From the NCBI GenBank assembly GCA_963664305.2, contig CAXXLV010000002.1:1600001-1664000 (forward strand): DNA of 64,000 nucleotides. The letters run 5' to 3'. This DNA comes from an uncultured Aliarcobacter sp. (lineage in GTDB: Bacteria; Campylobacterota; Campylobacteria; Campylobacterales; Arcobacteraceae). The notes under the pieces are model-generated. The model had not been told where the DNA came from. It worked only from the letters and a program-made list of their open reading frames with translations, and made no database searches. The position numbers and the translations under genes are program-made. Below, in pieces: positions 1 to 64,000 of the stretch (position 1 is its first letter; each line of letters opens with the position of its first letter).

Positions 1-180
1 CTTTCACTAATAAGTTATTTTAGTATTATTATGACCTATTTTGGAGTAAATTATTTTCTTAGTGGAAAACACTCTTACGCTGCAGGTGACCCTATACAAA
101 TCCCAAGTTTTGTATATATTTCTTTAATTGTCATTATTTTAGTGATTCTTTTATCATATAAAAATAGGAAAATTATATAA
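1..180 (+). CDS. ccsA: Cytochrome c biogenesis protein CcsA/CcsBA (System II), 3' end only
   Basis: Frame 1 reads ...IIMTYFGVNYFLSGKHSYAAGDP...KII* (TAA at 178-180); GVNY-x-L-x-G-x-HSY is the C-terminal CcsA motif. Confidence 0.85.
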   Translation, partial: LSLISYFSIIMTYFGVNYFLSGKHSYAAGDPIQIPSFVYISLIVIILVILLSYKNRKII

Positions 181-269
181 ATTTATAAATTTAATAAAAA
201 ATATTAAGATTTTTTTTATAAACGTAGCATTAAAATAGCATTCTTTAAGTTTAGAGGGAGTATAATTTC

Positions 270-488
270 ATAAATTAAGAGGTTTTATCTACACTTATCT
301 CTCCTTAGTTAAAAAATCGTAGCAATTGTGACTATTTTTTAGGATGAAACTTCTTTATTTTAAATTTGGATTTAACCAATCAAAAAAGTCGTTCTGTTTA
401 AGTAACTTAAGTTTTATTTTGCATTTAATTTATACTTTTTTAATAAAACTTAAAAAAAAAGGGAAGTCTAACCAGCTTCCCTTTTTTT
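270..488 (+). ncRNA. Candidate structured small RNA with exposed anti-Shine-Dalgarno tract
   Basis: TATAAT at 261-266; stem 277-290/342-355; UCUCUCCUU at 298-306; perfect 12-bp inverted repeat 407-418/442-453; terminator 454-488; no credible ORF. Confidence 0.4.
454..488. terminator. Bidirectional Rho-independent terminator (serS on minus strand; candidate sRNA on plus)
   Basis: A-tract, GGGAAG (461-466), loop, CTTCCC (476-481), T-tract. Confidence 0.85.
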
Positions 489-508
489 ATTTTTCGTTTA
501 AAATTTAT

Positions 509-1753
509 TTACATATATTTCTTTAAAACATCTGGAATTCTAACGCTTCCATCTTCATTTTGATAATTTTCCATAATAGCAACAAGTGTTCTTCCAACTG
601 CTAAACTTGAACCATTTAAAGTATGAGCTAAGATATTTTTCTTATCTTCTTTATATCTAATTTTTGCCCTTCTTGCTTGGAAATCTCTTGTATTTGAAAT
701 TGATGAAATTTCTCTATATTTATTTTGTCCAGGTAACCAAACTTCTAAGTCTATAGTAACAGCTGCACTAAATCCTAAATCTCCCGTACATAATTGTACT
801 TTTTGATGAGCAAGTCCTAAAGAAGTTAATAAATCACTTGCGCAATTTACCATTTTTTGGAAAATTTCATCTGATTGTTCTTGTGAAGTAATAGCAACCA
901 TTTCTACTTTATCAAATTGATGTTGTCTGATTAATCCTCTTGTATCTCTACCTGCACTTCCAGCCTCTTTTCTAAAACAAGGAGTATAAGATGTAAGTAA
1001 TAAAGGTAATTCAGTAACATCAATAATTTCATCATTATAAAGGTTTGTTAAACTAACCTCAGCTGTTGGGATTAAATATAAATCTTCACCTTCAATTTTA
1101 AATAAATCATCAGCAAATTTTGGAAGTTGCCCAGTTCCTTGAAGAGTATTTGAATTTGCCATAAATGGAACATACCACTCATGAAATCCTCTCTCTCTAT
1201 TAAAATCAAGCATATAGTTGATTAAAGCTCGCTCTAATCTTGCACCCTCACCTCTAATTGCAGAAAATCTTGATTTAGCAAGTTTTACACCTCTTTCAAA
1301 ATCTAACCAACCATTGTTTAAATCCCAATGTTCTTTTGGTTCAAAATTAAAAGTTGGTTTTTCACCAATTACTTCTAAAATCACATTTTCATTCTCATCT
1401 GCACCAACTGGAACATTCTCATCTGGAATATTTGGAACACCAAGAATAATAGAAGTTAATTGCTCTTCTAAATCTTTTACTTTTTCTTCAAGTTCTTGTT
1501 TTTTGATTTTTAAATTGTTAATATCTTCTTGAATTATTACAATATCATCAAGCTTACCTGCTTTTCTAAGCATTCCATATTCTTGAGACCTTTTATTTTG
1601 TAAAGCTGTAACATCTTCCATCTCTTGTCTTTTTTGTTTTGCAGCAGATGCTAAGTTTTTAAGGTTATTTAAAAGTTCGTTATCAACTCCCTTTCTCTCT
1701 AGGGCAGTTGCAACATATTCAAAATCTTTTTGTAGTAGTTTAATATCTATCAT
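509..1753 (-). CDS. serS: Serine--tRNA ligase
   Basis: N-terminal coiled coil, [40 protein letters not shown] class II motifs. Confidence 0.99.
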
Positions 1754-1828
1754 CTTTGCTCTTTGTGTTATTTTTTGCGTGAATTATAGCTAAAAAAAAC
1801 TACAAAGAGATTAGATGATAGCCTAAAT

Positions 1829-2035
1829 TTATCCGTTCATTTCCATTTTAATAATAACATTTCCATCAACGTATTCTGTTTTAAATTTGTGTTTGTGACA
1901 GAAATCTTCATTCATAATTATACACATTTCATTTGCTTTTTCTAATGCTTCTTCAATTGTATCAAAATGTGTTTCTTGTTCGAAATCAGAATTTCTAAAA
2001 CAACCACATGCTTTTTCAACTATAACTGATGCCAT
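1829..2035 (-). CDS. Small hypothetical protein with CGC and CxxH motifs (possible metal binding)
   Basis: 68 aa ORF with AAGGA RBS; EKACGCF and FCHKH motifs. Confidence 0.75.
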   Translation of the reverse strand: MASVIVEKACGCFRNSDFEQETHFDTIEEALEKANEMCIIMNEDFCHKHKFKTEYVDGNVIIKMEMNG

Positions 2036-2104
2036 AATTCAATCCTTTATAAAATTTTTTGCAATTTTATCATAAAGAGATTAGAACTATCTTTTAAAAT
2101 TTTT

Positions 2105-3178
2105 CTACCATTCAAACTGAAAAGTTGTATGAACTATTCTAAACTTCTCTTTTAAATCATGATTTATTTGATGTAAAATCTCTTCATAATGCTCTAAATC
2201 TTTTTTATCTATTTTTACATGTGCTGTCATATTATACATATCTTGTGTAATCTCCCAAATATGAATATCATGAAGTTCAAGCACTTTTTCTTTTTTTTCT
2301 ATGAACTCTTTAACTATTGTTATATCTAAAGGTGAACTTTCAAGTAAAGTATTTGTTGAATTTTTCAAAATATCAACTGCCCATTTTCCAATAACAATTG
2401 CAACAATAACAGCTAAAATAACATCTATAAAATACCAAGATGTAAAATGAATTACTATATATCCTATAATAATTGCAACAATAACAGCTAAAATAACATC
2501 TATAAAATACCAAGATGTAAAATGAATTACTATATATCCTATAATAATTGCAACTGAAGATAAAGCATCACTTAACATATGAACAAAAGCTGATTTTAAA
2601 TTGATATTGTTTTTATCACCTTGCATCAAAATAACACCAGTTATAATATTTACAACAAGTCCAATAATTGCCACTATCATTGCAGTTTTTATATCTATTG
2701 TTTGAGGATTTAAAAATCTCATCATGGCTTCATATAAAATCCAAATAATTGATAAAACTATTGTTATTCCATTTATAAAAGCTGCCAGTACTTCTGTTCT
2801 ATAATAACCAAATGTTTTAGCTATTGGTGCTTTTTTACTTGCTATTATTATTGCAATTAATGAAATAATCAATGCAAATGAGTGAGTAAACATATGAATT
2901 GCATCTGAAATTAGAGCTAAAGAGTTTGACATAAATCCATAAAAAAACTCTAAAAACATCGTAACTAGAGTAATACTCAAAGCCCATTTTAAAACTTTTT
3001 TATCTGTTCCTCTATGGTCATGAGAGTGCCCATGTTCATGATGTTCATCATGGTGATGACCAGAACAATGGTGTCCATCATGATGATGTTCATGTTCTTC
3101 ATGGTCATGATGGTGATGATGATGTTTTTGTTCTAGATATGGTTTATGGTCATTCAGACCAAATCTACAATTTTCCAT
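2105..3178 (-). CDS. Cation diffusion facilitator (CzcD/ZitB-like) with His-rich N-terminus and internal 25-aa duplication
   Basis: SLALISDAIHM and HMLSD metal-site motifs, FGYYR, LHDIHIW, HTTFQFE; poly-His N-terminus. Confidence 0.93.
   Translation of the reverse strand: MENCRFGLNDHKPYLEQKHHHHHHDHEEHEHHHDGHHCSGHHHDEHHEHGHSHDHRGTDKKVLKWALSITLVTMFLEFFYGFMSNSLALISDAIHMFTHSFALIISLIAIIIASKKAPIAKTFGYYRTEVLAAFINGITIVLSIIWILYEAMMRFLNPQTIDIKTAMIVAIIGLVVNIITGVILMQGDKNNINLKSAFVHMLSDALSSVAIIIGYIVIHFTSWYFIDVILAVIVAIIIGYIVIHFTSWYFIDVILAVIVAIVIGKWAVDILKNSTNTLLESSPLDITIVKEFIEKKEKVLELHDIHIWEITQDMYNMTAHVKIDKKDLEHYEEILHQINHDLKEKFRIVHTTFQFEW
2396..2554. repeat. Perfect 75-bp tandem duplication (2396-2470 = 2471-2545) bounded by 9-bp microhomology AATTGCAAC
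   Basis: Direct sequence comparison; AATTGCAAC starts at 2396, 2471 and 2546. Confidence 0.97.
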
Positions 3179-3313
3179 TTTATTCCCAATAATTCAAAAT
3201 TTTTTCTTATCTTACAATGAATATACTATATTTATTCCCCAAAATAAACAACTACTAAAAATTAATTTTAGTAACTTTCGATATAATCTGACCAAAAAAA
3301 GAAGGATTTTGAT

Positions 3314-4279
3314 TTGAGAATTTTATCAGGTATTCAACCATCAGGAACAATACATATAGGAAACTATTTTGGTATGATAAAAAAGATGATAGAGTCACAA
3401 GATGAAGGTGAACTTTTCGCTTTTTTAGCATCATATCATGCTTTAACATCGGTAAAAGATAAAGAGGCTTTAGAAAAAAATACTTATGAAGCTGCAATTA
3501 ACTTTTTAGCACTTGGAATGGACCCAGAGAAATCTACATTTTGGGTTCAACACGATGTAAAAGAGGTTCTTGAACTATATTGGATACTATCAAATCATAC
3601 TTCTATGGGATTATTAGAAAGAGCTCACTCTTATAAAGATAAAACAGCACGTGGAATTCAAGCAAATCACGGTCTGTTTTCATATCCAGTTTTAATGGCA
3701 GCTGATATTTTACTATTTGATTCAAATATTGTACCAGTTGGGAAAGACCAAATTCAACACGTTGAAATGACAAGAGATATTGCAACTTCATTTAATTTTG
3801 CTTATGGAAAAGAAGTTTTTATACTTCCTGAATCAAGAGTAGATGAAGTAGTTGCAACAGTTCCTGGAACAGATGGAGCAAAAATGTCTAAATCATACAA
3901 CAATACAATTGATATGTTTACAACACCAAAACAAAGAAAAAAACAAGTTATGGGAATAGTAACTGATTCAAAAGAGCTTGATGAACCAAAAGAGTGGGAA
4001 AATTGTAATATTTATGCTTTATCTAAACTATTTATGAATGAAGATGAGTTAAAAGATTTACAAAAAAGATATGCAACACCTGGTGAAGGTTATGGGCATT
4101 TTAAAATGACACTACTTGATAAAATAAATGAATATTTTGCACCTTATGAAGAAAAAAGAGCATACTATTCAAATAATATAAAAGAAGTAAGAGAAATATT
4201 AGATTTTGGAGCAAGTAAAGCTAAAAAAATTGCATCTGCTAAAATGGAAATTATTAGAGATGCAGTTGGTTTAATCTAA
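3314..4279 (+). CDS. trpS: Tryptophan--tRNA ligase
   Basis: SGIQPSG-HIGN, YPVLMAADIL, VPVGKDQ, KMSKS; TTG start after AAGGA. Confidence 0.99.
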   Translation: MRILSGIQPSGTIHIGNYFGMIKKMIESQDEGELFAFLASYHALTSVKDKEALEKNTYEAAINFLALGMDPEKSTFWVQHDVKEVLELYWILSNHTSMGLLERAHSYKDKTARGIQANHGLFSYPVLMAADILLFDSNIVPVGKDQIQHVEMTRDIATSFNFAYGKEVFILPESRVDEVVATVPGTDGAKMSKSYNNTIDMFTTPKQRKKQVMGIVTDSKELDEPKEWENCNIYALSKLFMNEDELKDLQKRYATPGEGYGHFKMTLLDKINEYFAPYEEKRAYYSNNIKEVREILDFGASKAKKIASAKMEIIRDAVGLI

Positions 4280-4289
4280 AAGTTTTCAA

Positions 4290-5639
4290 ATGTTACCTAC
4301 AATTGAAGACATCGCTGTTAAAACTATAATTTCAATAGAAATTGATAAACCTTTGAAAGAAGCCATAAAAAAAATGGTTTCTTCAAATCATAGAAATATT
4401 GTAGTTATTGAAACTCTTCTAGATAATCATAAAAAATTTTATCTTCTAACTATTACTGATTTAATTGAATATAAGTTAGGAAATATAAATGAAGATGTTT
4501 TATTAAAAGATTTAACTCTCTCACCAGCAAAAATTTTACAAAGAGATTTAAATATATTAAATGTTTTAAATGAAGTAGATGCAACTGACAAATATATGGT
4601 TATAGTAGAAAAAGATGAATTGATTGGTATTTTATCTTACTCAGATATTATAAATAACATTGACCCAAAAATTCTGATGAAAAAGCAAACTATTGCAACT
4701 TTGATTTTACAATACAAAGCTACAACTACTTATGAAAATACTTCAACTATTCAAGCCATAAGACTTATGAAAGATAACAACAGTGATTCAATTATCATAA
4801 TTGATGATGAACATAAAGCTCTTGGTATTTTTACAACAAAAGATTTTATAAATCTAATTCATTTAAATGCTGATTTACACAAACCAATAAGTTGTTATAT
4901 GACAAAACCTGTTTGTACTTTAAGTGAAGATTCTACAATTTCTGAAGCAATTGACTTTATTAGAGATAAACACTTTAAAAGAATAGTTGTAACAAATGAA
5001 AATAATGAAATTACAGGAATTTTAACACAAAAAGAACTCTTGCGAATAATCTATAATAAATGGATAGATTTCATTAAAGAAGAAGGGAATAGAATCTCTA
5101 AAATAAATGAAGAGTTACTTTCAAAAGCTAATAAACTTGAAGAAAAAGCCTCTTTTGATTTTTTAACAAAACTTTATAATAGAAGAAAATTTAACTCTTT
5201 TTTAGAGTATGAAATTTCAAAAGCAAACAGATATAAAGAACAACATCTATCTTTATTACTTGTAGATATTGATTATTTTAAAAATGTAAATGATACCTTT
5301 GGTCATTTAGTGGGTGATAATATTTTACAAGAAGTTAGTAAGATTTTAACTATCTGTTCAAGAGATACTGATATTGTTGCTCGTTGGGGAGGAGAAGAGT
5401 TTATTTTAATGCTTCCACAAACAAATATTGAACAAGCTATTTTAGTAGCTGAAAAATTAAGAGCAACAGTAGAAAAACACAAATTTGACGAAATAAAACA
5501 TATTACTTGTTCAATTGGTGTTGCACAATTTCATAGAAACGAAGATAAAGACACCTTATTTAAAAGAGTTGATTCTGCTTTATATAAAGCAAAAAAAACT
5601 GGAAGAAATAAAGTTGAGATTGAACAAAATGATTTTTAA
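4290..5639 (+). CDS. Diguanylate cyclase with N-terminal CBS domains
   Basis: Repeated CBS-like GILS/GIFT/GILT segments; DIDYFK, GGEEF active site, RDTD I-site. Confidence 0.92.
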   Translation: MLPTIEDIAVKTIISIEIDKPLKEAIKKMVSSNHRNIVVIETLLDNHKKFYLLTITDLIEYKLGNINEDVLLKDLTLSPAKILQRDLNILNVLNEVDATDKYMVIVEKDELIGILSYSDIINNIDPKILMKKQTIATLILQYKATTTYENTSTIQAIRLMKDNNSDSIIIIDDEHKALGIFTTKDFINLIHLNADLHKPISCYMTKPVCTLSEDSTISEAIDFIRDKHFKRIVVTNENNEITGILTQKELLRIIYNKWIDFIKEEGNRISKINEELLSKANKLEEKASFDFLTKLYNRRKFNSFLEYEISKANRYKEQHLSLLLVDIDYFKNVNDTFGHLVGDNILQEVSKILTICSRDTDIVARWGGEEFILMLPQTNIEQAILVAEKLRATVEKHKFDEIKHITCSIGVAQFHRNEDKDTLFKRVDSALYKAKKTGRNKVEIEQNDF

Positions 5640-5647
5640 CTAAAAAG

Positions 5648-6250
5648 TTATAAAAGTTTCACTTTTATAACTTTTTCAACATTCAAAGAAATATCTTCAA
5701 CTCTTTTTTGCCAAAGTTTACCAAACTCAATCTTTTCATCTTTTAAAGCAGTTCCTTGAATACATTTTTGCATCAAAAAATTCATATTTTCATGTGGTTT
5801 TATTTCATTTGGATTATAAAAAACATCTACACTTTTTAAAGTATCTTTTCTTGTAAATCTTACACTTGCACCATTTATATTTTGTTCAAATTTCATTAAA
5901 TGGTTTCTATCAAATTTTCCATTTAATCCTTTAAAACCATTTGTTGTAGTAGCTCCCGTGATATTCATTATTACATTTCCAATAACTCCAGCAACTCCTT
6001 CATTTTGATTTTCTTTAAATTCAACAATAATTTCTCCACGTTTTGCTATTTCATTTTCAAATAAAGCTTTTAAACCTTCAAAAGTCATAAGATAAGCACT
6101 TAAAACTGTAGGACAAGAGTGACCTGCACTTTTTACTATATCTAAATATGAAAATTCTATTATTCCATCTTCAAATGCACCTAAAAAACCAGCTAGTTCA
6201 TCTTTTAAAATTATGTTTGGGATTTTGTCAAAAAATTGTGGGTAAGTCAT
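5648..6250 (-). CDS. FmdE-like conserved hypothetical protein
   Basis: GHSCP motif near the N-terminus resembles the FmdE H-x-CP motif. Confidence 0.6.
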   Translation of the reverse strand: MTYPQFFDKIPNIILKDELAGFLGAFEDGIIEFSYLDIVKSAGHSCPTVLSAYLMTFEGLKALFENEIAKRGEIIVEFKENQNEGVAGVIGNVIMNITGATTTNGFKGLNGKFDRNHLMKFEQNINGASVRFTRKDTLKSVDVFYNPNEIKPHENMNFLMQKCIQGTALKDEKIEFGKLWQKRVEDISLNVEKVIKVKLL

Positions 6251-6271
6251 TTTAAACCTTTGTGCTAATTA

Positions 6272-6300
6272 CTAACACAAAAGTAAAATTTTTGTGTTAG
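6272..6300. terminator. Intergenic hairpin (11-bp stem), possible terminator
   Basis: CTAACACAAAA (6272-6282) / TTTTGTGTTAG (6290-6300). Confidence 0.55.
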
Positions 6301-6301
6301 A

Positions 6302-6997
6302 TTATTTCTTTTTACAAATAAAAATTAATTTATCTGCAATTTCTTCCGTGTGAAGATTAAACTCTTTTATTTCAATTAGTTCAAATCCAGTTTCATCTAA
6401 AACTTTTGTTAAAAACTCTTTTGAGTGATACTCTTGAATAATTGAATCTTGTTCTTTTGAAAAAAGTCCATTTTCTTGCTTTTCAAATAAAGTTATATCT
6501 GTTTGAAGTTTTTCATCTTCAAAGTTTGCATCAATTGCAATAAATTTATCTTCAACATCAATTGTGATACAACCTTGTGCTATCTCATCGAAACCGAAAT
6601 ATGAGTTTACATCAAAAATAAAAGATGCACCTTGATTTAAAACAAGATTAGTCTCTTTTAAAAATGTTTTTAATTCTTTTTTAGGAATATAATTTAGAAC
6701 ATCAAATATTGCAGTTGCACAATCAAATTTTTCTTTTACATCTTTTAAAGCAATTGCTTGTGTATTTAAACCTTTTGCTTGGCAAACTTTTATTTGTTCA
6801 ACACTTAAATCAATTCCAAAATATTTCTTTTTATTTACTTTTAAATTCTCTAAAAAATATCCTTGACCACAACCAATATCAATAATATTGTCTAAATCAT
6901 TAGTCATAACAAATCGTAAAAACTCTTTGTGTAAAGTATAAACCTCTTCTTCAAAATCTAAAAAAGGTTCTATCTTAGCGTATAAATCTAATCCCAT
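6302..6997 (-). CDS. Class I SAM-dependent methyltransferase
   Basis: IIDIGCGQG motif I, GIDLS motif II. Confidence 0.9.
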   Translation of the reverse strand: MGLDLYAKIEPFLDFEEEVYTLHKEFLRFVMTNDLDNIIDIGCGQGYFLENLKVNKKKYFGIDLSVEQIKVCQAKGLNTQAIALKDVKEKFDCATAIFDVLNYIPKKELKTFLKETNLVLNQGASFIFDVNSYFGFDEIAQGCITIDVEDKFIAIDANFEDEKLQTDITLFEKQENGLFSKEQDSIIQEYHSKEFLTKVLDETGFELIEIKEFNLHTEEIADKLIFICKKK

Positions 6998-7605
6998 TAT
7001 AAGTGTACTTCTATTTTTTCTTTTAAATCTAAGATTAAATCTTTTTTAGCATAAAATGAGTTTTTATTTGCAATTAAGTGTGCGCTACTTTCCATAATAG
7101 TTGGTCCTACTTCTAGACCATTTTGTTTCATTGTTTCACCAGTTTCAACAATATCAACAATACAATCACAAAGTCCAACTAAAGGTGCAAGTTCAATAGA
7201 ACCATAAAGTTTAATAATCTCAACTGCCATTGCTTTTTGTTCAAAGAATTTTTTTGCAATTTTTTCATGTTTTGTAGCAATTGTGATTTTACTTTTGTCA
7301 AAATTTAGTTTTTCACCTTTTCTTAAACCAAAAGCAACTTTACATTTTCCTAACTCTAAATCCAAAAGTTTGATTAGGTCGTACTCTTTTTCTTCTAATA
7401 CATCAAGTCCAACAACCCCTAAATCTGCTGCTCCATGCATTACATAAGTTGGTACATCTTGATTTCTTACATTTAAAAAAGTAAATCCACTTTTTTTTAG
7501 TATTAATTTTCTATCTTCAAAAACAAACTTTTCACCAAAAGCTTTTTCAAATTTATCAAGAGTCTCCTCAGCAATTCTTCCCTTAGGCAATGCAATTGTT
7601 AGCAT
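6997..7605 (-). CDS. hisG: ATP phosphoribosyltransferase, short form
   Basis: IALPKGRI, GSIELAP, IVDIVETGETMKQNGL; ATG at 7605 preferred over TTG at 7608 by RBS spacing. Confidence 0.97.
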   Translation of the reverse strand: MLTIALPKGRIAEETLDKFEKAFGEKFVFEDRKLILKKSGFTFLNVRNQDVPTYVMHGAADLGVVGLDVLEEKEYDLIKLLDLELGKCKVAFGLRKGEKLNFDKSKITIATKHEKIAKKFFEQKAMAVEIIKLYGSIELAPLVGLCDCIVDIVETGETMKQNGLEVGPTIMESSAHLIANKNSFYAKKDLILDLKEKIEVHL

Positions 7606-8209
7606 CAATTATCCTTTTCATATTCTCAAATATTAAATCTTTTTTATATGTACTATTTTCAAAATATTTACTTAAAAGCTCTCCATCACCACCAGTAAAT
7701 ATTATATTTTTATTTAAACTTACTTCTTTGATAGGTAAAATGATAGATTTTAGCATAGCATATTGTATAGCATCATGTGTACGAAGCGGTATTTTATCTA
7801 AATTTATATTTTTTTCAAAATCAAACTTTAATTTTTTTGAAATTTTTGGATAACTTTTCATAAATCTTCTTAAACCTAAAAGAATAAATCCACCTTGATG
7901 TTGTCCATTTTCCATAACATCAACTGTTATTGCACTTCCTGCATCAACAATCACACAGTTATCTTGAAAGCTACAAGCTACTGCTCTATCTATTCCTAAA
8001 CCTTGATAAGCTGTAGAAAATTTCAAAAATTTATTTATGTTTTTTGCATGTGGATTTTTTTTAAGTAATCTCTTTGTAGCTTTTTCATTTACAGATACAA
8101 AATAAATTTCATCATCAAACTTTGGAACTTTTTCATCTAAAAAATATTTTTTGTGTTTATCACGTATTAAAAAATGATAAGTTGTATTTCCAATATCACA
8201 TAAAATCAA
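7583..8209 (-). CDS. coaX: Type III pantothenate kinase
   Basis: DIGNT, LGIDR, VDAGSAITVD, TGGDG; probable TTG start at 8209 (ORF track begins 8227). Confidence 0.93.
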   Translation of the reverse strand: MILCDIGNTTYHFLIRDKHKKYFLDEKVPKFDDEIYFVSVNEKATKRLLKKNPHAKNINKFLKFSTAYQGLGIDRAVACSFQDNCVIVDAGSAITVDVMENGQHQGGFILLGLRRFMKSYPKISKKLKFDFEKNINLDKIPLRTHDAIQYAMLKSIILPIKEVSLNKNIIFTGGDGELLSKYFENSTYKKDLIFENMKRIIDANNCIA

Positions 8210-8528
8210 CTCTAACACTCCAATCATTTTGTTTTAAATACTCTTTTGCTTTTGAGCAAAGAGGACTTGAAATTAACAACTCTTTTTTCTTAAAATTGTG
8301 TCCTAAAAAAGTTGCTAATTTCTCACATAATTCCATCAAATCATCTGCATTTTTTCTAATAAATCTACTTTTTGAATCAACTATAAATATAGCATAAAAT
8401 TTTGAATCAATTGAAGTTGCACTATAAATATCTATTTTTTTTCTACTATCTAATTCTTTTGGTAAAATCTGTTTAATCTCTTTAAAAAGTATATTTTTAT
8501 TTGTATAATACGTTGTTAGTTCTTTCAA
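8196..8528 (-). CDS. Hypothetical protein, first gene of the coaX-hisG run
   Basis: ORF overlaps coaX start; AAAGGA upstream of TTG at 8528 (ORF track extends to 8597). Confidence 0.7.
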   Translation of the reverse strand: MKELTTYYTNKNILFKEIKQILPKELDSRKKIDIYSATSIDSKFYAIFIVDSKSRFIRKNADDLMELCEKLATFLGHNFKKKELLISSPLCSKAKEYLKQNDWSVRVDFM

Positions 8529-8639
8529 TATCTTTCCTTTATGGTATAGATTATATCCAATAAACTCTTTTAAATTATCACAATTTTGACATATCAATTA
8601 GGTATAATAATAACAAAATCACTAATTAAAAAAGGGAAT

Positions 8640-9413
8640 ATGGATACTTTAAGTTATCAAGACCAAACAATTATCACAAGAGGGATTATAAAAGCTGCTG
8701 TTTTAATGTCAGAATTTGGAGCAGAATCTATTTTGATTGAACAAACAGCTCAAAGATTAGGGAAAGCTTTAGGAGTTGATTCAGTTGAAATTTCTCTTAT
8801 TCCATCAGCAATTGTTTTAACAACTTTATACAATAATCAATCAGTTACAACAACAAGAAGAGTTCATCATAAACCAATAAATATGTCTATTGTTTGTGAA
8901 ATCCAAAAAATTGTTATTGATATAGAAAAATATGAACATGATGTTGAATATTTAGATGAAATTTTAAAAAATTTAAAACCAAATTATTACAATAGATGGG
9001 CTGTAGTTTTTATGGTTGGAATTGCTTGTGCATCATTTGCCTATTTACAAGGAAGTGATTCAAGTGCATTTTTTATAACTTTTTTAGCAGCTGCAACGGC
9101 AATGTTTGTAAGACAAGAATTAGCAAAAAGAAAATTTGTTTTAATTATCACTTTTGGAGTTACAGCATTTGTAGCAACGATGATTGCAAGTATTTCTCAA
9201 ATAGCAGGAGTTAGTGCAACTCCAAATATAGCACTAGCATCAAGTGTATTATTACTTGCTCCTGGATTTGCCTTTGTAAACTCATTTTTAGACTCTTTAA
9301 AAGGTTATTTGATGATGGGTTGGGGACGTTGGATGGATGGAGTATTACTAACTATTGCAACTTCAATTGGAATTATTATAGCTATGGCTATTTTAAATAT
9401 GAAAGGTTGGTAA
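8640..9413 (+). CDS. ThrE/YjjP family threonine/serine/succinate exporter subunit
   Basis: N-terminal soluble domain (GAES...EQTAQRL), multiple TMs, LLLAPG motif; ATG at 8640 after AAGGGA. Confidence 0.85.
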   Translation: MDTLSYQDQTIITRGIIKAAVLMSEFGAESILIEQTAQRLGKALGVDSVEISLIPSAIVLTTLYNNQSVTTTRRVHHKPINMSIVCEIQKIVIDIEKYEHDVEYLDEILKNLKPNYYNRWAVVFMVGIACASFAYLQGSDSSAFFITFLAAATAMFVRQELAKRKFVLIITFGVTAFVATMIASISQIAGVSATPNIALASSVLLLAPGFAFVNSFLDSLKGYLMMGWGRWMDGVLLTIATSIGIIIAMAILNMKGW

Positions 9414-9414
9414 G

Positions 9415-9885
9415 ATGACAGAAATAATAGTAAAAATGCTTATAGAATCTATCTTTGCGAGTATTGCATCTGTTGGTTTTGCCATGGTTTTTAATGTGCC
9501 TAGACATACTTTGGTTTATTGTGCATTTGGTGGAGCAATTACTTATATAGCTAGAACTATGTTTTTACACTTAGGATTAGGAATTGAAATATCAACTTTT
9601 TTAGCTTCAACTTTTATAGGAATTGTTGCTCTTAGATGGTCAAGAAAATATTTAATACCAAGACCAGTTTATACAGTTGCTTCAATTATTCCAATGATTC
9701 CTGGAACTTATGCATTTGCAGCCATGATTAGTTTAGTTGATATGAATAGTCATGGTGTTACAACTGAATTAATAGATATTTTTATTCACAATGGATTAAA
9801 AGCAGTTTCTATTTTGGGAGCTATTAGTTTTGGTTTAGCGTTACCTTCACTATATTTTATGAGATTAAATAGACCAATTATTTAA
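9415..9885 (+). CDS. YjjB/ThrE_2 family exporter subunit
   Basis: GFAMVFNVP and IIPMIPG motifs; adjacent to ThrE partner. Confidence 0.85.
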   Translation: MTEIIVKMLIESIFASIASVGFAMVFNVPRHTLVYCAFGGAITYIARTMFLHLGLGIEISTFLASTFIGIVALRWSRKYLIPRPVYTVASIIPMIPGTYAFAAMISLVDMNSHGVTTELIDIFIHNGLKAVSILGAISFGLALPSLYFMRLNRPII

Positions 9886-9890
9886 CAATT

Positions 9891-9995
9891 TAATTTTAAA
9901 CAATTCTCAAAAACAAGAGTTTACACACAATGAAACTTTGAAGCTAAAGCTTCTTTTCATTGGGTAAAATTGTTTATTTGAACTGTCTAAAATTA
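9891..9995. repeat. Long imperfect intergenic palindrome (about 105 bp) between convergent genes
   Basis: Nested pairs GAAGCT/AGCTTC, CAATGAAA/TTTCATTG, TTTAC/GTAAA, AAACAA/TTGTTT, TAATTTTA/TAAAATTA. Confidence 0.6.
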
Positions 9996-10000
9996 TAAAT

Positions 10001-11812
10001 TTATAAATAGAATTTTTTAATAAACTCATCACTTACATCAATAATTTTTCTCTCTCTTAAAGACTTAATTACATCTTTTGTACAATCAACATCATCAGGC
10101 CATCTTCTTTTAAAGTTATCATGAGCATTTTTGTCAGTTGCATCTAAACACATTGTATGCCCATCAATAAATAAATCTCTATTTGAATCGATATTATTAC
10201 AAACTCTCCAAACTAACATATAAGAATTAGTTACATCATTTTTTGCACTATCAACTATTATTAAAATTTTGATATGTTCAAATAGTGGTTTTAACTCTTC
10301 AAAAAGATATTTTTGATTTCTAGTTTTTTCTACACTAATTACACAAATTGGATTTTTAGTATCTTTGAAATATTGTTTTAAAGCTTTTACTTCATTTGAA
10401 ATATTTTGCATTTTTGCTAATAATTCATCATCTTCTAAAAGTGTAATTCCAAGTTCAGCAACTTCATCACCAGTACAATCAAGTCCTAGTTTTCCACCAA
10501 CTGCAAATTTTGGAGATGAATGGTCAAGTGCATCTACAACTCCCTTTGAAATTAACATATCTTCAACATTTATTCTATTTAAAATATATTTTGAAATCTC
10601 TTCATGTGAAGTCAGTTCAGGTGCATCTTCATTTACAAAAATCGCATGTTTAACAAAACTCATTTGCCCTACTCCCCAAAATGCATGCATCATTTGACTT
10701 GCATGTCCAGGATAAAGTGTTTTAATTTTTGCAACAATTAGATTATGGAAAACCCCATTTTCAGGCATATAATAATCTATTAAATCAGGAGCCGTTGTTT
10801 TTAATAATGGTAAGAAGATTCTTTCAGTTGCAAATCCCATGTATTTGTCTTCAAGTGGTGGTTTACCAACAACAGTTGCTAAATATGTAGGATTTTTCTT
10901 ACTTGTAATTGCAGTAACTTCTAAGAATGGATACTCTTCTTCAAGTGTATAGTATCCAGTATGGTCTCCAAATGGTCCTTCAATTCTCATTTTTGAAGGG
11001 TCAACAAAACCTTCAATAATAAAATCGTTATCTTTTGGAACATAAATATCATTTGTAATTGATTTAACTAGTTCTGCATTTTTATTTTTTACAAAACCAT
11101 AAAGCATAAGTTCAAAAATTCCTATTGGAAGTGGAGCTTGCCCACACCAAATATACATAGGATCACCTCCTATTCCAATTGATACTGGCATTTTTTTACC
11201 AGCTTTTTTATACTCATGGAAGAAATGATTTGAGTCTTTATGAATTTGCCAGTGCATTCCTAAAGTTTGGTCATCATAAACTTGAAGTCTATACATTCCA
11301 AGGTTTTTTAATTCACCATTTAAAGAAGTTGTGTACACTTGCCCCATTGTAATAAAAGGACCTCCATCTTGTTCCCAAGTTGTAAGTATTGGTAAATCAG
11401 AAAGTTTTGCATCACTTCCTAATTTTATAACTTGTTGGCACTCACCTTTTCCTTTTAATTTTTTAGGAATAGTATTTTTTAGAGCAAATAATTTTCCAAA
11501 AGTAGATAATTTTTCGCTAAAAGTTGTTGGTGGCTTCATTTTTAAAAGCCCTTCAATTTCAGCTCCAATTTTATCCCCATCTCCAATAAAAAGTCTTACT
11601 GCTTCTTCATTACAAAAAACATTCATTAAAACTGGTATATCAAATTTTTTATTATTTTTTTTATCTACAACATTTGTAAATAATAAAGCTTTAGAGTCCT
11701 CTTTTTTTACTTCAATATAAGCAATATGTGGAATTTCTAAATATATATCTAATTCATCATCAATAACTCTTAGCAAATTATTTTTTCTTAATAGTTCAAT
11801 AGCTTCTTTCAT
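10001..11812 (-). CDS. UbiD-family decarboxylase, menaquinone (futalosine pathway) type
   Basis: DGGPFIT, NLGMYRLQ, EGPFGDHTGYY, VVGKPPLED motifs; 603 aa. Confidence 0.9.
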   Translation of the reverse strand: MKEAIELLRKNNLLRVIDDELDIYLEIPHIAYIEVKKEDSKALLFTNVVDKKNNKKFDIPVLMNVFCNEEAVRLFIGDGDKIGAEIEGLLKMKPPTTFSEKLSTFGKLFALKNTIPKKLKGKGECQQVIKLGSDAKLSDLPILTTWEQDGGPFITMGQVYTTSLNGELKNLGMYRLQVYDDQTLGMHWQIHKDSNHFFHEYKKAGKKMPVSIGIGGDPMYIWCGQAPLPIGIFELMLYGFVKNKNAELVKSITNDIYVPKDNDFIIEGFVDPSKMRIEGPFGDHTGYYTLEEEYPFLEVTAITSKKNPTYLATVVGKPPLEDKYMGFATERIFLPLLKTTAPDLIDYYMPENGVFHNLIVAKIKTLYPGHASQMMHAFWGVGQMSFVKHAIFVNEDAPELTSHEEISKYILNRINVEDMLISKGVVDALDHSSPKFAVGGKLGLDCTGDEVAELGITLLEDDELLAKMQNISNEVKALKQYFKDTKNPICVISVEKTRNQKYLFEELKPLFEHIKILIIVDSAKNDVTNSYMLVWRVCNNIDSNRDLFIDGHTMCLDATDKNAHDNFKRRWPDDVDCTKDVIKSLRERKIIDVSDEFIKKFYL

Positions 11813-11902
11813 TTTTCCCTCAAATCTAATTCATCAGTTAATTAAGTTGAAATCTTATATCATTTTATCCATAAAATATAGTTTATAATAGAGGTTTTAA
11901 GT

Positions 11903-13078
11903 ATGCTTAATAATATTGAATATAATTTTGATGAAGAGATAAATAGAAAAAATACAAATTGTGCAAAATATGATGGATTAAAAAAATATTTTGGTTATGA
12001 AGATTTAAATCCACTTTGGGTAGCTGATATGGATTTTAAAACTCCATCATTTATAAATGATGCAATTATAAAAGCAGCTTCTAACTCTTTATATGGTTAT
12101 AGTATTGATACTCCTGAACTTTATGCTTCAATTATCAATTGGCAAAAAAATGAACATGATTGGCAAATTGAGCAACAAGATATTTTTATGATAAATGGAG
12201 TTGTTCCAGCTTATAGTGCTTGTATTGAAGCTTTTAGTGAAATCGGTGATGAAGTTATAGTTCAAACTCCAATTTATCCACCACTTTTTAAATGTGTTAC
12301 TGCAAATGAAAGAAAAGTAGTTGTAAATGAATTAAAAAAAGATGAAAATGGTTATTACACTATGGATTTGGAAGATTTAGAAAAAAAGATAACTTCTAAA
12401 ACAAAGATTCTAGCACTTTGTTCACCACACAATCCAGTTGGTCGTGTTTGGAGTAAAGAGGAACTTGAAAAATTAGCAAACATTTGTATAAAACACAATA
12501 TCATAATAGTTTCAGATGAAATTCATAGTGATATCACTTTTAAAAAGTTTACTCCACTTGCTTCTATTTCAAAAGAGATTGCAAATCAAACAATTACACT
12601 CAATAGTGCTGGAAAAACTTTTAATATAGCAGGGTTAAATTGTGCATATGCAATAAGTAAAAATGAAGAAATTTTAAATAAATTTAAAAAAATCGCAATT
12701 AAAAGAGAGATAAATTCAATTAATTTTTTTGGTTATGTTTCAACAAAAGCAGCATATGAAAATGGTTCATTATTTGTTAAAGAATTAAAAAAATATATCA
12801 TGAATAATATTTTATTTACAAAAGATTTTATAAATAAAAATGAACTAAAAATCAATTTTTTTGTACCTGAAGCAACTTATTTATTATGGTTAGATTTTTC
12901 AAAAACAAATTTATCTCATAATGAAATAAAAGATAAGCTACTTACAAAGTCTAAAATAGCCCTAAATGATGGTGTTTCTTTTGGTAGCAATGGAAATAAA
13001 TATTTTAGATTAAATACAGCATTAAGTCAGAATGCCCTAAAAATAGCCTTAGAACAATTATCTAAAGAGTTTAAATAA
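11903..13078 (+). CDS. MalY/PatB family PLP-dependent C-S lyase
   Basis: PLWVADMDF, LCSPHNPVGRVW, SDEIHSD, SAGKTFNIAGL. Confidence 0.93.
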   Translation: MLNNIEYNFDEEINRKNTNCAKYDGLKKYFGYEDLNPLWVADMDFKTPSFINDAIIKAASNSLYGYSIDTPELYASIINWQKNEHDWQIEQQDIFMINGVVPAYSACIEAFSEIGDEVIVQTPIYPPLFKCVTANERKVVVNELKKDENGYYTMDLEDLEKKITSKTKILALCSPHNPVGRVWSKEELEKLANICIKHNIIIVSDEIHSDITFKKFTPLASISKEIANQTITLNSAGKTFNIAGLNCAYAISKNEEILNKFKKIAIKREINSINFFGYVSTKAAYENGSLFVKELKKYIMNNILFTKDFINKNELKINFFVPEATYLLWLDFSKTNLSHNEIKDKLLTKSKIALNDGVSFGSNGNKYFRLNTALSQNALKIALEQLSKEFK

Positions 13079-13208
13079 AGACAAATAAGTAAAGTATTAC
13101 ATTTTTTCTCACTATTTCTATAATACTTTAGAAATAGGGAAAAAACTTTATTATGTATTCTAAAATAGTGTACAATCATTTAATAATATTAATAAATAGG
13201 GAAATAAA

Positions 13209-13571
13209 ATGTCAACTGAATTAATATTGGCTTCTGTAATTTTTGTTTCTATCGGACTTATTCTTTCTGGTGTATTTGTTTTAACTAGATTTATTGGTCC
13301 TAAAAATGAAAAATCAGAAATAAAAAATAGTGTTTACGAAAGTGGTATTACTAATCCTGTTGGAAATACAAATATCAGATTTTCTGTAAAATTTTATTTA
13401 GTTGCCATTTCCTTTTTATTATTTGATGTGGAAATCGTTTTTATGTTTCCTTGGGCTGTAAATGTTGCTGAATTAGGATATTATGGACTATTCAAAATGT
13501 TTATATTTATGGGATTGTTATTCGCAGGTTTAATTTATATCTATAAGAAAAAGGCGCTATCATGGGATTAG
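13209..13571 (+). CDS. nuoA: NADH-quinone oxidoreductase subunit A
   Basis: [18 protein letters not shown]. Confidence 0.97.
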
Positions 13572-14077
13572 GAGTTGAGTCGAAACTTGGTGATTCTATT
13601 GTTACAACTAGACTTGATCACGCTATAAACTGGGGAAGATCATATTCTTTATGGCCAATGGCATTTGGTACTGCTTGTTGTGGTATTGAATTTATGGCAG
13701 TTGCGGGTTCTAAATATGATTTATCTAGATTTGGGGCAGAAGTTGTAAGATTTTCTCCAAGACAAGCGGATTTATTAATAGTTGCGGGAACAATTTCATA
13801 TAAACAAGCACCTATTTTAAAAAAAATCTATGAACAAATGTGCGAACCTAAATGGGTTATCTCAATGGGAGCTTGTGCTTGTAGTGGCGGATTTTATGAT
13901 AATTATACAACTGTTCAAGGAATTGATCAAATCATTCCAGTAGATGAATATATTGCAGGTTGTCCTCCTCGTCCAGAAGCAGTACTTGATGCTATTATGA
14001 GAATTCAAGAAAAAGCAAAAGATGAATCAATTTTAAAAGATAGAGTCAAAGATTATAAAGGATTTTTAGATGTTTAA
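13562..14077 (+). CDS. nuoB: NADH-quinone oxidoreductase subunit B
   Basis: [22 protein letters not shown]. Confidence 0.98.
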
Positions 14078-15704
14078 TTGTGATATGTTAATCGATTCTA
14101 AAGATTTAAAATCGACTATTTCTAAACTTAAAAATGATGAAAATTACACAATATTACTTGATATTACTGCTGTAGATTATTCAAAATATCCAGATGTTAC
14201 ACCTTCTAGATTTGCTGTAGTTTATATTTTAAGAGATTCAACTTTTAAAAAACAAATTTCTATCAAATCTTTTGTAAATGATGAAACTTTAGAAATAGAT
14301 TCCCTTTGTGATTTATATGAATCTGCAAATTGGGGAGAAAGAGAAACTTATGACCAATATGGAATAAAATTTGTTGGTCATCCTAATTTAAAAAGAGTTT
14401 TAAACCATCATCAATTTGTTGGTCATCCTCTAAGAAAAGATTATGAAACTACAAAAGGTCAAATCTGTACTAATACTGAAGATTTGATGGATGAAATGTT
14501 ACCTTTACTAAAATCTAAAGGTTATGATGATGAAGAGATAAAAGATTTAATGCTTTTAAATGTTGGACCTTCTCATCCAGCATCACATGGAACAATTAGA
14601 AATTTTGTTGCTATGGAAGGTGAAACAATTACAGCTTGTATAACTGAAATTGGATATTTACATAGAGGTTTTGAAAAATCTTGTGAAAATCATACATATT
14701 CTCAAATCATTCCATATACAGATAGATTAAACTATTGTAGTGCAATTTTAAACAATATTGGTTATTCAAAAGCTGTTGAAGAGATGCTTGGAATTGATAT
14801 AACTCCAAGAGCCAAAATGATTAGAATAGTTATTGGGGAACTAAGTAGAATTATCGACCACCTTGTTTGTAATGCAGCAAATATGGTTGACCTTGGTGGA
14901 CTAACAAACTTTTGGTATCTATTTGCACCAAGAGATAAAGCTTATGAATTATTATCAAAATTAACAGGTGCAAGACTTACAAATACTTACACTAGAATTG
15001 GTGGTTTAGAATTTGATTTATATGATGGATTTAGTGAAGATTTATTCGAAGTCTTAAAAGATGTTGAAACTGCAATAGATGATGCATTATCACTAATCGC
15101 TCATAATAAAATCTTTTTAGATAGAACTCAAGATGTAGGTGTTATAAAAGCAGATTTTGCACTAAGAAATGGAATATCAGGACCAAATTTAAGAGCTGCT
15201 GGTGTTGCTCATGATTTAAGAAAAGACAAACCATATTATGGTTATGAAAACTTTGATTTTGATATGGTAATTGGAAGCCATGGTGATGTTTATGACAGAA
15301 TGATGTGTAGATTTGAAGAGATGAAACAATCTATTAGAATTATTAAACAAGCTATGAAAAATCTTCCTGATGGTGATATAAATGTTAATGCTCCAGGAGT
15401 ATTACTTCCTTCAAAAAAAGATGTTTATGGAAATATTGAAGGTTTAATGAATCAATTTAAACTTACATTTGAAGGAATTCATGTACCAAAAGGTGAATAC
15501 TATTCTTCAACAGAAGCTGCAAATGGAGAGTTAGGATTTTTTATAGTTAGTGATGGAAGTGGAAAACCTTATAAAGTAAAATGTAGACCACCATGTTTTT
15601 ATTCATTAGCTGCTTATTCAAAAATTGTTGAAGGTGGAATGCTTGCTGATGCAGTTGTAACAATGGCAAGTATGAATTTTATTGCAGGGGAGTTTGATAG
15701 ATAA
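14070..15704 (+). CDS. nuoCD: NADH-quinone oxidoreductase fused subunit C/D
   Basis: NuoC GHPLRKDY followed by Nuo[24 protein letters not shown]. Confidence 0.96.
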
Positions 15705-16189
15705 TGAATACATTTGAATACACACCTGAAAATGAAATAAAATTTCAAGAATATGTATCAAGATATCCAAAAATTGATTCTTGTATGTTACCTGCACTTT
15801 GGTTAGTTCAAGAGCAAATTGGATGGATAAGTCCTGAAGCTATGATTTATGTGGCAGAAAAACTTGGTAAAACTCCTATTCAAGTATATGAAGTTGCAAC
15901 TTTTTATACAATGTTTAACTTAAAACCAATAGGAAAGTATCATATTGAACTTTGTAAAACTGTCTCTTGTATGTTATGTGGTAGCCGTGAATTAAAAAAA
16001 CATATAAAAGAAACTATAGGAATAGATGCTGGTCAAACAAGTGACGATGGATTATTCACACTAACTGAAGTTGAATGTCTTGGAGCTTGTGGTGGGGCGC
16101 CTATGTTTGCATTAAATGGAGAGTATCACGAAAAATTAACTAAAGAAAAAGTTGATGAGCTTATAAAGGAGTGTAGAAATGATAACTAA
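15704..16189 (+). CDS. nuoE: NADH-quinone oxidoreductase subunit E
   Basis: VATFYTMF, C-x4-C ... CLGAC 2Fe-2S ligands. Confidence 0.96.
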   Translation: MNTFEYTPENEIKFQEYVSRYPKIDSCMLPALWLVQEQIGWISPEAMIYVAEKLGKTPIQVYEVATFYTMFNLKPIGKYHIELCKTVSCMLCGSRELKKHIKETIGIDAGQTSDDGLFTLTEVECLGACGGAPMFALNGEYHEKLTKEKVDELIKECRNDN

Positions 16190-17429
16190 AATTGTAAGTA
16201 AAAATTTTGACATTCCAAATTCACATAAGCTTGAAGTAGCTCTTGCAAATGGTAGATACTCTTCTATAGATAAATTATTTTCAATGACTCCTGATGAAGT
16301 TACTGCTGAAGTGACAAAATCAGGCCTTAGAGGAAAAGGTGGTGGTGGAGCTCCATGTGGACCTAAATGGGAGCTAATGCCTCCAGTTGATGAACGTCCT
16401 AGATATTTAATAGTAAATGGTGATGAAAGTGAGCCTGGAACTTTTAAAGATAGACAAATTTTTCAATATGACCCTCATCTTTTAATTGAGGGTATTATTT
16501 GTACATGTTATGCAATTAGTGCACACCATGCTTATATCTATATAAGAGGTGAATATAAATTCTTTATTGATAGAGTAAATGCAGCTATAAAAGAAGCCTA
16601 TGAAGCTGGAATAATTGGGGATAAAATCATGAATAAATATGATTTTAAACTTGATATTACTGTTCATAGAGGAGGAGGTGCATATATTTGTGGTGAAAAA
16701 TCTGCACTAATTGAATCACTTGAAGGAAAACGTGGACATCCAAGACTTAAACCACATGGAAAAGAGTGTGAATGGTTCTTTGATAATCCTGCAACTGTTA
16801 ATAATGTAGAAACTATATCTTCTGTTCCAAATATTGTAGAAAATGGAGCACAAGGTTACACAAAATATGGAACAGAAAAATCACCAGGAACAATGCTATT
16901 TGCTATTTCAGGACCAGTTAATAATCCTGGTGTTTATGAAATGGCATATGGTAATAAAATGATAGATTTTCTTAACATTCTAGGTGGTGGAATGAAAGAA
17001 GGAAAAAAATTAAAAGCAATTATCCCAGGAGGTTCATCTTGTCCTATACTAACCGCTTCTGAAGTAGAAAAGGCAGTATTAGACTATGAATCAATGTGGG
17101 ATATTGGTTCAACTTTAGGTACAGGAGGAATGATAGTAATTGATGAAGATACATCTATGGTTGATGTAGCAAAAAATATTATAGAATTTTATCACCATGA
17201 GTCTTGCGGTCAATGTACACCTTGTAGAGAGGGTACAGGATGGATAGATAAGATTTTGAAAAAAATCTTAAGTGGCGATGCTTCAAATGAAGATTTAAAA
17301 ACTATACTTGATGTTTGTAATACTATGAATGGAAAAACAATTTGTGTTTTTGCACCAGCAGTAAAAGATATCATTTCAAGTATTATTAAAAAATTCCCAG
17401 ACGAATTTAAAACATATTTAAAAAACTAA
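16179..17429 (+). CDS. nuoF: NADH-quinone oxidoreductase subunit F
   Basis: SGLRGKGGGG, NGDESEPGTFKDR, GAYICGE, ESCGQCTPCREG. Confidence 0.96.
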   Translation: MITKIVSKNFDIPNSHKLEVALANGRYSSIDKLFSMTPDEVTAEVTKSGLRGKGGGGAPCGPKWELMPPVDERPRYLIVNGDESEPGTFKDRQIFQYDPHLLIEGIICTCYAISAHHAYIYIRGEYKFFIDRVNAAIKEAYEAGIIGDKIMNKYDFKLDITVHRGGGAYICGEKSALIESLEGKRGHPRLKPHGKECEWFFDNPATVNNVETISSVPNIVENGAQGYTKYGTEKSPGTMLFAISGPVNNPGVYEMAYGNKMIDFLNILGGGMKEGKKLKAIIPGGSSCPILTASEVEKAVLDYESMWDIGSTLGTGGMIVIDEDTSMVDVAKNIIEFYHHESCGQCTPCREGTGWIDKILKKILSGDASNEDLKTILDVCNTMNGKTICVFAPAVKDIISSIIKKFPDEFKTYLKN

Positions 17430-17460
17430 AATTTAATTTATTTATAGGAGAAAAGAAATA

Positions 17461-18747
17461 ATGGCAAAAAATACAATGACGTTGACAGACAATAGAAATG
17501 GTAAATCATATGAGTATAATATTATTGATGGTACAAGAGGACCAAGCGTAGTAGATATCTCTACTTTTTATAAAGATTCAGGTATGTTCACTTATGACCC
17601 AGGTTATACTTCAACTGCATCTTGTGAATCAAAAATCACATTTATTGATGGTGAAAATTCAGAGTTAAGATATAGAGGATATGACATTGCTGATTTAGCT
17701 GGAAAACACTCTTTCTTAGATGTTTCTTATTTATTAATGAGAGGAAAACTTCCAACTCCAGAAGCTTCTAAAAACTTTGATTTAGAAATTAGACATAGAT
17801 CTTTCTTAAATGAAGGTATCATTAGATTATTTGATGCATTACCAGATGGTGCACACCCAATGGCAACTATGGGAGCAGCAACTATGGCACTTGCAGCATT
17901 CTATAAAGATCACTTACATTTAGAAGATGAAGAACAATTCAAAATGATGAGAAGAAGAATCTTAGCTAAAATGCCAGTAATTGCTGCTATGGCTTATAGA
18001 AATTCAATTGGTACTCCACTAATTTACCCAGATGTAAATAGATATTTCACTGAAAACTTCTTATATATGTTAAGAGCATATCCAGGTGGAAGAATGAAAT
18101 ATTTAGGTGATGGAAAAAATGATGAAATCAAACAAGTTGAAATTGATGCATTAGATGCAATCTTAACTTTACATGCTGACCACGAACAAAATGCTTCTAC
18201 AACAACGGTAAGAAACGTTGGTTCAACAGAAGCTCACCCTTATGTTGCTATCGCATCTGGTATTTCTGCATTATGGGGATCAGCTCACGGTGGTGCTAAT
18301 GAAAAAGTTATGGATCAATTAAAATTAATTGGTGATGTTAAAAATGTTCCTACTTATATTGCAAAAGCAAAAGATAAGAATGATCCATTTAGATTAATGG
18401 GATTCGGACACAGAGTTTATAAAAACAGAGATCCAAGAGCTGAAACATTAAAAGGATTACAAGATAAATTAAGAGAAGAATTAAAACTTGACTCTAAATT
18501 ACTTGATATTGCTGCTGCTGTTGAAGAAGCTGCGTTAAATGATGATTACTTCAAACAAAGAGGTTTATATCCAAATATTGACTTCTATTCTGGTGTAATT
18601 TTAACTGCACTTAAAATTCCTGTTGAAATGTTTACTCCAATCTTCGTTATTGGTAGAACTCCAGGATGGTTAGCACAATGGTCTGAATTAAAACAAGATC
18701 CTAAACATAAAATTGCTAGACCAAGACAATTATATACAGGGAACTAA
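17461..18747 (+). CDS. gltA: Citrate synthase (type II)
   Basis: TYDPGY, HADHEQNAST, HGGANE, LMGFGHRVY, PNIDFYSG. Confidence 0.97.
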   Translation: MAKNTMTLTDNRNGKSYEYNIIDGTRGPSVVDISTFYKDSGMFTYDPGYTSTASCESKITFIDGENSELRYRGYDIADLAGKHSFLDVSYLLMRGKLPTPEASKNFDLEIRHRSFLNEGIIRLFDALPDGAHPMATMGAATMALAAFYKDHLHLEDEEQFKMMRRRILAKMPVIAAMAYRNSIGTPLIYPDVNRYFTENFLYMLRAYPGGRMKYLGDGKNDEIKQVEIDALDAILTLHADHEQNASTTTVRNVGSTEAHPYVAIASGISALWGSAHGGANEKVMDQLKLIGDVKNVPTYIAKAKDKNDPFRLMGFGHRVYKNRDPRAETLKGLQDKLREELKLDSKLLDIAAAVEEAALNDDYFKQRGLYPNIDFYSGVILTALKIPVEMFTPIFVIGRTPGWLAQWSELKQDPKHKIARPRQLYTGN

Positions 18748-18783
18748 GAAAAACAAAAAACTCAAAAGTTTAAGGGGATATTT

Positions 18784-20220
18784 ATGGCTGAGATGGTTAA
18801 TATTACAATCAATGGCATACAAATGCAAGCTACAAAAGGTAGCTTGTTGATTGATAAATTACTGGATGAGAATGTTCATATCCCTCACTTTTGCTATCAT
18901 CAAGCATTAGGTAAAGATGGAAACTGTAGAATGTGTATGGTTGAAATCGAAGGTCAAAAAAGACCACAAATTGCCTGTGACACTCCTATAAAAGATGGGA
19001 TGATTGTAAGAACAAAAGGTGAGAATATCGAGAAAGTAAGACGAGAAATTCTTGAACTTGAACTTATAAATCATCCTATTGATTGTCCAACTTGTGACCA
19101 AGCTGGAGAATGTAAACTACAAGATTACTACATGGAATCTGGATTTTATGAATCAAGAATAAATGTAAATTCTAAAAATCATGCAAGAAAAAGAGTTGAT
19201 ATTGGCTCTAATGTAATGTTAGACCAAGAAAGATGTGTACTTTGTACAAGATGTGTTAGATTTTGTTCAGATATAACAAAAACAAATGAATTAGGTGTTA
19301 TAAGTCGTGCTGATCATTCAGTTATTGGAATTTTTCCAGGGCGACCTCTAAATAATCCATATGCCATGAATGTTATTGATTTATGTCCTGTTGGTGCTTT
19401 AACAAATAAAGATTTTAGATTTAAACAAAGAGTTTGGTTCTTAGAAACTTTTGATGCAATTTGTAATGGGTGTTCAAAAGGTTGTAATATTTTTGTTGAC
19501 CATAGAAAAGAAAAATATAAAGATGACCAAATTTTTAGATTTAGACCAAGAGTAAATAGAGCAATAAATGGTTGGTTTATATGTGACGAAGGAAGATTAT
19601 CTTACTCAAAAGAAAACGATAAAAGATTTGAAACTCCTTTAGTTAATAAAAATATATCTGATATAAATTCAACTATTGCAAATATTTTTAAAGAATTAAC
19701 TACAAATAAAAATATCCTAATGGTATTAAGTGCAAATCTTTCTTATGAAGAAATGTTAAATTTAAAAAATTTAGCAACAAAATTAAATATAAATTTATCA
19801 GGATATTCACCAAATACATTTGATGAAAATTTTGGTGATGATTATTTAAGACAAAAAGACAAAACATCAAATAGAGCTTCTTTTAAAGAACTAGAAATTG
19901 ATGAAACAAAAGAATTTTTTGAAAATAGTTTAAACAATGCTACTTTAGTAGTTATAATAGAAAATGATTTTTTTGAGAATAATACAAAATTATTAGAAAA
20001 TAAAAAAGTTATCTCTTTTTTTAGTCATTTATGTATGACTATTGGTTATTCAAATATTGCTGTTCCTCTTGCTTCATTTTATGAAAAATCTGGAACTTAT
20101 ATAAATTGTGATGGGATTAAACAAAAAGTTATTTCAAAAATGAATAAAAATAATCCAATGCAAACTATAACTACAATTATAGAAAATTTGAAATCTATGA
20201 TTGAAAAAGGAACTCTATGA
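18784..20220 (+). CDS. nuoG: NADH-quinone oxidoreductase subunit G (short, 478 aa)
   Basis: IPHFCYH, CRMCMVE, NHPIDCPTCDQAGEC, RCVLCTRCVRFC. Confidence 0.93.
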   Translation: MAEMVNITINGIQMQATKGSLLIDKLLDENVHIPHFCYHQALGKDGNCRMCMVEIEGQKRPQIACDTPIKDGMIVRTKGENIEKVRREILELELINHPIDCPTCDQAGECKLQDYYMESGFYESRINVNSKNHARKRVDIGSNVMLDQERCVLCTRCVRFCSDITKTNELGVISRADHSVIGIFPGRPLNNPYAMNVIDLCPVGALTNKDFRFKQRVWFLETFDAICNGCSKGCNIFVDHRKEKYKDDQIFRFRPRVNRAINGWFICDEGRLSYSKENDKRFETPLVNKNISDINSTIANIFKELTTNKNILMVLSANLSYEEMLNLKNLATKLNINLSGYSPNTFDENFGDDYLRQKDKTSNRASFKELEIDETKEFFENSLNNATLVVIIENDFFENNTKLLENKKVISFFSHLCMTIGYSNIAVPLASFYEKSGTYINCDGIKQKVISKMNKNNPMQTITTIIENLKSMIEKGTL

Positions 20221-21491
20221 GTAGCACAATTATAATTATAGTAAATATTGTAATAGCTGCATTATTAGCAGTTGGATTGACACCTTTGTTTGTTTGGTGG
20301 GAAAGAAGAGTTTCAGGATTTATGCAAGATAGAAGTGGACCAAATAGATGTAATATCGGTCCTTTTAGATTAGGTGGATTAATTCAAAGTTTTGCAGATA
20401 TGCTAAAGCTTGTTTTTAAAGAAGATTTTACCCCTTCTCATATTAGATATAAATTTTTCTTTACAGTTGCTCCAGTAATTGTATTTTTATGTTCTTTTTT
20501 AACTTTTGCAGTTATTCCATTTGCTGATGTTTTGGTTATTGATGGAAAAGAAAATATTATGCAAGCAATTCCAAATGAACTTGGAATTATGTGGTTTATA
20601 GCATTTGCTGGACTTAGTGTTTATGGAATAATTCTTGGAGGTTACTCATCAGGAAGTAAATATGGACTTTTAGGTTCAATAAGAGCTAGTGCACAAGTTA
20701 TTTCATATGAAGCAGCTATGGGACTTGCAATTATTTCTATGATTATTTCTTATGGTTCAATTCATTTAACTGATATGGTAAATGCTCAAAGTGGAACATA
20801 TTTAGGATTTATTCCAATGTGGGGAATTTTTATTCAACCACTAGCAGCAGTTATTTTTATAGTTTGTGCATTTGCAGAAACAAATAGAGCACCTTTTGAC
20901 TTAGCAGAGGGAGAATCAGAATTAGTTGCAGGTTATCATACAGAATATAGTGCAATGAAATTTGGTCTTTTCCAAGTTGGTGAATATGCTGCAATGAGTG
21001 CTTCAAGTGCATTAATTGTAACTCTGTTTTTCGGAGGATATCAAGTCCCTTGGTTAGATACTCACCAAATACAAAGTAATATAAATTATGTCATTTTAGC
21101 AATTATTATAATTCTTCCTTTAAAAATTTTCTTCTTTACAAGATGGATGAAAAAAAACAATAAAGCAATAGGTGAAAATAAAAGTAGAGAAAAAGAGACT
21201 AAAATCTTAACTATTTCATTTTGGTTTATTTGTGTAATTATAGTTGCTCTTTTAATTTCATTTTTACTTACAGGATTAGGTTCAAATGGAGTAAATATTA
21301 CAACTGCAGTAATTCAAGTAGGAACTTTTTTAATCAAGTTTTTTATGATGGCATTTGTTTATATTTGGGTAAGATGGACTGTTTTAAGATTTAGATATGA
21401 CCAATTACAGATGTTGGGTTGGAAAGTTTTAATTCCATTAGCTCTTTTAAATATCGTAGTTACTGCGATTATAGTTGTAGTAGGAAAATAA
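20217..21491 (+). CDS. nuoH: NADH-quinone oxidoreductase subunit H
   Basis: ERR...QDRSGPN, AETNRAPFDLAEGESELVAGY, RFRYDQL. Confidence 0.96.
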   Translation: MSSTIIIIVNIVIAALLAVGLTPLFVWWERRVSGFMQDRSGPNRCNIGPFRLGGLIQSFADMLKLVFKEDFTPSHIRYKFFFTVAPVIVFLCSFLTFAVIPFADVLVIDGKENIMQAIPNELGIMWFIAFAGLSVYGIILGGYSSGSKYGLLGSIRASAQVISYEAAMGLAIISMIISYGSIHLTDMVNAQSGTYLGFIPMWGIFIQPLAAVIFIVCAFAETNRAPFDLAEGESELVAGYHTEYSAMKFGLFQVGEYAAMSASSALIVTLFFGGYQVPWLDTHQIQSNINYVILAIIIILPLKIFFFTRWMKKNNKAIGENKSREKETKILTISFWFICVIIVALLISFLLTGLGSNGVNITTAVIQVGTFLIKFFMMAFVYIWVRWTVLRFRYDQLQMLGWKVLIPLALLNIVVTAIIVVVGK

Positions 21492-21492
21492 G

Positions 21493-21993
21493 ATGGCAAT
21501 AAAAGTAGTACCAAGATATGGAAAATCATTTAAAGATAAATTATACTTACCTGCAATTGCAGGAGGAATGAAAACAACTTTCAAACATTTCATAAAAAAT
21601 CTAAGTGATATTGATAATTTAAAAACTATGCAATATCCAGAAGTTCAACCAACTGATTTAAATGAAAGATATAGAGGTGTTCATAGGCTCACAAAATTTG
21701 ATGATGGAACAGAAAAATGTGTTGCTTGTTATATGTGTGCAACGGCATGTCCTGCTGAATGTATTTTTATTGAAGCAGAAGAGAGATTTGATGAACATAA
21801 TGAAAAAAGACCAAAAGAGTTTAAAATTGATTTATTAGAGTGTGTATTTTGTGGATATTGTGTTGAAGCTTGTCCATGTGATGCAATTAGAATGGATACA
21901 GGAATTTTTTCATTTACAGGTTCTAAAAGAGAAGATTTTGTTTTAGATAAAAAAGCTTTAATGGCTAATGAAAGAGCAAAGGATTTGGAATAA
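21493..21993 (+). CDS. nuoI: NADH-quinone oxidoreductase subunit I
   Basis: Two CxxCxxCxxxCP ferredoxin motifs. Confidence 0.96.
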   Translation: MAIKVVPRYGKSFKDKLYLPAIAGGMKTTFKHFIKNLSDIDNLKTMQYPEVQPTDLNERYRGVHRLTKFDDGTEKCVACYMCATACPAECIFIEAEERFDEHNEKRPKEFKIDLLECVFCGYCVEACPCDAIRMDTGIFSFTGSKREDFVLDKKALMANERAKDLE

Positions 21994-22511
21994 TGGCTGA
22001 TTTAATTTTTATTGCCTTAGCATTTTTTGCTATAACTGGGGCTATTGCTATGATTGTTTACCAAAGCCCAATGTATAGTGCACTTGGTGTTCTAGTTACA
22101 ATGATGAGTGTAGCTGGAATGTTCGCTCTTTTAAATGCAACTTTTTTATTTTTAGTTCAAATAATAGTTTATGCTGGAGCTATTATGACTTTAATTCTTT
22201 TTATTTTAATGTTTTTGAATATTAAAGATGAAGATTTACCAAATGAACCAAATAAATATAAATTAATTGCTCTTGGTGTTGCAATAATGATACCTTTAAA
22301 CATTCTAGTTTTAAAAGCTATTTCAAATCTTCCTTCAAAAGATTTATCAATAAGCAATAGTGATTTTGGGGCTATAAAACCTGTTGGATTAGAACTTTAT
22401 AATAATTGGATTATCTCTTTTGAATTAATCTCTATTTTACTTCTAATAGCTCTTGTAGGGTCAGTAGTTCTTGCAAAAAAAAGAAAATCTAAATTAGGTA
22501 AGGAGGATTGA
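21993..22511 (+). CDS. nuoJ: NADH-quinone oxidoreductase subunit J
   Basis: QIIVYAGAI, FELISILLL. Confidence 0.95.
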   Translation: MADLIFIALAFFAITGAIAMIVYQSPMYSALGVLVTMMSVAGMFALLNATFLFLVQIIVYAGAIMTLILFILMFLNIKDEDLPNEPNKYKLIALGVAIMIPLNILVLKAISNLPSKDLSISNSDFGAIKPVGLELYNNWIISFELISILLLIALVGSVVLAKKRKSKLGKED

Positions 22512-22513
22512 AC

Positions 22514-22828
22514 ATGATTTCACTTACATCTTATGCCTTTGTTTCAATGATGCTATTTTCAATTGGAGCAATTGGTGTAATATCAAGAAAAAATATCTTT
22601 GTTATTTATATGTCAATTGAAATGATGCTAAATGGAATTAACCTATTTTTAGTTACATTTGCAAGATATCATTTTAATTTAGATCCTCAAATAATTACAG
22701 TTATGGTTATATCTATTGCTGCTGCTGAAGCCGCTATATTTTTATCTGTAATAATTTTATTATACAGATCAAGAAAATCTCTTGATACAGATATTTTCAC
22801 AACTCTGTCACAAGGGGAAAAATCATGA
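22514..22828 (+). CDS. nuoK: NADH-quinone oxidoreductase subunit K
   Basis: MSIEMMLNG, IAAAEAA; ATG at 22514 preferred by RBS spacing. Confidence 0.95.
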   Translation: MISLTSYAFVSMMLFSIGAIGVISRKNIFVIYMSIEMMLNGINLFLVTFARYHFNLDPQIITVMVISIAAAEAAIFLSVIILLYRSRKSLDTDIFTTLSQGEKS

Positions 22829-24711
22829 CTACCTCTTTATTAGTTTGGATAATTTTAGCTCCATTATTAGGAGCAATAGCAAATGCTTTTTTATATTTTT
22901 ACCATATAAAAAAGCATAAAGTATCAGAAATTTATTTTGCATTAATAGGAACAATAACTCCTTTAATTTCATTTTTAATAACACTAAATTTATTTCTAAA
23001 AATGCTTGAAGAAAAGATTATATTTAAACAACATATTTTTACTTGGTTAAATGTAGAGAAATTAAATATTGAAATGAGTTTTTTAGGAGACAATCTTTCT
23101 ATATTTATGTCTATGTTTGTAACTTTTGTCGGTTGGTTAATCCATATTTATGCAATTGGTTATATGAAAAATGATGAAGGTTTTGGTAAATTTTTTGCTT
23201 ATTTCAACCTATTTTTAGCTTCAATGTTGATATTAGTTCTTGCTGATAATCCAATAATTTTATTTATTGGTTGGGAAGGTGTTGGAGTTTGTTCATATCT
23301 TTTAATCAAATTTTATTATGGTAAAAAAGAGAATGTACTTGCAGCAAATAAAGCATTTATTGTAAATAGAGTTGGAGATTTTGGTTTTTTACTTGGTGTT
23401 GTAACTCTATTTTTTGCATTAGGTCAAGTTGATTTATCATTTGGAACAATCGAAGCAAATATATCAAATGTTTCAAATGAATTACTAATAATCTCAGGAT
23501 TTTTACTTTTTGTAGGAGCAATGGGAAAATCAGCACAAATTCCACTTTATGTTTGGCTTCCTGATGCAATGGCCGGACCAACTCCTATTTCAGCTCTAAT
23601 TCACGCAGCAACAATGGTAACAGCCGGTGTATATATGGTTGCAAGATTTCATTTCTTATATGAAGGAATTGAAGAAATTGGATTATTTATAGCTTATATT
23701 GGAGCATTTTCAGCTTTACTTGCAGCAATTATAGCTACACGTCAAACTGATATCAAAAAAATCCTTGCATATTCAACTATGAGTCAATTAGGTTATATGT
23801 TTATTGCTGTTGGACTTGGTTTTTATTCAACTGGATTATTTCATGTTTTCACACATGCTTTCTTTAAAGCTATGTTATTCATGGGAGCGGGAGGAATTAT
23901 AATCGCCCTTCACCATGAACAAAATATTTTCAAAATTGCACAACATAGAGCAAATCTTCCAATTATTGGTTTTACATTTTTAATAGGTGTAATTGCAATT
24001 TCTGGAATTCCTCCTTTTTCTGGATTTTTCTCAAAAGATGCAATTTTAGCAGCAGCATTCCAAGAAGGACAATATTTAATTTGGGCTATTGCACTGTTTA
24101 CTGCATTTTTAACAGCATATTATATGTTTAGAATGTATTTTATTGTTTTTGTTGCACCAAATCATCATAATGAATCTTATGTTTATACATCAAAAACAAT
24201 TACTATTCCTCTACTAATTCTAGCTATTGGTGCTATAGGAGCTGGATTTTTAAATCTTCCTGCAATTTTTGGAGGAAATCATTTTGTTGATACTTGGCTT
24301 TCTCAACTTCATTCTAAACACATTCACATGGACCATATAACTGAATATGTATTAATGGCTTTATCTGTTATTGTTGCAGCTACAGGTATTATGGCAGCAT
24401 ACGTTAAATATGCAAATTTTGATTTATCTAAACCTGAAAATGAAACTGGATTTATTGGTAATAAATTTTATATTGATGAAATTTATGATTCACTATTTGT
24501 TCAACCAACAAAAGCAATATCAACATTTATAGATAAAATTATTGATGATAAAATCATTGATGCAATTATCATGAACTCTTCAACAACATTTGTAAATATT
24601 GGTAAAAAAGTTGCAATGATGCAAAATGCAAATGTTAGATTTTATGCTGCATTTATGTTAGTTGGTATGACTTGCATTTTTGTATATTTATATATTACAC
24701 TAGGATTATAG
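22825..24711 (+). CDS. nuoL: NADH-quinone oxidoreductase subunit L
   Basis: GKSAQIPLYVWLPDAMAGPTPISALIHAATMV. Confidence 0.97.
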   Translation: MTTSLLVWIILAPLLGAIANAFLYFYHIKKHKVSEIYFALIGTITPLISFLITLNLFLKMLEEKIIFKQHIFTWLNVEKLNIEMSFLGDNLSIFMSMFVTFVGWLIHIYAIGYMKNDEGFGKFFAYFNLFLASMLILVLADNPIILFIGWEGVGVCSYLLIKFYYGKKENVLAANKAFIVNRVGDFGFLLGVVTLFFALGQVDLSFGTIEANISNVSNELLIISGFLLFVGAMGKSAQIPLYVWLPDAMAGPTPISALIHAATMVTAGVYMVARFHFLYEGIEEIGLFIAYIGAFSALLAAIIATRQTDIKKILAYSTMSQLGYMFIAVGLGFYSTGLFHVFTHAFFKAMLFMGAGGIIIALHHEQNIFKIAQHRANLPIIGFTFLIGVIAISGIPPFSGFFSKDAILAAAFQEGQYLIWAIALFTAFLTAYYMFRMYFIVFVAPNHHNESYVYTSKTITIPLLILAIGAIGAGFLNLPAIFGGNHFVDTWLSQLHSKHIHMDHITEYVLMALSVIVAATGIMAAYVKYANFDLSKPENETGFIGNKFYIDEIYDSLFVQPTKAISTFIDKIIDDKIIDAIIMNSSTTFVNIGKKVAMMQNANVRFYAAFMLVGMTCIFVYLYITLGL

Positions 24712-24712
24712 T

Positions 24713-26200
24713 ATGAGTCCAGATATACTTTCATTTATTATATTTTTACCTGCAGTTGTTGCTTTTGGTTTGATGATAACAACAAGAGATATTAATACAA
24801 TTAGAAATATAGCTTTTTTAACTACAACTGTTATTCTAGCACTTGTTCTAAAAATTTATATAGAATTTGAACCAAGTTCAGGTATGCAATTTTTAACAAA
24901 CGTACCTTGGATTGAAAGTTATGGAATCAATTATTATGTTGGATTAGATGGGTTTTCTCTTACAATTTTAATGATGATTGCTATTTTAATACCAACTTCT
25001 TATTTACTTTTATGGGAAGGAAAAACTAAAGGTTATTGGATAAATATGCTTTTAGTTCAAACGGGTGTAACTGGTGCTGTTCTAGCTTTAGATGTTGTTC
25101 TATTTTACTTCTTTTGGGAAGTTATGCTTTTACCAGTTTTTTTACTAATTGGACAATATGGTTTTGGTAATAGAGTTTTTACAACTATTAAAGTAACTGT
25201 TTACACAATGGTTGGTTCACTTTTAATGTTTATTGCTATTTTATATCTTGGAGTTTCATATCACAATGAATTTGGAACTTGGTCTTTTGCATATGATAAA
25301 TTAATGACAATTACAACTATTGAATATAATACTAAAGTATGGTTATTTTTGGCCTTTTTAGCGGCTTTTGCAATCAAAATTCCAATTTTCCCTCTTCATA
25401 CTTGGATTATGGAAACATATAAAAATGCCCCTACTGGTGCAGTATTTTTACTATCTTCGATTATGGCAAAACTTGGAGTTTATGCAATAGTAAGATTTAT
25501 GATTCCAATATTTCCAGATATTTATGTTGAATTTTCAACTTGGTTTGTTGCAGTTGGTTTATTTGGATTGATTTATTTTGGAATAGCTGCACTTATGCAA
25601 GATGACATAAAAAGAATGTTTGCATACTCATCAGCTTCACATCTTAGTTTTATATCTGCTGGTATTTTTTCCTTAAATTCTTATGGTATAAATGGAGCTT
25701 TATATCTAATAATTGCCCATGCTATTGCGACGGGAGCCCTATTTTTATTAGTTGGATTATTACAAGAACAAACAGGATTTAAAACAATCAAAGACTTAGG
25801 TGGAATTGCAAAAAAAGCTCCAATATTTACTTTTATTTTTGCTGTTATGTTATTTGCAAATGTAGGACTTCCAGGAACAAATGGTTTTGTTTCAGAACTA
25901 CTTATAATTTTTGGAATTTATGAATTTAACACATCTTTAGGATATGTAGCTGCACTTACAGTTATAATTGGAGCTTCTTATATGTTATGGATGTTTCAAA
26001 GAGCAATTTTACAAGATAGACCAGAAGGTTCAAAAGAACTTGTAATGAGAGATTTAAAAATTAAAGAAATCATAGGTTTAATTCCATGGGTTATTCTTGT
26101 ATTTTTAATGGGTCTTTATCCAGAAATTTTTATGAATAAATTTGAACCAACAGTAACTCACTACTTAAATGACATCTTACATATTGGAGTAGCAAAATGA
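24713..26200 (+). CDS. nuoM: NADH-quinone oxidoreductase subunit M
   Basis: [27 protein letters not shown]. Confidence 0.96.
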
Positions 26201-27717
26201 ATCAATTTTTCTATTTAATTCCAAGTTTAACTATCTTACTTGGTGCTATGGTTCTTATGTTTATGAGTATGTATGAAAAATTTAGTGTAAAAAATTTTAT
26301 TGTTGTTTCATCAGCTTTTTTAATTGTTGCATTAGGATTTACATTAGTAAATATAAATAGTTCATATTCTGTTCAACCTTATCCAGAATTTTTAAATAAT
26401 GTTTTAACATTTGATACTTTTTCAAACTTTTTTAACATTTTATTAATTGCAGGTACATTACTTACTTTACTAATTGGTGAACACTATTTCCAACATAGAA
26501 GTTATTTTAAGGGTGAATTCTTCTCTTTATTACTTTTTGCTTTATTTGGAATGATGCTTTTAGCTCACTCAAACGAATTAGTTACTGCATATATTGCACT
26601 AGAAATTGCTTCTTTTTCTGTTTATATCATGGTTGGATATAACTCTGATGACACAAAAAGAGTTGAAGCTATTTTTAAATATTTAGTTTTAGGTTCATTT
26701 ATTGGAGCATTTTATCTTTTAGGTGTAGTTTTAATTTTTGGTGCAACAACAAGCACTAATTTAGCAGATATTTTAGTATTTTTAAATAATGCAGATTCAC
26801 AAAGTATGGTTTTAGTATATATAGGATTTACTCTTATTTTATTTACATTCCTATTTAAAATTGCAGCTTTCCCTTTCCAATCTTGGTTATTGGATGTTTA
26901 TAGGGGTGCACCTATGATTATCACTGCTTATATGGCATCTACATTTAAAATTGCTATTTTTTCATTCTTTTTAAGAATGATATTAAGTTATATCTCACCA
27001 ATCATTGATTTCTGGGATACGATTTTGTCTGTAATTATAATTTTTACTTTAGTATTTGGAACATGGTTAGCAATTACTCAAGAAATTGTAAAAAGAATGT
27101 TAGCTGCATCATCAATTGTACATACGGGATATTTACTTTTAGCTTTTATTGCATTAGGATACAAAGAGAATCATCTAATAAATATTGATTCTGCGTATGC
27201 AATTATGTTCTACTTAATAGCATATTTATTATCTGCATTAGGTGCATTTGGATTAGCTTCACATATTATTTCAGAAACAAACGTTAAAGTTACATACGAT
27301 GATTTTAAAGGTTTAGCAAAACAAAGACCTTTTTTAGCTGCAATGATGACAATATTTTTATTTTCACTTGCAGGAATACCTTCAACAATAGGATTTATAG
27401 GTAAATTTTATGTATTTACAGAAGCTATAAATGCTGGATATACAGTTCTAACTATCATTGCAATAATTGCAACTATTGTTTCTGTTTATTACTATTTTAA
27501 ACTTATTGCAATGATGTATTTTTATCCTTCAGTTCACTATATTGAAACAGAAGAATTTAATGATAAAAGAGTTTCAACTTATGCAATTGCATTTGTTGCT
27601 ATATTAACTGTTTTAGGTGGTATTGGTTCAGCAATTGTATTTTTTATTCCTGCAATGAACATTGATGCAATCATTAATTTAACACAATTATCTGTTCAGT
27701 CATTATTTATAAAATAG
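26197..27717 (+). CDS. nuoN: NADH-quinone oxidoreductase subunit N
   Basis: [32 protein letters not shown]. Confidence 0.95.
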
Positions 27718-27784
27718 TTTGTGTTAATTAGTAACATCACTACTTTAAATCTATCAAATAATTTGTCTATCTCTATCCAATAAT

Positions 27785-27806
27785 AAATCCCTTTAAAAGG
27801 GATTTT
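27785..27806 (+). terminator. Probable Rho-independent terminator after nuoN
   Basis: AAATCCCT-ttaaa-AGGGATTT hairpin. Confidence 0.6.
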
Positions 27807-27824
27807 GTAACCAAATTGTAACCA
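27805..27824. promoter_or_regulatory. Tandem direct repeat TTGTAACCA-N2-TTGTAACCA upstream of frdC (candidate response-regulator site)
   Basis: Identical 9-mers at 27805-27813 and 27816-27824, 11-bp period. Confidence 0.45.
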
Positions 27825-27928
27825 TAAAACCTATTAATTTATCAAACAAAATAAAGATATTTGAAGAAGATTTAAGCTATTATTTTGCTATTATTCAAAA
27901 AAAATCTAAATCGCAGAAAGGATAGCAA

Positions 27929-28729
27929 ATGAGTGACCTAATAGAAGGTTATTTAGGAAAAACAGTTGAAGGGAAGAAAAGTAGATTACCTGCAAAACTT
28001 GATTTTATGCAAAGTTTTACTGGTGGTTTCTTAGCTTTATTTATGTGGGCACATATGTTGTTAGTATCATCGATACTAGTTTCAAAAGATTTTATGTACA
28101 CAGTAACAAAACTTTTAGAGGGAAGTTTCATATTTGAGGGAGGAAATCCTTTATTAGTTACTCTTGTTGCTGCTGTTATATTTGTAATTTTTATTGTTCA
28201 TGCTGCACTTGGTATGAGAAAATTACCTGGTAACTTTAAACAGTATCAAGTTATGAAAGCTCATTCTAACAGTATGGGACATGATGATACAAAACTTTGG
28301 TTTATTCAAGCATTCACAGGTTTTGCAATGTTCTTCTTAGGTTCAGTTCACTTATATATCATTATGACTAATTCAGCTGATATTGGACCATACGAAAGTT
28401 CAGATAGAATCTGGTCTGAGTGGATGTGGCCTTTATACATTCTTTTATTATTAGCAGTTGAATTCCATGGAACAATTGGTCTTTATAGATTATGTGTTAA
28501 ATGGGGATGGTTTGACGGAGAAAATCCAAAAGCTACAAGAAAAGCACTTAAAAAAGTTAAATGGGCTTTAACTGTATTCTTCTTAGTATTAGGATTCGCT
28601 TCATTAGCTGCTTATATGAAAATTGGTATGGAAAATGCTAAAAATGGAACAGTTGGACAAAAATATACTCCTACAGCAAAAGTTATGGAGTTAAATATTT
28701 CAAATAAAAATGTTGGGAGAATTGCATAA
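27929..28729 (+). CDS. frdC: Fumarate reductase diheme cytochrome b subunit
   Basis: [10 protein letters not shown], five TMs with His heme ligands, precedes frdA. Confidence 0.95.
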
Positions 28730-30714
28730 TGAAAATTAATTACTGTGATGCATTAGTTATTGGTGGAGGATTAGCAGGTTTAAGAGCTGCTGTTGCTGCA
28801 CAAAAAAAGGGATTAAGTACTACAGTTTTATCTTTAGTACCTGTTAAAAGATCACACTCTGCTGCTGCTCAAGGTGGTATGCAAGCTTCATTAGGTAACT
28901 CAAAAATGTCTGATGGTGATAATGAGGATTTACACTTTGCTGATACTGTAAAAGGTTCAGACTGGGGATGTGACCAAATTGTTGCTAGAATGTTCGTTCA
29001 CACTGCACCAAAAGCTATTAGAGAATTAGCATCTTGGGGGGTACCTTGGTCTAGAGTTAAAGCTGGAACAAGAGAAGCAGTTATCAATGCTAAAAAAACA
29101 ACAATTACAGAAGATGAAGATAGACATGGATTAATTACATCAAGAGACTTTGGTGGAACTAAAAAATGGAGAACTTGTTATACAGCTGATGCAACAGGAC
29201 ATACAATGTTATTTGGTGTTGCAAATGAAGCTTTAAAACACAATGTTGATATTAGAGATAGAAAAGAAGCTTTATCTATTATTCACGAAGGTGGAAGATG
29301 TTATGGAGCAGTTGTAAGAGATTTAATTACTGGTGAATTAGAAGCTTACGTTGCTAAAGGTACATGTATCGCTACTGGTGGATATGGAAGAGTATTTAAA
29401 CAAACTACAAATGCTGTAATTTGTGAAGGTACAGGTGCAGCTATTGCTCTTGAAACTGGAATTGCTACTTTAGGAAATATGGAAGCAGTTCAATTCCACC
29501 CAACTCCAATCGTTCCTTCAGGAATTCTTTTAACAGAAGGTTGTAGAGGAGATGGTGGAATCTTAAGAGACGTTGATGGTCACAGATTTATGCCAGATTA
29601 CGAGCCAGAGAAAAAAGAACTTGCTTCAAGAGACGTTGTTTCTAGAAGAATGATTGAGCATATTAGAAATGGTAAAGGTGTTCCTTCTCCATACGGATAT
29701 CACGTATGGTTAGATATTTCTATCTTAGGTAGAGAGCATATTGAAAGAAACTTAAGAGACGTTCAAGAAATTTGTATGATTTTCAACGGTATCGATCCAG
29801 CTGATGAAGGTAGAAAAGGATGGGCTCCAGTTCTTCCAATGCAACACTACTCAATGGGTGGAATTAGAACTAAACCAACTGGTGAATCACAAAACTTAAA
29901 TGGTTTATTTGCTTGTGGTGAAGCTGCTTGTTGGGATATGCATGGATTTAACAGACTTGGAGGAAACTCTGTTTCTGAAACAGTTGTTGCTGGTATGATT
30001 ATTGGTAACTATTTTGCTGATTATTGTTTAGCAAATGATGTAACAATTCCTACTTCAACAGTTCAAAAATTCATTGATAAACAAGACAAATATTTAGATG
30101 AAATTTTAGCTTACAATGGAAGCGAAGATATCTTCAAAATTAAAAATAGAATGCAAAACTTAATGGATGAAAAAGTTGGTATCTTTAGAGATGGTGTTAA
30201 CTTAGAAGCAGCTGTTAATGAATTAGAAGATTTATTAAAGAAAACAAAACAAATTAATGTTAAATCTAAAGAAAGAGCTGGAAACCCAGAATTAGAAGAA
30301 GCATATAGAGTTCCAAAAATGTTAAAAGTAGCACTTTGTGTTGCTAAAGGTGCATTACAAAGAACAGAATCTAGAGGTGCTCACTATAGAGAAGATTACT
30401 TAAAAAGAGATGATGCTAACTGGTTAAATAGAACATTAACTTCTTGGCCTGATGAAAATCAAACAACTCCAACAGTATCTTATGAGCCATTAGATATTAT
30501 GACTATGGAATTACCTCCAGCATTTAGAGGATATGGTGCAAAAGGTATGATTATAGAACATCCAGATTCAGAAAAAAGACAAGCAATTGTTGATGAAGTA
30601 ACAGAAAAAATGCAAGCTGAAGGTAAAGATAGACATGAAATCCAAGATGCATTAATGCCATTTAGCTTACCAATGAATTATAGAGAGAAAAACGAAAGAG
30701 CAGGAGATTTATAA
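28729..30714 (+). CDS. frdA: Fumarate reductase flavoprotein subunit
   Basis: [40 protein letters not shown]. Confidence 0.98.
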
Positions 30715-31445
30715 TGAGTATTGAAAAAGGTAGAGAAATAACTATTTCAGTTCTAAAATTCAATCCAAGAAGTAAGGTTTCTAAACCTCACTTTGTTGAG
30801 TACAAATTAGAAGAGACTCCTGGGATGACTCTTTTCATTGCATTAATGAAAATCAGAGAAACTTTAGATCCAGATTTATCTTTTGATTTCGTTTGTAGAG
30901 CTGGTATTTGTGGAAGTTGTGGTATGGTTGTAAATGGTAAACCATCTTTAGCTTGTAGAACATTAATTGCTAACTATCCAACAGGAAAATTACAATTAAT
31001 GCCTATGCCTGCATTTGAATTAATCAAAGATTTATCTGTAAATACAGGTAAATGGATGGATGCAATGTCTAAAAGAGTTCAATCTTGGATTGTAACAAAT
31101 GAAGAAACAGACATTACAAAAATGGAAGAAAGAATTGATCCAGATGTTGCAAATGATACATTCGAATTAGATAGATGTATTGAGTGTGGTATTTGTGTTG
31201 CTTCTTGTGGAACAATGTTAATGAGACCTAACTTCGTTGGACCTGTTGGATTAAATAGAGTTGCAAGATTTGAAGTTGACCCACATGACAAAAGAACTGC
31301 TGAAGATTTCTATGAATTAATCGGTGATGATGATGGAATCTTTGGTTGTATGTCTTTAATGGCTTGCGAAGACCATTGTCCAAAACACTTACCATTACAA
31401 AACAAAATTGCTTACTTAAGAAGAAAATTAGTAGCACTTAGATAA
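30714..31445 (+). CDS. frdB: Fumarate reductase iron-sulfur subunit
   Basis: [32 protein letters not shown]. Confidence 0.97.
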
Positions 31446-31449
31446 TTAT

Positions 31450-31472
31450 TACGAAGGATTTACTCCTTCGTA
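31450..31472 (+). terminator. Hairpin after frdB, probable terminator
   Basis: TACGAAGGA-tttac-TCCTTCGTA 9-bp stem. Confidence 0.65.
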
Positions 31473-31477
31473 AATAA

Positions 31478-31529
31478 AAAAATATAAAAAGTTAAATATC
31501 ATTAGTGATATTTAACTTTTTATATTTTT
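31478..31529. repeat. Perfect 24-bp inverted repeat with 4-nt loop
   Basis: 31478-31501 is the exact reverse complement of 31506-31529. Confidence 0.9.
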
Positions 31530-31541
31530 GGGAGATTAAAA

Positions 31542-33893
31542 ATGAGTTTAGTAAATGACTACTTTTTATTATATCACGGTATCACATTTGAACAAAATTT
31601 AGATGTAGAGCCAATAGAAGCAACTATAAATGAGGAAACATTTACTATATTTGCTTTAATTATAAGTGCAACGAGAAAAAATTACGATAAATTTTTACCA
31701 CTTACATCATTTAAAACATTATGTCAACAAATAAAAGTAAAAAGTCCTTCTAACTTAAATGAATTAAACCATTTACAACATAACATTATAGAGACTATCT
31801 TACAAAATAAATCTAAACAAAATATAAATGTTTTACACTCTTCTTTTGAATATTTAAAAAATGAAAATATTATAAATAGTGAACATTATAATAAACTATT
31901 ATCTTTATTTGAATACAAAGAATTAGATTTAATTGAAGAACAAACTCATAATCAAGTTGAAAAAATTGATGATGAAAATAAATCATCATTTAAAGATTTA
32001 AAAGCTACTTTAGAAAATTTAATATCTGAACTAAAAAATGACATCTCAAATAAAGAGATACTTGAAGAACTTTCAAATACAAAAAATTATCTAGATAATC
32101 AAAAATTCTCAATCGGAATTACTGGTGTTATGAATGCTGGTAAATCTACAATGCTTAACGCTCTAATGGGAAGAGAAATTCTTGGAAGTGCAGTTGTTCC
32201 AGAAACTGCAAACTTAACAATTGTAAAACACAATCCAACTGATACAGCAAAAGTTTATTATTGGAATCAACAAGAGTGGGATAGAATTGTAAAATCAGCA
32301 GAACAACTTGAATCAATGAAAGATTTTGTTAATGAAACAAATAAAATCTTTGGAGAGAATTTAAAAAACTATATAAGACCTGTTTCGAGATTTGATGAAG
32401 TTGATATTAAAGATTTATCTTCATATACTTCAGCAGAAGCTAGCGGAAAAAAATGTAATCTTGTAAAATATGTAGAATTAGGTTCTCAACTTGATTTCTT
32501 AAGTGATGGAATTGAAATAGTTGACACACCAGGACTTGATGACCCTGTTATTCAAAGAGAAGAGATAACAAAAGAGTATATCAGTCAATGTGATATGATG
32601 TTACACCTAATGAATGTATCTCAAAGTGCAACTCTAAAAGATGTTGATTTTATCATTGATGCTGTTTTATATCAAAATATTTCAAAACTTTTAATTGTAA
32701 TTACACGTGCAGATACAGTTACAAAAGAACAACTTGATGAAGTTATTAAATATACTAAATCATCAATTGAAAAACAGTTAAAAGCTCAAAATAAAGATTC
32801 TCAATTAGATTACATATTAAAAACTATTAAATTCATTCCTATTTCTGGAAGAATGGCTCTATTACATAGAACTGGTCGAGCACAAGAGGCATTAGATGCT
32901 GGATTTACTTTAGAGCAAACTGGTATTTTAGAAATTGAAAAATATTTAACTGAAACACTTTTTGGAACAAATTCTCAAAAAGGTGAACTTGTAATTCAAT
33001 CTTCTAAAAATCAATTACAAAAAATTATTGAGAAACAAACATCTTTTTACAACTATGAATTAAAACTTTTATCAAAATCAAAAGATGAATTAGAAAAAGA
33101 GCTAGAAGAGTTTAACAAGAAAAAAGCTGTAAATACAAGAATTTTCCAAGCAATGAGTGAAGATATTAATTTCTATAAAAATGATGCAAAATCATATATT
33201 GACTCACTTGAAACTTTTTTACAAAGTGAATTAATTGACTTACAAACAGTTATAAAACAAAGAGTTGTAAGTGATGTTAGATACTCTTTTGAAAAAACTA
33301 AAAAAAGACCAGAAAATAGTAGAATCAAAGTTATTGTTGAAACAGCAATAAAAGATGGAATTATTGATGTAATTAGAGATTATAGATATAAATTTATCAA
33401 AAAATCTCAAACTATTGGTGAGCAATGTGAACAAAAATACCATGATATGGGATTTACAATTGGTCATAAGAATGAGAACTTTGATGCAAGAGGATTTTTC
33501 CAAGATGACTTCAAATCAGGATTTTTAACTTCAAATAATGAAGTTTTAATTTCTCAAATAACTGAAGCTGTTTCAAAATCAAAAGAATCAAAAATAAATG
33601 AATTAGATAGAGAAATTGAAGGATTAATTTCAAATCAATTTACTTCTATTGAAGAAGATATAAAATCAAAAGCTAAAAAAGTTAGTACATTACTGATTGA
33701 TTCTTTCTTCAAAACTTTAAATGCTCCATTAAAATCATTTGAACAAAAACTTAAAAATGATGAAGAAACACTTCAAAATCAAATCAATTCATTTGAAGAA
33801 AATGACAAAAATAGAGCTCAATTATCAATTGATATACATAAAAACATTAAAAAACTTGAAAATATTTCAACAACTATTAAAGGATTATACTAA
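31542..33893 (+). CDS. Bacterial dynamin-like GTPase 1
   Basis: GVMNAGKST (G1), PET (G2), DTPG (G3), TRAD (G4), long helical C-terminus. Confidence 0.88.
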   Translation: MSLVNDYFLLYHGITFEQNLDVEPIEATINEETFTIFALIISATRKNYDKFLPLTSFKTLCQQIKVKSPSNLNELNHLQHNIIETILQNKSKQNINVLHSSFEYLKNENIINSEHYNKLLSLFEYKELDLIEEQTHNQVEKIDDENKSSFKDLKATLENLISELKNDISNKEILEELSNTKNYLDNQKFSIGITGVMNAGKSTMLNALMGREILGSAVVPETANLTIVKHNPTDTAKVYYWNQQEWDRIVKSAEQLESMKDFVNETNKIFGENLKNYIRPVSRFDEVDIKDLSSYTSAEASGKKCNLVKYVELGSQLDFLSDGIEIVDTPGLDDPVIQREEITKEYISQCDMMLHLMNVSQSATLKDVDFIIDAVLYQNISKLLIVITRADTVTKEQLDEVIKYTKSSIEKQLKAQNKDSQLDYILKTIKFIPISGRMALLHRTGRAQEALDAGFTLEQTGILEIEKYLTETLFGTNSQKGELVIQSSKNQLQKIIEKQTSFYNYELKLLSKSKDELEKELEEFNKKKAVNTRIFQAMSEDINFYKNDAKSYIDSLETFLQSELIDLQTVIKQRVVSDVRYSFEKTKKRPENSRIKVIVETAIKDGIIDVIRDYRYKFIKKSQTIGEQCEQKYHDMGFTIGHKNENFDARGFFQDDFKSGFLTSNNEVLISQITEAVSKSKESKINELDREIEGLISNQFTSIEEDIKSKAKKVSTLLIDSFFKTLNAPLKSFEQKLKNDEETLQNQINSFEENDKNRAQLSIDIHKNIKKLENISTTIKGLY

Positions 33894-35917
33894 TGAGTGC
33901 AAATCTAAATATCCTAAAAAGTTTTATTAACGAATACAAAGAAACATATAATATTGAAGAAATTGTTTATGATGAAGGTTTAGTAGGAGATATAAAAAAA
34001 GTTCAAGATAAACTTCTTGATGAAAAGTTTTTTCCATCAAACCAACTAAAAAATATTTTAAATAAACAAATTAGACGTGCACGTTATCCTATGGAAGTTG
34101 CAATTACTGGACAATTTTCTGCTGGTAAATCAACATTTTTAAATGCCCTTCTTTCAAGAAATATTTTACCAACAGGAATTACACCAGTTACTTCAAAAGT
34201 AAACTTTATAAATTATGGTGAAGAGTATAAACTAAAAATCACTTATCATTCAGGAGCTCAAGAGTTTGCTCCAATTGAATCAATAGCTGATTTTACAGAC
34301 CAAAGAGAACATGAGATGAAAGATATAAAATATCTTACACTTTATGCACCTATGGAAATTTTAAAAGATATCTCTTTTGTAGATACGCCAGGTCTTAACT
34401 CTCAATCTCAAAGTGATACAGAAACAACAAGAAAAGTTTTAAGAGATGTGGGTGGTATTATTTGGTTAACGCTTATTGATAATGCAGGAAAACTATCTGA
34501 AGCTGAAGTTTTAGAAGAGTATATGCAACACTTTAAAAATAAATCTTTATGTGTTTTAAATCAAAAAGATAAATTAACTCCAGAACAAGTTGAAACTACA
34601 ACAAAATATGTAAGTGAAAAATTCTCAAAATTCTTTGCTAAGGTTGTTCCAATTTCTGCAAGGATGGCACTTGAATCAAGAGCTCAACACAAAGATATTT
34701 TAATTGAAGATGAATATACAAAAATTGTAAGTCAATTTAAAAAAGATTTACTTGAAAAAAATGTTGATGATTTAGATTTCTTTGAAAATAGTTTTAAAGA
34801 GTACAAAAATAAAATTCACTCTATTCAAAACTCAGATGCAACAACAAATACAAAACTTTTAGAAGAATCAAATATTCAAGATGTATTAGATTTTATAAAT
34901 GACACAATTAGACCACAAGCAGCAGAAGCTAAAGAGTTTGCTATTAAAAAAGATTTAAAAGGTATTTGTGAAATTTTAGTAAAAGAGTATGAAACAATAA
35001 CTAAAGTTTACGATGCATTGATTGAAGTTTTAAAATCATGTGAACCAAAAGTAATTGAACATTTTGAAAATATTCATAAAAGATACTCTAAAGAACTATT
35101 TAATATCTATAACTCTTTAGAATCAATCATGGAAAAAATTGCCCATGAAACATATAAAAATATTAAAAAAAGAAAAGCTTTTAGATTTGAAGAATCGAAA
35201 GGTTTTTTAGGTGAAAAAATAGAAAAATTTGCTTATGAAACTTTCTGGATTGATTCAGACGCAGTTTATAAATCTTTATTTTATGATGACCAAACTGTAG
35301 ATAAAATGTTTAAAAGATCAATAAAACTTCTTAAAAATATCGAATTAAATACAGATGATGCCTTTAGAGAAGGTTATAATCTGATAAAAAATGAGGTTTC
35401 AAAATGGCAAGAGCCTTATGAATTAATTAGAAAACACAGAGAAATTGCATCTGATTTTGAATTTTCAAACACAAGACACTTTGCTGCTAAAGTACATGAA
35501 AATGTTTTAAAAGCTTATCAAACTGCAATTTTAGAAAATATTTCAGCTTTAAGAAAAAAATTCGCATACTTTAATGGAGCTTTATCATATTCATATATTC
35601 AAACAACTCAAGCAACTATTGCTCACTTTGAACAACAAATACATGAATCAGAAGAGTTATATAAAAAAGAGCCTTCAAGATTTTCGATTTCACATCCAAG
35701 AGAAGATGAAATTGTTGCAAAATTAAAAGCGAACTTTGGATTTGAGAAAATTGAAGATTTCTTAACTTCAAAAAGAAACTACTTATTTAAAATCATCAAG
35801 TATTCAAAAGAGCAATATCTTGAAATAAATGAAGATAGAATCAAATTTGTAACATCAAGAAAAGAACAATATCTTGATAAAATAAAAGATTTAGAGAAAA
35901 TAAAAGAGGAAATTTAA
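33893..35917 (+). CDS. Bacterial dynamin-like GTPase 2
   Basis: GQFSAGKST, PVT, DTPG, NQKD; TAATG coupling to the upstream gene. Confidence 0.88.
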   Translation: MSANLNILKSFINEYKETYNIEEIVYDEGLVGDIKKVQDKLLDEKFFPSNQLKNILNKQIRRARYPMEVAITGQFSAGKSTFLNALLSRNILPTGITPVTSKVNFINYGEEYKLKITYHSGAQEFAPIESIADFTDQREHEMKDIKYLTLYAPMEILKDISFVDTPGLNSQSQSDTETTRKVLRDVGGIIWLTLIDNAGKLSEAEVLEEYMQHFKNKSLCVLNQKDKLTPEQVETTTKYVSEKFSKFFAKVVPISARMALESRAQHKDILIEDEYTKIVSQFKKDLLEKNVDDLDFFENSFKEYKNKIHSIQNSDATTNTKLLEESNIQDVLDFINDTIRPQAAEAKEFAIKKDLKGICEILVKEYETITKVYDALIEVLKSCEPKVIEHFENIHKRYSKELFNIYNSLESIMEKIAHETYKNIKKRKAFRFEESKGFLGEKIEKFAYETFWIDSDAVYKSLFYDDQTVDKMFKRSIKLLKNIELNTDDAFREGYNLIKNEVSKWQEPYELIRKHREIASDFEFSNTRHFAAKVHENVLKAYQTAILENISALRKKFAYFNGALSYSYIQTTQATIAHFEQQIHESEELYKKEPSRFSISHPREDEIVAKLKANFGFEKIEDFLTSKRNYLFKIIKYSKEQYLEINEDRIKFVTSRKEQYLDKIKDLEKIKEEI

Positions 35918-35926
35918 TCCTCTTTT

Positions 35927-36418
35927 ATGAAATATTTAAGCCACTATCCAAAAGATTTACAAGATAAAATTAAAGTCTTAATTGATAAAGAAAAACTATC
36001 TTCTTATATAAAAACAAAATATCCTACAGCACATACATATACAAATGACAAAGCTTTATACTCATATGTAATGGATTTTAAAAATGAATATTTTAAAAAA
36101 TACCAAGTTTCAAAAGTTATGTATGATGGAAAAATAAATGTTATAAACAATGCTTTAGGAATGCACTCTATAGTTTCAAGAGTTCAAGGCTCAAAACTAA
36201 AATCAAAAAATGAGATAAGAGTTGCAAGTGTGTTTAAAAATATGCCTGAAGAATTTTTACAAATGATAGTTGTACATGAACTTGCACACTTTAAAGAAAG
36301 AGAACATGATAAAGCTTTTTATAATCTTTGTACTTTTGTAATGCCCTCTTATCATCAAGTTGAATTTGATTTAAGAGTCTATTTGACTCACATAGATTTA
36401 CTAGGAAAACTCTACTAA
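35927..36418 (+). CDS. YgjP/DUF45-like zinc metallopeptidase-fold protein
   Basis: IVVHELAHFKEREHDKAFY HExxH motif. Confidence 0.82.
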   Translation: MKYLSHYPKDLQDKIKVLIDKEKLSSYIKTKYPTAHTYTNDKALYSYVMDFKNEYFKKYQVSKVMYDGKINVINNALGMHSIVSRVQGSKLKSKNEIRVASVFKNMPEEFLQMIVVHELAHFKEREHDKAFYNLCTFVMPSYHQVEFDLRVYLTHIDLLGKLY

Positions 36419-36493
36419 AAAATTATTTTTTAATGCTTTTTTGTTGCGATACTTTAATGCTAGAATTTTCTAGAAATTTTAAAGGAGTTACAA

Positions 36494-37606
36494 ATGAGTA
36501 AATTTTTATATATTACAGATCAAGATGAATACGCTGATCATAGTTTCATAGGTCCACTATTTCAAAAATATTTAACAAAACATTTTGATATAAATACTAC
36601 ATTTTTTTCAAATACAAAAAAAGAGATAGAGTTTGAAGAAAAAGGAAGAATTATTATTCCTAAAAAGTTTCAAAATAATATTTTAGAAGAGTTAGAAAAA
36701 GCACAAATAAATCTAAATGAATTTCAGTTTGTTGTAATTAGAAATAATATCGAATTGTTAAAAGAAGTTTTAGATAAAAAACAAAATTACAACTTCAAAG
36801 TTGGATTTAGACTCTCTTTTCCAAAACGAATTGCAAAACTTCAAACAGATGAAGCAAATAATAAAAAATCATTATTTGATGCAATTACAAATAAAATAAA
36901 AACATATTCAGAAATAAATCTAATAAATAAATGTGATATATTTTTGCCAACTTCTTTTCAAATGAAAAATGACTATTTTAAAGATGTAAAAACAAGAAGT
37001 TTTGTAATTCCATCTGCAATTGACCCTGAAAATTTGCATGAAAACATTCATCATTTAGGTGAAGAAAAAAGATTTTTTTATGCAGGAACTCTTGATAAGT
37101 TAAGAGAATTTGAAACTATTTTAGAAGCATTTAGTAATATAAATAGTTCAAATTACAAATTAATGATCTCTACAAAAGACCCAGAATATTTAGATGATTT
37201 ATTAGAAAAATTTGACAATATAAAAGAAAATATTGAAGTATATAATACAAGTAATAGAAATGACCTTCTTGATTTGATTGCAAAGGCAGATATTGGACTT
37301 GCAGTTCTTCCAAATATTGCACTATTTAACTCTTCAACTCCAATGAAAGTTTTAGATTACTACTCAAGTGCAATTCCTTGTATTATGAGTAATAATGAAA
37401 ATAATGCTTCAATTTTTGAAGACAATGTTAGTGCTTGGTTTACAGATTTTGATAAAGAATCTATCAAAAACAAACTTGAATATATTATCTCTTTATCAAA
37501 AGATGAAGTAACACAAGTTGGAATTAATGGTCAAAATAGATTATTGTCTGTTAGAAATTATGAAAGAATAGCAGCTGATTTAGCTCACCAACTAAATATT
37601 TTATAA
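36494..37606 (+). CDS. Glycosyltransferase, GT-B fold (GT4-like)
   Basis: FFYAGTLDKLR, ADIGL, PMKVLDYYSSAIP. Confidence 0.82.
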   Translation: MSKFLYITDQDEYADHSFIGPLFQKYLTKHFDINTTFFSNTKKEIEFEEKGRIIIPKKFQNNILEELEKAQINLNEFQFVVIRNNIELLKEVLDKKQNYNFKVGFRLSFPKRIAKLQTDEANNKKSLFDAITNKIKTYSEINLINKCDIFLPTSFQMKNDYFKDVKTRSFVIPSAIDPENLHENIHHLGEEKRFFYAGTLDKLREFETILEAFSNINSSNYKLMISTKDPEYLDDLLEKFDNIKENIEVYNTSNRNDLLDLIAKADIGLAVLPNIALFNSSTPMKVLDYYSSAIPCIMSNNENNASIFEDNVSAWFTDFDKESIKNKLEYIISLSKDEVTQVGINGQNRLLSVRNYERIAADLAHQLNIL

Positions 37607-37626
37607 GAAGATTTTCTTCTTATAAA
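37600..37626. terminator. Hairpin at glycosyltransferase stop codon
   Basis: TTTATAAGAAG-atttt-CTTCTTATAAA. Confidence 0.55.
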
Positions 37627-37704
37627 TCTATCTTGATTCAAATCATTTATATACTTCAAACTTTTAGATAACATCACTTTTATTTTAAATTATAAAGTTT
37701 GTAA

Positions 37705-38268
37705 ATGCAAAAATTTTTTAAACAATTCAAAAAAATAAACTCTGAACCTATGGAAAAATCGAACCTTATTTGGTCATGGATTGGTTCATTTATAGGAATT
37801 CTAGCTATCTCTTTTTTTCATCGTGATATTTTAGATGATAAAGATTTAACTTTAGTTATTGGCTCTTTTGGTGCAAGTGCTGTTTTGGTTTATGGAGCTG
37901 TTAATTCTCCTTTGGCACAACCAAGAAATCTAATAGGTGGACATATTTTATCAGCGATTATTGGAGTAATATCATTTAAACTTTTTTCACAAAATCTATT
38001 GTTTGCTTCTGCATTTGCTGTTGCAACTTCTATTTTGATTATGCAATTAACCCTAACATTACATCCACCAGGAGGTGCAACTGCTTTAATTGCAGTTATT
38101 GGAAGTGAAAAAATTCATAGTTTGGGATTTTTATATGTTTTATATCCTGTAACAACAGGTGCTTTTCTTTTATTAATTATTGCTCTTGTTGTAAACAATA
38201 TTCCAAAACATAGATATTATCCTGAATCTTTAAAAGATTACAATAAAAAATGGTTTAGCGATGAATAA
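37705..38268 (+). CDS. HPP family membrane protein
   Basis: SFGASAVL, SPLAQPRN, LHPPGGA. Confidence 0.93.
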   Translation: MQKFFKQFKKINSEPMEKSNLIWSWIGSFIGILAISFFHRDILDDKDLTLVIGSFGASAVLVYGAVNSPLAQPRNLIGGHILSAIIGVISFKLFSQNLLFASAFAVATSILIMQLTLTLHPPGGATALIAVIGSEKIHSLGFLYVLYPVTTGAFLLLIIALVVNNIPKHRYYPESLKDYNKKWFSDE

Positions 38269-38435
38269 AATTCCCAAAGGAATAGAAGATGTATTAAGCA
38301 TAATATATCTATCAAAAAGGATTTATTATGTTAAATTATTTAAAAAAAGCCCTATCAGGAATTTTTGTTTCAAAATCAAAAAGTATTTATATCTACAACA
38401 AAAAGAGTTTTACAAACTAGTTGTAAAATTCTTCT

Positions 38436-40616
38436 CTATATTTTTTTTAGTTTTAATCTCAAAGAGTTTAATACAACTGTTACAGAAGAAAAACTCATAG
38501 CAATTCCAGCGTACATTGGACTTAGCATCACTCCAAATATTGGATAAAATAATCCAGCTGCTAAGGGAATTCCAGCAGCATTATAAATAAATGCCCAAAA
38601 TAGATTTTGTTTTATGATTTTCATTGATTCAATTGATAAATTAATACTTTTTAAAACAGCACTTAACTCGTTGTTAATAAGTATTATATCTCCTGCATCT
38701 TTAGTTATATCCGAACCAGAATTTAGTGTAATTCCAATATCTGCTTGTTTGATTGAAGGTGAATCATTTATTCCATCTCCCACAAACATAACCTTTGCCT
38801 CTTTTTGAAGTTCCATAATTACTTTATATTTTTCAGCAGGAAGAACTTGAGCATATACTTTTTCTATTCCTAATTTTTGAGCTACACTATTTGCTGTAGT
38901 TTTATTGTCACCTGTTAATAAAATAGGTGTTATCTCTTTTAGTTTTAAATTCTCTATTAACTCTTTAGCACCCTCTTTTATCGTATCTGCCAAGGCAAAA
39001 ACTGCAACGCATTTTTTATCAAAAGAAGTTAGGATAACTCCACTTCCTTCCTCTAGTGATTTATTGTAAAACTCTAAATATTTATTTTCTAATAAAACTT
39101 CATTTTTTTCTAAAAAATCAAGATTCCCAATCAATACTTTTTTATCTTCGAAGTCTGCACTTATTCCTTTTCCTGCTATGATTTGAATATTTGTAAATAT
39201 TTTGTCACAAGCTAGATTTTTTGCTTTTACAAAATTTACAACTGCTTTTGAAATAGGATGTTCACTTTGTGTTTCAAGTGAAGCTAATACCTCAAGATAT
39301 TTTTCTTCATACAAAGCATCTTTAACACTTATAATTCCTGTTGTTAAAGTTCCAGTTTTATCAAAAACTGCATATTTTATATCTTTTATAAGTTCAAGTA
39401 TTTCTGGATTTTTTATCAAAATTCCCTCACGTGCACCTTTTCCAACGGAACTAACTATTGCAATTGGAGTTGCTAAACCTAAAGCACAAGGGCAAGAGAT
39501 AATCAAAACAGAAATAGAAGCTAAAATAGCATCTAAGGCATCACCTAAAATAAAAAACCAAATCAAAAAAGTAACAATGGAAATAACTATAACAGTTGGC
39601 ACAAAAATATTTGCAACCTTATCCGCAAATCTACTAATTGGAAGTTTTTTACTTTGAGCTGTACTTAAAAGAGCAACTATTTTAGAAAGAGTTGTATCTT
39701 TTGACTCTTTTAAAACTTCAACTTCAATAACACCCGAAGTATTTAAAGTTCCAGCTATTACCTCATCACCTATTGTCTTATATACAGGCATTGATTCACC
39801 AGTAAGCATAGAAGTATCAATATCTGCACTTCCTTTTTTTATGATTGCATCTGTTGATATTTTTTCTCCTGATTTTATAAGAACTTTATCTCCAACTTTT
39901 AACTGTGTTGCTAAAATAGTTTTATATGTTCCATCTTCACAAATCAAAGTTGCATTCAAAGGAGCTAAATCCATCAATTTTTTTAAAAAATCTGTTGCTT
40001 TTGCTTTTGAACGCTCTTCAAGTAATCGCCCTAAAAGTATAAAAGTGATAATCACAACCGCACCATCAAAATATAAAAATCTTAAATGCTCAGGGAATAA
40101 AGAGGGAAATAAAACTACAAAAACAGAATAAAAATATGCAGCACTAGTTCCAAGAGCAACTAAAACATTCATATCATAATTTTTATTACTAACTGCCTTG
40201 TATGCCAAAATATAAAATCTTGCTCCTGCATAAAATTGAACAATCGAAGCTAAAAAAAACATCAGATATTGATTTGTTTGCATATTTTTTAGAGGAAAAA
40301 ACATAAAATAAAACATAAGTGCTGCAATACTAACACTAAGAATAAAAACTCTTTTTAGTTCGTTATATGCTTTTAGTTTACTCTTTTCCAAAGCTTCTAA
40401 ATCTTCTTCGACTGTATAACCTAGCTTTTCTATTTTATTGATTAGACTTTGTTTATCTAAAAAATTTGTGTCTATATAAAATTCGCCTTCATTTGAAGCA
40501 AAACTAACTTTTGAAGATTCTAAACCTTTCATCTTTGAAACGGCTCGTTCAATTCCATTTGAACAATTTACACAAGTCATTCCAGAAATATTTAATTTGA
40601 TTTTTTCTTTTGACAT
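38436..40616 (-). CDS. copA: Copper-translocating P1B-type ATPase
   Basis: GMTCVNC HMA, TGES, CPCALGLA, DKTGTLT, SEHP, GDGIND, YN and MxxSS Cu(I) signatures. Confidence 0.95.
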   Translation of the reverse strand: MSKEKIKLNISGMTCVNCSNGIERAVSKMKGLESSKVSFASNEGEFYIDTNFLDKQSLINKIEKLGYTVEEDLEALEKSKLKAYNELKRVFILSVSIAALMFYFMFFPLKNMQTNQYLMFFLASIVQFYAGARFYILAYKAVSNKNYDMNVLVALGTSAAYFYSVFVVLFPSLFPEHLRFLYFDGAVVIITFILLGRLLEERSKAKATDFLKKLMDLAPLNATLICEDGTYKTILATQLKVGDKVLIKSGEKISTDAIIKKGSADIDTSMLTGESMPVYKTIGDEVIAGTLNTSGVIEVEVLKESKDTTLSKIVALLSTAQSKKLPISRFADKVANIFVPTVIVISIVTFLIWFFILGDALDAILASISVLIISCPCALGLATPIAIVSSVGKGAREGILIKNPEILELIKDIKYAVFDKTGTLTTGIISVKDALYEEKYLEVLASLETQSEHPISKAVVNFVKAKNLACDKIFTNIQIIAGKGISADFEDKKVLIGNLDFLEKNEVLLENKYLEFYNKSLEEGSGVILTSFDKKCVAVFALADTIKEGAKELIENLKLKEITPILLTGDNKTTANSVAQKLGIEKVYAQVLPAEKYKVIMELQKEAKVMFVGDGINDSPSIKQADIGITLNSGSDITKDAGDIILINNELSAVLKSINLSIESMKIIKQNLFWAFIYNAAGIPLAAGLFYPIFGVMLSPMYAGIAMSFSSVTVVLNSLRLKLKKI

Positions 40617-40668
40617 TGTTATTCCTTTGTGATTCTTTTAATCACTAATAAAAAAAAATTATAAATTT

Positions 40669-40875
40669 TTACTCTTCTATAATTTCAAATCCTAAAGATG
40701 CCATCTCTTCTTTAAAAATAAGTTCTTGTTTTTCATCTGAAATTTCTACACTAACTTCTTTTGGATTAGTTTCTAAATTCACATCAATTGTTCCAAAATC
40801 ATCTTCTAGTGAACCTTTAATCAAATTTGCACAACTATTACAAGATATATTTTTAGCTTTAAATGTCTTTTTCAT
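40669..40875 (-). CDS. Heavy-metal-associated (CopZ-like) chaperone
   Basis: ISCNSC motif, 68 aa, directly upstream of copA. Confidence 0.85.
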   Translation of the reverse strand: MKKTFKAKNISCNSCANLIKGSLEDDFGTIDVNLETNPKEVSVEISDEKQELIFKEEMASLGFEIIEE

Positions 40876-40934
40876 CTTAACTCCAAATTTTTTATTATTT
40901 TAGTAGTTCATTCTAGCACTTATGAGATATATTA

Positions 40935-43049
40935 TCAATTATCTTTCGTTTCATTTGATAAATATTCATACAAATACAAATATTGTCTTAACTCTTTTAG
41001 GCTTTCAAGTTTAATTCCCTCTTCTATCCAAGCTTTAATATTTGAAGGAATTTCAAGTGGTTTTAATAACTCCTCTTTCTTCTTTTTTGAAATTTTTTCA
41101 TGTTCTGCTAATACTGAAATATGACCCAGAATTGAAGTTAATCCTAAATCTCTAATTTGTGCAATTTCTTCTACACTTTTTCCTTCATTTAAAAGTTCAT
41201 AAGTTTCAAGATATGTTTTTGTGAGTTTCTTTAATGGCTCTTTATTTTGTAATTTTTCTTTGTATTCTTCTTTTATCTCTTTAGATAAATTTAAAAAATC
41301 TTCTCCATATTTTTCATACTTTACAAGACCAACACCATTTATATTTAACATATCATCTTTTGTTATTGGAAGTTTTAAAGCAAACTCTTTTAAAGTCTTA
41401 TCACCAAAAATAACATAAGCTGGAACTTCATGTTCTAATGCAATCTCTTTTCGTAAAGTTCTAAATCTTTCGTAAATCAACTCATCAAAACTCAGTTCTG
41501 TTTCTTCCTCTTGGATTTTTGAAGCTACACCTAATTTATCACTATCTATAAAAAGTTTCTCTTTTCCTTTTAATATTTCTAATCCTAAAGAGCTTATTTT
41601 CAAAGCTCGAAATTCCCCTAAATTTAAAGCTTCTATATCTATTAATTTATCAGCAATTGCTATCCATTCATTTTTACTTTTATCAATTCCTAGATTATAA
41701 ACACTTAATTTATCATGTTCTAACTCTAAAAGTTTTTGATTTTTTGAACCCCTTAAAATATCTATGATGTGATTTAGTCCAAATCTTTGTTCACTTCTAT
41801 AAATAGCACTTAAAAGTTTTTGAGCATCAACACTTACATCTACAAGTTCAACTTCACCTTTTGTACAGTTATCACATAGAGTTTTACAAGCTTCAATCTC
41901 ATCTTCAAAATAACCTGCAATCATTTTATGACGACAATTATTACTCACACAATACCTATACATAAATTCCAATTTATCAAGGGCAGTTTGTTTGTATTCA
42001 TCATCAATAGCTTCTTCGATTTGTATTTTTCTTTTTACCTCATCACTTTTTGAATAAAGCATATAAACATAAGACATTTCACCATCACGCCCTGCCCGAC
42101 CGATTTCTTGATAGTAATTTTCAAGGGTTTTAGGTAAACTTGTATGTATTACAAAACGAATATTTGATTTATCAATTCCCATTCCAAAAGCGATGGTTGC
42201 TACTACAATATCTATTTTTTCATATACAAAATCATTAAAAACTTCATTTTTTCTGTCACTACTAAGCCCTGCATGATAGGCTTTTGCACTATATCCATTT
42301 TCACTCAAAAACTCTGCTGTTGATTCTGCTTCTTTTCTTGTAAAAGTGTAGATGATTCCACATAAACCTTTGTGAGTTTTTAAGAAGTTTAGTATTTGAG
42401 TTTTTCCGTTTGCTATTCGTGGTTCTACTTTTATATCAAGATTATCTCTTACAGTTTTTGCTCTAAAATGTTTTGGATTTTGTAAATTCAAAGATGAAGC
42501 AATATCAGCTTCAACTTTTTTTGTAGCAGTTGCAGTAAATGCACAAATTGAAGTATTTGGGAAAAATCTTTTTAGTCTATCAAGATTTCTATACTCAGCT
42601 CTAAACTCATGTCCCCAAGCAGATACACAATGGGCTTCATCTATTACAAAATAGTTTATATTTATTCGCTGTAAAACTGCTACGAATTCATTTGAAGTAA
42701 ATCTTTCAGGTGCAACATAGATAAATTTTAACTCCCCATTTAAAAGCTTTAGAAGAGTAAAACTATTTTCATCATTTGAAGTTGCTGAACTAATCATATC
42801 TGCACTAATATTTAAATCATTCAGAGCTTTTATCTGGTCTTGCATAAGTGCAATAAGAGGAGAAATTACAACAGTAGTTCCTTCCATAAGAAGAGTTGGA
42901 AGTTGATAACAAAGTGATTTTCCTCCACCTGTTGGCAAAATTGTCAAAACATCTTGTTTTGCAAGAATTGTATCAACAACTTCTTCTTGGAAAGAACGAA
43001 AAGTATCGTGTCCGAAAATATCTTTTAGTATTTGGTATTTTTTATTCAT
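40935..43049 (-). CDS. recQ: ATP-dependent DNA helicase RecQ
   Basis: PTGGGKSLCYQLP, DEAHC, ATIAFGMGID, QEIGRAGRDG, Zn-binding Cys, RQC, HRDC; start 43049 (alternative 43064). Confidence 0.97.
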   Translation of the reverse strand: MNKKYQILKDIFGHDTFRSFQEEVVDTILAKQDVLTILPTGGGKSLCYQLPTLLMEGTTVVISPLIALMQDQIKALNDLNISADMISSATSNDENSFTLLKLLNGELKFIYVAPERFTSNEFVAVLQRININYFVIDEAHCVSAWGHEFRAEYRNLDRLKRFFPNTSICAFTATATKKVEADIASSLNLQNPKHFRAKTVRDNLDIKVEPRIANGKTQILNFLKTHKGLCGIIYTFTRKEAESTAEFLSENGYSAKAYHAGLSSDRKNEVFNDFVYEKIDIVVATIAFGMGIDKSNIRFVIHTSLPKTLENYYQEIGRAGRDGEMSYVYMLYSKSDEVKRKIQIEEAIDDEYKQTALDKLEFMYRYCVSNNCRHKMIAGYFEDEIEACKTLCDNCTKGEVELVDVSVDAQKLLSAIYRSEQRFGLNHIIDILRGSKNQKLLELEHDKLSVYNLGIDKSKNEWIAIADKLIDIEALNLGEFRALKISSLGLEILKGKEKLFIDSDKLGVASKIQEEETELSFDELIYERFRTLRKEIALEHEVPAYVIFGDKTLKEFALKLPITKDDMLNINGVGLVKYEKYGEDFLNLSKEIKEEYKEKLQNKEPLKKLTKTYLETYELLNEGKSVEEIAQIRDLGLTSILGHISVLAEHEKISKKKKEELLKPLEIPSNIKAWIEEGIKLESLKELRQYLYLYEYLSNETKDN

Positions 43050-43109
43050 TTTGGATGGTAACATAGTTTGAATAAGGGGTTAGTAAAAGGTATTTAGTTA
43101 TATTTATAA

Positions 43110-44447
43110 CTAATACATTTGAATATCCTTTTCCATTTCTTTAATACTTTTATAAATTAATTTATTAAATATATATTCAATTTCATTAGATTTGACATTT
43201 TTCAAATTAAAAATATCAATTAATATCTCTCTTTTTTCATCTTTTGTTAAATCTGAAAAATTTGGTATATATTTTGTATTTGTTCTATTTTTTAAAATCT
43301 CAAAATAAGTTCGAATAAATTTTTTAACTTCTTTTTTATCATATTCAATATTGAATTTTTTAAACATATTTAATATAAAAGTATCTAATCTAAATAAAAG
43401 AGTGGTGTCATTGATTTGAGAGAAAAAATATAACCAACCATATTTTTTACCTTCAAATTTACAACCAGTAATTTTTAAATTTAATTTCCAATATAAAAAA
43501 TTTATATTTTGTTCTTTTGAATGTTTATACTGTGTGAAAATATTTATTATTGATGTATGCAAGTTATCGATAGAAGATTTTCTAACTGATATTAAATTAT
43601 TACTATATGAATAACCTAGGAAATAAAAAGTATCACTTAAACTTCCTATCTCAGTTTTATCTTTACTTTTCCCTATTTCATGTATTTTTAAATCTAAATT
43701 ATTCATATCATTTTCTAACAATTTAAATACACTAAATGTATCTTGTTTATTACATAGAATTAATATATCATCAACATATCTAAAGTATTCATAGTTTATT
43801 TGGGAAGAATGTTTCTTGTCAAATTCTATAAAATAAATTGAAGCAAGTATATTTGATATTGATAGTCCTTGAGGTACACCTTTGTTATTAGAATATTTTT
43901 CAATATATCTATTACTTTTATTTACCGTTTCTTGTTTTATTGATTTGATTAATAAATCTGTAAATTGAATTTTTTTAGTTCTTTTATATAGAAATTTAAC
44001 TAATATTTCATGATTTATAGAGGGATAAAAATTTTCTATATCCGTTTTAATATAGCTATCAAATTTACCACTTTGAATACTTGTTTTTATTTTATTTATT
44101 TTTGAATGAATTAATTCATTTGTTAATTCCTCTTCAAATATCTCATTCAATGTATTAAAAATAATTTTTAGTACTATTTTATCTCTTATTGTAGGAATTG
44201 AAATTATTCTTGGAAATTTATTTTTACCTTTTGAAATTAATTTTTCTTTATAAAATGAAAAATTATATGTTTTATTCAAAATTTTCCTATTTATTAATTC
44301 AAACTCAGAATTTTGTTTTTTTTCATAACTTTTAATATTTATGCCATCAATTCCTATTGATGGCTTATTCTTAATAGTATCATCAAAAACTTTTTTTATA
44401 TTTTTTATTTTGATATTTTTATTAAATATCCTGAATGGATATTTCAT
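43110..44447 (-). CDS. Reverse transcriptase, defence-associated UG/Abi type (UG17/DRT10-like)
   Basis: GIDG (RT0), PRIISIPTIRDKI, TDIENFYPSINH, GVPQGLSISNILASIY, RYVDDILI, YFLGY; no retron VTG/NAxxH, no endonuclease; ATGA-coupled to a SLATT gene. Confidence 0.9.
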   Translation of the reverse strand: MKYPFRIFNKNIKIKNIKKVFDDTIKNKPSIGIDGINIKSYEKKQNSEFELINRKILNKTYNFSFYKEKLISKGKNKFPRIISIPTIRDKIVLKIIFNTLNEIFEEELTNELIHSKINKIKTSIQSGKFDSYIKTDIENFYPSINHEILVKFLYKRTKKIQFTDLLIKSIKQETVNKSNRYIEKYSNNKGVPQGLSISNILASIYFIEFDKKHSSQINYEYFRYVDDILILCNKQDTFSVFKLLENDMNNLDLKIHEIGKSKDKTEIGSLSDTFYFLGYSYSNNLISVRKSSIDNLHTSIINIFTQYKHSKEQNINFLYWKLNLKITGCKFEGKKYGWLYFFSQINDTTLLFRLDTFILNMFKKFNIEYDKKEVKKFIRTYFEILKNRTNTKYIPNFSDLTKDEKREILIDIFNLKNVKSNEIEYIFNKLIYKSIKEMEKDIQMY

Positions 44448-45007
44448 TGAAAAGATATACTTACAATTAAAATAATAACTGGAAGTATGACTAAAAAGAA
44501 AAGTGTAACAAAATCTCTAATTTTATACATCCATCTTTTTACACTTTTTTCAAATGTCCATTTTCCATTAATTTCTTCATACTTTTTTTGGTTTCTAACT
44601 TCATGCATTACTTGTAAATAATCATTTTCCGAATGATTTTCTGTTAAACTAATTATCATATTATATTGATTTTTCAAATCACTATAATCTTCTTTATTAT
44701 TTTCTTTTTTGAGAATATCATCATATAATTTTGCCATCAGTACATATGATGTTTGAAGTATCAAGGCTCTTTCTTTATAATTCATTGCAAAAATAAAAAT
44801 TGATACTATAACTATCAATATAGATAAAATTAATGTTAATATTTCAAAATTTATATTTTCACATTTAATATCAACAATAGTAATTGCAATTATAAAAAAA
44901 GAATAATATGCAATCAATATTTGAGAAATTAAATCATTTCTCTTAAATCTTTCAGAAGTATTAATTCTAGATTTTCTTGTTTTCCATACATTATCACTAA
45001 AAGCCAT
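44444..45007 (-). CDS. SLATT-domain membrane effector (SLATT_5-like)
   Basis: N-terminal WKTRKSRINTSERF helix, two TMs, helical region with ENHS, third C-terminal TM; adjacent to RT. Confidence 0.82.
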   Translation of the reverse strand: MAFSDNVWKTRKSRINTSERFKRNDLISQILIAYYSFFIIAITIVDIKCENINFEILTLILSILIVIVSIFIFAMNYKERALILQTSYVLMAKLYDDILKKENNKEDYSDLKNQYNMIISLTENHSENDYLQVMHEVRNQKKYEEINGKWTFEKSVKRWMYKIRDFVTLFFLVILPVIILIVSISFQ

Positions 45008-45031
45008 ATAAAGTCCCTATTAAAGTTAAGA

Positions 45032-45159
45032 GTAAAGTTCCCAAAAAATTAGTTTAAAATGTCTTAAAATAAGACCTATAAATAAAATGTAAACATTTAT
45101 TAATTAGTTATGTTTCAAAAGTGAAACCTATCTTTTTGTAGAAAGATAAGGAACTTTAC
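45032..45159 (-). ncRNA. RT-associated structured ncRNA (about 128 nt)
   Basis: Perfect 10-bp closing stem 45150-45159/45032-45041 enclosing four hairpins (45129-45148, 45112-45127, 45081-45101, 45061-45075); starts 7 nt after a TATAAT box. Confidence 0.8.
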
Positions 45160-45165
45160 ATGATT

Positions 45166-45171
45166 ATTATA
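45166..45171 (-). promoter_or_regulatory. Sigma70 -10 box for the ncRNA-SLATT-RT transcript
   Basis: TATAAT on the minus strand; predicted start 45161-45159 coincides with the 5' end of the closing stem. Confidence 0.7.
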
Positions 45172-45310
45172 TTTTAAAACTAATAATAATTAAATAAAAA
45201 TTATTTTTATATCTAAAGTTTTATTTAATCAATTTTTTAAATAAAGTGAAAATACTAATTTTATTATTTATGATATATATCGAGAATGCAAAAACACCCT
45301 CAATATAAAA

Positions 45311-45913
45311 TTATTGTCTTTGTTTCATTTGATGATTTAAGAACTCTTCTTTACTAATATTTCCATCTTTATTAGTATCTATATCTGAAAATGATGGTTG
45401 ATTATCAATATTTTTCATCATTCTTCCTTCAGATAGTTTTTCTTCCATTCTTTTCTCTCTAGCTTCTTCCATCTCTTTAGTACTAATCATTCCATCATGA
45501 TTCATGTCATAATTTTCAAAACTTGGCATATTAAAATGTTGTCCCATTCCTTGACCCATCATACCTTGCCCAAAGCCTTTGTTTCCTTGATTAAGTTGCA
45601 TTTGTTTATTTTGACCTTTTAATAACTCTATTTCAGTCAATTTTCCATCTTTATTTGTATCAAACATACTAAAATCTGGAGCATTATCTATATTTCTCAT
45701 AGGCATTCCTGCTTCTTGTTTTTGCTCCATTCTTTGTAGTCTAATATCATTGAACTCTTTTTCACTTACAAATCCATCTTTATTTGTATCATAAGTTGAG
45801 AATTCTATCGGACCTCGATTTGATATATCTTCTGCATTAACAGTGCTTATCATAATAGATAAAGAACTAGCAACAACTAAACCTAATTTAACTGTTCGTG
45901 ATAAATTTTTCAT
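45311..45913 (-). CDS. Secreted EF-hand protein with Met/Gly/Gln-rich linker
   Basis: Signal peptide; four loops DTNKDGFVSEKE, DTNKDGKLTEIE, DMNHDGMISTKE, DTNKDGNISKEE; start 45913 after AAGGA. Confidence 0.85.
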   Translation of the reverse strand: MKNLSRTVKLGLVVASSLSIMISTVNAEDISNRGPIEFSTYDTNKDGFVSEKEFNDIRLQRMEQKQEAGMPMRNIDNAPDFSMFDTNKDGKLTEIELLKGQNKQMQLNQGNKGFGQGMMGQGMGQHFNMPSFENYDMNHDGMISTKEMEEAREKRMEEKLSEGRMMKNIDNQPSFSDIDTNKDGNISKEEFLNHQMKQRQ

Positions 45914-45982
45914 TATCTCATCCTTTTTATTTAGATGATTCATTCTACTCTTTATTTAATATAATTACCATAACTTAATTTA

Positions 45983-47275
45983 TTATTTTAAAACGACTTT
46001 TACTTTATCTAAACTATTTGTGTTAGCAAAGTCATTTATAAGAGTTGCTAATTGTAAAACATCACTATTTTTCATTCTAATACAACCAGCTGATTCATTT
46101 GTACCAATTGTTTTTTCATTTAAAGTTCCATGTATTCTATATGTACTTTTTCCATCAACAATATGCGTAAGATTTATTTTAGCTGCACCCATATAGTTAT
46201 ATTTATCTCCAGGAGGTACAACAGAAGGAAGATTTATTCCTCTTTTTCTAAAACTTTTTATTGTATCAGCTGTTGGATACCAAACTGGGTTTAAAGAAAT
46301 TTGAGAGATTTTTCCAACACCAAAAGGTTTTTTTACATCATCTTTTCCAGTTGAAACTCTGTAAGTTTTTATCTCTTTTAAATGGTCATCTATTTGAGCT
46401 TTTACTGTCATATAATTTGTAACAGAATTTACTTCAATAATAAGTTGTTGATAATCTGAAATATTTGCTTCAATATCTTCTTCAACTTCTTTTAAAGGTG
46501 TAGGTTTAATTTCTTCTTTTTTAGGTATCTCTTTTTTGATTACTTTTGGTTTTTCATAACTTTTTGTGATTTTTTGAACTTTTTCTTTTTTTTCAAGTTG
46601 CTCATTCGCTCTATCAAATTCATCCATACTGATTTGTCTTAACTCTTCTTCGTATGAAGCAATTTTTTCATCATTTTCTTTTTCTTCTTTAGCACTCTCT
46701 TCTTTTGCTAAAGGTACAACCTCCTCTTTTATTTCTGGTTTTTCTTCCACATCTTCATCATCTACAAATCTTTTTCCCTCAGCAAATGGATAAGAACTAA
46801 CTAATTTAAACTCTTCTGTATTTGGAACAGCAGAAACCAAAGGAAACTCTTCTACTTTTTTTAAAGGAACAGTTACTTCATTTTCTTTTGGTATTACTGT
46901 TTCAACTATTTCTTGTTGAATTACTGAATCTTCTAAATCAATATAAACTTTTTTATTGTTCTCTTTTAATTTTAATACTTTTTCTTCTAACTCTTTTACA
47001 TAAGGTTTTTGTTGTTTTACATAAGTTGAAGAATTTTTTATAGTTTGATTAGCAATTTTTTTATCATCATAAACATTTAAATATGTAAAATATCTATTCT
47101 TATCTTTTACAATAAGTACTTCTGCATTCATACTATCTAGTATTCGTTTTTTACAAGTTAATGCATTTTCTAGATTTGAAGTTACACAAACTGAAATAGT
47201 ATATTTTTGCGTATTTGCAAAAACAAAAGAACTATTAAAAATAATAAATAATAAAGTTAAAATTTTTCTAATCAT
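45983..47275 (-). CDS. L,D-transpeptidase (YkuD family) with N-terminal SPOR-like domain and acidic linker
   Basis: Signal peptide; NPVWYP, RIHGT...ESAGCIRM catalytic motif. Confidence 0.88.
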   Translation of the reverse strand: MIRKILTLLFIIFNSSFVFANTQKYTISVCVTSNLENALTCKKRILDSMNAEVLIVKDKNRYFTYLNVYDDKKIANQTIKNSSTYVKQQKPYVKELEEKVLKLKENNKKVYIDLEDSVIQQEIVETVIPKENEVTVPLKKVEEFPLVSAVPNTEEFKLVSSYPFAEGKRFVDDEDVEEKPEIKEEVVPLAKEESAKEEKENDEKIASYEEELRQISMDEFDRANEQLEKKEKVQKITKSYEKPKVIKKEIPKKEEIKPTPLKEVEEDIEANISDYQQLIIEVNSVTNYMTVKAQIDDHLKEIKTYRVSTGKDDVKKPFGVGKISQISLNPVWYPTADTIKSFRKRGINLPSVVPPGDKYNYMGAAKINLTHIVDGKSTYRIHGTLNEKTIGTNESAGCIRMKNSDVLQLATLINDFANTNSLDKVKVVLK

Positions 47276-47428
47276 AATTATATTTTACTCTTTCTATCGA
47301 TTTGTTGGTATTTTACCTTTTAATTGTTGTAAATTTATTTATATTCTTATGATAAATATACTAAAATTTATCATTTAATATAATAACTATGTTAAACTTC
47401 CACTTTCAAAATAATTAACAATATAAGG

Positions 47429-48655
47429 ATGTTCATGTTCACTGATGATGATTTTATTGAACTTAACTCAAAATTTTACACAACTTGTAAACCTCAATCA
47501 AGAATTTTTACACTACTTACTGTACCTGCTGCTTTATTTGCAATTGTATTAGTATGTTATTTAGGATTTTTGCCTTTAAAAGTTGAAATTCACAGTGTTG
47601 TTTTAATCGGTTTTATATTTTTCATTTACCTATTCTTTGTAAAACACAATGCCTATTTTGTTTCTTGTAAATTTAAAACTCAATATTCAGAATTGGTTTT
47701 TTATCTAAAAGAATATATCAATAAAAACTTATTAACAATTGGTGAAACAACTAAAGCAAATGGAAGTGTTGATGACTTTTTAAAAGACTATACAAGTAAT
47801 ATAAGAAATACAAATTTCTCTTCAATCGCTTCTGGAATTTTCCCAACACTAGGAATTTTAGGAACATTTATCTCTATTGCATTTAGTATGCCTGATTTTA
47901 CTTCTGGAACAACAAGTGCTTTAGAATCTGAAATTTCAAAACTTTTAGGTGGAGTTGGAACTGCCTTTTATGTTTCAATTTATGGTATTTTCTTATCAAT
48001 TTGGTGGATATTCTTTGAAAAAATTGGAATGAGTAGATTTGACCATGATACTTTTGTAATCAATGAAAATACTAAACATTTTTTCTGGACAAAAGTTGAT
48101 ATTGAATCAATTCACATAAAAAGTAATTTAGATAACTTTACAAAAATGAGTGAAGTATTTAATCAATTAACATCAAGCAATATTTTAGAAAATATTAACT
48201 CTTCAATCGAACATAGATTTGAAGTTTTAGAAGAGATATTAAAAAAAGAGCTAATTTTATCTTCTAAAATTGCAGAAAATATTGATAATAATGAAAGATT
48301 ATCAATGATGTTAAAAGATATGACTTTAAATATGCAAACGACAATAAAAAGCTTTGAAAAACAAAAAGATTTATATGCTTTAAATGCAGAATTATTAAAT
48401 GCAAATATTGAAAAATTAAATTCTCACATGGGGAACTTAAGTTCAGATAATTTAAAAGCAATTTATACAAATATTGTAAAAAGTATCGAAACTATGAAAA
48501 GTGATATGGAAAAAATTGAATGGAAATTTAAACAAGGTCTTGAAGAGTATGATGAAAATATTACTTTTAGATTGAAAAACTCTCTTGAGTTAATAGATGA
48601 AGAGACTACAAAAATCATAAAAGATTTTAAAGAATTTAAAGAAATATCAAAGTAG
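47429..48655 (+). CDS. MotA/TolQ/ExbB-family (ZorA-like) membrane protein with long helical tail
   Basis: FPTLGILGTFISI and GTAFYVSIYGI TM motifs, about 200-aa helical C-terminus; start may be 47435. Confidence 0.8.
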   Translation: MFMFTDDDFIELNSKFYTTCKPQSRIFTLLTVPAALFAIVLVCYLGFLPLKVEIHSVVLIGFIFFIYLFFVKHNAYFVSCKFKTQYSELVFYLKEYINKNLLTIGETTKANGSVDDFLKDYTSNIRNTNFSSIASGIFPTLGILGTFISIAFSMPDFTSGTTSALESEISKLLGGVGTAFYVSIYGIFLSIWWIFFEKIGMSRFDHDTFVINENTKHFFWTKVDIESIHIKSNLDNFTKMSEVFNQLTSSNILENINSSIEHRFEVLEEILKKELILSSKIAENIDNNERLSMMLKDMTLNMQTTIKSFEKQKDLYALNAELLNANIEKLNSHMGNLSSDNLKAIYTNIVKSIETMKSDMEKIEWKFKQGLEEYDENITFRLKNSLELIDEETTKIIKDFKEFKEISK

Positions 48656-48661
48656 TAAAAA

Positions 48662-49693
48662 ATGTACAATAAAGAACAAAAAAATGATGAAAACTTTTGG
48701 ATATCTTATGCCGATTTAATGGCAGGATTACTTTTTGTATTCATCTTAGTAATTGGAGCTATTGTAATAAAATATGTTTATACACAAAGTAATTTAGAAA
48801 AAGAAAAAGCAGCTTTAAACTCAAGTGAAGAGGCAAAATCAAAACTTTTTTATGAATTAGCAAAAGCAAAAAATCTATACGAAACTACAAAAAGTGATTT
48901 AGATAAAGCAGCATCTGAACTAAAAGATAAAGATAATAAAATCTCTTTAAATCTTGCAGAAATTGAAAAATTAAAAGCTTTACTTTTAGAGTATGAATTA
49001 AATGTAAAAGATGAAAAAAGTAAAAATGAGAAGTTATCAGCAGAATTAACTGAAAAAACAAATATGATTAGTTTAAAAGATGAAGAGTTAACTATGCTTG
49101 CTGATAAGTTATTAGTTCAAACACAAATTCATCAAAAAATGGTTGAAGAGTTTGATATAGCAAAAATCAAAATCAAAAACTTAACAGGTATAAAATTAAC
49201 TGTTATTGCAAAACTAAAAGAAAAACTTGGAAAATCAATTAATATAGATGAAAAAAGTGGAGCTATAAAATTCTCTTCAAATATTTTATTTGACCAAAAC
49301 TCTTATATTTTAAAAGAAGATGCAAAAAAAGAACTAAGTAATACTCTAAAAAAATATTTGAATACTTTGCTTGGCGATAAAGAGATGAAAAAATATATTG
49401 AAAGTATTACTATTGAAGGACATACAAATAGTGATGGAACTTATCTTTCAAATCTTTCATTATCTCAACAAAGAGCACACGCAGTTATGCAGTTTTTATA
49501 TGATTCTAATATCATAGATAAAAATCTTTTATCAACTTATGTAAATTCAAGTGGAAGATCTTCTTCTGATTTGATTTTAAATAAAGACGGAGTTGAAGAT
49601 AAAGATGCTTCAAGAAGAATAGAGATTAAATTTACAATAAAAAATGAAGAAGCTATAAGAGAAATTCAAAATTATTTAGGTGAGAAAAAATAA
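48662..49693 (+). CDS. MotB/OmpA-family (ZorB-like) protein
   Basis: FWISYADLMAGLLFVF TM with conserved Asp, coiled coil, IEGHT...NLSLSQQRA...SRRIEI peptidoglycan-binding domain. Confidence 0.85.
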   Translation: MYNKEQKNDENFWISYADLMAGLLFVFILVIGAIVIKYVYTQSNLEKEKAALNSSEEAKSKLFYELAKAKNLYETTKSDLDKAASELKDKDNKISLNLAEIEKLKALLLEYELNVKDEKSKNEKLSAELTEKTNMISLKDEELTMLADKLLVQTQIHQKMVEEFDIAKIKIKNLTGIKLTVIAKLKEKLGKSINIDEKSGAIKFSSNILFDQNSYILKEDAKKELSNTLKKYLNTLLGDKEMKKYIESITIEGHTNSDGTYLSNLSLSQQRAHAVMQFLYDSNIIDKNLLSTYVNSSGRSSSDLILNKDGVEDKDASRRIEIKFTIKNEEAIREIQNYLGEKK

Positions 49694-49824
49694 TGGAAAT
49701 ATCAAAAGAGCATCTTTATAAACCTCAAAATTTAGAAGAGTTATCAAAAGAGGTAAAAGAAAAGATTGAAAAAAAGAGATTATCTTTTTTTCAAAAACTT
49801 TTCAGATTTTTATTTAGAAAATAA
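49693..49824 (+). CDS. Uncalled 43-aa small protein with C-terminal amphipathic helix
   Basis: TAATG overlap with the upstream stop; MEISKEHLYKPQNLEELSKEVKEKIEKKRLSFFQKLFRFLFRK. Confidence 0.55.
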   Translation: MEISKEHLYKPQNLEELSKEVKEKIEKKRLSFFQKLFRFLFRK

Positions 49825-50740
49825 AATCTTCTATATTCTGAGCAACCATTTCTACAAGTCTAGTTCTAGCTTCAATACTTGCCCAACCAATATGTGGAGT
49901 TAATAAAAGTCTATCTTTGTTTTTAACTTTTAAAAGAGGATTTGACTCTTCAATTGGTTCTTTATTAACAACATCAATCCCACAATAAATCTCTTTTTCA
50001 TCTATAAGTTTTGCCAAATCATTTTCATTGATAATTCCACCACGACCAAGATTTAGTAAAATTGCACCTTTTTTCATATTTTTCATGTTTTCATAATTTA
50101 ATAAATCTTTTGTATTTTCATTTAAAGGTGCGTGAATAGAGATAATATCACTTGTTTTTAATAACTCATCAAGACTTGCTTGTTTATATTCACTATTTGA
50201 ATTTTTTCCACTTGTTGAAAAATAAACTACTTCACAATCAAAAGCTCGTGCTTTTTTTGCTAAATTTCGACCTATTTCACCAAGACCAATAATTCCTACT
50301 CTTTTTTTATCAAGTTCATAAAATGGTTCATCTATATGTGTAAAAATTTTTGATTTTTGCCATTTCCCCTCATCTACATAAGATTTATAATAATTTAATT
50401 TTTGAACAAAATAAAAAATCATTGAAAATGCAACTTGAACAACACTTGAAGTTGAATATCCAGCTACATTTTTTACTTCAATATCTTTTTCTTTTGCATA
50501 AACTAAATCTACATTATTCGTTCCTGTTGCAGTTATACAAATAAGTTTTACATTTGAATCATCCATTTCATCTTTACCAATAACAACTTTATTAGTAAGA
50601 ACTATATCTGCATCTTTTATTCTTTCTTTTGTTTTTTCTTTTTTTGTTACATCATAAGAAGTAACTTCTCCATATTTTTCAAAAATAGAAACATCAATAT
50701 CAAAACCTAAAGTTGCCCTATCTAAAATTACTATTTTCAT
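49814..50740 (-). CDS. D-2-hydroxyacid dehydrogenase
   Basis: GIIGLGEIG, ISIHAPL, LNLGRG, LTPHIGW. Confidence 0.93.
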   Translation of the reverse strand: MKIVILDRATLGFDIDVSIFEKYGEVTSYDVTKKEKTKERIKDADIVLTNKVVIGKDEMDDSNVKLICITATGTNNVDLVYAKEKDIEVKNVAGYSTSSVVQVAFSMIFYFVQKLNYYKSYVDEGKWQKSKIFTHIDEPFYELDKKRVGIIGLGEIGRNLAKKARAFDCEVVYFSTSGKNSNSEYKQASLDELLKTSDIISIHAPLNENTKDLLNYENMKNMKKGAILLNLGRGGIINENDLAKLIDEKEIYCGIDVVNKEPIEESNPLLKVKNKDRLLLTPHIGWASIEARTRLVEMVAQNIEDFIF

Positions 50741-50749
50741 ATTTATCCT

Positions 50750-51727
50750 TTAATTTCTTCTTTGCCCAGCTTTTGGAGCACTTACATCTTTTTGTAAATC
50801 TACACTCAAATTATTATAAAAAAGTTCACCATAATTTGTCTCACGATTTATAGTTTCATAGGCTTGTTTTATGTCATTACTATATTTTAAAGCATCTTGT
50901 AAAATCTTTATTATCTTTACAGATTCTAAAAAGTTCACATGAGATGGAGCTTCAATAGGTGAACTATAATATTTATGCATTCTTTCAACTAATGATTTAT
51001 TTCTAATTTCAATAAAAACTGATTCAATTGGAGATTTAAAAAATAGAATTTTTTGTTTTACATTTATTGAAATATATGTAGTTTCCATTCCATATATTTT
51101 TCTTGAGAAAGAATCAAATAAAAATAGTTTTTTATTGTAATTATTATTGAATAGTTCATAAATCAATTCAAGAATTTTTATTTTTTCTTCTTTTGTATAA
51201 AAGTTTCCAATACTAGCAAAACAAAATGATAAAATTGATTTTATTGAATACCATTCAGTTGTATCGTAGTCATATCTTAGCATTTGGTCAATTCTTGCTT
51301 GCTTTAATTCTTCAATATCTGGACTCGTAGAACTTTTGTACACTTTCTGTACAGCAGAATCTCTATACATAGGTCCTGGAAACTGCGCTTGAATTACAAA
51401 TCTTCTGTTTTTTTCCATTTCCATTATATATTTTAATCTACCGTAATAGTCTTCATCTATAATTCTTACTTCTTTTTGAGGAATTTGTGTAATAGATTTT
51501 AAAAACTCTTCACCATAACATCCCTCTTCCCAAATATAATCAGGATATCTAAAAATCTGACAAATTTTATCTTTAATATCTTTATTTGGTTCAATATCAG
51601 TTACATTATCAATCCACGATGTAACAGTTCTTCTATCCTTATTTATCATTGAAGCAAACTTTGAAATACTCAAATTTGATCTTTTAAATATCTCTATAAA
51701 TTTTTCTATTGAATTTTTATAATTCAT
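50750..51727 (-). CDS. Putative transcriptional regulator with N-terminal XRE-like HTH, divergent from prp operon
   Basis: LSISKFASMINKDRRTVTSW HTH pattern; position head-to-head with prpB. Confidence 0.65.
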   Translation of the reverse strand: MNYKNSIEKFIEIFKRSNLSISKFASMINKDRRTVTSWIDNVTDIEPNKDIKDKICQIFRYPDYIWEEGCYGEEFLKSITQIPQKEVRIIDEDYYGRLKYIMEMEKNRRFVIQAQFPGPMYRDSAVQKVYKSSTSPDIEELKQARIDQMLRYDYDTTEWYSIKSILSFCFASIGNFYTKEEKIKILELIYELFNNNYNKKLFLFDSFSRKIYGMETTYISINVKQKILFFKSPIESVFIEIRNKSLVERMHKYYSSPIEAPSHVNFLESVKIIKILQDALKYSNDIKQAYETINRETNYGELFYNNLSVDLQKDVSAPKAGQRRN

Positions 51728-51751
51728 AATGCACCTTCAAGTTAATATGTT

Positions 51752-51857
51752 CAAATATTGTACCATTTTTTATCATAAAAAACAAATATTGTACATTTAT
51801 TATTTTTTGTAAAATAAATTGCAATTTATCTTCCAAAAATCATACAATCCTTGTATG
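51752..51857. promoter_or_regulatory. Candidate operators in the regulator/prpB intergenic region
   Basis: CAAATATTGTAC at 51752-51763 and 51783-51794; CATACAA-N3-TTGTATG at 51841-51857 overlapping TACAAT. Confidence 0.55.
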
Positions 51858-51903
51858 TATAAATCATGTATAATGACATTCAACTTAAATTTAAAGGATG
51901 TGT

Positions 51904-52788
51904 ATGAGCGCAGGAAAAAAATTTAGAGAAGCCTTAAAACAAGAGTCTCCTTTACAAATCGTAGGAACAATTAATGCTTACCAAGCATTACAAGCTACAA
52001 AAGTAGGACACAAAGCTATCTACTTATCAGGTGGAGGTATTGCAAATGCTTCTTACGGTTTACCAGACTTAGGTATGACAATGATTGAAGACGTATGTAT
52101 TGATATTAGAAGAATTACTTCTATTTGTGATACTCCATTAATCGTTGATGCTGATACTGGTTGGGGACATGCATTTAATGTTGCTAGAACAGTTAAAGAA
52201 TTTATTAGATCTGGTGCTGCTGGTATGCATATTGAAGATCAAGTTGCTGCAAAAAGATGTGGACACAGACCAAATAAAGAATTAGTTTCTACTGAAGAAA
52301 TGTGTGACAGAATTAGAGCAGCAGTTGATGCTAAAATGCAATTAGACCCAGATTTCTACATCATTGCTAGAACTGATGCACATGCATCTGAAGGTCAAGA
52401 AGCTGCAATCGCTAGAGCTAAAGCTTACGTTGAAGCTGGAGCAGACGCAATTTTTGCTGAAGCAGTTCACACTTTAAAAGAATACAAAGAATTTACAGAG
52501 CAAATGAGCGTTCCAGTACTTGCAAATATTACTGAGTTTGGTGCTACACCATTATTCACAACTGAAGAATTAGCATCTGTTGGTATTGCAATGGTTTTAT
52601 ATCCATTATCAGCATTTAGAGCAATGAACAAAGCTGCTTTAGCTGTATACCAAGAATTAAAAGATAAAGGTACACAAGAAGGTGTTCTTAATACAATGCA
52701 AACAAGAATGGAATTATACGATATGTTAAATTACCATGCTTATGAGCAAAAAATGGATGAATTATTTTCAAAAGGTAAAGCTAAATAA
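51904..52788 (+). CDS. prpB: 2-methylisocitrate lyase
   Basis: [30 protein letters not shown] at 51904 preferred by RBS spacing. Confidence 0.97.
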
Positions 52789-52839
52789 TTTTAGCTTTAC
52801 AAAAAACAAAATTTGAATAAATAAAACTAAGGAGAAAAT

Positions 52840-53949
52840 ATGGGTGGATTAGCAGGTGTTACAGCTGGAAGTTCAGCAATTTGTACATGTGGATTAGGAA
52901 ATGGTTTAAATTATAGAGGATATGCAATTCAAGATTTAGCTTTAAAAGCAAATTTTGAAGAAGTAGCATATTTATTATTAGTTGGTGAATTACCAAATAA
53001 AGCTCAATTAAAAGATTTCACTAGAAAAATCATTGCAGGAAGAGAATTACCAATTTCTGTTAAAAATGTTTTAAAATCAATTCCAGCTTCTTCTCATCCA
53101 ATGGATGTTATGAAAACAGCTACTTCAGCTTTAGGTTGTGTTGAACCAGAAGCAGAAGATTTTTCTGACCAAATGGCTAAAATCATTAGATTATTAGGTG
53201 CTTTCCCATCATTTTTAGTTTACTGGCACCACTGGCACAAAAATGGTAAAGAAATCGAATTAAAATCTGAAGAAACTACAATTGCTGGTTATATCTTAGA
53301 AAGATTAAAAGAGACTAAACCATTAGCTGTTGAAGTAAAAGCTATGAACGCTATGTTAACTTTATATGCTGAGCACGAATTTAATGCATCTACTTTTGCA
53401 AACAGAATTACAGCTTCTACATTATCAGACATCTACTCTTGTATGACAACTGGTATTGGTACTTTAAAAGGTCACTTACATGGTGGAGCTAACGAAGTTG
53501 CTATCAAATTCGTATTACAATTCGACAATGTTGAGCATGCATTAAAATCAGTTGATGAATTATTTGCTAAAAAAGAAAAAATCATGGGATTCGGACACAG
53601 AGTATACAGAAATGTAGACCCAAGATCTCCAGTTGGATTTGAATTAGCAAACGAATTAAAAGAGTTAGAAACTTCTGACCCTAAATTATTTGATATTGCA
53701 AAAGCTATCAGAGACAAAGTAAAAGCTGAAAAAGGTTTACCAGATAATATCGACTTCTTCGGTGGATTAATTTACCACTACATGGAAATCGAAAGATTAT
53801 ACTATACACCATTATTCATTATGTCAAGAGCTGCTGGATGGGCTGCTCACGCATTTGAACAAAGAGCAAACAACAGAATTATCAGACCAAGTTCAGAGTA
53901 TACTGGACCAGAGCCAAGAGAATTCGTTCCTATGGAAGATAGAAAATAA
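52840..53949 (+). CDS. prpC: 2-methylcitrate synthase
   Basis: LYAEHEFNASTF, LHGGANE, MGFGHRVY; between prpB and acnD. Confidence 0.94.
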   Translation: MGGLAGVTAGSSAICTCGLGNGLNYRGYAIQDLALKANFEEVAYLLLVGELPNKAQLKDFTRKIIAGRELPISVKNVLKSIPASSHPMDVMKTATSALGCVEPEAEDFSDQMAKIIRLLGAFPSFLVYWHHWHKNGKEIELKSEETTIAGYILERLKETKPLAVEVKAMNAMLTLYAEHEFNASTFANRITASTLSDIYSCMTTGIGTLKGHLHGGANEVAIKFVLQFDNVEHALKSVDELFAKKEKIMGFGHRVYRNVDPRSPVGFELANELKELETSDPKLFDIAKAIRDKVKAEKGLPDNIDFFGGLIYHYMEIERLYYTPLFIMSRAAGWAAHAFEQRANNRIIRPSSEYTGPEPREFVPMEDRK

Positions 53950-54057
53950 TTCTATTTTTAAATTCAAACTTTCAAGTTAAGCTTTAAAAGCTTACTTGAA
54001 AATTGGTGGGCATTTGCCCAAATTCCCATAAAACTATATTAATACGGATATAAAAAT

Positions 54058-56655
54058 ATGACAAACGAAAAATATCTTAAAGACCTTCCAGGTGTTGATG
54101 GTGTTAAGTATTATGATGTTAAATCTGCAGTAGAAGATATCACTGCTGGTTCATTTGCAAAACTTAACTACACTTCAAGAGTATTAGCAGAAAACTTATT
54201 AAGAAAATGTCCTTCTGAAGATTTAAAAGATTCATTAGTACAATTAATTGAAAAAAGAACAGACAAAGATTTCCCTTGGTATCCATCAAGAGTTATTTGT
54301 CACGATATCTTAGGTTTAACTGCATTTGTTGACTTAGCAGGATTAAGAGAAGCTGTTGCTTCAAAAGGTGGAGACCCACTAAAAGTAAATCCAGTAGTAC
54401 CTACTCAATTAATCGTTGACCACTCATTAGCAGTTGAGTGTGGTGGATTTGATCCAGATGCATTCCAAAAAAATAGAGATATCGAAGATAGAAGAAATGC
54501 AGATAGATTCCACTTTATTAACTGGACTAAAGAAGCATTTAATAACGTTGATGTTATTCCTCCAGGTAACGGTATTATGCACCAAATCAACCTTGAGAAA
54601 ATGTCTCCAGTTGTTCACTTAAATGATGGTATTGCATCTCCTGATACATTAGTTGGAACTGACTCACATACTCCTCACGTTGATGCACTTGGTGTTATCG
54701 CTGTTGGTGTTGGTGGATTAGAAGCTGAAAACGTAATGCTTGGAAATCCTTCTTATATGAGGGTTCCTGAAATCATTGGTGTTGAAATCGTAGGAACAAG
54801 AGCTCCTGGAATTACAGCTACTGATATTGCATTATCATTAACTTCTTTCTTAAGAGAAAACAACGTAATTTCTGCATACTTAGAATTCTATGGTTCAGGA
54901 ATCAAATACCTTAACTTAGGTGATAGAGCTACTATTGCAAATATGACTCCTGAATATGGTGCAAGTGCAGGTATGTTCGCTATTGATGACCAAACTATTT
55001 CTTATTTAAGAGTAACAGGTAGAGAAGAAAAACAATGTCAATTAGTTGAAGCTTATGCTAAAGCTAATGGTTTATGGGCAGATGCTTTTGCAGAAGCTAC
55101 ATATGCTAGAACTTTAAAATTTGATTTAACATCAGTTTCAAGATCTTTAGCTGGACCTTCTAAACCACATAAATTAGTACCAACTTCTACTTTAAAAGCT
55201 GAAGGTATTGTAAAAGAGTGGAAACAAGATGGTGATAAAATTCCAGATGGTGGTATTTTAATTGCTGCTATTACTTCTTGTACAAATACTTCAAACCCAA
55301 GAAACGTTATTGCTGCTGGTTTAGTAGCTAAAAAAGCTAACGAACTTGGATTAACAAGAAAACCATGGGTTAAATCTTCATTAGCACCAGGTTCAAAAGT
55401 AATTGAAGTTTATTTAAAAGAAGCTGGATTATTACCTGAATTAGAAAAATTAGGATTCGGTGTAGTTGGTTTTGCATGTACTACTTGTAACGGTATGTCA
55501 GGTGCTTTAGATCCAAAAATCCAACAAGAAGTTATTGATAGAGATATCTATTCAACAGCTGTATTATCTGGAAACAGAAACTTTGATGGAAGAATCCACC
55601 CATACGTAAAAGAAGCATTCTTAGCATCTCCTGCATTAGTTGTTGCATACGCATTAGCTGGAACTGTAAGATTTGATATTGAAAATGATTCTTTAGGTAA
55701 AGATGCTAATGGTAAAGATATTAAATTAGCTGATTTATGGCCAACAGATGCTGAAATTGATGCAATTGAGAAAGAGTATGTAAGACCAGAGATGTATAAA
55801 GCTATTTATGATCCAATGTTTGCAAGAAATGGATTAACTGGAACATCAGCATCTCCATTCTACAAATGGAATACTCAATCAACATATATTAACAAACCTC
55901 CTTATTGGGAAGATGAATATATGCAAATGCCAGCATTAAAAAATATGAGACCATTAGGGGTATTCCCAGATAATATCACTACTGACCACTTATCTCCATC
56001 TAATGCGATTTTACCAACGTCTGCGTCTGGTGAATATTGTTTAAAAATGGGATTACCAGTAGAAGACTTAAACTCTTATGCAACACATAGAGGGGATCAC
56101 CATACAGCTTCAAGAGCTACTTTAGCTAACCCTAAATTATTTAACGAAATGGTTAAAAAAGAAGATGGTTCAGTTAAACAAGGTTCTTTAACAAAAATTA
56201 TGCCTGAAGGTAAAGAATCTAGAATGTGGGAAGCTATAGAAGAGTACACAAATAGAAAACAACCTTTAATCATCATTGCTGGAACTAACTATGGTCAAGG
56301 GTCTTCTAGAGACTGGGCTGCAAAAGGTGTAAGACTTGCAGGTGTTGAAGTTTTAATTGCTGAGTCAATTGAAAGAATTCACAGAACTAACTTAGTTGGA
56401 ATGGGTGTATTACCATTACAATTCAAAGATGGTGACACAAGACATACTTATGCAATCGATGGATCTGAAACTTTTGACATCGAAGGTGAAATCACTCCAA
56501 GATGTGACTTAACTGTTGTTATGACAAGAGCAAATGGTGAAGTTGTTAAATTCCCTGTAACTTGTAGATTAGATACTTCTGCTGAAGTTGATGTTTACAA
56601 AAATGGTGGAATCTTACAAAAATTCGCTAAAGATGTTATTGCATCTTCAAAATAA
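54058..56655 (+). CDS. acnD: Fe/S-dependent 2-methylisocitrate dehydratase
   Basis: CHDILG, GTDSHT, AITSCTNTSNP, ACTTCNGMSG; followed by prpF. Confidence 0.95.
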   Translation: MTNEKYLKDLPGVDGVKYYDVKSAVEDITAGSFAKLNYTSRVLAENLLRKCPSEDLKDSLVQLIEKRTDKDFPWYPSRVICHDILGLTAFVDLAGLREAVASKGGDPLKVNPVVPTQLIVDHSLAVECGGFDPDAFQKNRDIEDRRNADRFHFINWTKEAFNNVDVIPPGNGIMHQINLEKMSPVVHLNDGIASPDTLVGTDSHTPHVDALGVIAVGVGGLEAENVMLGNPSYMRVPEIIGVEIVGTRAPGITATDIALSLTSFLRENNVISAYLEFYGSGIKYLNLGDRATIANMTPEYGASAGMFAIDDQTISYLRVTGREEKQCQLVEAYAKANGLWADAFAEATYARTLKFDLTSVSRSLAGPSKPHKLVPTSTLKAEGIVKEWKQDGDKIPDGGILIAAITSCTNTSNPRNVIAAGLVAKKANELGLTRKPWVKSSLAPGSKVIEVYLKEAGLLPELEKLGFGVVGFACTTCNGMSGALDPKIQQEVIDRDIYSTAVLSGNRNFDGRIHPYVKEAFLASPALVVAYALAGTVRFDIENDSLGKDANGKDIKLADLWPTDAEIDAIEKEYVRPEMYKAIYDPMFARNGLTGTSASPFYKWNTQSTYINKPPYWEDEYMQMPALKNMRPLGVFPDNITTDHLSPSNAILPTSASGEYCLKMGLPVEDLNSYATHRGDHHTASRATLANPKLFNEMVKKEDGSVKQGSLTKIMPEGKESRMWEAIEEYTNRKQPLIIIAGTNYGQGSSRDWAAKGVRLAGVEVLIAESIERIHRTNLVGMGVLPLQFKDGDTRHTYAIDGSETFDIEGEITPRCDLTVVMTRANGEVVKFPVTCRLDTSAEVDVYKNGGILQKFAKDVIASSK

Positions 56656-56663
56656 TTAAATAT

Positions 56664-56691
56664 CTAAAAAGCATCTTATGATGCTTTTTAG
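56664..56691 (+). terminator. Hairpin after acnD (12-bp stem)
   Basis: CTAAAAAGCATC-ttat-GATGCTTTTTAG. Confidence 0.6.
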
Positions 56692-56760
56692 TTCTAAAAC
56701 TTAACTAGAGAAATCAAAGATTTTTTTATTTAATTTTTAAAATTTAAAAAGGAGAAACGA

Positions 56761-57936
56761 ATGGCATATCAACCACAATTTAAAGTTAAAGCTACATATA
56801 TGAGAGGTGGTACTTCAAAAGGAACATTCTTTAATATTGCAGATTTACCAAAAGAAGCACAAGAAGATTCAAGAAAAAGAGATAAATTATTACAAAGAAT
56901 CGTAGGTTCTCCAGACGTTTATAAACAACAAATGGATGGAATGGGAGGAGCAACTTCAAGTACATCTAAAGCTATTTTAGTTGGAAAATCAACTGTTCCA
57001 AATCATGATGTAGATTACTATTTCTGTCAAGTTGCAATTGATAAAGATTTCGTTGATATGAGTGGAAACTGTGGTAATTTAAGTTCTGCAGTTGGACCTT
57101 TTGCTATTAAAGAAGGATTAGTTGATAATGTACCTGAAAATGGTGTTTGTTGTGTAAGAATTTGGCAAGCAAATATCAAAAAAACTATTTTATGTTATGT
57201 AAAAATGGAAAATGGAATGGTTAAAGAAATGGGAGATTACTATATTGATGGTGTTGCTTTCCCAGCTGAAGAAATCGTTTTAGAATTTGCTGAGCCTGTT
57301 GATCCAAGTGAAGAATTATTCCCAACTGGAAATTTAGTAGATGATTTAGAAGTTCCAGGAATTGGTACATTTAAAGCAACTATGATTACTGCAGGAATTC
57401 CAACTTGTTTTGTTAACGCTGCTGATATTGGATATAAAGGAACTGAGCTTCAAGTTGATATCAATAATGATGCTGAAGCACTTGCTAGATTTGAAGTTAT
57501 TAGATCTTATGCTGCATTAAAAATGGGATTAATTTCTGATTTAAAAGAAGCAGAAACAAGACAACACACTCCAAAAATTGCTTTTGTTGCTCCTAAATCT
57601 GATTTTACTACTTCAAGTGGTAAAGAAGTTAAAGCAGATGAAATAGATTTACATGTAAGAGCATTATCTATGCAAAAATTACACCACGCTATGATGGGAA
57701 CTGCTTCAGTTGCTATTGGTGTTGCTGCTTGTATTCCAGGAACTTTAGTAAACTTAGCTGCTGGTGGTGGAGAAAAAACTGCTGTTGAATTTGGTCACCC
57801 ATCAGGAACTTTAAAAGTTGGTGCAGTTATTAAAGAAGAAAATGGAAAATTTGTTGTTGATAAAGCAACAATGAGTAGAAGTGCAAGAATAATTATGGAA
57901 GGTTATGTTCACGTTCCAGCAGGAACAATGGAATAA
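56761..57936 (+). CDS. prpF: 2-methylaconitate cis-trans isomerase
   Basis: YMRGGTSKG, GNCGNL, HHAMMGT, GHPSG. Confidence 0.96.
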   Translation: MAYQPQFKVKATYMRGGTSKGTFFNIADLPKEAQEDSRKRDKLLQRIVGSPDVYKQQMDGMGGATSSTSKAILVGKSTVPNHDVDYYFCQVAIDKDFVDMSGNCGNLSSAVGPFAIKEGLVDNVPENGVCCVRIWQANIKKTILCYVKMENGMVKEMGDYYIDGVAFPAEEIVLEFAEPVDPSEELFPTGNLVDDLEVPGIGTFKATMITAGIPTCFVNAADIGYKGTELQVDINNDAEALARFEVIRSYAALKMGLISDLKEAETRQHTPKIAFVAPKSDFTTSSGKEVKADEIDLHVRALSMQKLHHAMMGTASVAIGVAACIPGTLVNLAAGGGEKTAVEFGHPSGTLKVGAVIKEENGKFVVDKATMSRSARIIMEGYVHVPAGTME

Positions 57937-57967
57937 TAATTATTAATTAGTTATTTTTATTAGAAAT

Positions 57968-57998
57968 AAGGTTTAGAAGTAATTTCTAAACCTTTTTT
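57968..57998 (+). terminator. Rho-independent terminator of the prp operon
   Basis: AAGGTTTAGAA-gtaat-TTCTAAACCTT followed by a T tract. Confidence 0.8.
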
Positions 57999-58053
57999 AT
58001 TTCCTATTAAACATTTTATGATAACATACCAAAAAAAATTTATGGAGTAAATA

Positions 58054-59058
58054 TTGGATAAACAATTCAAATTCAATCCATATGAAGCCCTTAAATCTAT
58101 TCTTGAAATCACTTCATATCATACTGGTGATGAGTTTATTGAACATACTGCAATAGAGATAAAAAAACTTTTCCAAGCAGATTTAGTTTATATTACAAAA
58201 GCTATTGATTTTAATCCAACAACACAAGTCGAAGTAATATATTCAACAAATAATAAAGTTCCAAAAATTATTGACCTAAATGGTATTCCTGGTAAATTTG
58301 TATTTGATAATAAAATTATAAAAATTAAAGAACATGTAAAATACAATTTTTTAGATTTATTAGAAGAAAAGTTTGAAAGTTTTTATGGAATACCAATTAC
58401 TGATGTGAAACAAAATTGCATAGGACATATTGCGATATATTCTTGTAAAATTAGAGAATTACCAAGTGAATTGGATGATATAGCTTTAATTTATTCAAGA
58501 AAAATTGAAAGAGAATTAAGAAGAGTTGCTTTAGAAAATGAAAATTTTCTTATTAGAAAACAATTAGAAGAATTAACTATTACAGATACTCTTACTAATT
58601 TATATAATCGAAGATATTTTGGAAAAGTATGTTCTAATGTTTTTGCCCAGATTAAAAGAGATTTTTTACAAGCAACTTTGGCTTATATAGATATTGATAA
58701 TTTTAAAAGCATAAATGACAAATTTGGACATGATGGTGGAGATTTTGTTCTTAAGTATTTTGCAGATATTTTACTTGAAGAATCAAGAAAAGGTATAGAT
58801 TTTATTTTCAGACTTGGTGGAGAAGAATTCTGTATTATTAGTATAAATACTCCATTAAATTATGCAACAGAATATTTAGAAAGAATTATGAAAACAACAT
58901 CAAATAGATTTTCAAAAACAAAATTTGGTGAAATAACTCTAAGTATAGGATTAGTTGAATTTGATAAAAAATTTGACTCTTATGAAGAGATACTTAGTCT
59001 TGCAGATAAAAAAATGTATACAGCTAAAAATGAAGGAAAAAACTCTATAGTAAAATAG
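58054..59058 (+). CDS. Diguanylate cyclase with N-terminal GAF-like domain
   Basis: ESFYGIPI...IGHIAI GAF-like segment; DIDNFK, GGEEF; TTG start after GGAG. Confidence 0.88.
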   Translation: MDKQFKFNPYEALKSILEITSYHTGDEFIEHTAIEIKKLFQADLVYITKAIDFNPTTQVEVIYSTNNKVPKIIDLNGIPGKFVFDNKIIKIKEHVKYNFLDLLEEKFESFYGIPITDVKQNCIGHIAIYSCKIRELPSELDDIALIYSRKIERELRRVALENENFLIRKQLEELTITDTLTNLYNRRYFGKVCSNVFAQIKRDFLQATLAYIDIDNFKSINDKFGHDGGDFVLKYFADILLEESRKGIDFIFRLGGEEFCIISINTPLNYATEYLERIMKTTSNRFSKTKFGEITLSIGLVEFDKKFDSYEEILSLADKKMYTAKNEGKNSIVK

Positions 59059-59064
59059 AAAATT

Positions 59065-59607
59065 CTATTTTACTAAGTTTGAAATCTCTTTAAAACAAGG
59101 ATTTTTTGCATTTAAAGTTAATTCAAATAATAAAGATTCATAAGTCGTTGGGATAACTCCTGCTTGAATCAATCTTTGTAGAGCTATATCAGTATCTCTT
59201 TGTTTTCTAGAGCTACAACAATCAGTTACTAAAACAACTTCTAATCCAGCTTCTATTAAATCAATACAAGTTTGTAAAACACAAACATGCGTTTCAATTC
59301 CTGCAACAATAACTACTTTTTTATCAGCAGCTTTAATTGCCTCCATTGTTGGTTCATTTTGACAACATGAAAAAGTAGTTTTTTCAAATGATGGATAACT
59401 ATCAACCAATTCTTTTAAAGAAGGAATTGTTTCACCTATTCCTTTTTTATATTGTTCATTTACAATAAATGGAACATTTAAAGCTTTTAAACCTTTTACT
59501 AAAATTAGTAAATTTTTTTCTAATTCTTCTTTATTTGAAATGTGTGGAAATAATTTTTCTTGAACATCAACCAAACAAAAAAGTGCATCTTCGACATTTA
59601 TTCTCAT
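59065..59607 (-). CDS. Isochorismatase-family hydrolase
   Basis: VDVQEKL, EKTTFSC, GIETHVCVLQT. Confidence 0.92.
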   Translation of the reverse strand: MRINVEDALFCLVDVQEKLFPHISNKEELEKNLLILVKGLKALNVPFIVNEQYKKGIGETIPSLKELVDSYPSFEKTTFSCCQNEPTMEAIKAADKKVVIVAGIETHVCVLQTCIDLIEAGLEVVLVTDCCSSRKQRDTDIALQRLIQAGVIPTTYESLLFELTLNAKNPCFKEISNLVK

Positions 59608-59649
59608 TTTATCTCTCCTTAAAATGGTAAAAAATATTCTACAATTCTT

Positions 59650-60588
59650 TTATTTAAAAGCTGTTTTTTCTGCTCTTTCTAATAAATCTTTAGCACCTTG
59701 GTCTATAAAAGTTTGAGCTAAATTTAGCCCTACTTTTTCGAAATCTTTAATATCAGCAGTTATATCTTCACTTAAATATTCACTACCATCAGGCATTCCA
59801 ACGATTGCTTGAACTCTAATAGAATTTTCATCAATGATTGTTGCTTTTACACCTATTGGAACTTGACAACCACCTTGTAATGTATCTACAAAACTTCGCT
59901 CAATTGTTGATTCAATATGAGCATTTTCATCATTTAATACTTTTACAATTTCTAATACTTTTGGGTCATTTGTTGTTTCAATTCCAAGTGTTGCTTGTCC
60001 CATAGAAGGAATCATAACGTCAGTTGAAATTGGATTAAAATATTTAACTTCATTTTCAATTTTTAATTTTTGAATACCAGTTGCTGCTAAGATAATTGCA
60101 TCATATTCGCCTGCATTTAATTTAGCGATTCTAGTATTTATATTTCCTCTTAAATCTTTAAGTACGATATCTGGTCTTAAGATTTTTAAAGCCATTCTTC
60201 TTCTTAAACTTGTAGTTCCTACAACTGCACCTTGAGGTAATTCTTCAATTGAACTATATTTATTACTCAAAATCGCATCTCTTGGGTCAAATCTTTTAGT
60301 AACAGCAGCAAGCATCAAACCATCTTCAAATTGTGTTGGTACATCTTTTAACGAATGAACTGCAAGATGTGCACTTCCTTCTAACATTGCAACTTCTAAC
60401 TCTTTTGTAAATAGTCCTTTACCACCAATTTTAGCTAAAGGAACATCTAATATTTTATCTCCCTTTGTTACAAATTCTTGTAATTCAATTTGCATATCAG
60501 GATAGTGTTCTAAAAGTAGTGATTTTACATATTCACTTTGCCAAAGAGCTAATTGACTTCTTCTTGTTGCTATTACTAATTTTTCCAT
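59650..60588 (-). CDS. hemC: Hydroxymethylbilane synthase
   Basis: ATRRSQLALWQ, GGKGLFTKELE, VHSLKD, GTTSLRR, GGCQVP. Confidence 0.98.
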   Translation of the reverse strand: MEKLVIATRRSQLALWQSEYVKSLLLEHYPDMQIELQEFVTKGDKILDVPLAKIGGKGLFTKELEVAMLEGSAHLAVHSLKDVPTQFEDGLMLAAVTKRFDPRDAILSNKYSSIEELPQGAVVGTTSLRRRMALKILRPDIVLKDLRGNINTRIAKLNAGEYDAIILAATGIQKLKIENEVKYFNPISTDVMIPSMGQATLGIETTNDPKVLEIVKVLNDENAHIESTIERSFVDTLQGGCQVPIGVKATIIDENSIRVQAIVGMPDGSEYLSEDITADIKDFEKVGLNLAQTFIDQGAKDLLERAEKTAFK

Positions 60589-60607
60589 ATTACCTTCTTA
60601 ATAAAAT

Positions 60608-61441
60608 TTATTTTTTCCCTAAAGTTTCATATTTTTGTCTTGAAGAATCTTTCACTCCATTTATAAAAATAGTTGGTGTCCCTTGAACCATAACTTCTTC
60701 ACCCATTGCAATATCTTTTTGAAGTTTTTCGTTTAATTCTTTTGTATTAATCTCTTCAAGTTTAATATCTGTTTTAAACTCTTTATTAAACGCTTCTAAG
60801 ATTTTTTTCTCATCAGTTGATTTTGCTGTAAAATATGGTTCCCAATCAATTTTGTAAGTTTTTAACTCAACATCTTTTATTCCTTTATGTTTTGCAACTT
60901 CAATAATTTTTGCTAAAGGTGCAGCTGCTGGATGTAATCCAATTAATGGGAAATGATAATAATATAAAGCTACACTATCACTATTTTTATTTACAAAATT
61001 TATAACCTCAGGAACATAATCTATACAAAATGGACATAAAGGATCAGAGAAAATTACAATCTTATCTTTTGCATTTGGATTTCCTGCAATTATTTTTGAT
61101 TTATCATAATATTTATCAGTTAAGTTTGGAGTAACTAAATCTTTTAATGATTTTCCAGTTTTTGCATCAAGTAACTCTAAAGATACATATTTACCATCAC
61201 TAAAAATTATATCTTTTACGTTTACTTCTTTACCTTGAACATTTGCTTTTACATCTAATATATAACCATTCCAACCACTTAAAGGTAACTCTTTTTTCGT
61301 GTTTACTTTTATATCAATAACTTTTACATTTGGATTTTGAGATACTCTTGTTTTTTCGAATTCAACAACAACATCATCATTTGCAAATAATGAAGCTGAT
61401 AATAAAATACTTAGAGATAATATTTTTGAAAGTTTATTCAT
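60608..61441 (-). CDS. Periplasmic thioredoxin-fold (DsbA/DsbC-like) protein
   Basis: Signal peptide, FSDPLCPFC, GTPTIFING. Confidence 0.88.
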   Translation of the reverse strand: MNKLSKILSLSILLSASLFANDDVVVEFEKTRVSQNPNVKVIDIKVNTKKELPLSGWNGYILDVKANVQGKEVNVKDIIFSDGKYVSLELLDAKTGKSLKDLVTPNLTDKYYDKSKIIAGNPNAKDKIVIFSDPLCPFCIDYVPEVINFVNKNSDSVALYYYHFPLIGLHPAAAPLAKIIEVAKHKGIKDVELKTYKIDWEPYFTAKSTDEKKILEAFNKEFKTDIKLEEINTKELNEKLQKDIAMGEEVMVQGTPTIFINGVKDSSRQKYETLGKK

Positions 61442-61508
61442 TTATTTTTTTCCTTTTTTAAAGCTTTGCGCTAGTCTATCTATTTTATATTAATCAAAAG
61501 TTAATATT

Positions 61509-63464
61509 TTAACTTCTTGTTTTTACTGTAATCTTTTTAATATCAAATAACTCTTTTGCTTTATCTAACATCTTTGAATTTAATAAATCATTTAATTCTA
61601 ACTCTTTTTGAGATGGCGTTACAACTGAACTTTTTGTCATATCTGCCACACAACCTGCACTCATTTCAATAGATTCTAACATTGAACTTGTTTCTTCAAC
61701 ATCTAAACTATTTTCTTCTAAAGTCTCTTTTTGCTCAACTATTTCTTCTTTTTCATTTGTTGTTTCTAGTACGGAGGGTTCTTCCTTTTTAAAATCTAGT
61801 TCAACATCATTTCCAAAGATGTCTTGGGCAAAAGTTTTTATAATTCCAAAATGTTTATATAAAAGCTTTCTATCTTCATCTTGTGCATAAGAGATAATAT
61901 GAAGTTTATTATTTTCAAATCCATTAAATATAAAATTCTTTTCAAAACATTCACCTAAAGCATAATCTCTATCATATACTTTTGCAGTTAATTGGTCATA
62001 TAAATCATTTTTTTCATATACTTCTTCCTCTTCTTCAAAAGGAACAACTTCAATTTCTTGAGAACTATTTACAAAAACTTGTTCTTCATAAACTATAGGT
62101 TCAATTTCTAGCTCTTTTACTTCTTCAACTTTTTCTTCTTCAACTAAAATTCTAGCTGGTTTTTCCATATCAAGCTCATCAAATGGTGTTGCATAATGAA
62201 CTGTTTCAATTGAATCAGTTATTCCTAAATCAACAATATTATTTGTTTGAACTAATACTTCATCAAATGGTGTAACTTCTTCTATTCTAGTCTCTTCTTC
62301 AATAATAAGAGTTTTTTCTTCAACTTTTTGTATAACTGGTTTTTCCACAACTTTTTCTACAACAGTTCTTTCAACTATCACTTCTTTTTTAGGCTCAATT
62401 TTTTCAACTTGATTTATAATATCATCTATTGATCTTAAATTTGTTGCTTCAATCATTTTCATAAATGTTAAAATTAATACAAAAGTTCCATCACTATTAA
62501 TTGCTAATAGATGTTTTGCATCACTTAAAATTCTAAAAAATCTGTCAAATAAAAGTAAATCAAATCTTCTATCTTTTGAAATCATTTTATCTTTTAAATA
62601 AATTGTCATTTCATCACATATTTGAGAGACTTCATAGATTTCTAACTCTTTGATAATATCATTTACATCACCTTTATTTAAAATGATTGAAAAAATATTA
62701 TCCATAAGTTTTGGGTCAATAAGTCCTAACATATCAACAACACTTGTTGTGTTTACTTTTCCCTTTGAAAAAATTATAGCTTGGTCAAGAAGTGTTAAAG
62801 TATCTCTTAAACTTCCTTGTCCACTTCTTGCAAGTATTTCTAATGCATCTTTTTCAAAATCAATATTTTCTTCATTTAAAATATGTGATAAATGGTGAAT
62901 TACATCACTTTGAGCAATTTTATTAAATCTAAAATGTTGTGTTCTACTTAAAATTGTTGCAGGAAGTTTTAGTGGGTCTGTTGTTGCTAAAATAAATTTT
63001 ACAAATCCAGGAGGTTCTTCTAAAGTTTTTAATAAAGCATTAAAAGCTTGAGTTGTAAGCATATGAACTTCATCGATGATAAATACTTTAAATCTAGCGC
63101 TACTTGGTTTATATTTTGTATGTTCAATTAAATCTTTAATATCATCAATACCTCTATTTGAAGCGGCATCCATTTCAATAATATCAAGATGTCTATTTGA
63201 ATTTGCACTAATACAATTTGGACAAACTTCACAAGGTTTTGATGTAGGTCCATTTGAACATAAAAGTGCTTTTGCCATAATTCTGGCAGTTGATGTTTTT
63301 CCTGAACCTCTAAGTCCTGAAAAAAGATATGCATGTGATAATCTATTTAAATCTAAAGCTAAAGATAAAGTTTGAGAAACTGTACTTTGCCCAACTAAAT
63401 CCTCAAATCTTTGAGGTCTATATTTTAAAGCTAAAACTTTATCTTCTAAATTTTCTTTATTCAT
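61509..63464 (-). CDS. dnaX: DNA polymerase III subunit gamma/tau
   Basis: LALKYRP, GLRGSGKT, Zn-binding Cys, IIDEVHML, LKTLEEPP. Confidence 0.97.
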   Translation of the reverse strand: MNKENLEDKVLALKYRPQRFEDLVGQSTVSQTLSLALDLNRLSHAYLFSGLRGSGKTSTARIMAKALLCSNGPTSKPCEVCPNCISANSNRHLDIIEMDAASNRGIDDIKDLIEHTKYKPSSARFKVFIIDEVHMLTTQAFNALLKTLEEPPGFVKFILATTDPLKLPATILSRTQHFRFNKIAQSDVIHHLSHILNEENIDFEKDALEILARSGQGSLRDTLTLLDQAIIFSKGKVNTTSVVDMLGLIDPKLMDNIFSIILNKGDVNDIIKELEIYEVSQICDEMTIYLKDKMISKDRRFDLLLFDRFFRILSDAKHLLAINSDGTFVLILTFMKMIEATNLRSIDDIINQVEKIEPKKEVIVERTVVEKVVEKPVIQKVEEKTLIIEEETRIEEVTPFDEVLVQTNNIVDLGITDSIETVHYATPFDELDMEKPARILVEEEKVEEVKELEIEPIVYEEQVFVNSSQEIEVVPFEEEEEVYEKNDLYDQLTAKVYDRDYALGECFEKNFIFNGFENNKLHIISYAQDEDRKLLYKHFGIIKTFAQDIFGNDVELDFKKEEPSVLETTNEKEEIVEQKETLEENSLDVEETSSMLESIEMSAGCVADMTKSSVVTPSQKELELNDLLNSKMLDKAKELFDIKKITVKTRS

Positions 63465-64000
63465 ATTTCACATTTCCTAATTTCAATATTGTTATTTTCC
63501 AAAATAGTCTCTACCATATTTATATTTATATGACCTGTATGTAAAATCAAGATTTTCAATTCTCCTTGATTTATATGTTCTCTATCTTTACTCAAATTCA
63601 AAAGTCTTTTTGCTATTGCATCACCTGTTTCAATTAAAACAACTTCTTCACCCATTATCTTTTTTATAACATTGTCAACTAAAGGATAATGTGTACATCC
63701 AAGAACTATTGTATCTACATTTGATGCTTTCATCGGTTTCAACCAATTTTCTAACATTTCATATGTTTTAGAATTATCAATTTCACCTTTTTCAATTTGT
63801 TCAACTAAACCAATACATGCTTGTTCATAAAGTTTTACTTTTTTTATAGATGATAAATCGTTTACTAAAAGTTGATATTTATCCCCTTTTAATGTTGCAG
63901 GTGTTGCTAGTATTCCTACATTTAAACTTTTTGTATTTAATATTGCAGGTTTAATTCCAGGTTCTGTTCCAATTACAATTAAAAATGGAAATTTTTCTCT
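63461..64000 (-). CDS. murI: Glutamate racemase, 5'-truncated by the window edge
   Basis: Frame stays open to the edge: IGTEPGIKPA, GILATPAT, VLGCTHYP. Confidence 0.93.
   Translation of the reverse strand, partial: REKFPFLIVIGTEPGIKPAILNTKSLNVGILATPATLKGDKYQLLVNDLSSIKKVKLYEQACIGLVEQIEKGEIDNSKTYEMLENWLKPMKASNVDTIVLGCTHYPLVDNVIKKIMGEEVVLIETGDAIAKRLLNLSKDREHINQGELKILILHTGHININMVETILENNNIEIRKCEI

Follow-up and report, generated by a model that had tools for sequence, protein, structure and literature searches.

A predicted three-part DRT10 (UG17) anti-phage system in an uncultured Aliarcobacter

The cassette and its insertion site

We analysed a 64,000-nt stretch of DNA from an uncultured Aliarcobacter sp. 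(the window, whose positions are used throughout) and found on its minus strand a compact block with a structured non-coding RNA (ncRNA), a membrane protein gene and a reverse transcriptase (RT) gene. The features of the locus are as follows.

43089..45276, minus: whole inserted block (promoter region, ncRNA, SLATT gene, RT gene), ~2188 bp (2.19 kb)
45166..45171, minus: putative TATAAT -10 box, separated by 6 nt from the start of the RNA basal stem
45032..45159, minus: DRT10-type ncRNA core of 128 nt (basal stem, four hairpins, Loop A, Loop B), from fold and covariation
45149..45159, minus: 5' strand of the basal stem (GUAAAGUUCCU), pairing with 45032-45042
45129..45148, minus: hairpin 2 (helix 2), stacked directly on the basal stem
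45112..45127, minus: hairpin 3 (helix 3), 5' anchor of Loop A
45099..45111, minus: Loop A (AUAACUAAUUAAU, 13 nt), unpaired, with a motif conserved in the alignment
45085..45098, minus: hairpin 4 (helices 4 and 5), 3' anchor of Loop A
45061..45075, minus: hairpin 5 (helix 6), flanked by an invariant G (45076) and A (45060)
45043..45060, minus: Loop B (AUUUUAAACUAAUUUUUU, 18 nt), predicted template loop, single-stranded in every fold
45049..45056, minus: favoured A-B-A' candidate UAA-AC-UAA, predicted cDNA repeat (GTTTA)n, from enumeration and position in relatives
45060-45045, minus: alternative A-B-A' candidate AUUUU-AAACUA-AUUUU, 11-nt repeat (TAGTTTAAAAT)n, from enumeration
44444..45007, minus: SLATT_5 membrane effector gene, 187 aa, ATG start, three hydrophobic segments
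43110..44447, minus: UG17 (DRT10) RT gene, 445 aa, ATG start, from PADLOC RT_UG17, Pfam RVT_1 and motifs

The RT gene at 43110-44447 encodes the 445-aa protein with an intact YVDD that the original prediction had described. YVDD is located at residues 224-227, the GIDG and FLGY motifs, likewise noted before, at 32-35 and 276-279, and PQG at 192. R223, Y224, V225, D226 and D227 are invariant across 33 homologues, and no orthologue at 60-95% identity is truncated. The protein matched Pfam RVT_1 (4.2e-19) and the PADLOC model RT_UG17 (507.7 bits, E 6e-153, profile positions 5-427 of 429), whereas the next-best PADLOC models, generic RT and RT_UG4, gave 134.5 and 103.1 bits. With every other RT model at 134.5 bits or below, the predicted placement in UG17 holds. 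In a tree of RTs with UG17 as best match, built without L007 because its match was short, the RT clusters with the other members, the class assignment itself coming from the PADLOC profile. Both Tang et al. 2025 (PMC12632851) and Sanchez-Nieto et al. 2026 (10.64898/2026.04.29.721553) equate UG17, the SLATT-linked group, with DRT10, as the original prediction did.

The RT ends in ...DIQMY, with Tyr445 as its last residue. The terminal residue is Ser or Tyr in 78 of 85 RTs (Ser 64, Tyr 14) and Tyr throughout the RT's own clade, and Tyr445 probably corresponds to the published C-terminal priming position. The RNA-anchoring columns (Eco3 R371, K385, Y388) hold K364, R379 and F382 here, so that the basic/basic/aromatic character is kept. 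Of the three RNA-contact residues published as essential, two differ here (R371 to K, Y388 to F); the changes are conservative, and K occurs in 24 and F in 14 of ~88 aligned RTs at those columns.

The 187-aa, three-TM protein of the original prediction is encoded at 44444-45007 (minus strand), with hydrophobic segments at about 25-49, 49-79 and 160-187 by hydropathy. The comparison with SLATT families that had been suggested for this ORF returned SLATT_5 in Pfam (PF18160, 2.3e-29) and NCBIfam (1.8e-38, 131.8 bits, cut-off 60), and RTasSLATT in PADLOC (3.2e-44). The two genes share positions 44444-44447, which read ATGA on the minus strand as reported, and the ncRNA ends 24 nt before the SLATT gene. 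SLATT followed by RT with overlapping stop and start occurs in 110 of 169 records, two duplicated loci and truncated contigs included; this is described as the predominant UG17 arrangement (Sanchez-Nieto et al. 2026, 10.64898/2026.04.29.721553).

The TATAAT noticed earlier is present at 45171-45166, and a TAnAAT (-10-like) box with the same 6-nt spacing to the basal stem was read by eye in five of six Campylobacterota loci. A generic sigma-70 promoter scan of the region gave 22 sites against 26.7 expected, which is not above chance. The terminator scan was not above shuffles either, with one terminator-like site at 44343-44364 (plus strand) inside the RT gene. Among public sequencing runs, four metatranscriptomes and five candidate RNA runs contained small shares (0.06-0.17) of the sampled sequence words.

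The borders of the block were read from the empty site of a genome of the same genus (L181), in which homology runs to ~45277 on the EF-hand side and resumes from ~43088-43089 on the recQ side. G+C is 0.18-0.22 across the cassette, compared to 0.27-0.32 in recQ and 0.28 in the upstream genes. There is no integrase or mobility gene among the ORFs of the block, and no terminal repeats were found in 41000-48000. The EF-hand/recQ junction is empty in some relatives, and in other species of the genus it holds AIPR, AbiTii or an NTP_transf_2/HepT toxin-antitoxin pair. A MotA-like gene is also among the neighbours of the cassette.

We identified a DRT10 cassette in 8 of 184 genomes of the family and, outside the genome studied here, in 1 of 43 genomes of the genus; this patchy family distribution and the variable junction are defence-like. 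A metagenome scan confirmed 276 loci, and the 80 of these that were retained included one close relative, L089 (88% identity, partial RT, no upstream DNA). Matches in plasmids were limited to eight records, all at 41% identity or below and none from Campylobacterota, and a phage collection gave no match at E 1e-30 or below. Taken together, the gene and RNA sequences indicate that the block 45276-43089 (minus strand) is very probably an intact three-part DRT10 (UG17) anti-phage system, inserted into the variable junction between the EF-hand gene and recQ.

Structure of the ncRNA and its two loops

The structured non-coding segment of about 128 nt in the original prediction was located at 45159-45032, is 128 nt long and is supported by covariation. 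A 168-nt stretch folded at -29.9 kcal/mol compared to -19.5 +/- 3.2 kcal/mol for shuffles (z = -3.3). RNAalifold on six Campylobacterota sequences gave 38 pairs, 22 of them with compensatory changes. In these sequences 92.3% of cells are paired, against 38-56% when partners are slid, and none of 500 shuffles was as high; the RNA positions G84 and A100 do not vary. The alignment of 28 sequences from many phyla gave 93.9% paired cells against 37-50% slid, and 36 of its 37 pairs change on both sides. By helix, these are 11/11 pairs in helix 1, the basal stem (94.8% paired), 7/7 in helix 2 (96.5%), 6/7 in helix 3 (93.6%), 5/5 in helices 4 and 5 (94%) and 7/7 in helix 6, which forms hairpin 5 (90.5%). 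The design of the RNA (basal stem, four small hairpins and a single-stranded loop after the last hairpin) agrees with that described by Tang et al. 2025 (PMC12632851) and with our fold of the Eco3-like locus L208. A DRT10 ncRNA is expected to be ~130-145 nt long, to lie upstream of SLATT and to carry its small hairpins inside a basal stem.

To search for related RNAs, we used R1, a covariance model built from the Campylobacterota RNAs alone, which scores 112.6 bits on the cassette's own RNA. R1 found full-length matches upstream of SLATT in Bacillota, among them L028 (52.6 bits), L035 (47.7 bits), L037 (45.8 bits) and L036 (41.4 bits). On the RNAs of E. coli, Morganella, Serratia and Acinetobacter it hit the right place with just 12-18 bits (E 0.06-1.3, filters off), which is not significant, so the characterised RNAs are linked to the cassette by architecture and not by a significant score. 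An Rfam scan of 42900-45500 returned four chance-level matches (E 1.8-6.8), none on the RNA, and Rfam holds no curated family for it.

Loop A carries a CUAAUUAAYA-like motif that recurs in most of 26 distinct RNAs. It is likely the counterpart of Loop A in Eco3, which is 12 nt long and is copied only into a short abortive product (Ramirez et al. 2026). Loop B is variable in sequence among relatives; its position is that of the Eco3 Loop B and its length is similar (19 nt in Eco3). Hairpin 5, which precedes it, may be the counterpart of Eco3 SL5, a template-boundary element (Tang et al. 2025, PMC12632851; Ramirez et al. 2026).

Within Loop B, the favoured UAA-AC-UAA occupies the position of UUAU-AC-UUAU in L010, UUAUU-AC-UUAUU in L009 and UUAU-UAC-UUAU in L011. 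Such a pattern is expected by chance in a loop as AU-rich as that of the cassette, since 99.8% of shuffles contain an A of at least 3 nt and 26% an A of at least 5 nt. It is thus the position shared with the relatives, and not statistics, on which the template assignment is based. Across the 26 distinct RNAs, Loop B repeats are enriched, with a mean longest A of 3.81 compared to 3.32 +/- 0.16 (reached by 1 of 1000 shuffles).

It is also conceivable, though unlikely, that a DRT10 system with this RNA class takes its processive repeat template from the conserved Loop A (…CUAAUUAAU…, with UAAU-UAAU inside it) instead of the variable Loop B. Within the clade Loop A hardly varies, and it is found again in other phyla; its internal repeats are above shuffles (3.27 vs 2.77, reached by 0 of 1000), and the two loops were functionally interchangeable when swapped (Ramirez et al. 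2026). However, contacts with the RT explain the conservation of Loop A equally well. In all published systems, so far as the sources cited here describe them, the template lies in a poorly conserved Loop B, and Loop B is poorly conserved here too. Relatives found by R1 also carry long perfect duplications in Loop B, namely GAUUACU-GAUUACU in L090, UCUUA-UCUUA in L017 and UAAUG-UAAUG in L081.

Alternative identities and predicted mechanism

No SbcB domain was found in the host genome, and it is SbcB that, as a brake, lets some E. coli strains tolerate UG17 (Mestre et al. 2022). This would fit a cassette that is intact in sequence yet gives no active defence here, being either silent or a selfish toxin-like module; the absence of a mobility gene, which leaves a recent arrival unexplained, points the same way. 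We consider this reading improbable, as both ORFs are full length with all motifs present and compensatory changes have preserved the RNA helices throughout the clade. Full-length ORFs, compensatory changes in the RNA and full-length orthologues argue for selection on all three parts.

We put the probability that the RT is part of a group II intron or group-II-like (G2L) element, instead of a defence system, very close to nil. The RT carries GIDG and FLGY and scores 134.6 bits with TIGR04416, and a sequence search of the PDB gave no DRT10 chain and, as nearest solved structures, RTs of the group II intron type (E ~1e-12; best match 1.9e-12). However, the TIGR04416 score is far under the cut-off of 300, the RT_UG17 score is nearly four times as high, and neither a SLATT partner nor a short upstream RNA is an intron feature. 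The original prediction had reported neither intron RNA nor an endonuclease domain; in agreement with this, no Rfam family is significant in 42900-45500, therefore no group II intron RNA was found, and the RT has no maturase or endonuclease extension.

Retron RTs carry the motifs NAxxH and VTG. Both are missing from this RT, as had been observed before, and we likewise give almost no weight to a retron (RT, msr/msd RNA and effector): an upstream structured RNA with an RT and a membrane effector does resemble some retron types, and some public sources label homologues as retron-type RT, but retron_St85_RT reaches 46.5 bits where its cut-off is 235, RT_UG17 far outscores the best retron-type RT models of PADLOC, and long inverted repeats around an msd-like hairpin are absent from the RNA. 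A diversity-generating retroelement was also rejected. No template/variable repeats were found in 41000-48000, as the original prediction had claimed; the region has no long near-identical direct repeats, just AT-rich matches (64-89% identity) and the EF-hand gene's own repeats.

In the published DRT10 model (Tang et al. 2025; Sanchez-Nieto et al. 2026), the cDNA product is proposed to control the membrane effector, and the original prediction proposed likewise. The four DRT10 mechanism papers (2025-2026) deal with E. coli systems throughout, and by analogy with these homologues the cassette may work as follows. The RNA would be transcribed from the TATAAT at 45171-45166, with a start at ~45159, and the pseudo-symmetric RNA would be bound by two RT molecules. 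The RT would prime DNA synthesis on its last residue, which is Tyr445 in this protein. It would then copy a short part of Loop B until it halts at a fixed distance from hairpin 5, the nascent DNA would slip back onto a matching downstream triplet, and repetition of this cycle would yield long tandem-repeat single-stranded DNA. With UAAAC as favoured template and UAA as alignment site the product would be (GTTTA)n, the main alternative being an 11-nt unit that uses the U-run. Upon phage infection, repeat DNA may accumulate and activate the SLATT protein, leading to membrane damage and stopping the infected cell. In E. coli the brake on DRT10 is exonuclease I (SbcB), which degrades its product. 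Since the host genome has no SbcB domain, this brake cannot apply unchanged.

As the DRT10 type is already published in mechanistic detail, the cassette is a further copy and not a new kind of system. It annotates a published defence system in a phylum without any tested example, and its value is comparative; our search of the literature, as far as it could be searched, likewise found no characterised example from Campylobacterota, in line with the original prediction. What appears new, judged by sequence, is a separate Campylobacterota RT clade with 35-40% identity to the E. coli lineages, together with an RNA class common to Campylobacterota and Bacillota, a host without SbcB and a sister lineage without SLATT. 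This sister lineage, consisting of RT and ncRNA alone, was seen in four genomes of the same family; one such solo locus is in L004.

R1 places RNAs of Campylobacterota, Bacillota and several further phyla in a single ncRNA class so far absent from Rfam. With the cassette, a DRT10 occurs naturally in a host devoid of SbcB, the sole host regulator known. Its closest relatives share the RNA scaffold with a different Loop B, and a sister lineage lacks the SLATT effector. With such a set it could be asked which parts of the E. coli model are general, namely control by SbcB, activation of SLATT by repeat DNA and the geometric definition of the template.

Comparison with known systems

As a stand-in for the Tyr-primed Eco1DRT10 of E. 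coli we used L207, an E. coli copy (RT of 444 aa ending in ...DAGY, on a P4-like satellite), which is probably of the Eco1DRT10 type judging from RT length and C-terminus. L207 and the cassette are alike in SLATT-RT order, overlapping stop and start, an RT of 444-445 aa with a Tyr end (the Eco1 priming residue is Y444) and an upstream RNA of basal stem and hairpins. The two RTs share 40.0% identity over 440 residues and the SLATT proteins 32.8%. Unlike the cassette, L207 lies in another RT clade, and R1 gives its RNA just 14 bits. The L207 copy sits on a satellite with an integrase beside a tRNA gene, whereas the cassette is a bare 2.19-kb insert.

Eco3DRT10, likewise from E. coli, is Ser-primed, makes a 9-nt repeat and was resolved by cryo-EM as two RTs to one ncRNA. 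Its stand-in, L208 (RT of 456 aa), yields the published template CAAU-GAUUC-CAAU and has R371, K385, Y388 and S456. Eco3DRT10 and the cassette share the three-part layout and a pseudo-symmetric RNA with loops of 12 and 19 nt in Eco3 and 13 and 18 nt in the cassette. Both have a purine-purine pair position at the foot of the last hairpin, G...A in the cassette and G...G in Eco3. RT identity between L208 and the cassette is 37.1%, and the terminal residue is Ser in Eco3 but Tyr in the cassette. The predicted linkers are 3 and 6 nt, compared to 2 and 4 nt in Eco3, and the predicted repeat is 5 or 11 nt instead of 9 nt. The extra hairpin appears to lie on the Loop A side in the cassette, between the basal stem and hairpin 3, whereas in Eco3 it lies between SL3 and SL5. 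From the L208 fold and Ramirez et al. 2026, hairpin 2 of the cassette would sit where the Eco3 RNA has just a 4-nt loop.

UG17-A of Escherichia sp. E3659 uses the template ACUUAUUACU, yields AGTAATA repeats and is under the control of SbcB and of an SSB-like trigger from the phage (Sanchez-Nieto et al. 2026, 10.64898/2026.04.29.721553). It shares with the cassette the three-part module and an ncRNA directly upstream of SLATT (14-24 nt gap), but the host of the cassette has no SbcB domain. The sister loci L009 and L011 predict the UG17-A 7-mer in another register (GTAATAA), whereas the cassette's own loop predicts a different unit. UG17-B was ruled out for the cassette by gene order. UG17-C (Bacillota) has the same gene order, and R1 matches lie upstream of SLATT in Bacillota loci. 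Because R1 reaches the Bacillota RNAs and not those of Pseudomonadota, the cassette appears nearest to the C type.

The Campylobacterota RTs nevertheless form their own clade (support 96-98) in a comparison made without the named UG17-C reference, Exiguobacterium sp. AT1b, and this clade falls within the same 51-row group (support 96) as Bacillota clades. In this tree, which has no named B or C reference, the cassette RT is in neither of the clades holding the two E. coli SLATT-RT anchors. The UG17 subtype scheme, in the part cited here, names Pseudomonadota, Bacteroidota and Bacillota, not Campylobacterota (Sanchez-Nieto et al. 2026, 10.64898/2026.04.29.721553). The same study has a UG17 tree of 484 sequences and covariance models for the subtypes. 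Tentatively, and with considerable doubt, the Campylobacterota systems could form a distinct DRT10 lineage outside A, B and C that is Tyr-primed, has its accessory hairpin opposite that of Eco3, resides in SbcB-less hosts with another host or phage factor as check or trigger, and includes SLATT-less sisters in which repeat DNA would act without a membrane effector, as in DRT9. If so, something other than SbcB, from host or phage, must keep the accumulation of repeat DNA in check and set it off.

Finally, DRT9 (UG28) and DRT2 (UG2) are, like DRT10, Class 2 UG systems in which a UG-class RT makes ncRNA-templated repetitive cDNA. DRT9 also uses a C-terminal priming residue, and neither DRT2 nor DRT9 needs a SLATT effector. 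With the PADLOC Drt9 and Drt2 models, the cassette RT gives 54-63 bits or no match, compared to 507.7 bits with UG17.

The cassette and its proteins

Judged from its sequence, the cassette is a real, intact DRT10 (UG17) system. It consists of the following parts:

43110-44447, minus strand: RT ORF, 445 aa (ORF listing)
44444-45007, minus strand: SLATT_5 ORF, 187 aa (ORF listing)
45171-45166, minus strand: TATAAT box (sequence)
45159-45032, minus strand: structured non-coding segment, 128 nt (sequence and fold)

Each part was found where the original prediction had placed it, including the four-base ATGA overlap of the two ORFs. The motifs claimed for the RT were located at residues 224-227 (YVDD), 32-35 (GIDG) and 276-279 (FLGY), and motif inspection of the 445 aa found neither NAxxH nor VTG, as had been stated. 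The 187-aa protein, described as having three transmembrane segments, showed three hydrophobic segments in the hydropathy analysis. A 168-nt upstream stretch folds with a z score of -3.3 against shuffles, and the G+C content of the cassette falls to 0.18-0.22.

The RT matched PADLOC RT_UG17 over profile positions 5-427 of 429 (E 6e-153, 507.7 bits), while the next-best PADLOC models reached at most 134.5 bits. Scores against the NCBIfam models of group II intron maturase, Drt3a, Drt2 and the retron St85 RT were all far under the cut-offs. The profile search proposed with the original prediction, of the upstream ORF against SLATT families, identified it as SLATT_5: Pfam gave 2.3e-29, NCBIfam 131.8 bits against a cut-off of 60, and PADLOC RTasSLATT 3.2e-44. 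The genome carries one UG17 RT copy.

The prediction had equated the SLATT-linked UG17 group with DRT10 and proposed that a cDNA product controls a membrane toxin. Both points agree with the published descriptions. Tang et al. 2025 (PMC12632851) define DRT10 as ncRNA + SLATT + RT, and report tandem-repeat synthesis that is protein-primed and guided by an A-B-A' pattern; the template loop carrying this pattern lies downstream of a stable hairpin. The UG17-SLATT association and a link to SbcB were already described by Mestre et al. 2022 (PMC9226505).

The upstream RNA and its predicted template

The DNA upstream of SLATT in six Campylobacterota loci folds to one common design: basal stem, stacked hairpin 2, hairpin 3, Loop A (13 nt), hairpin 4, linker, hairpin 5, Loop B (18-21 nt) and closing strand. 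RNAalifold on the six sequences gave 38 pairs, with compensatory changes in 22 of the 38. In this alignment, which was made by MAFFT and is thus free of model-fitting bias, 92.3% of cells are paired, compared to 38-56% with slid partners, and none of 500 shuffles was as high.

Among Bacillota loci, the covariance model from these six loci (R1) gave full-length matches directly upstream of SLATT in L028 (52.6 bits), L035, L037, L036, L076, L084, L071, L082, L039 and L081. Further such matches came from loci under the labels Treponemataceae, Anaerolineales, Chloracidobacterium and Bathyarchaeia. The match lies directly upstream of the RT in L067 (which has RT-then-SLATT order), L003, L074 and L108. 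Pseudomonadota loci gave no significant R1 match; an unfiltered search placed the RNAs of E. coli, Acinetobacter, Morganella and Serratia at the right position, with 12-18 bits. The UG17 covariance models of Sanchez-Nieto et al. 2026 (10.64898/2026.04.29.721553) are described as valid within one subtype only. Across 28 R1-aligned sequences, which are biased to the structure because they were fitted to R1, 93.9% of cells pair (37-50% slid) and both-side changes occur in 36/37 pairs. Rfam returned no family for the cassette RNA.

Ramirez et al. 2026 (10.64898/2026.06.29.735271) report a complex of two RTs and one ncRNA. The RNA is pseudo-symmetric, bears Loop A and Loop B, and has SL5 and SL1 as the anchors from which the template window is measured. 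A similar structure is described for an E. coli H120 system by Chen et al. 2026 (10.64898/2026.10.08.757509). From the modelled fold, we infer a mapping of the accessory hairpin to Eco3, in which it would be flanked by the basal stem and the Loop A anchor in our RNA, whereas SL3 and SL5 flank it in Eco3. Engineered variation in its placement was tolerated in the study by Ramirez et al.

Loop B of the window (45043-45060, minus strand) reads AUUUUAAACUAAUUUUUU. Pattern enumeration yielded UAA-AC-UAA (5-nt unit, cDNA GTTTA), AUUUU-AAACUA-AUUUU (11-nt unit) and several U-run registers, all at chance level in this AU-rich loop (A of at least 3 nt in 99.8% of shuffles, at least 5 nt in 26%). We lean slightly towards GTTTA as the predicted cDNA unit, because its pattern is co-positioned with UUAU-AC-UUAU (L010), UUAUU-AC-UUAUU (L009) and UUAU-UAC-UUAU (L011) of relatives, and because its linkers, 3 nt on the 5' side past the invariant A after hairpin 5 and 6 nt on the 3' side, resemble those of relatives (2-3 nt and 5-6 nt). 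The 11-nt unit is less favoured as the template, since it would begin flush against the hairpin, with only 2 nt left as 3' linker. Repeats were scored over 26 distinct RNAs. Loop B scored 3.81 against 3.32 +/- 0.16 in shuffles (reached by 1/1000), and Loop A 3.27 against 2.77 (reached by 0/1000). The Loop A excess is explained by conservation of a CUAAUUAAYA-like motif.

This motif of Loop A (loop at 45099-45111, minus strand, same columns in the alignment of relatives' RNAs) is conserved across Campylobacterota, Bacillota and further phyla, while Loop B varies freely. It contains a UAAU-UAAU repeat, and RT contact or a second template are candidate roles.

Genomic site and neighbours

Of the family's 184 genomes, 8 have RT_UG17, the window's own counted, as does 1 of 43 other genomes of the genus, where it is a solo RT. 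Orthologues of recQ (84-94% identity) are present in 23 of these 43. The distance from the EF-hand gene end to recQ is 65-90 bp in L181, L185 and L191, and in L177, L183, L187 and L188 recQ adjoins the YkuD gene. Alignment to the L181 flank bounds the insertion at ~45276-43089. Occupants of the junction were read from 14 longer flanks, with window 43065-45310 compared to L181, L185, L191 and L193-L206:

L194: AIPR protein (PF10592, 2.1e-33)
L200: AbiTii (7.9e-38)
L205: NTP_transf_2/HepT toxin-antitoxin pair
L195: HARE-HTH protein, weak match; same ORF start in L202
L193: sigma-70-region-2 protein and AraC/GyrI-like regulator
L196: 343-aa ORF without assigned family

Since it is empty or differently occupied across the genus, the EF-hand/recQ junction is a variable hotspot for defence and accessory genes.

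The recQ gene (40935-43064, minus strand) follows the RT on the same strand after a 45-bp gap, and its RecQ product has an additional HTH_40 domain at the C-terminus. The cassette and recQ may share a transcript, because a terminator-like site is absent between them. At 47429-48655 (plus strand), a 408-aa protein combines a weakly matched MotA/ExbB channel domain (1.5e-6) with a long tail at its C-terminus. Many species of the genus have it, conserved at 75-95% identity, beside the YkuD gene (in L203 a 342-aa ORF follows it), and the gene looks like core genome outside the variable block.

The phage collection contained no relative at E 1e-30 or below, and eight distant ones lie on plasmids. 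Four wastewater metatranscriptome runs from one study each contained an identical 17% of the sampled words of window 43000-45300.

Relatives and comparison with published DRT10 systems

Of 7992 proteins scored in a protein search, 1657 reached E <=1e-20; top matches were 58-95% identical, with source names including Sulfurimonas and Aliarcobacter butzleri. Scans of species-representative genomes and of metagenomes confirmed 418 and 276 loci; 80 of each were retained, five of the former 80 from Campylobacterota. A tblastn search with both proteins of the window located SLATT upstream of RT in 110 of 169 records (two duplicated loci included); the order is reversed in 14, and the remaining 45 showed no SLATT by this query or had too short a contig. 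Sanchez-Nieto et al. divide UG17 into three subtypes, with SLATT-RT order in A (Pseudomonadota) and C (Bacillota) and RT-SLATT order in B.

Three E. coli lineages were obtained with a Morganella locus as probe: L207 (SLATT-RT, P4-like satellite, RT of 444 aa ending in Tyr), L208 (SLATT-RT, P2-like prophage, RT of 456 aa) and L209 (RT-SLATT, 195 bp between). L208 carries R371, K385, Y388 and S456, and its RNA after the last hairpin, G-UU-CAAU-GAUUC-CAAU-AUAU, has the exact published Eco3 geometry; this agreement makes it a valid reference. All three anchors are in mobile elements, two on P4-like satellites (ogr/Delta, psu, integrase beside tRNA-Arg) and one in a P2-like prophage adjoining tail-fibre genes; no mobility gene accompanies the window copy.

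In an 88-row RT tree (quick IQ-TREE, LG+G4, SH-aLRT support only, no outgroup), the window RT falls within a 10-row Campylobacterota clade (support 96-98). L208 is placed in a large Pseudomonadota clade, L207 groups with Morganella and Serratia, and L209 is alone on a long branch. The C-terminal residue, the reported priming position of Eco3 (S456) and Eco1 (Y444; PMC12632851), is Ser in 64 and Tyr in 14 of 85 RT ORFs, and Tyr in the window RT and its entire clade.

A sister lineage (L003:204-1603, L004:1498-2706, L005:1438-2649 on the minus strand, L006:147-1334 on the minus strand; genomes G117, G005, G168 and G125, same bacterial family) has RTs of ~400 aa with UG17 as best model (361-402 bits), all ending in Tyr. 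No SLATT lies beside these RTs, and none of the four genomes (two 100% complete) gave a SLATT_5 match. Each locus retains an upstream RNA built like that of the cassette, and its last loop shows tandem patterns, e.g. CAAAG-CAAAG (L004). This lineage may be a DRT10 derivative working without the membrane effector.

The words Campylobacter, Arcobacter and Sulfurimonas are absent from the main texts of the Tang, Sanchez-Nieto, Ramirez and Chen papers and from two supplement files of PMC12632851, and a literature full-text search found no paper combining SLATT, reverse transcriptase and Arcobacter. Homologue lists (484 and 307) in the bioRxiv DRT10 supplements, which lie outside this search, may include Campylobacterota members.

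Sanchez-Nieto et al. report the template ACUUAUUACU, SbcB control and a phage SSB-like trigger. In the published E. coli DRT10, SbcB is the host regulator of toxicity, whereas the exonuclease I (SbcB) C-terminal domain PF08411 had no match in the host genome (99.96% complete), with the E. coli control detected. Identity to L207, L208 and L209 is 40.0%, 37.1% and 35.4% for the window RT, and 32.8%, 26.5% and 27.4% for the window SLATT. At the RNA-anchoring columns, where L208 has R371, K385 and Y388, the window RT has K364, R379 and F382. The predicted unit of the relatives L009 and L011, GTAATAA, equals the published repeat of E3659, AGTAATA, read in a different register.

Follow-up and report, generated by a model that had tools for sequence, protein, structure and literature searches.

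A predicted DRT10 (UG17) non-coding RNA upstream of a SLATT-reverse transcriptase gene pair in an uncultured Aliarcobacter

What is the function of the AT-rich DNA that lies directly upstream of a SLATT effector gene and a reverse transcriptase (RT) gene in an uncultured Aliarcobacter sp.? In the window, i.e., the whole stretch of 64,000 nt analyzed here, a sequence-only reading had drawn five helices within 128 nt on the minus strand and had taken them for the template and scaffold RNA of the RT. This study followed up that reading, and the claim is supported by homology and gene context, not by experiment. On these grounds, there is high confidence that the element is the non-coding RNA (ncRNA) of a tripartite DRT10 (UG17) anti-phage system, which consists of the ncRNA, a SLATT_5 membrane effector, and the RT; it is the combination of a UG17 RT, a SLATT protein, and an ncRNA that points to DRT10.

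Systems that combine UG17 and SLATT are now named DRT10 (PMC12632851). DRT10 is a recently described defence system, with an RT that works in a telomerase-like way, and has been the subject of preprints of 2025-26 (PMC12632851; 10.64898/2026.04.29.721553; 10.64898/2026.06.29.735271). Tang et al. (2025) reported a 137-nt ncRNA upstream of SLATT that is bound by the RT, carries the template, and is indispensable for defence; for cDNA synthesis, a C-terminal Ser of the protein (Eco3), or likely a Tyr (Eco1 Y444), serves as the primer, and an A-B-A' pattern in the template loop, after a stable stem-loop, programs tandem repeats (PMC12632851). The priming residue of Eco3 is S456 (10.64898/2026.06.29.735271). 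Sanchez-Nieto et al. (2026) distinguished three subtypes (A, B, and C), each with an ncRNA model of its own, and described an RNA of 143 nt, the basal stem of which is essential, and a 7-nt AGTAATA repeat made from the template ACUUAUUACU (10.64898/2026.04.29.721553). According to Ramirez et al. (2026), one pseudo-symmetric RNA scaffolds two RT protomers, over loop A and loop B, and the distance from the flanking stem-loops sets the template window (10.64898/2026.06.29.735271).

The SLATT-RT cassette and its neighbourhood

The features of the locus are listed in Table 1. The RT matched the PADLOC RT_UG17 profile with 507.7 bits over positions 5-427 of 429, and was far from the cut-offs of the group II intron, Drt2, Drt3a, and retron models. 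Its start overlaps the SLATT_5 stop by 4 nt, and overlapping stop and start codons have been reported for the predominant UG17 arrangement (10.64898/2026.04.29.721553). The active site Y224 V225 D226 D227 (YVDD) is invariant in 37 homologues, and the translation ends in Tyr445. Among the 37 aligned RTs (alignment A1), the last residue is Tyr in 26 and Ser in 10, and one RT has Ser-Phe as its end; a C-terminal Tyr is found in all 20 RTs with at least 63% identity to the window RT and in six of the 17 below that value. At the sequence level, this corresponds to the published division into a Tyr-primed (Eco1) and a Ser-primed (Eco3) type.

Table 1. Predicted features of the DRT10 locus (window coordinates; all on the minus strand)
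Feature	Position	Strand	Details
DRT10 (UG17) ncRNA, scaffold and template RNA (predicted)	45032..45159	-	128 nt; fold, covariation
Closing stem (SL1), 5' strand	45149..45159	-	pairs with 45032-45042
Closing stem (SL1), 3' strand	45032..45042	-	fold and covariation
First inner stem-loop (SL1 of the sequence-only reading)	45129..45148	-	UAUCUUU/AAAGAUA; 7 of 7 pairs covary
Second inner stem-loop (SL2 of the sequence-only reading)	45112..45127	-	GUUUCA/UGAAAC; 7 of 7 pairs covary
Loop A	45097..45111	-	AUAACUAAUUAAUAA, 15 nt; most conserved single-stranded stretch
Third, short inner stem-loop (SL3 of the sequence-only reading)	45081..45101	-	AAUAAAUG/CAUUUUAUU; core supported only
Fourth inner stem-loop, just 5' of loop B (SL4 of the sequence-only reading)	45061..45075	-	GUCUUA/UAAGAC; 7 of 7 pairs covary
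Loop B, predicted template loop	45043..45060	-	AUUUUAAACUAAUUUUUU, 18 nt; between last stem-loop and closing stem
Favoured A-B-A' pattern	45049..45056	-	UAA-AC (45056-45052) then UAA (45051-45049); register as in relatives
-10 promoter hexamer	45166..45171	-	TATAAT; sequence; 6 nt before the first base of the RNA, G45159
SLATT_5 effector gene	44444..45007	-	187 aa; Pfam PF18160 2.3e-29, NCBIfam SLATT_5 1.8e-38, PADLOC RTasSLATT 3.2e-44
UG17 (DRT10) reverse transcriptase gene	43110..44447	-	445 aa; PADLOC RT_UG17 6e-153

The ncRNA-SLATT-RT cassette (43100-45300, ~2.2 kb) has a GC content of 0.19-0.20 vs. 0.25-0.31 in its flanks. RT matches at E <= 1e-30 were obtained in one of the 401 sampled genomes of the phylum, i.e., the window's own, and in eight of 184 genomes of the family, only one of which was close (72% identity). 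Its low GC content and its rarity among relatives fit a horizontally acquired defence cassette.

The cassette sits between an EF-hand protein gene and recQ, and looks like a small acquired insert. The RecQ helicase gene (40935-43064, minus strand; RQC, HRDC, and HTH_40 domains) begins 46 nt downstream of the RT stop codon and gives strong PADLOC 'DpdF' matches, which look like generic helicase similarity. A RecQ N-terminus also follows the RT in a close metagenome relative (L083). RecQ was considered as a partner in the system and rejected, since it is absent from the flanks of the Campylobacterota loci L003-L007, and is regarded as a neighbour and not a component.

Fold and conservation of the RNA

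The five helices were all found in the sequence where the sequence-only reading had drawn them. The ends of the element pair with each other, with GUAAAGUUCC (45159-45150) being complementary to GGAACUUUAC (45041-45032) on the minus strand, and in RNAfold this closing stem is lengthened by one U-G pair to 11 pairs (45159-45149 with 45042-45032). The minimum free energy (MFE) structure contains the closing stem and, of the inner helices, the first, second, and fourth as drawn. The third inner helix stood in part only: of the eight pairs drawn, just five are formed in the MFE structure, and the consensus among homologues retains the inner three pairs and two outer A-U pairs, a core of five pairs that all covary, with the remaining pairs being absent. 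Along the RNA, the closing stem (SL1) is followed by two stem-loops, loop A, the short stem-loop, a 9-nt junction, a further stem-loop, loop B, and the 3' strand of SL1. The last base of the junction in the window RNA is a conserved G (45076), and the junction ends in UAG or UUG in most aligned homologue rows.

Given the GC content of 0.22 of the 128-nt stretch, chance hairpins in AT-rich intergenic DNA have to be considered, as does a retron-type msr-msd RNA. Retrons carry a1/a2 repeats, which the terminal inverted repeat of the element resembles, and folds of equal strength are present elsewhere in the window (e.g., 31409-31552 and 9873-10016). However, the MFE of the 128-nt RNA is -28.4 kcal/mol vs. 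a mean of -14.42 +/- 2.95 for dinucleotide shuffles (n = 200), none of which folded as well (z -4.74). Equally strong folds were found in 1.1% of 1368 GC-matched (+/-0.02) 128-nt windows from both strands of the 64 kb, and a GC-regressed residual as low in 0.5% of all 7986 windows, i.e., the stretch folds unusually but not uniquely well in this AT-rich window. Compensatory changes in homologues, which are found in every helix, likewise indicate a fold beyond AT-rich noise, as had been claimed, and the RT that scored so highly on RT_UG17 reached only 46.5 bits on the NCBIfam retron_St85_RT model (cut-off 235). A retron was therefore rejected on the grounds that RT_UG17 is the best PADLOC model and the retron score falls below its cut-off; taken together, chance hairpins and a retron RNA are left with a very small probability.

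Among the GC-matched 128-nt windows, the strongest fold is that of a perfect inverted repeat at 31478-31529 (24 nt, spacer of 4 nt; ~-39.7 kcal/mol, both strands). Five further regions (9873-10016, 5553-5744, 56609-56768, 49713-49856, and 50385-50512) contain 128-nt windows of comparable GC content with folds that are stronger than that of the ncRNA or at most 2 kcal/mol weaker, ranging from -26.4 to -34.4 kcal/mol and mostly on both strands; 49713-49856 is weaker, with -27.5 kcal/mol at best. The Rfam search of 43000-46500 at E <= 10 yielded no family beyond four chance-level matches, and the gathering score was reached by no family anywhere in the 64-kb window; Rfam 15 contains none of the published DRT10 ncRNA models.

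A protein search retrieved 1657 RT homologues at E <= 1e-20, of which the closest named ones belong to Sulfurimonas and Aliarcobacter, and genome and metagenome scans provided 160 loci. RTs that are 84-95% identical to that of the window were found only as proteins from short metagenome contigs, and the metagenome scan gave one close locus, L083, without its 5' part. The same RNA was found in the same place in the five Campylobacterota loci L003-L007 (RT 52-72% identical). When these were aligned with the window RNA by unguided MAFFT and folded with RNAalifold, the architecture of the sequence-only reading was recovered with 37 pairs, 20 of which show compensatory double changes.

Model R1 was built from these six sequences. 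At E <= 1 it matched 25 of 99 and 12 of 62 sources, every time on the gene strand, and for R1 as well as the later model R2 the RNA at 45032-45159 is the sole match in the 64-kb window. In a model-guided alignment of the 30 R1 matches at E <= 0.05 (26 distinct sequences), 93.9% of the cells contain standard pairs vs. 38-50% with the partners slid. Double changes among the 26 distinct homologues were found in 37 of 37 pairs, including all 11 pairs of the closing stem and the five supported pairs of the short inner stem-loop. The covariation score was 0.813 vs. 0.237 in shuffled alignments (0 of 500 as high) and at most 0.175 in slid ones. As this alignment was fitted to the model, it leans towards the model's structure, and the unguided six-sequence alignment serves as the independent check. 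Model R2, in turn built from the 30 R1 matches, gave matches at E <= 0.1 in 35 of 87 sources, without a single one on the strand opposite to the genes; 14 of these loci are outside the training set. The Campylobacterota-seeded R1 and R2 match Bacillota loci (Paenibacillus, Lacrimispora, Clostridium, and others) and loci with RT-SLATT order, and also reach Nitrospirota-type and Desulfobacterota-type loci.

Many UG17 loci had no recognised ncRNA in the published census, which was based on covariance models (PMC12632851). Table S1 of Tang et al. gives 'ncRNA associated 0' for Aliarcobacter butzleri locus_1 and a Sulfurimonas contig locus_2 (L003 in this study), which are the entries most closely related to the window locus, and for a Paenibacillus albiflavus contig (L061) (PMC12632851); R1/R2 find full-length RNAs at L003 1778-1912 and L061 2326-2464. 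Campylobacterota are not mentioned in the main text of either of the other two preprints, the supplements of which may list such loci (10.64898/2026.04.29.721553; 10.64898/2026.06.29.735271). As its nearest relatives are marked as lacking an ncRNA in the census, the window RNA appears to be a divergent, previously unrecorded DRT10 ncRNA of a lineage missed by that census (PMC12632851). The full covariation support in Campylobacterota, combined with the reach of the models to other lineages, argues that the ncRNA is general to the system and not missing in some lineages. For annotation purposes, it provides a name for an otherwise blank 300-nt intergenic region.

Transcript boundaries, loops, and predicted template

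The TATAAT hexamer on which the proposed start was based is present at 45171-45166, and a start at ~45159 is supported by the positional conservation of -10-like hexamers. In all six Campylobacterota loci, the distance between the end of the hexamer and the RNA 5' end is 6-8 nt. Of the 35 R2 matches, 19 have a hexamer that ends at a distance of 4-9 nt, vs. 3, 8, 8, and 4 in the adjacent distance bins of 6 nt, although several loci are near-identical kin and such counts overstate independence. Most likely, the RNA would be transcribed from this hexamer, with its start at or next to G45159. No intrinsic terminator was found after the RNA, so a discrete 128-nt species is an assumption; the RNA may be cut from the operon transcript, or may simply be its stable 5' part. 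A share of 0.13 of the sampled words of 44400-45300 was found in four wastewater metatranscriptome runs of one study, these being word shares and no evidence of expression or habitat, and other runs guessed to be RNA are also among the word matches for this region.

The RNA lies directly before the effector gene, as the sequence-only reading had stated, with the SLATT_5 start codon 24 nt after the RNA end. This position is what an exclusively cis-acting 5' leader of the SLATT-RT mRNA would have (e.g., an attenuator, riboswitch, or stability element) that is not used by the RT. There is no terminator between the RNA end and the start codon, and a script placed the first gene 10-30 nt 3' of the R2 match in 34 of 35 loci, with L006 being off due to an ORF-calling artefact; the tight spacing and the lack of a terminator make it very probable that the RNA is part of the operon's primary transcript. 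However, the first gene is SLATT-sized in most loci but RT-sized in six, and in loci with RT-SLATT order (L026, L040, L047, L048, L061, and L068) the match is positioned 10-29 nt before the RT gene, so that the RNA precedes RT instead of SLATT. By heading the system in these loci too, the RNA follows the system and not one gene. Furthermore, no riboswitch family was matched, and the E. coli counterparts in a like position are RT-bound, discrete species that template cDNA (PMC12632851; 10.64898/2026.04.29.721553). A role as a leader only is thus considered improbable, and an RNA that serves the RT remains the preferred interpretation.

Within this RNA, the two loops differ in conservation. The loop A core UAAUUAA/ACUAAU is kept in most homologues, and its motif ACUAAU is also present in the published Eco1-like ncRNAs (PMC12632851). 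By analogy with the arrangement described by Ramirez et al. (10.64898/2026.06.29.735271), loop A is probably the seat of the second RT protomer, and the stem-loop at 45061-45075, by comparison with SL5 of Eco3, is probably the anchor of the template boundary. Loop B has the same place as its counterpart in Eco3, between the last stem-loop and the closing stem, and is poorly conserved in sequence among the homologues, as is the template loop across the family (PMC12632851).

Two A-B-A' patterns can be read in loop B. The favoured one, UAA-AC-UAA, has a 5-nt unit and predicts the cDNA repeat GTTTA, i.e., (GTTTA)n; the alternative, AUUUU-AAACUA-AUUUU, has an 11-nt unit and predicts (TAGTTTAAAAT)n. 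The 5-nt unit is favoured because AC also closes the unit in L003-L006, where the pattern is flanked by linkers of 3-5 nt (5') and 5-6 nt (3'), whereas the 11-nt unit would leave no 5' linker and a 3' linker of just 2 nt; in Eco3, deletion of at least two linker bases abolishes synthesis (10.64898/2026.06.29.735271). The mere presence of an A-B-A' pattern proves nothing, since such patterns are common in shuffles of this U/A-rich loop: one occurs in 100% of the shuffled loops when A has to measure at least 3 nt, and in 54% when this minimum is raised to 5 nt. Under a stricter geometry, for which the criteria were chosen after seeing the data, a pattern is found in 57% of the shuffled loops and in five of the six actual loops. 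With a 5-nt and an 11-nt unit offered by one loop, the locus lends itself to a natural test of the template rule, by which the distance from the flanking stem-loops decides what is copied.

The same RNA might also be a DRT10 scaffold with another product, either because loop A, with its 4-nt periodicity (UAAC-UAAU-UAAU), is productive, or because the U6 run of loop B yields poly-dA as in DRT9. The 8-mer AACUAAUU is found in loop A as well as in loop B, six U are located at the 3' end of loop B, and experiments with engineered RNAs of Eco3 and Eco1 showed that repeats can be templated by either loop and that a pattern is functional even if it lacks a B segment (PMC12632851; 10.64898/2026.06.29.735271). 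On the other hand, the loop A core is conserved across lineages in which loop B varies, which fits a recognition role for loop A, and wild-type loop A of Eco3 yields only an abortive product of ~10 nt (10.64898/2026.06.29.735271). The U run is not conserved in relatives and is placed where Eco3 has its untranscribed 3' linker (10.64898/2026.06.29.735271), and no poly-dA was found for the E3659 system (10.64898/2026.04.29.721553). Another product is accordingly given little weight, and repeat synthesis on loop B remains preferred.

The 8-mer common to both loops of the window RNA is not shared between the loops of its relatives, and loop A can be written as three 4-nt units, UAAC UAAU UAAU. It is conceivable but unlikely that both loops are competent for repeat addition in this AT-rich lineage, with each of the two RT protomers making tandem-repeat DNA. 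If true, there would be two repeat products, one of them (GTTTA)n, vs. the one repeat and one abortive product of Eco3.

The preferred mechanism would proceed as follows. The ends of the RNA pair as the closing stem, enclosing the four inner stem-loops and the two single-stranded loops, as folding and covariation show. If the E. coli systems are a guide, two RT molecules would be bound by the folded RNA, the first over the conserved loop A and the second over loop B, and the second would prime from the hydroxyl of Tyr445. This RT would copy a short stretch of loop B, the 5' edge of which would be fixed by the distance from the preceding stem-loop. The nascent DNA could then slip back onto the downstream copy A' and be copied again, giving rise to a long tandem-repeat ssDNA; UAA-AC followed by UAA is the best template candidate, ahead of the 11-nt unit. 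In line with the published model, the build-up of this DNA during infection would switch on SLATT and stop the infected cell.

Comparison with named systems

The closest layout is that of the Eco1-like ncRNAs. Both these and the window RNA are located directly upstream of SLATT in a SLATT-RT operon, and both start with an end-to-end closing stem, followed by two stem-loops and a loop A with ACUAAU, and then by further stem-loops; a template loop of ~18-22 nt leads into the 3' strand of the closing stem. The RT of the window ends in Tyr, like Eco1 (Y444). The window RNA differs in having five helices instead of six, with the 9-nt single-stranded junction in place of the Eco1-like SL5, and in being far more AT-rich. 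It measures 128 nt, with an 11-bp closing stem and four inner helices, vs. the published 137 and 143 nt. In other words, it fits the Eco1/Eco3 plan minus one stem-loop in the second half, while Eco3 is without one in the first half. Its loops A and B have 15 and 18 nt, vs. the 12 and 19 nt reported for those of Eco3 (10.64898/2026.06.29.735271).

Cross-detection between the models was weak. With filters off, the best R2 match falls on the expected spot in five of six Pseudomonadota loci, with low scores of 15-27 bits; L016 is among the five, and in the sixth, L019, the expected spot comes second by 0.3 bits. L016 and L019 carry published Eco1-like RNAs, as verified against Table S2 of Tang et al. 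A reciprocal model, R3, was built from five putative Eco1-like RNAs in a mediocre MAFFT alignment with 24 pairs; a six-sequence alignment that included L013 was visibly misaligned, and L013 was left out. At E <= 10, the window RNA is not among the R3 matches, and the RNAs of its relatives L003, L005, L004, and L006 are found weakly (11-17 bits). The best R3 match in the window (39641-39719, 18.4 bits) lies inside an ATPase gene and was taken as noise. Such weak cross-detection agrees with the published remark that ncRNA models work only within subtypes (10.64898/2026.04.29.721553). The window RNA is likely homologous to the Eco1-like class, judging by its layout, by the motif in loop A, and by an RT that ends in Tyr; model scores do not demonstrate this homology.

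The UG17-A ncRNA of Escherichia sp. E3659 shares the position of the window RNA, and has a basal stem that is essential for accumulation and a template in the 3' single-stranded loop. L003 and L005 carry UUAUUAC-UUAU, which would give the AGTAATA repeat of E3659 in another register. Unlike UG17-A of E3659, loop B of the window has a single ACU and a shorter predicted unit, UAAAC, and the RNA has 128 instead of 143 nt. Since the models match Bacillota and RT-SLATT loci, the window RNA appears closest in sequence and structure to the UG17-C (Bacillota) and UG17-B (RT-SLATT order) lineages.

DRT9 (UG28) resembles the locus in its class 2 UG RT, in the secondary structure of its multi-hairpin ncRNA, and in the priming of synthesis from a protein (PMC12632851). 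DRT9 has a conserved poly-U template and a poly-dA product, whereas the RT of the window is UG17 and the U6 run of its loop B is absent from L003-L007. A DRT9 ncRNA was rejected for these reasons, i.e., an RT of UG17 and not UG28, and a poly-U that is not conserved. Lastly, in the published DRT10 model, the RNA works like telomerase RNA, in that its short template is internal and delimited by a stem, and that repeats are added with the help of an alignment segment (PMC12632851). The two RNAs are not homologous, and DRT10 synthesis is primed from a protein and not from a chromosome end.

What the first reader, a model, noticed from the sequence alone, without database searches (positions are those of the whole stretch)
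45042..45131. Pseudo-symmetric ncRNA with two telomerase-like A-B-A' templates; predicted 11-nt cDNA repeats
Seen: the RNA holds two similar modules, AUAG-GUUUCA-loop-UGAAAC-AU-AACUAAUU (45131-45102) and AUAG-GUCUUA-loop-UAAGAC-AUUUUA-AACUAAUU (45079-45047). The stems differ by compensatory changes (UUUC/GAAA versus UCUU/AAGA). Immediately 3' of each hairpin is an A-B-A' tract with 11-nt period: AUAA-CUAAUUA-AUAA (45111-45097, A' overlapping the weak SL3) and AUUUU-AAACUA-AUUUU (45060-45045). Inference: each hairpin is an RT-binding template boundary, possibly two RTs per RNA. Realignment on A/A' would give tandem repeats (AAAATTAGTTT)n and/or (TTATTAATTAG)n; a shorter (TTAG)n register is also possible from module 1.
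Basis: partly seen in the sequence, partly recalled or inferred. Interest (0 to 1): 0.82.

Follow-up and report, generated by a model that had tools for sequence, protein, structure and literature searches.

The report
DRT10 template RNA upstream of SLATT-RT
This stretch is the small non-coding RNA of an already described anti-phage system (DRT10/UG17), which its neighbouring reverse transcriptase copies again and again into tandem-repeat DNA; it is a new member of a known family rather than a new kind of element.

Summary
The sequence features are there as described. They belong to a 128-nt ncRNA (window 45159-45032, minus strand) that heads a ncRNA-SLATT-RT operon. The RT matches PADLOC RT_UG17 at 6e-153 and the partner matches Pfam SLATT_5, so this is DRT10.

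A covariance model found the same RNA beside 58 other UG17 RTs. All 36 modelled base pairs show compensatory changes.

Telomerase-like A-B-A' templating, the pseudo-symmetric RNA and two RTs per RNA are already published for E. coli DRT10 (preprints of 2025-2026). The scan has also met a DRT10 ncRNA before, on other DNA (e1-062098).

Module 2 (SLd plus Loop B, 45060-45043) sits where the known processive template sits.
- A 5-nt register (RNA UAAAC, cDNA GTTTA) fits the geometry of relatives better.

Module 1 (Loop A, 45111-45099) is a motif conserved across the subfamily, not a freely varying template.
- Its 11-nt A/A' match occurs only in this close cluster (1 of 26 representative loops).
- A' runs into a covarying helix.

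A second processive template is therefore unlikely. Neither A-B-A' match exceeds chance on its own. No cDNA data could be obtained.

The parts
45166..45171 (-). -10 box TATAAT, 6 nt before the first base of the RNA
   Evidence: Read from the sequence. Equivalent TATAAT, TAGAAT, TAAAAT or TATTAT boxes lie 6-8 nt before the first G of SL1 in L001-L005 (output). No -35 box was found, so the scan did not list it. The transcription start is inferred, not measured.
45032..45159 (-). DRT10 (UG17) ncRNA, about 128 nt
   Evidence: Model R2 scores it at 90.8 bits, E 5e-13 (as L161:3416-3551). The same RNA was found beside 58 other UG17 RT genes, always on the RT strand. In 51 the gap to the RT is SLATT-sized (532-690 nt); in 7 the RNA lies directly before the RT. 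The ends are inferred from the closing helix.
45149..45159 (-). SL1 5' strand (closing helix), GUAAAGUUCCU
   Evidence: Pairs with 45042-45032. Helix 1: 11 of 11 pairs with compensatory changes, 95.2% paired.
45129..45148 (-). SLa hairpin (UAUCUUU-CUACAA-AAAGAUA)
   Evidence: Helix 2: 6 of 6 pairs with compensatory changes, 97.4% paired.
45112..45127 (-).
   Evidence: Helix 3: 7 of 7 pairs with compensatory changes, 93.0% paired. Flanked by G45128 and A45111; a purine-purine flank is present in 32 of 38 representatives.
45099..45111 (-). Loop A, AUAACUAAUUAAU: conserved motif, probable short-product or abortive template
   Evidence: The core [C/G]UA-N-U-N-AA sits at a fixed distance from SLc. 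The role is inferred from Eco3 Loop A in 10.64898/2026.06.29.735271, section 6.
45085..45098 (-).
   Evidence: Helices 4 and 5: 5 of 5 pairs with compensatory changes, 95.8% and 93.1% paired. AUG/CAU here, GUG/CAC, CGC/GCG and GUAC/GUAC in L001-L005.
45076..45084 (-). Single-stranded linker UAUUUAUAG, ending in the AUAG shared with module 1
45061..45075 (-).
   Evidence: Helix 6: 7 of 7 pairs with compensatory changes, 91.1% paired. Flanked by G45076 and A45060; a purine-purine flank is present in 29 of 38. The boundary role is inferred from Eco3 SL5 (PMC12632851, section 8; 10.64898/2026.06.29.735271, section 8).
45043..45060 (-). Loop B, AUUUUAAACUAAUUUUUU: probable tandem-repeat template. 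Candidate registers: UAA-AC-UAA (45056-45049; 5 nt) and AUUUU-AAACUA-AUUUU (45060-45045; 11 nt)
   Evidence: This is the position of the family's variable loop. Direct repeats are enriched there (0 of 1000 shuffles reach the observed values). The product was not measured.
45032..45042 (-). SL1 3' strand, GGGAACUUUAC; 3' anchor of Loop B
44444..45007 (-). SLATT effector gene (187 aa)
   Evidence: Pfam SLATT_5 2.3e-29. PADLOC RTasSLATT 3.2e-44. Its stop codon overlaps the RT start codon by 4 nt.
43110..44447 (-). UG17 reverse transcriptase gene (445 aa)
   Evidence: PADLOC RT_UG17 6e-153 over residues 6-444. Pfam RVT_1 4.2e-19. Y224-V225-D226-D227 are invariant in 25 homologues. The last residue is Tyr.

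Best explanation
The region is the non-coding RNA of a DRT10 (UG17) anti-phage system, organised as ncRNA, then SLATT membrane effector, then reverse transcriptase.

Transcription and fold:
- The RNA probably starts at G45159, 6 nt after a TATAAT box.
- It folds into a closing helix (SL1) that carries four hairpins and two single-stranded loops.
- The two halves are alike. Each has AUAG, a 6-bp hairpin with a G/A flank at its base, then a loop containing AACUAAUU.
- By homology with the solved E. coli complexes, each half should hold one RT molecule (two RTs per RNA). This is inferred.

Loop B (45060-45043):
- It lies between SLd and SL1 and is the processive template.
- Synthesis is primed on the RT's own C-terminal tyrosine, runs towards SLd and stops a few bases before it.
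- The new DNA end then slips back onto a downstream copy of the same bases (A') and the cycle repeats, giving tandem-repeat single-stranded DNA.
- My estimates for the repeat unit: 5 nt (RNA UAAAC, cDNA GTTTA) about 0.45; an 11-nt or length-variable 9-13-nt unit (TAGTTTA followed by A's) about 0.35; something else or no repeat about 0.2.

Loop A (45111-45099):
- It is a conserved motif that most likely gives only a very short, non-repeating product or serves RT positioning.

How the DNA switches on SLATT is unknown here, and it is still open in the papers read.
For: Shown here:
- RT is RT_UG17, 6e-153, full length; the partner is RTasSLATT/SLATT_5. Stop and start codons overlap.
- The fold is predicted for this sequence and for six Campylobacterota loci.
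- Models R1 and R2 found 59 RNAs among 161 loci, all on the RT strand: 51 of 58 with a SLATT-sized gap, 7 of 58 directly before the RT.
- 36 of 36 pairs have compensatory changes.
- Direct repeats in Loop B are enriched. Mean longest repeat is 3.95 against 3.24 +/- 0.12 in shuffles; 63% against 32% have 4 nt or more; 0 of 1000 shuffles reach either value.
- Each close relative has its own A-B-A': L001 UUAUU-AC-UUAUU, L002 UUAU-AC-UUAU, L003 UUAU-UAC-UUAU.
- Of the 9 other representatives with a repeat of 5 nt or more, 6 have A' starting 9-10 nt from SL1, with 1-4 nt (5 of the 6: 3-4 nt) between SLd and A. The other 3 are perfect tandem duplications whose register is open.
- The window's 5-nt register has spacings of 4 and 9. 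Its 11-nt register has 0 and 7.
- The C-terminal residue is Tyr in 16 of 25 homologues and Ser in 8 of 25.

From papers:
- A-B-A' mechanism and the boundary hairpin (PMC12632851, sections 5 part 1 and 8 read).
- 2:1 RT:ncRNA, Loop A abortive, fixed 5' spacer (10.64898/2026.06.29.735271, sections 5-8, 10, 21 read).
- 2:1 complex and Tyr priming (10.64898/2026.10.08.757509, abstract and section 8).
- Subtypes and the SLATT-RT overlap (10.64898/2026.04.29.721553, sections 28, 29, 35).
Against: - There are no expression, cDNA or defence data for this locus.
- The A-B-A' matches in this RNA are not above chance on their own.
- The choice between 5-nt and 11-nt registers rests on spacings inferred from relatives' sequence patterns, not on measured products. 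If the stop is 3 nt rather than 4 nt from SLd, the 5-nt register fails, because the 3' end would be mismatched.
- The six-U run can accept the DNA end in several registers.
- The covariation alignment was fitted to the model.
- The published E. coli RNAs could not be aligned here.
Confidence: 0.9

Rival explanations
1. Both loops are processive telomerase-like templates, so one RNA yields two different tandem-repeat DNAs: 11-nt units from each loop, or a 4-nt TTAG unit from Loop A.
For: - Engineered Eco3 RNAs with A-B-A' in both loops make both products, and processivity is decided by loop sequence alone (10.64898/2026.06.29.735271, sections 6 and 10).
- Loop A here carries AA at a 4-nt spacing, so the reading AACU|AA is formally an A-B-A' with a 2-nt A.
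- The 8-mer AACUAAUU lies in both loops (1.8% of shuffles), one base apart relative to the 3' anchors.
Against: - The Loop A core is almost invariant across 38 representatives while its first four bases vary freely. There is no co-variation of A with A'.
- The period-11 match is present in 1 of 26 representative 13-nt loops and is broken in L003, L004 and L005.
- A' bases 45098-45097 are paired in SLc, which leaves no 3' spacer. Eco3 loses its product when 2 or more of its 4 spacer bases are deleted (same preprint, section 8).
- With the spacings seen in Loop B of this subfamily (3-4 and 9-10 nt), a 13-nt loop leaves about one copyable base.
- A repeat of 4 nt or more arises in 30-59% of shuffles.
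Confidence: 0.1
2. Loop B gives exactly the 11-nt repeat the reader predicted, (AAAATTAGTTT)n, as a precise product.
For: - It is the longest A/A' match in the loop (5 nt).
- An 11-nt unit with a 6-nt A occurs in a relative, L010.
- Natural units of varied length are reported (PMC12632851, section 8).
Against: - It needs the RT to copy the base that abuts SLd (0-nt spacer). Eco3 keeps a fixed 2-nt distance even when the spacer is deleted (10.64898/2026.06.29.735271, section 8), and relatives with strong patterns show 1-4 nt.
- If only UU or UUU is copied, the six-U run offers several landing sites, so the unit length would vary.
- A' would start with A, which calls for dTTP. Eco3 starts with purine dNTPs (same preprint, section 7).
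Confidence: 0.2
3. The stretch is only the promoter and 5' leader of the SLATT-RT mRNA, or a retron-type msr/msd RNA, and has no template role of the DRT10 kind.
For: - It lies 24 nt before the SLATT start codon, and no terminator was found. Read-through into SLATT is therefore possible.
Against: - Structure is conserved with compensatory changes in all 36 pairs across RNAs whose RTs are only 40-45% identical.
- The RT is UG17, not a retron RT.
- No Rfam family, retron RNAs included, matched at E up to 10 beyond four chance-level hits.
- In 7 loci the RNA sits before the RT instead of before SLATT, so it follows the RT, not the SLATT leader.
Confidence: 0.03

Closest known systems
Eco3DRT10 and Eco1DRT10 ncRNAs (Tang et al. 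2025, PMC12632851; Ramirez et al. 2026, 10.64898/2026.06.29.735271)
   Same: - The operon order is ncRNA-SLATT-RT.
- A closing helix carries smaller hairpins and two single-stranded loops on opposite sides.
- The variable 3' loop carries an A-B-A' pattern just after a stable hairpin.
- The RT has a C-terminal Tyr, as Eco1 does.
- The RNA is of similar size (128 nt against 137 nt).
   Different: - The host is a Campylobacterota bacterium (inferred from the best homologues), and the sequence is very AT-rich.
- The extra hairpin sits between SL1 and the Loop A hairpin. Eco3 has only 4 nt there and has its extra hairpin on the other side.
- The base of both boundary hairpins is a G/A flank rather than the reported G-G pair.
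- Loop A and Loop B share an 8-mer.
UG17-A system of Escherichia sp. E3659 (Sanchez-Nieto et al. 2026, 10.64898/2026.04.29.721553)
   Same: - It is a tripartite module with overlapping SLATT stop and RT start codons.
- Its template loop ACUUAUUACU gives a 7-nt AGTAATA repeat. Relatives L001 and L003 of this window carry UUAUUAC|UUAU, which predicts a rotation of the same repeat.
   Different: - The window's own Loop B has diverged (UAAAC|UAA or the 11-nt reading).
- The subtype of this locus (A, B or C) was not determined, because no reference member was available here.
Telomerase RNA template with template-boundary element
   Same: - A short internal template is copied repeatedly.
- A helix 5' of the template stops the RT.
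- The DNA end realigns on a repeated template segment.
   Different: - Synthesis is protein-primed on the RT itself.
- There are two RTs per RNA.
- It is a bacterial defence system with no chromosome end.
- The likeness in working is taken from the papers and was not tested here.
DRT9 (UG28) and DRT2 (UG2) ncRNAs
   Same: - They are Class 2 UG reverse transcriptases with an upstream template RNA.
- DRT9 is reported to have a similar RNA shape and C-terminal priming (PMC12632851, section 5).
   Different: - DRT9 makes a poly-dA homopolymer from a conserved U tract.
- DRT2 makes a rolling-circle concatemer that encodes a protein.
- The RT here scores far better as UG17 (508 bits) than as Drt2 (63 bits).

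Membership tests
DRT10 (UG17) defence system | Reverse transcriptase of the UG17 clade with an intact catalytic YxDD | tested here: met
   PADLOC RT_UG17 6e-153, residues 6-444 of 445; the next best specific model is RT_UG4 at 3.6e-30. YVDD at 224-227 is invariant in 25 homologues.
DRT10 (UG17) defence system | Adjacent SLATT (SLATT_5) effector gene, with stop and start codons overlapping in the SLATT-RT arrangement | tested here: met
   Pfam SLATT_5 2.3e-29; PADLOC RTasSLATT 3.2e-44. The ORFs 44444-45007 and 43110-44447 overlap by 4 nt.
DRT10 (UG17) defence system | Structured ncRNA upstream: a closing helix with smaller hairpins, conserved with covariation | tested here: met
   59 RNAs, 36 of 36 pairs with compensatory changes, 94.0% paired against at most 50.5% when slid. 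It was not compared directly with the published covariance models, which were not available.
DRT10 (UG17) defence system | Pseudo-symmetric RNA with two loops (A and B), each following a hairpin | tested here: met
   Both halves have AUAG, a 6-bp hairpin and a loop. The purine-purine flank is present at both hairpin bases (32 of 38 and 29 of 38). The loops share sequence beyond shuffles (mean longest common substring 4.58 against 3.96 +/- 0.15, 0 of 500).
DRT10 (UG17) defence system | A-B-A' pattern in the loop downstream of the last hairpin | tested here: inconclusive
   Two candidate patterns are present (5-nt and 11-nt units). Neither exceeds chance on this loop alone (39% of shuffles reach a 5-nt repeat). 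Across the family the enrichment is clear (0 of 1000 shuffles).
DRT10 (UG17) defence system | C-terminal Ser or Tyr as the protein-priming residue | tested here: met
   The protein ends ...EKDIQMY. Of 25 homologues, 16 end in Tyr and 8 in Ser. That it primes synthesis is inferred from 10.64898/2026.06.29.735271, section 7, and 10.64898/2026.10.08.757509, section 8.
DRT10 (UG17) defence system | RT-dependent tandem-repeat cDNA, and phage defence that needs all three parts | not testable with these tools
No tandem copies of the predicted units are in the genome assembly, as expected for an extrachromosomal product.
DRT10 (UG17) defence system | Two RT molecules per ncRNA | not testable with these tools
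The claim is inferred from the published cryo-EM of other members.
   The period-11 match occurs in 1 of 26 representative 13-nt loops. A' overlaps the covarying helix SLc. Loop A's 5' bases vary while the rest is near invariant.
Retron msr/msd RNA | Retron-clade RT, and an RNA matching retron RNA families | tested here: not met
   The RT's best model is UG17. No Rfam match reached a gathering score in 43000-46000.

The most novel reading that the evidence does not exclude
This Campylobacterota clade may carry a natural two-product DRT10 RNA.
- Loop A shares the 8-mer AACUAAUU with Loop B at almost the same distance from its 3' anchor helix.
- Loop A has AA at a 4-nt spacing, so the RT bound there might also add short repeats (unit AGTT or AATTAGTT) and not only an abortive stub.
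- More broadly, the near-invariant Loop A core ([C/G]UA-N-U-N-AA), which is unexplained by the mostly backbone contacts reported for the loops, could encode a conserved short DNA with a role of its own.
Probability: 0.1. Interest if true: 0.5.

Novelty: new member of a known kind. Interest (0 to 1): 0.25.

Why it matters
It adds a Campylobacterota member to DRT10, a family studied so far in E. coli-type systems, and it is rare in its class: only the window's own genome among the 401 searched carries it.

Its practical value is as a test case for the published geometric rule. Two registers (5 nt and 11 nt) compete in one natural loop that ends in a six-U run, so its product would show how strictly the 5' spacer sets the repeat.

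The conserved Loop A core, and the sequence shared between the two loops, may be worth a look by groups working on the abortive side of the complex.

It does not open a new question. The mechanism, the pseudo-symmetry and the 2:1 stoichiometry are already in print.

Tried and rejected
- Public reads. The look-up of sequencing runs listed 22 runs, all kept as assembled contigs.
- Complex prediction for an RT homodimer was not available.
- Rfam scan of 43000-46000 at E up to 10: four chance-level hits, none near a gathering score.
- Promoter and terminator scan: promoter-like sites were no more frequent than in shuffles (11 against 11.5) and there was no terminator. It missed the TATAAT box because no -35 box accompanies it.
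- The genome search over 401 genomes of the class gave no further relatives. The metagenome scan returned mainly distant RTs, with one partial close hit (L081). The close-clade comparison therefore rests on five loci, L001-L005.
- Single-loop shuffle tests cannot support or reject A-B-A' in such AU-rich loops.
- Tandem copies of the predicted units were sought in the genome assembly: none of the seven queries hit, which says nothing about cDNA.
- The subtype (UG17-A, B or C) was not assigned. An RT tree was not built because no reference members were at hand.
- Earlier-notes look-ups found nothing on this genome and two notes on other genomes.

Full report
**1. What is there**

On the minus strand, window 45200-45008 folds into a closing helix that encloses four hairpins and two single-stranded loops (-32 kcal/mol, z = -2.58 against 200 shuffles).
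- The two hairpins are 45127-45112 and 45075-45061. Both follow AUAG.
- Their stems differ at two of six pairs, each by a double change.
- The finding's range covers only part of the element. The RNA most likely runs from G45159 to C45032.
- A TATAAT box lies at 45171-45166. Similar boxes lie 6-8 nt before the first base of the closing helix in five relatives.
- The transcription start is inferred, not measured.

**2. Context**

Immediately downstream lie two genes.
- A 187-aa SLATT_5 protein (2.3e-29; PADLOC RTasSLATT 3.2e-44).
- A 445-aa reverse transcriptase that matches PADLOC RT_UG17 at 6e-153 over its whole length. It has an intact YVDD and a C-terminal tyrosine.
- The SLATT stop codon and the RT start codon overlap.

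This is the DRT10 gene arrangement. The flanking genes are RecQ, an EF-hand protein and an L,D-transpeptidase.

**3. The RNA is conserved**

An alignment of this RNA with five Campylobacterota loci gave a consensus fold of 37 pairs, 19 of them with compensatory changes.
- Covariance models R1 and R2 were searched over the 160 fetched UG17 loci plus the window's own.
- They found 59 RNAs, 50 of them distinct, all on the RT strand.
- 51 of the 58 others lie a SLATT-sized gap (532-690 nt) before the RT. 7 lie directly before it.
- On this alignment all 36 modelled pairs show compensatory changes. 94.0% of cells are paired, against at most 50.5% when partners are slid. 0 of 500 shuffles reach the observed values.
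- The alignment was fitted to the model, which favours the structure. The slide control and the spread of pair types still make the fold secure.
- About 100 other UG17 loci, among them Enterobacterales and Rhizobium, were not hit. This fits the report that UG17 RNA models work only within subtypes (10.64898/2026.04.29.721553, section 28).

**4. What is already known**

- Tang et al. (PMC12632851; sections 5 part 1 and 8 read) defined DRT10. An RT-bound ncRNA sits upstream of SLATT. The RT makes protein-primed tandem-repeat DNA from an A-B-A' pattern in the loop after the last hairpin, and that hairpin sets the 5' boundary.
- Ramirez et al. (10.64898/2026.06.29.735271; sections 5-8, 10 and 21 read) solved two complexes.
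  - Two RTs sit on one pseudo-symmetric RNA.
  - Loop B gives the long repeat.
  - Wild-type Loop A gives a stub of about 10 nt.
  - An engineered A-B-A' in both loops gives both products.
  - The 5' boundary lies a fixed 2 nt from the hairpin.
- Chen et al. (10.64898/2026.10.08.757509; abstract and section 8 read) report the same 2:1 complex, with Tyr priming.
- The scan has also met a DRT10 RNA before, on other DNA (e1-062098).

**5. Loop B (45060-45043, AUUUUAAACUAAUUUUUU)**

- Across 38 representatives (less than 85% alike), Loop B is variable in sequence and is 15-22 nt long.
- It is enriched in direct repeats. The mean longest repeat is 3.95 against 3.24 +/- 0.12 in shuffles, and 63% against 32% have 4 nt or more. 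0 of 1000 shuffles reach either value.
- Close relatives each carry their own pattern: L001 UUAUU-AC-UUAUU, L002 UUAU-AC-UUAU, L003 UUAU-UAC-UUAU.
- Among the nine other representatives with a repeat of 5 nt or more, six have A' starting 9-10 nt from SL1, with 1-4 nt between the hairpin and A (five of the six: 3-4 nt). The other three are perfect duplications whose register is open.
- Right-aligned, Loop B shows a weak Y-U-A at -10 to -8.

The window offers two registers.
- UAA-AC-UAA (45056-45049) has spacings of 4 and 9 nt. Its A' starts on the U of that Y-U-A and directly follows AC, as in L001-L003.

I therefore rate the 5-nt unit (cDNA GTTTA) as somewhat more likely than the 11-nt unit.
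- The 5-nt register fails if the stop is 3 nt rather than 4 nt from the hairpin.
- In that case the six-U run would give units of mixed length.
- On this loop alone neither match beats chance (39% of shuffles reach a 5-nt repeat).

**6. Loop A (45111-45099, AUAACUAAUUAAU)**

- It is 12-13 nt long in most members and carries a near-invariant core at fixed distance from helix SLc.
  - C or G at -9.
  - U at -8 in 37 of 38.
  - A at -7 in 36 of 38.
  - U at -5 in 32 of 38.
  - A at -3 and at -2 in 37 of 38 each.
- The four 5' bases vary.
- A' (45100-45097) lies on invariant bases and reaches two bases into SLc. That helix is 95.8% paired and shows compensatory changes.
- The 4-of-4 match at period 11 occurs in 1 of 26 representative 13-nt loops, the window's own cluster. 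It is broken in L003, L004 and L005.
- No 3' spacer would remain, whereas Eco3 needs most of its 4-nt spacer.
- I conclude that the 11-nt A-B-A' in Loop A is a by-product of the conserved motif.
I give a processive Loop A about 0.1.

**7. Pseudo-symmetry in sequence**

- Both boundary hairpins have a purine-purine flank at the base (32 of 38 and 29 of 38). In the window both flanks are G/A.
- Loops A and B share more sequence than shuffles do (mean longest common substring 4.58 against 3.96 +/- 0.15; 0 of 500).
- The window shares AACUAAUU between the loops (reached in 1.8% of shuffles).
- This fits two like RT molecules reading like sites. In the passages I read I found no statement on conservation of the Loop A sequence. 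Figures were not visible and the bioRxiv supplements were closed, so it may already be shown there.

**8. What could not be done**

- No raw reads were on offer.
- Expression, product and stoichiometry at this locus therefore remain inferred.

**9. Verdict**

The element is a DRT10 ncRNA, a new member of a known kind. The second-template idea is unlikely, and the repeat length is open between 5 nt and about 11 nt.

Noticed in passing
window 47429-48655 (+) and 48662-49693 (+): A ZorA-like (PADLOC ZorA1 3.2e-14; Pfam MotA_ExbB) and ZorB-like (ZorB1 3.9e-59; OmpA) gene pair lies 2.4 kb from the DRT10 cassette. No ZorC/D-like gene sits next to it; the following ORF is on the other strand. It may be a partial Zorya system or an ordinary stator pair.
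   Followed up: partly
L004:1950-2100 (Campylobacteraceae MAG): The SLATT frame of this relative carries an in-frame TAG a few codons after its start. The longest ORF is only 138 aa, against 183-189 aa in the other relatives. This is either a broken gene or an assembly error.
   Followed up: no
L001:1778-1912 and L003:1792-1917, Loop B: Two Sulfurimonas-type relatives carry UUAUUAC|UUAU. This predicts a 7-nt repeat that is a rotation of the AGTAATA repeat measured for Escherichia sp. E3659 (10.64898/2026.04.29.721553, section 35), although their RTs are distant from the E. coli-type systems.
   Followed up: partly
window 45099-45111 and the same loop in 38 representative RNAs: The Loop A core [C/G]UA-N-U-N-AA is near invariant at a fixed distance from the following helix. 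One structure preprint says the loops are contacted mostly through the backbone, so the reason for this conservation is unexplained.
   Followed up: partly
G000 and 400 other genomes of its class: The UG17 RT was found only in the window's own genome among the 401 searched at E <= 1e-40. The cassette is therefore rare in this class and was probably acquired horizontally. Close protein relatives are mostly from metagenomes.
   Followed up: no
RT C-termini, alignment A1: The last residue is Tyr in the 16 sequences closest to the window and Ser in 8 more distant ones. One sequence ends in Ser-Phe. This matches the Tyr/Ser split in priming residue reported between Eco1 and Eco3.
   Followed up: partly
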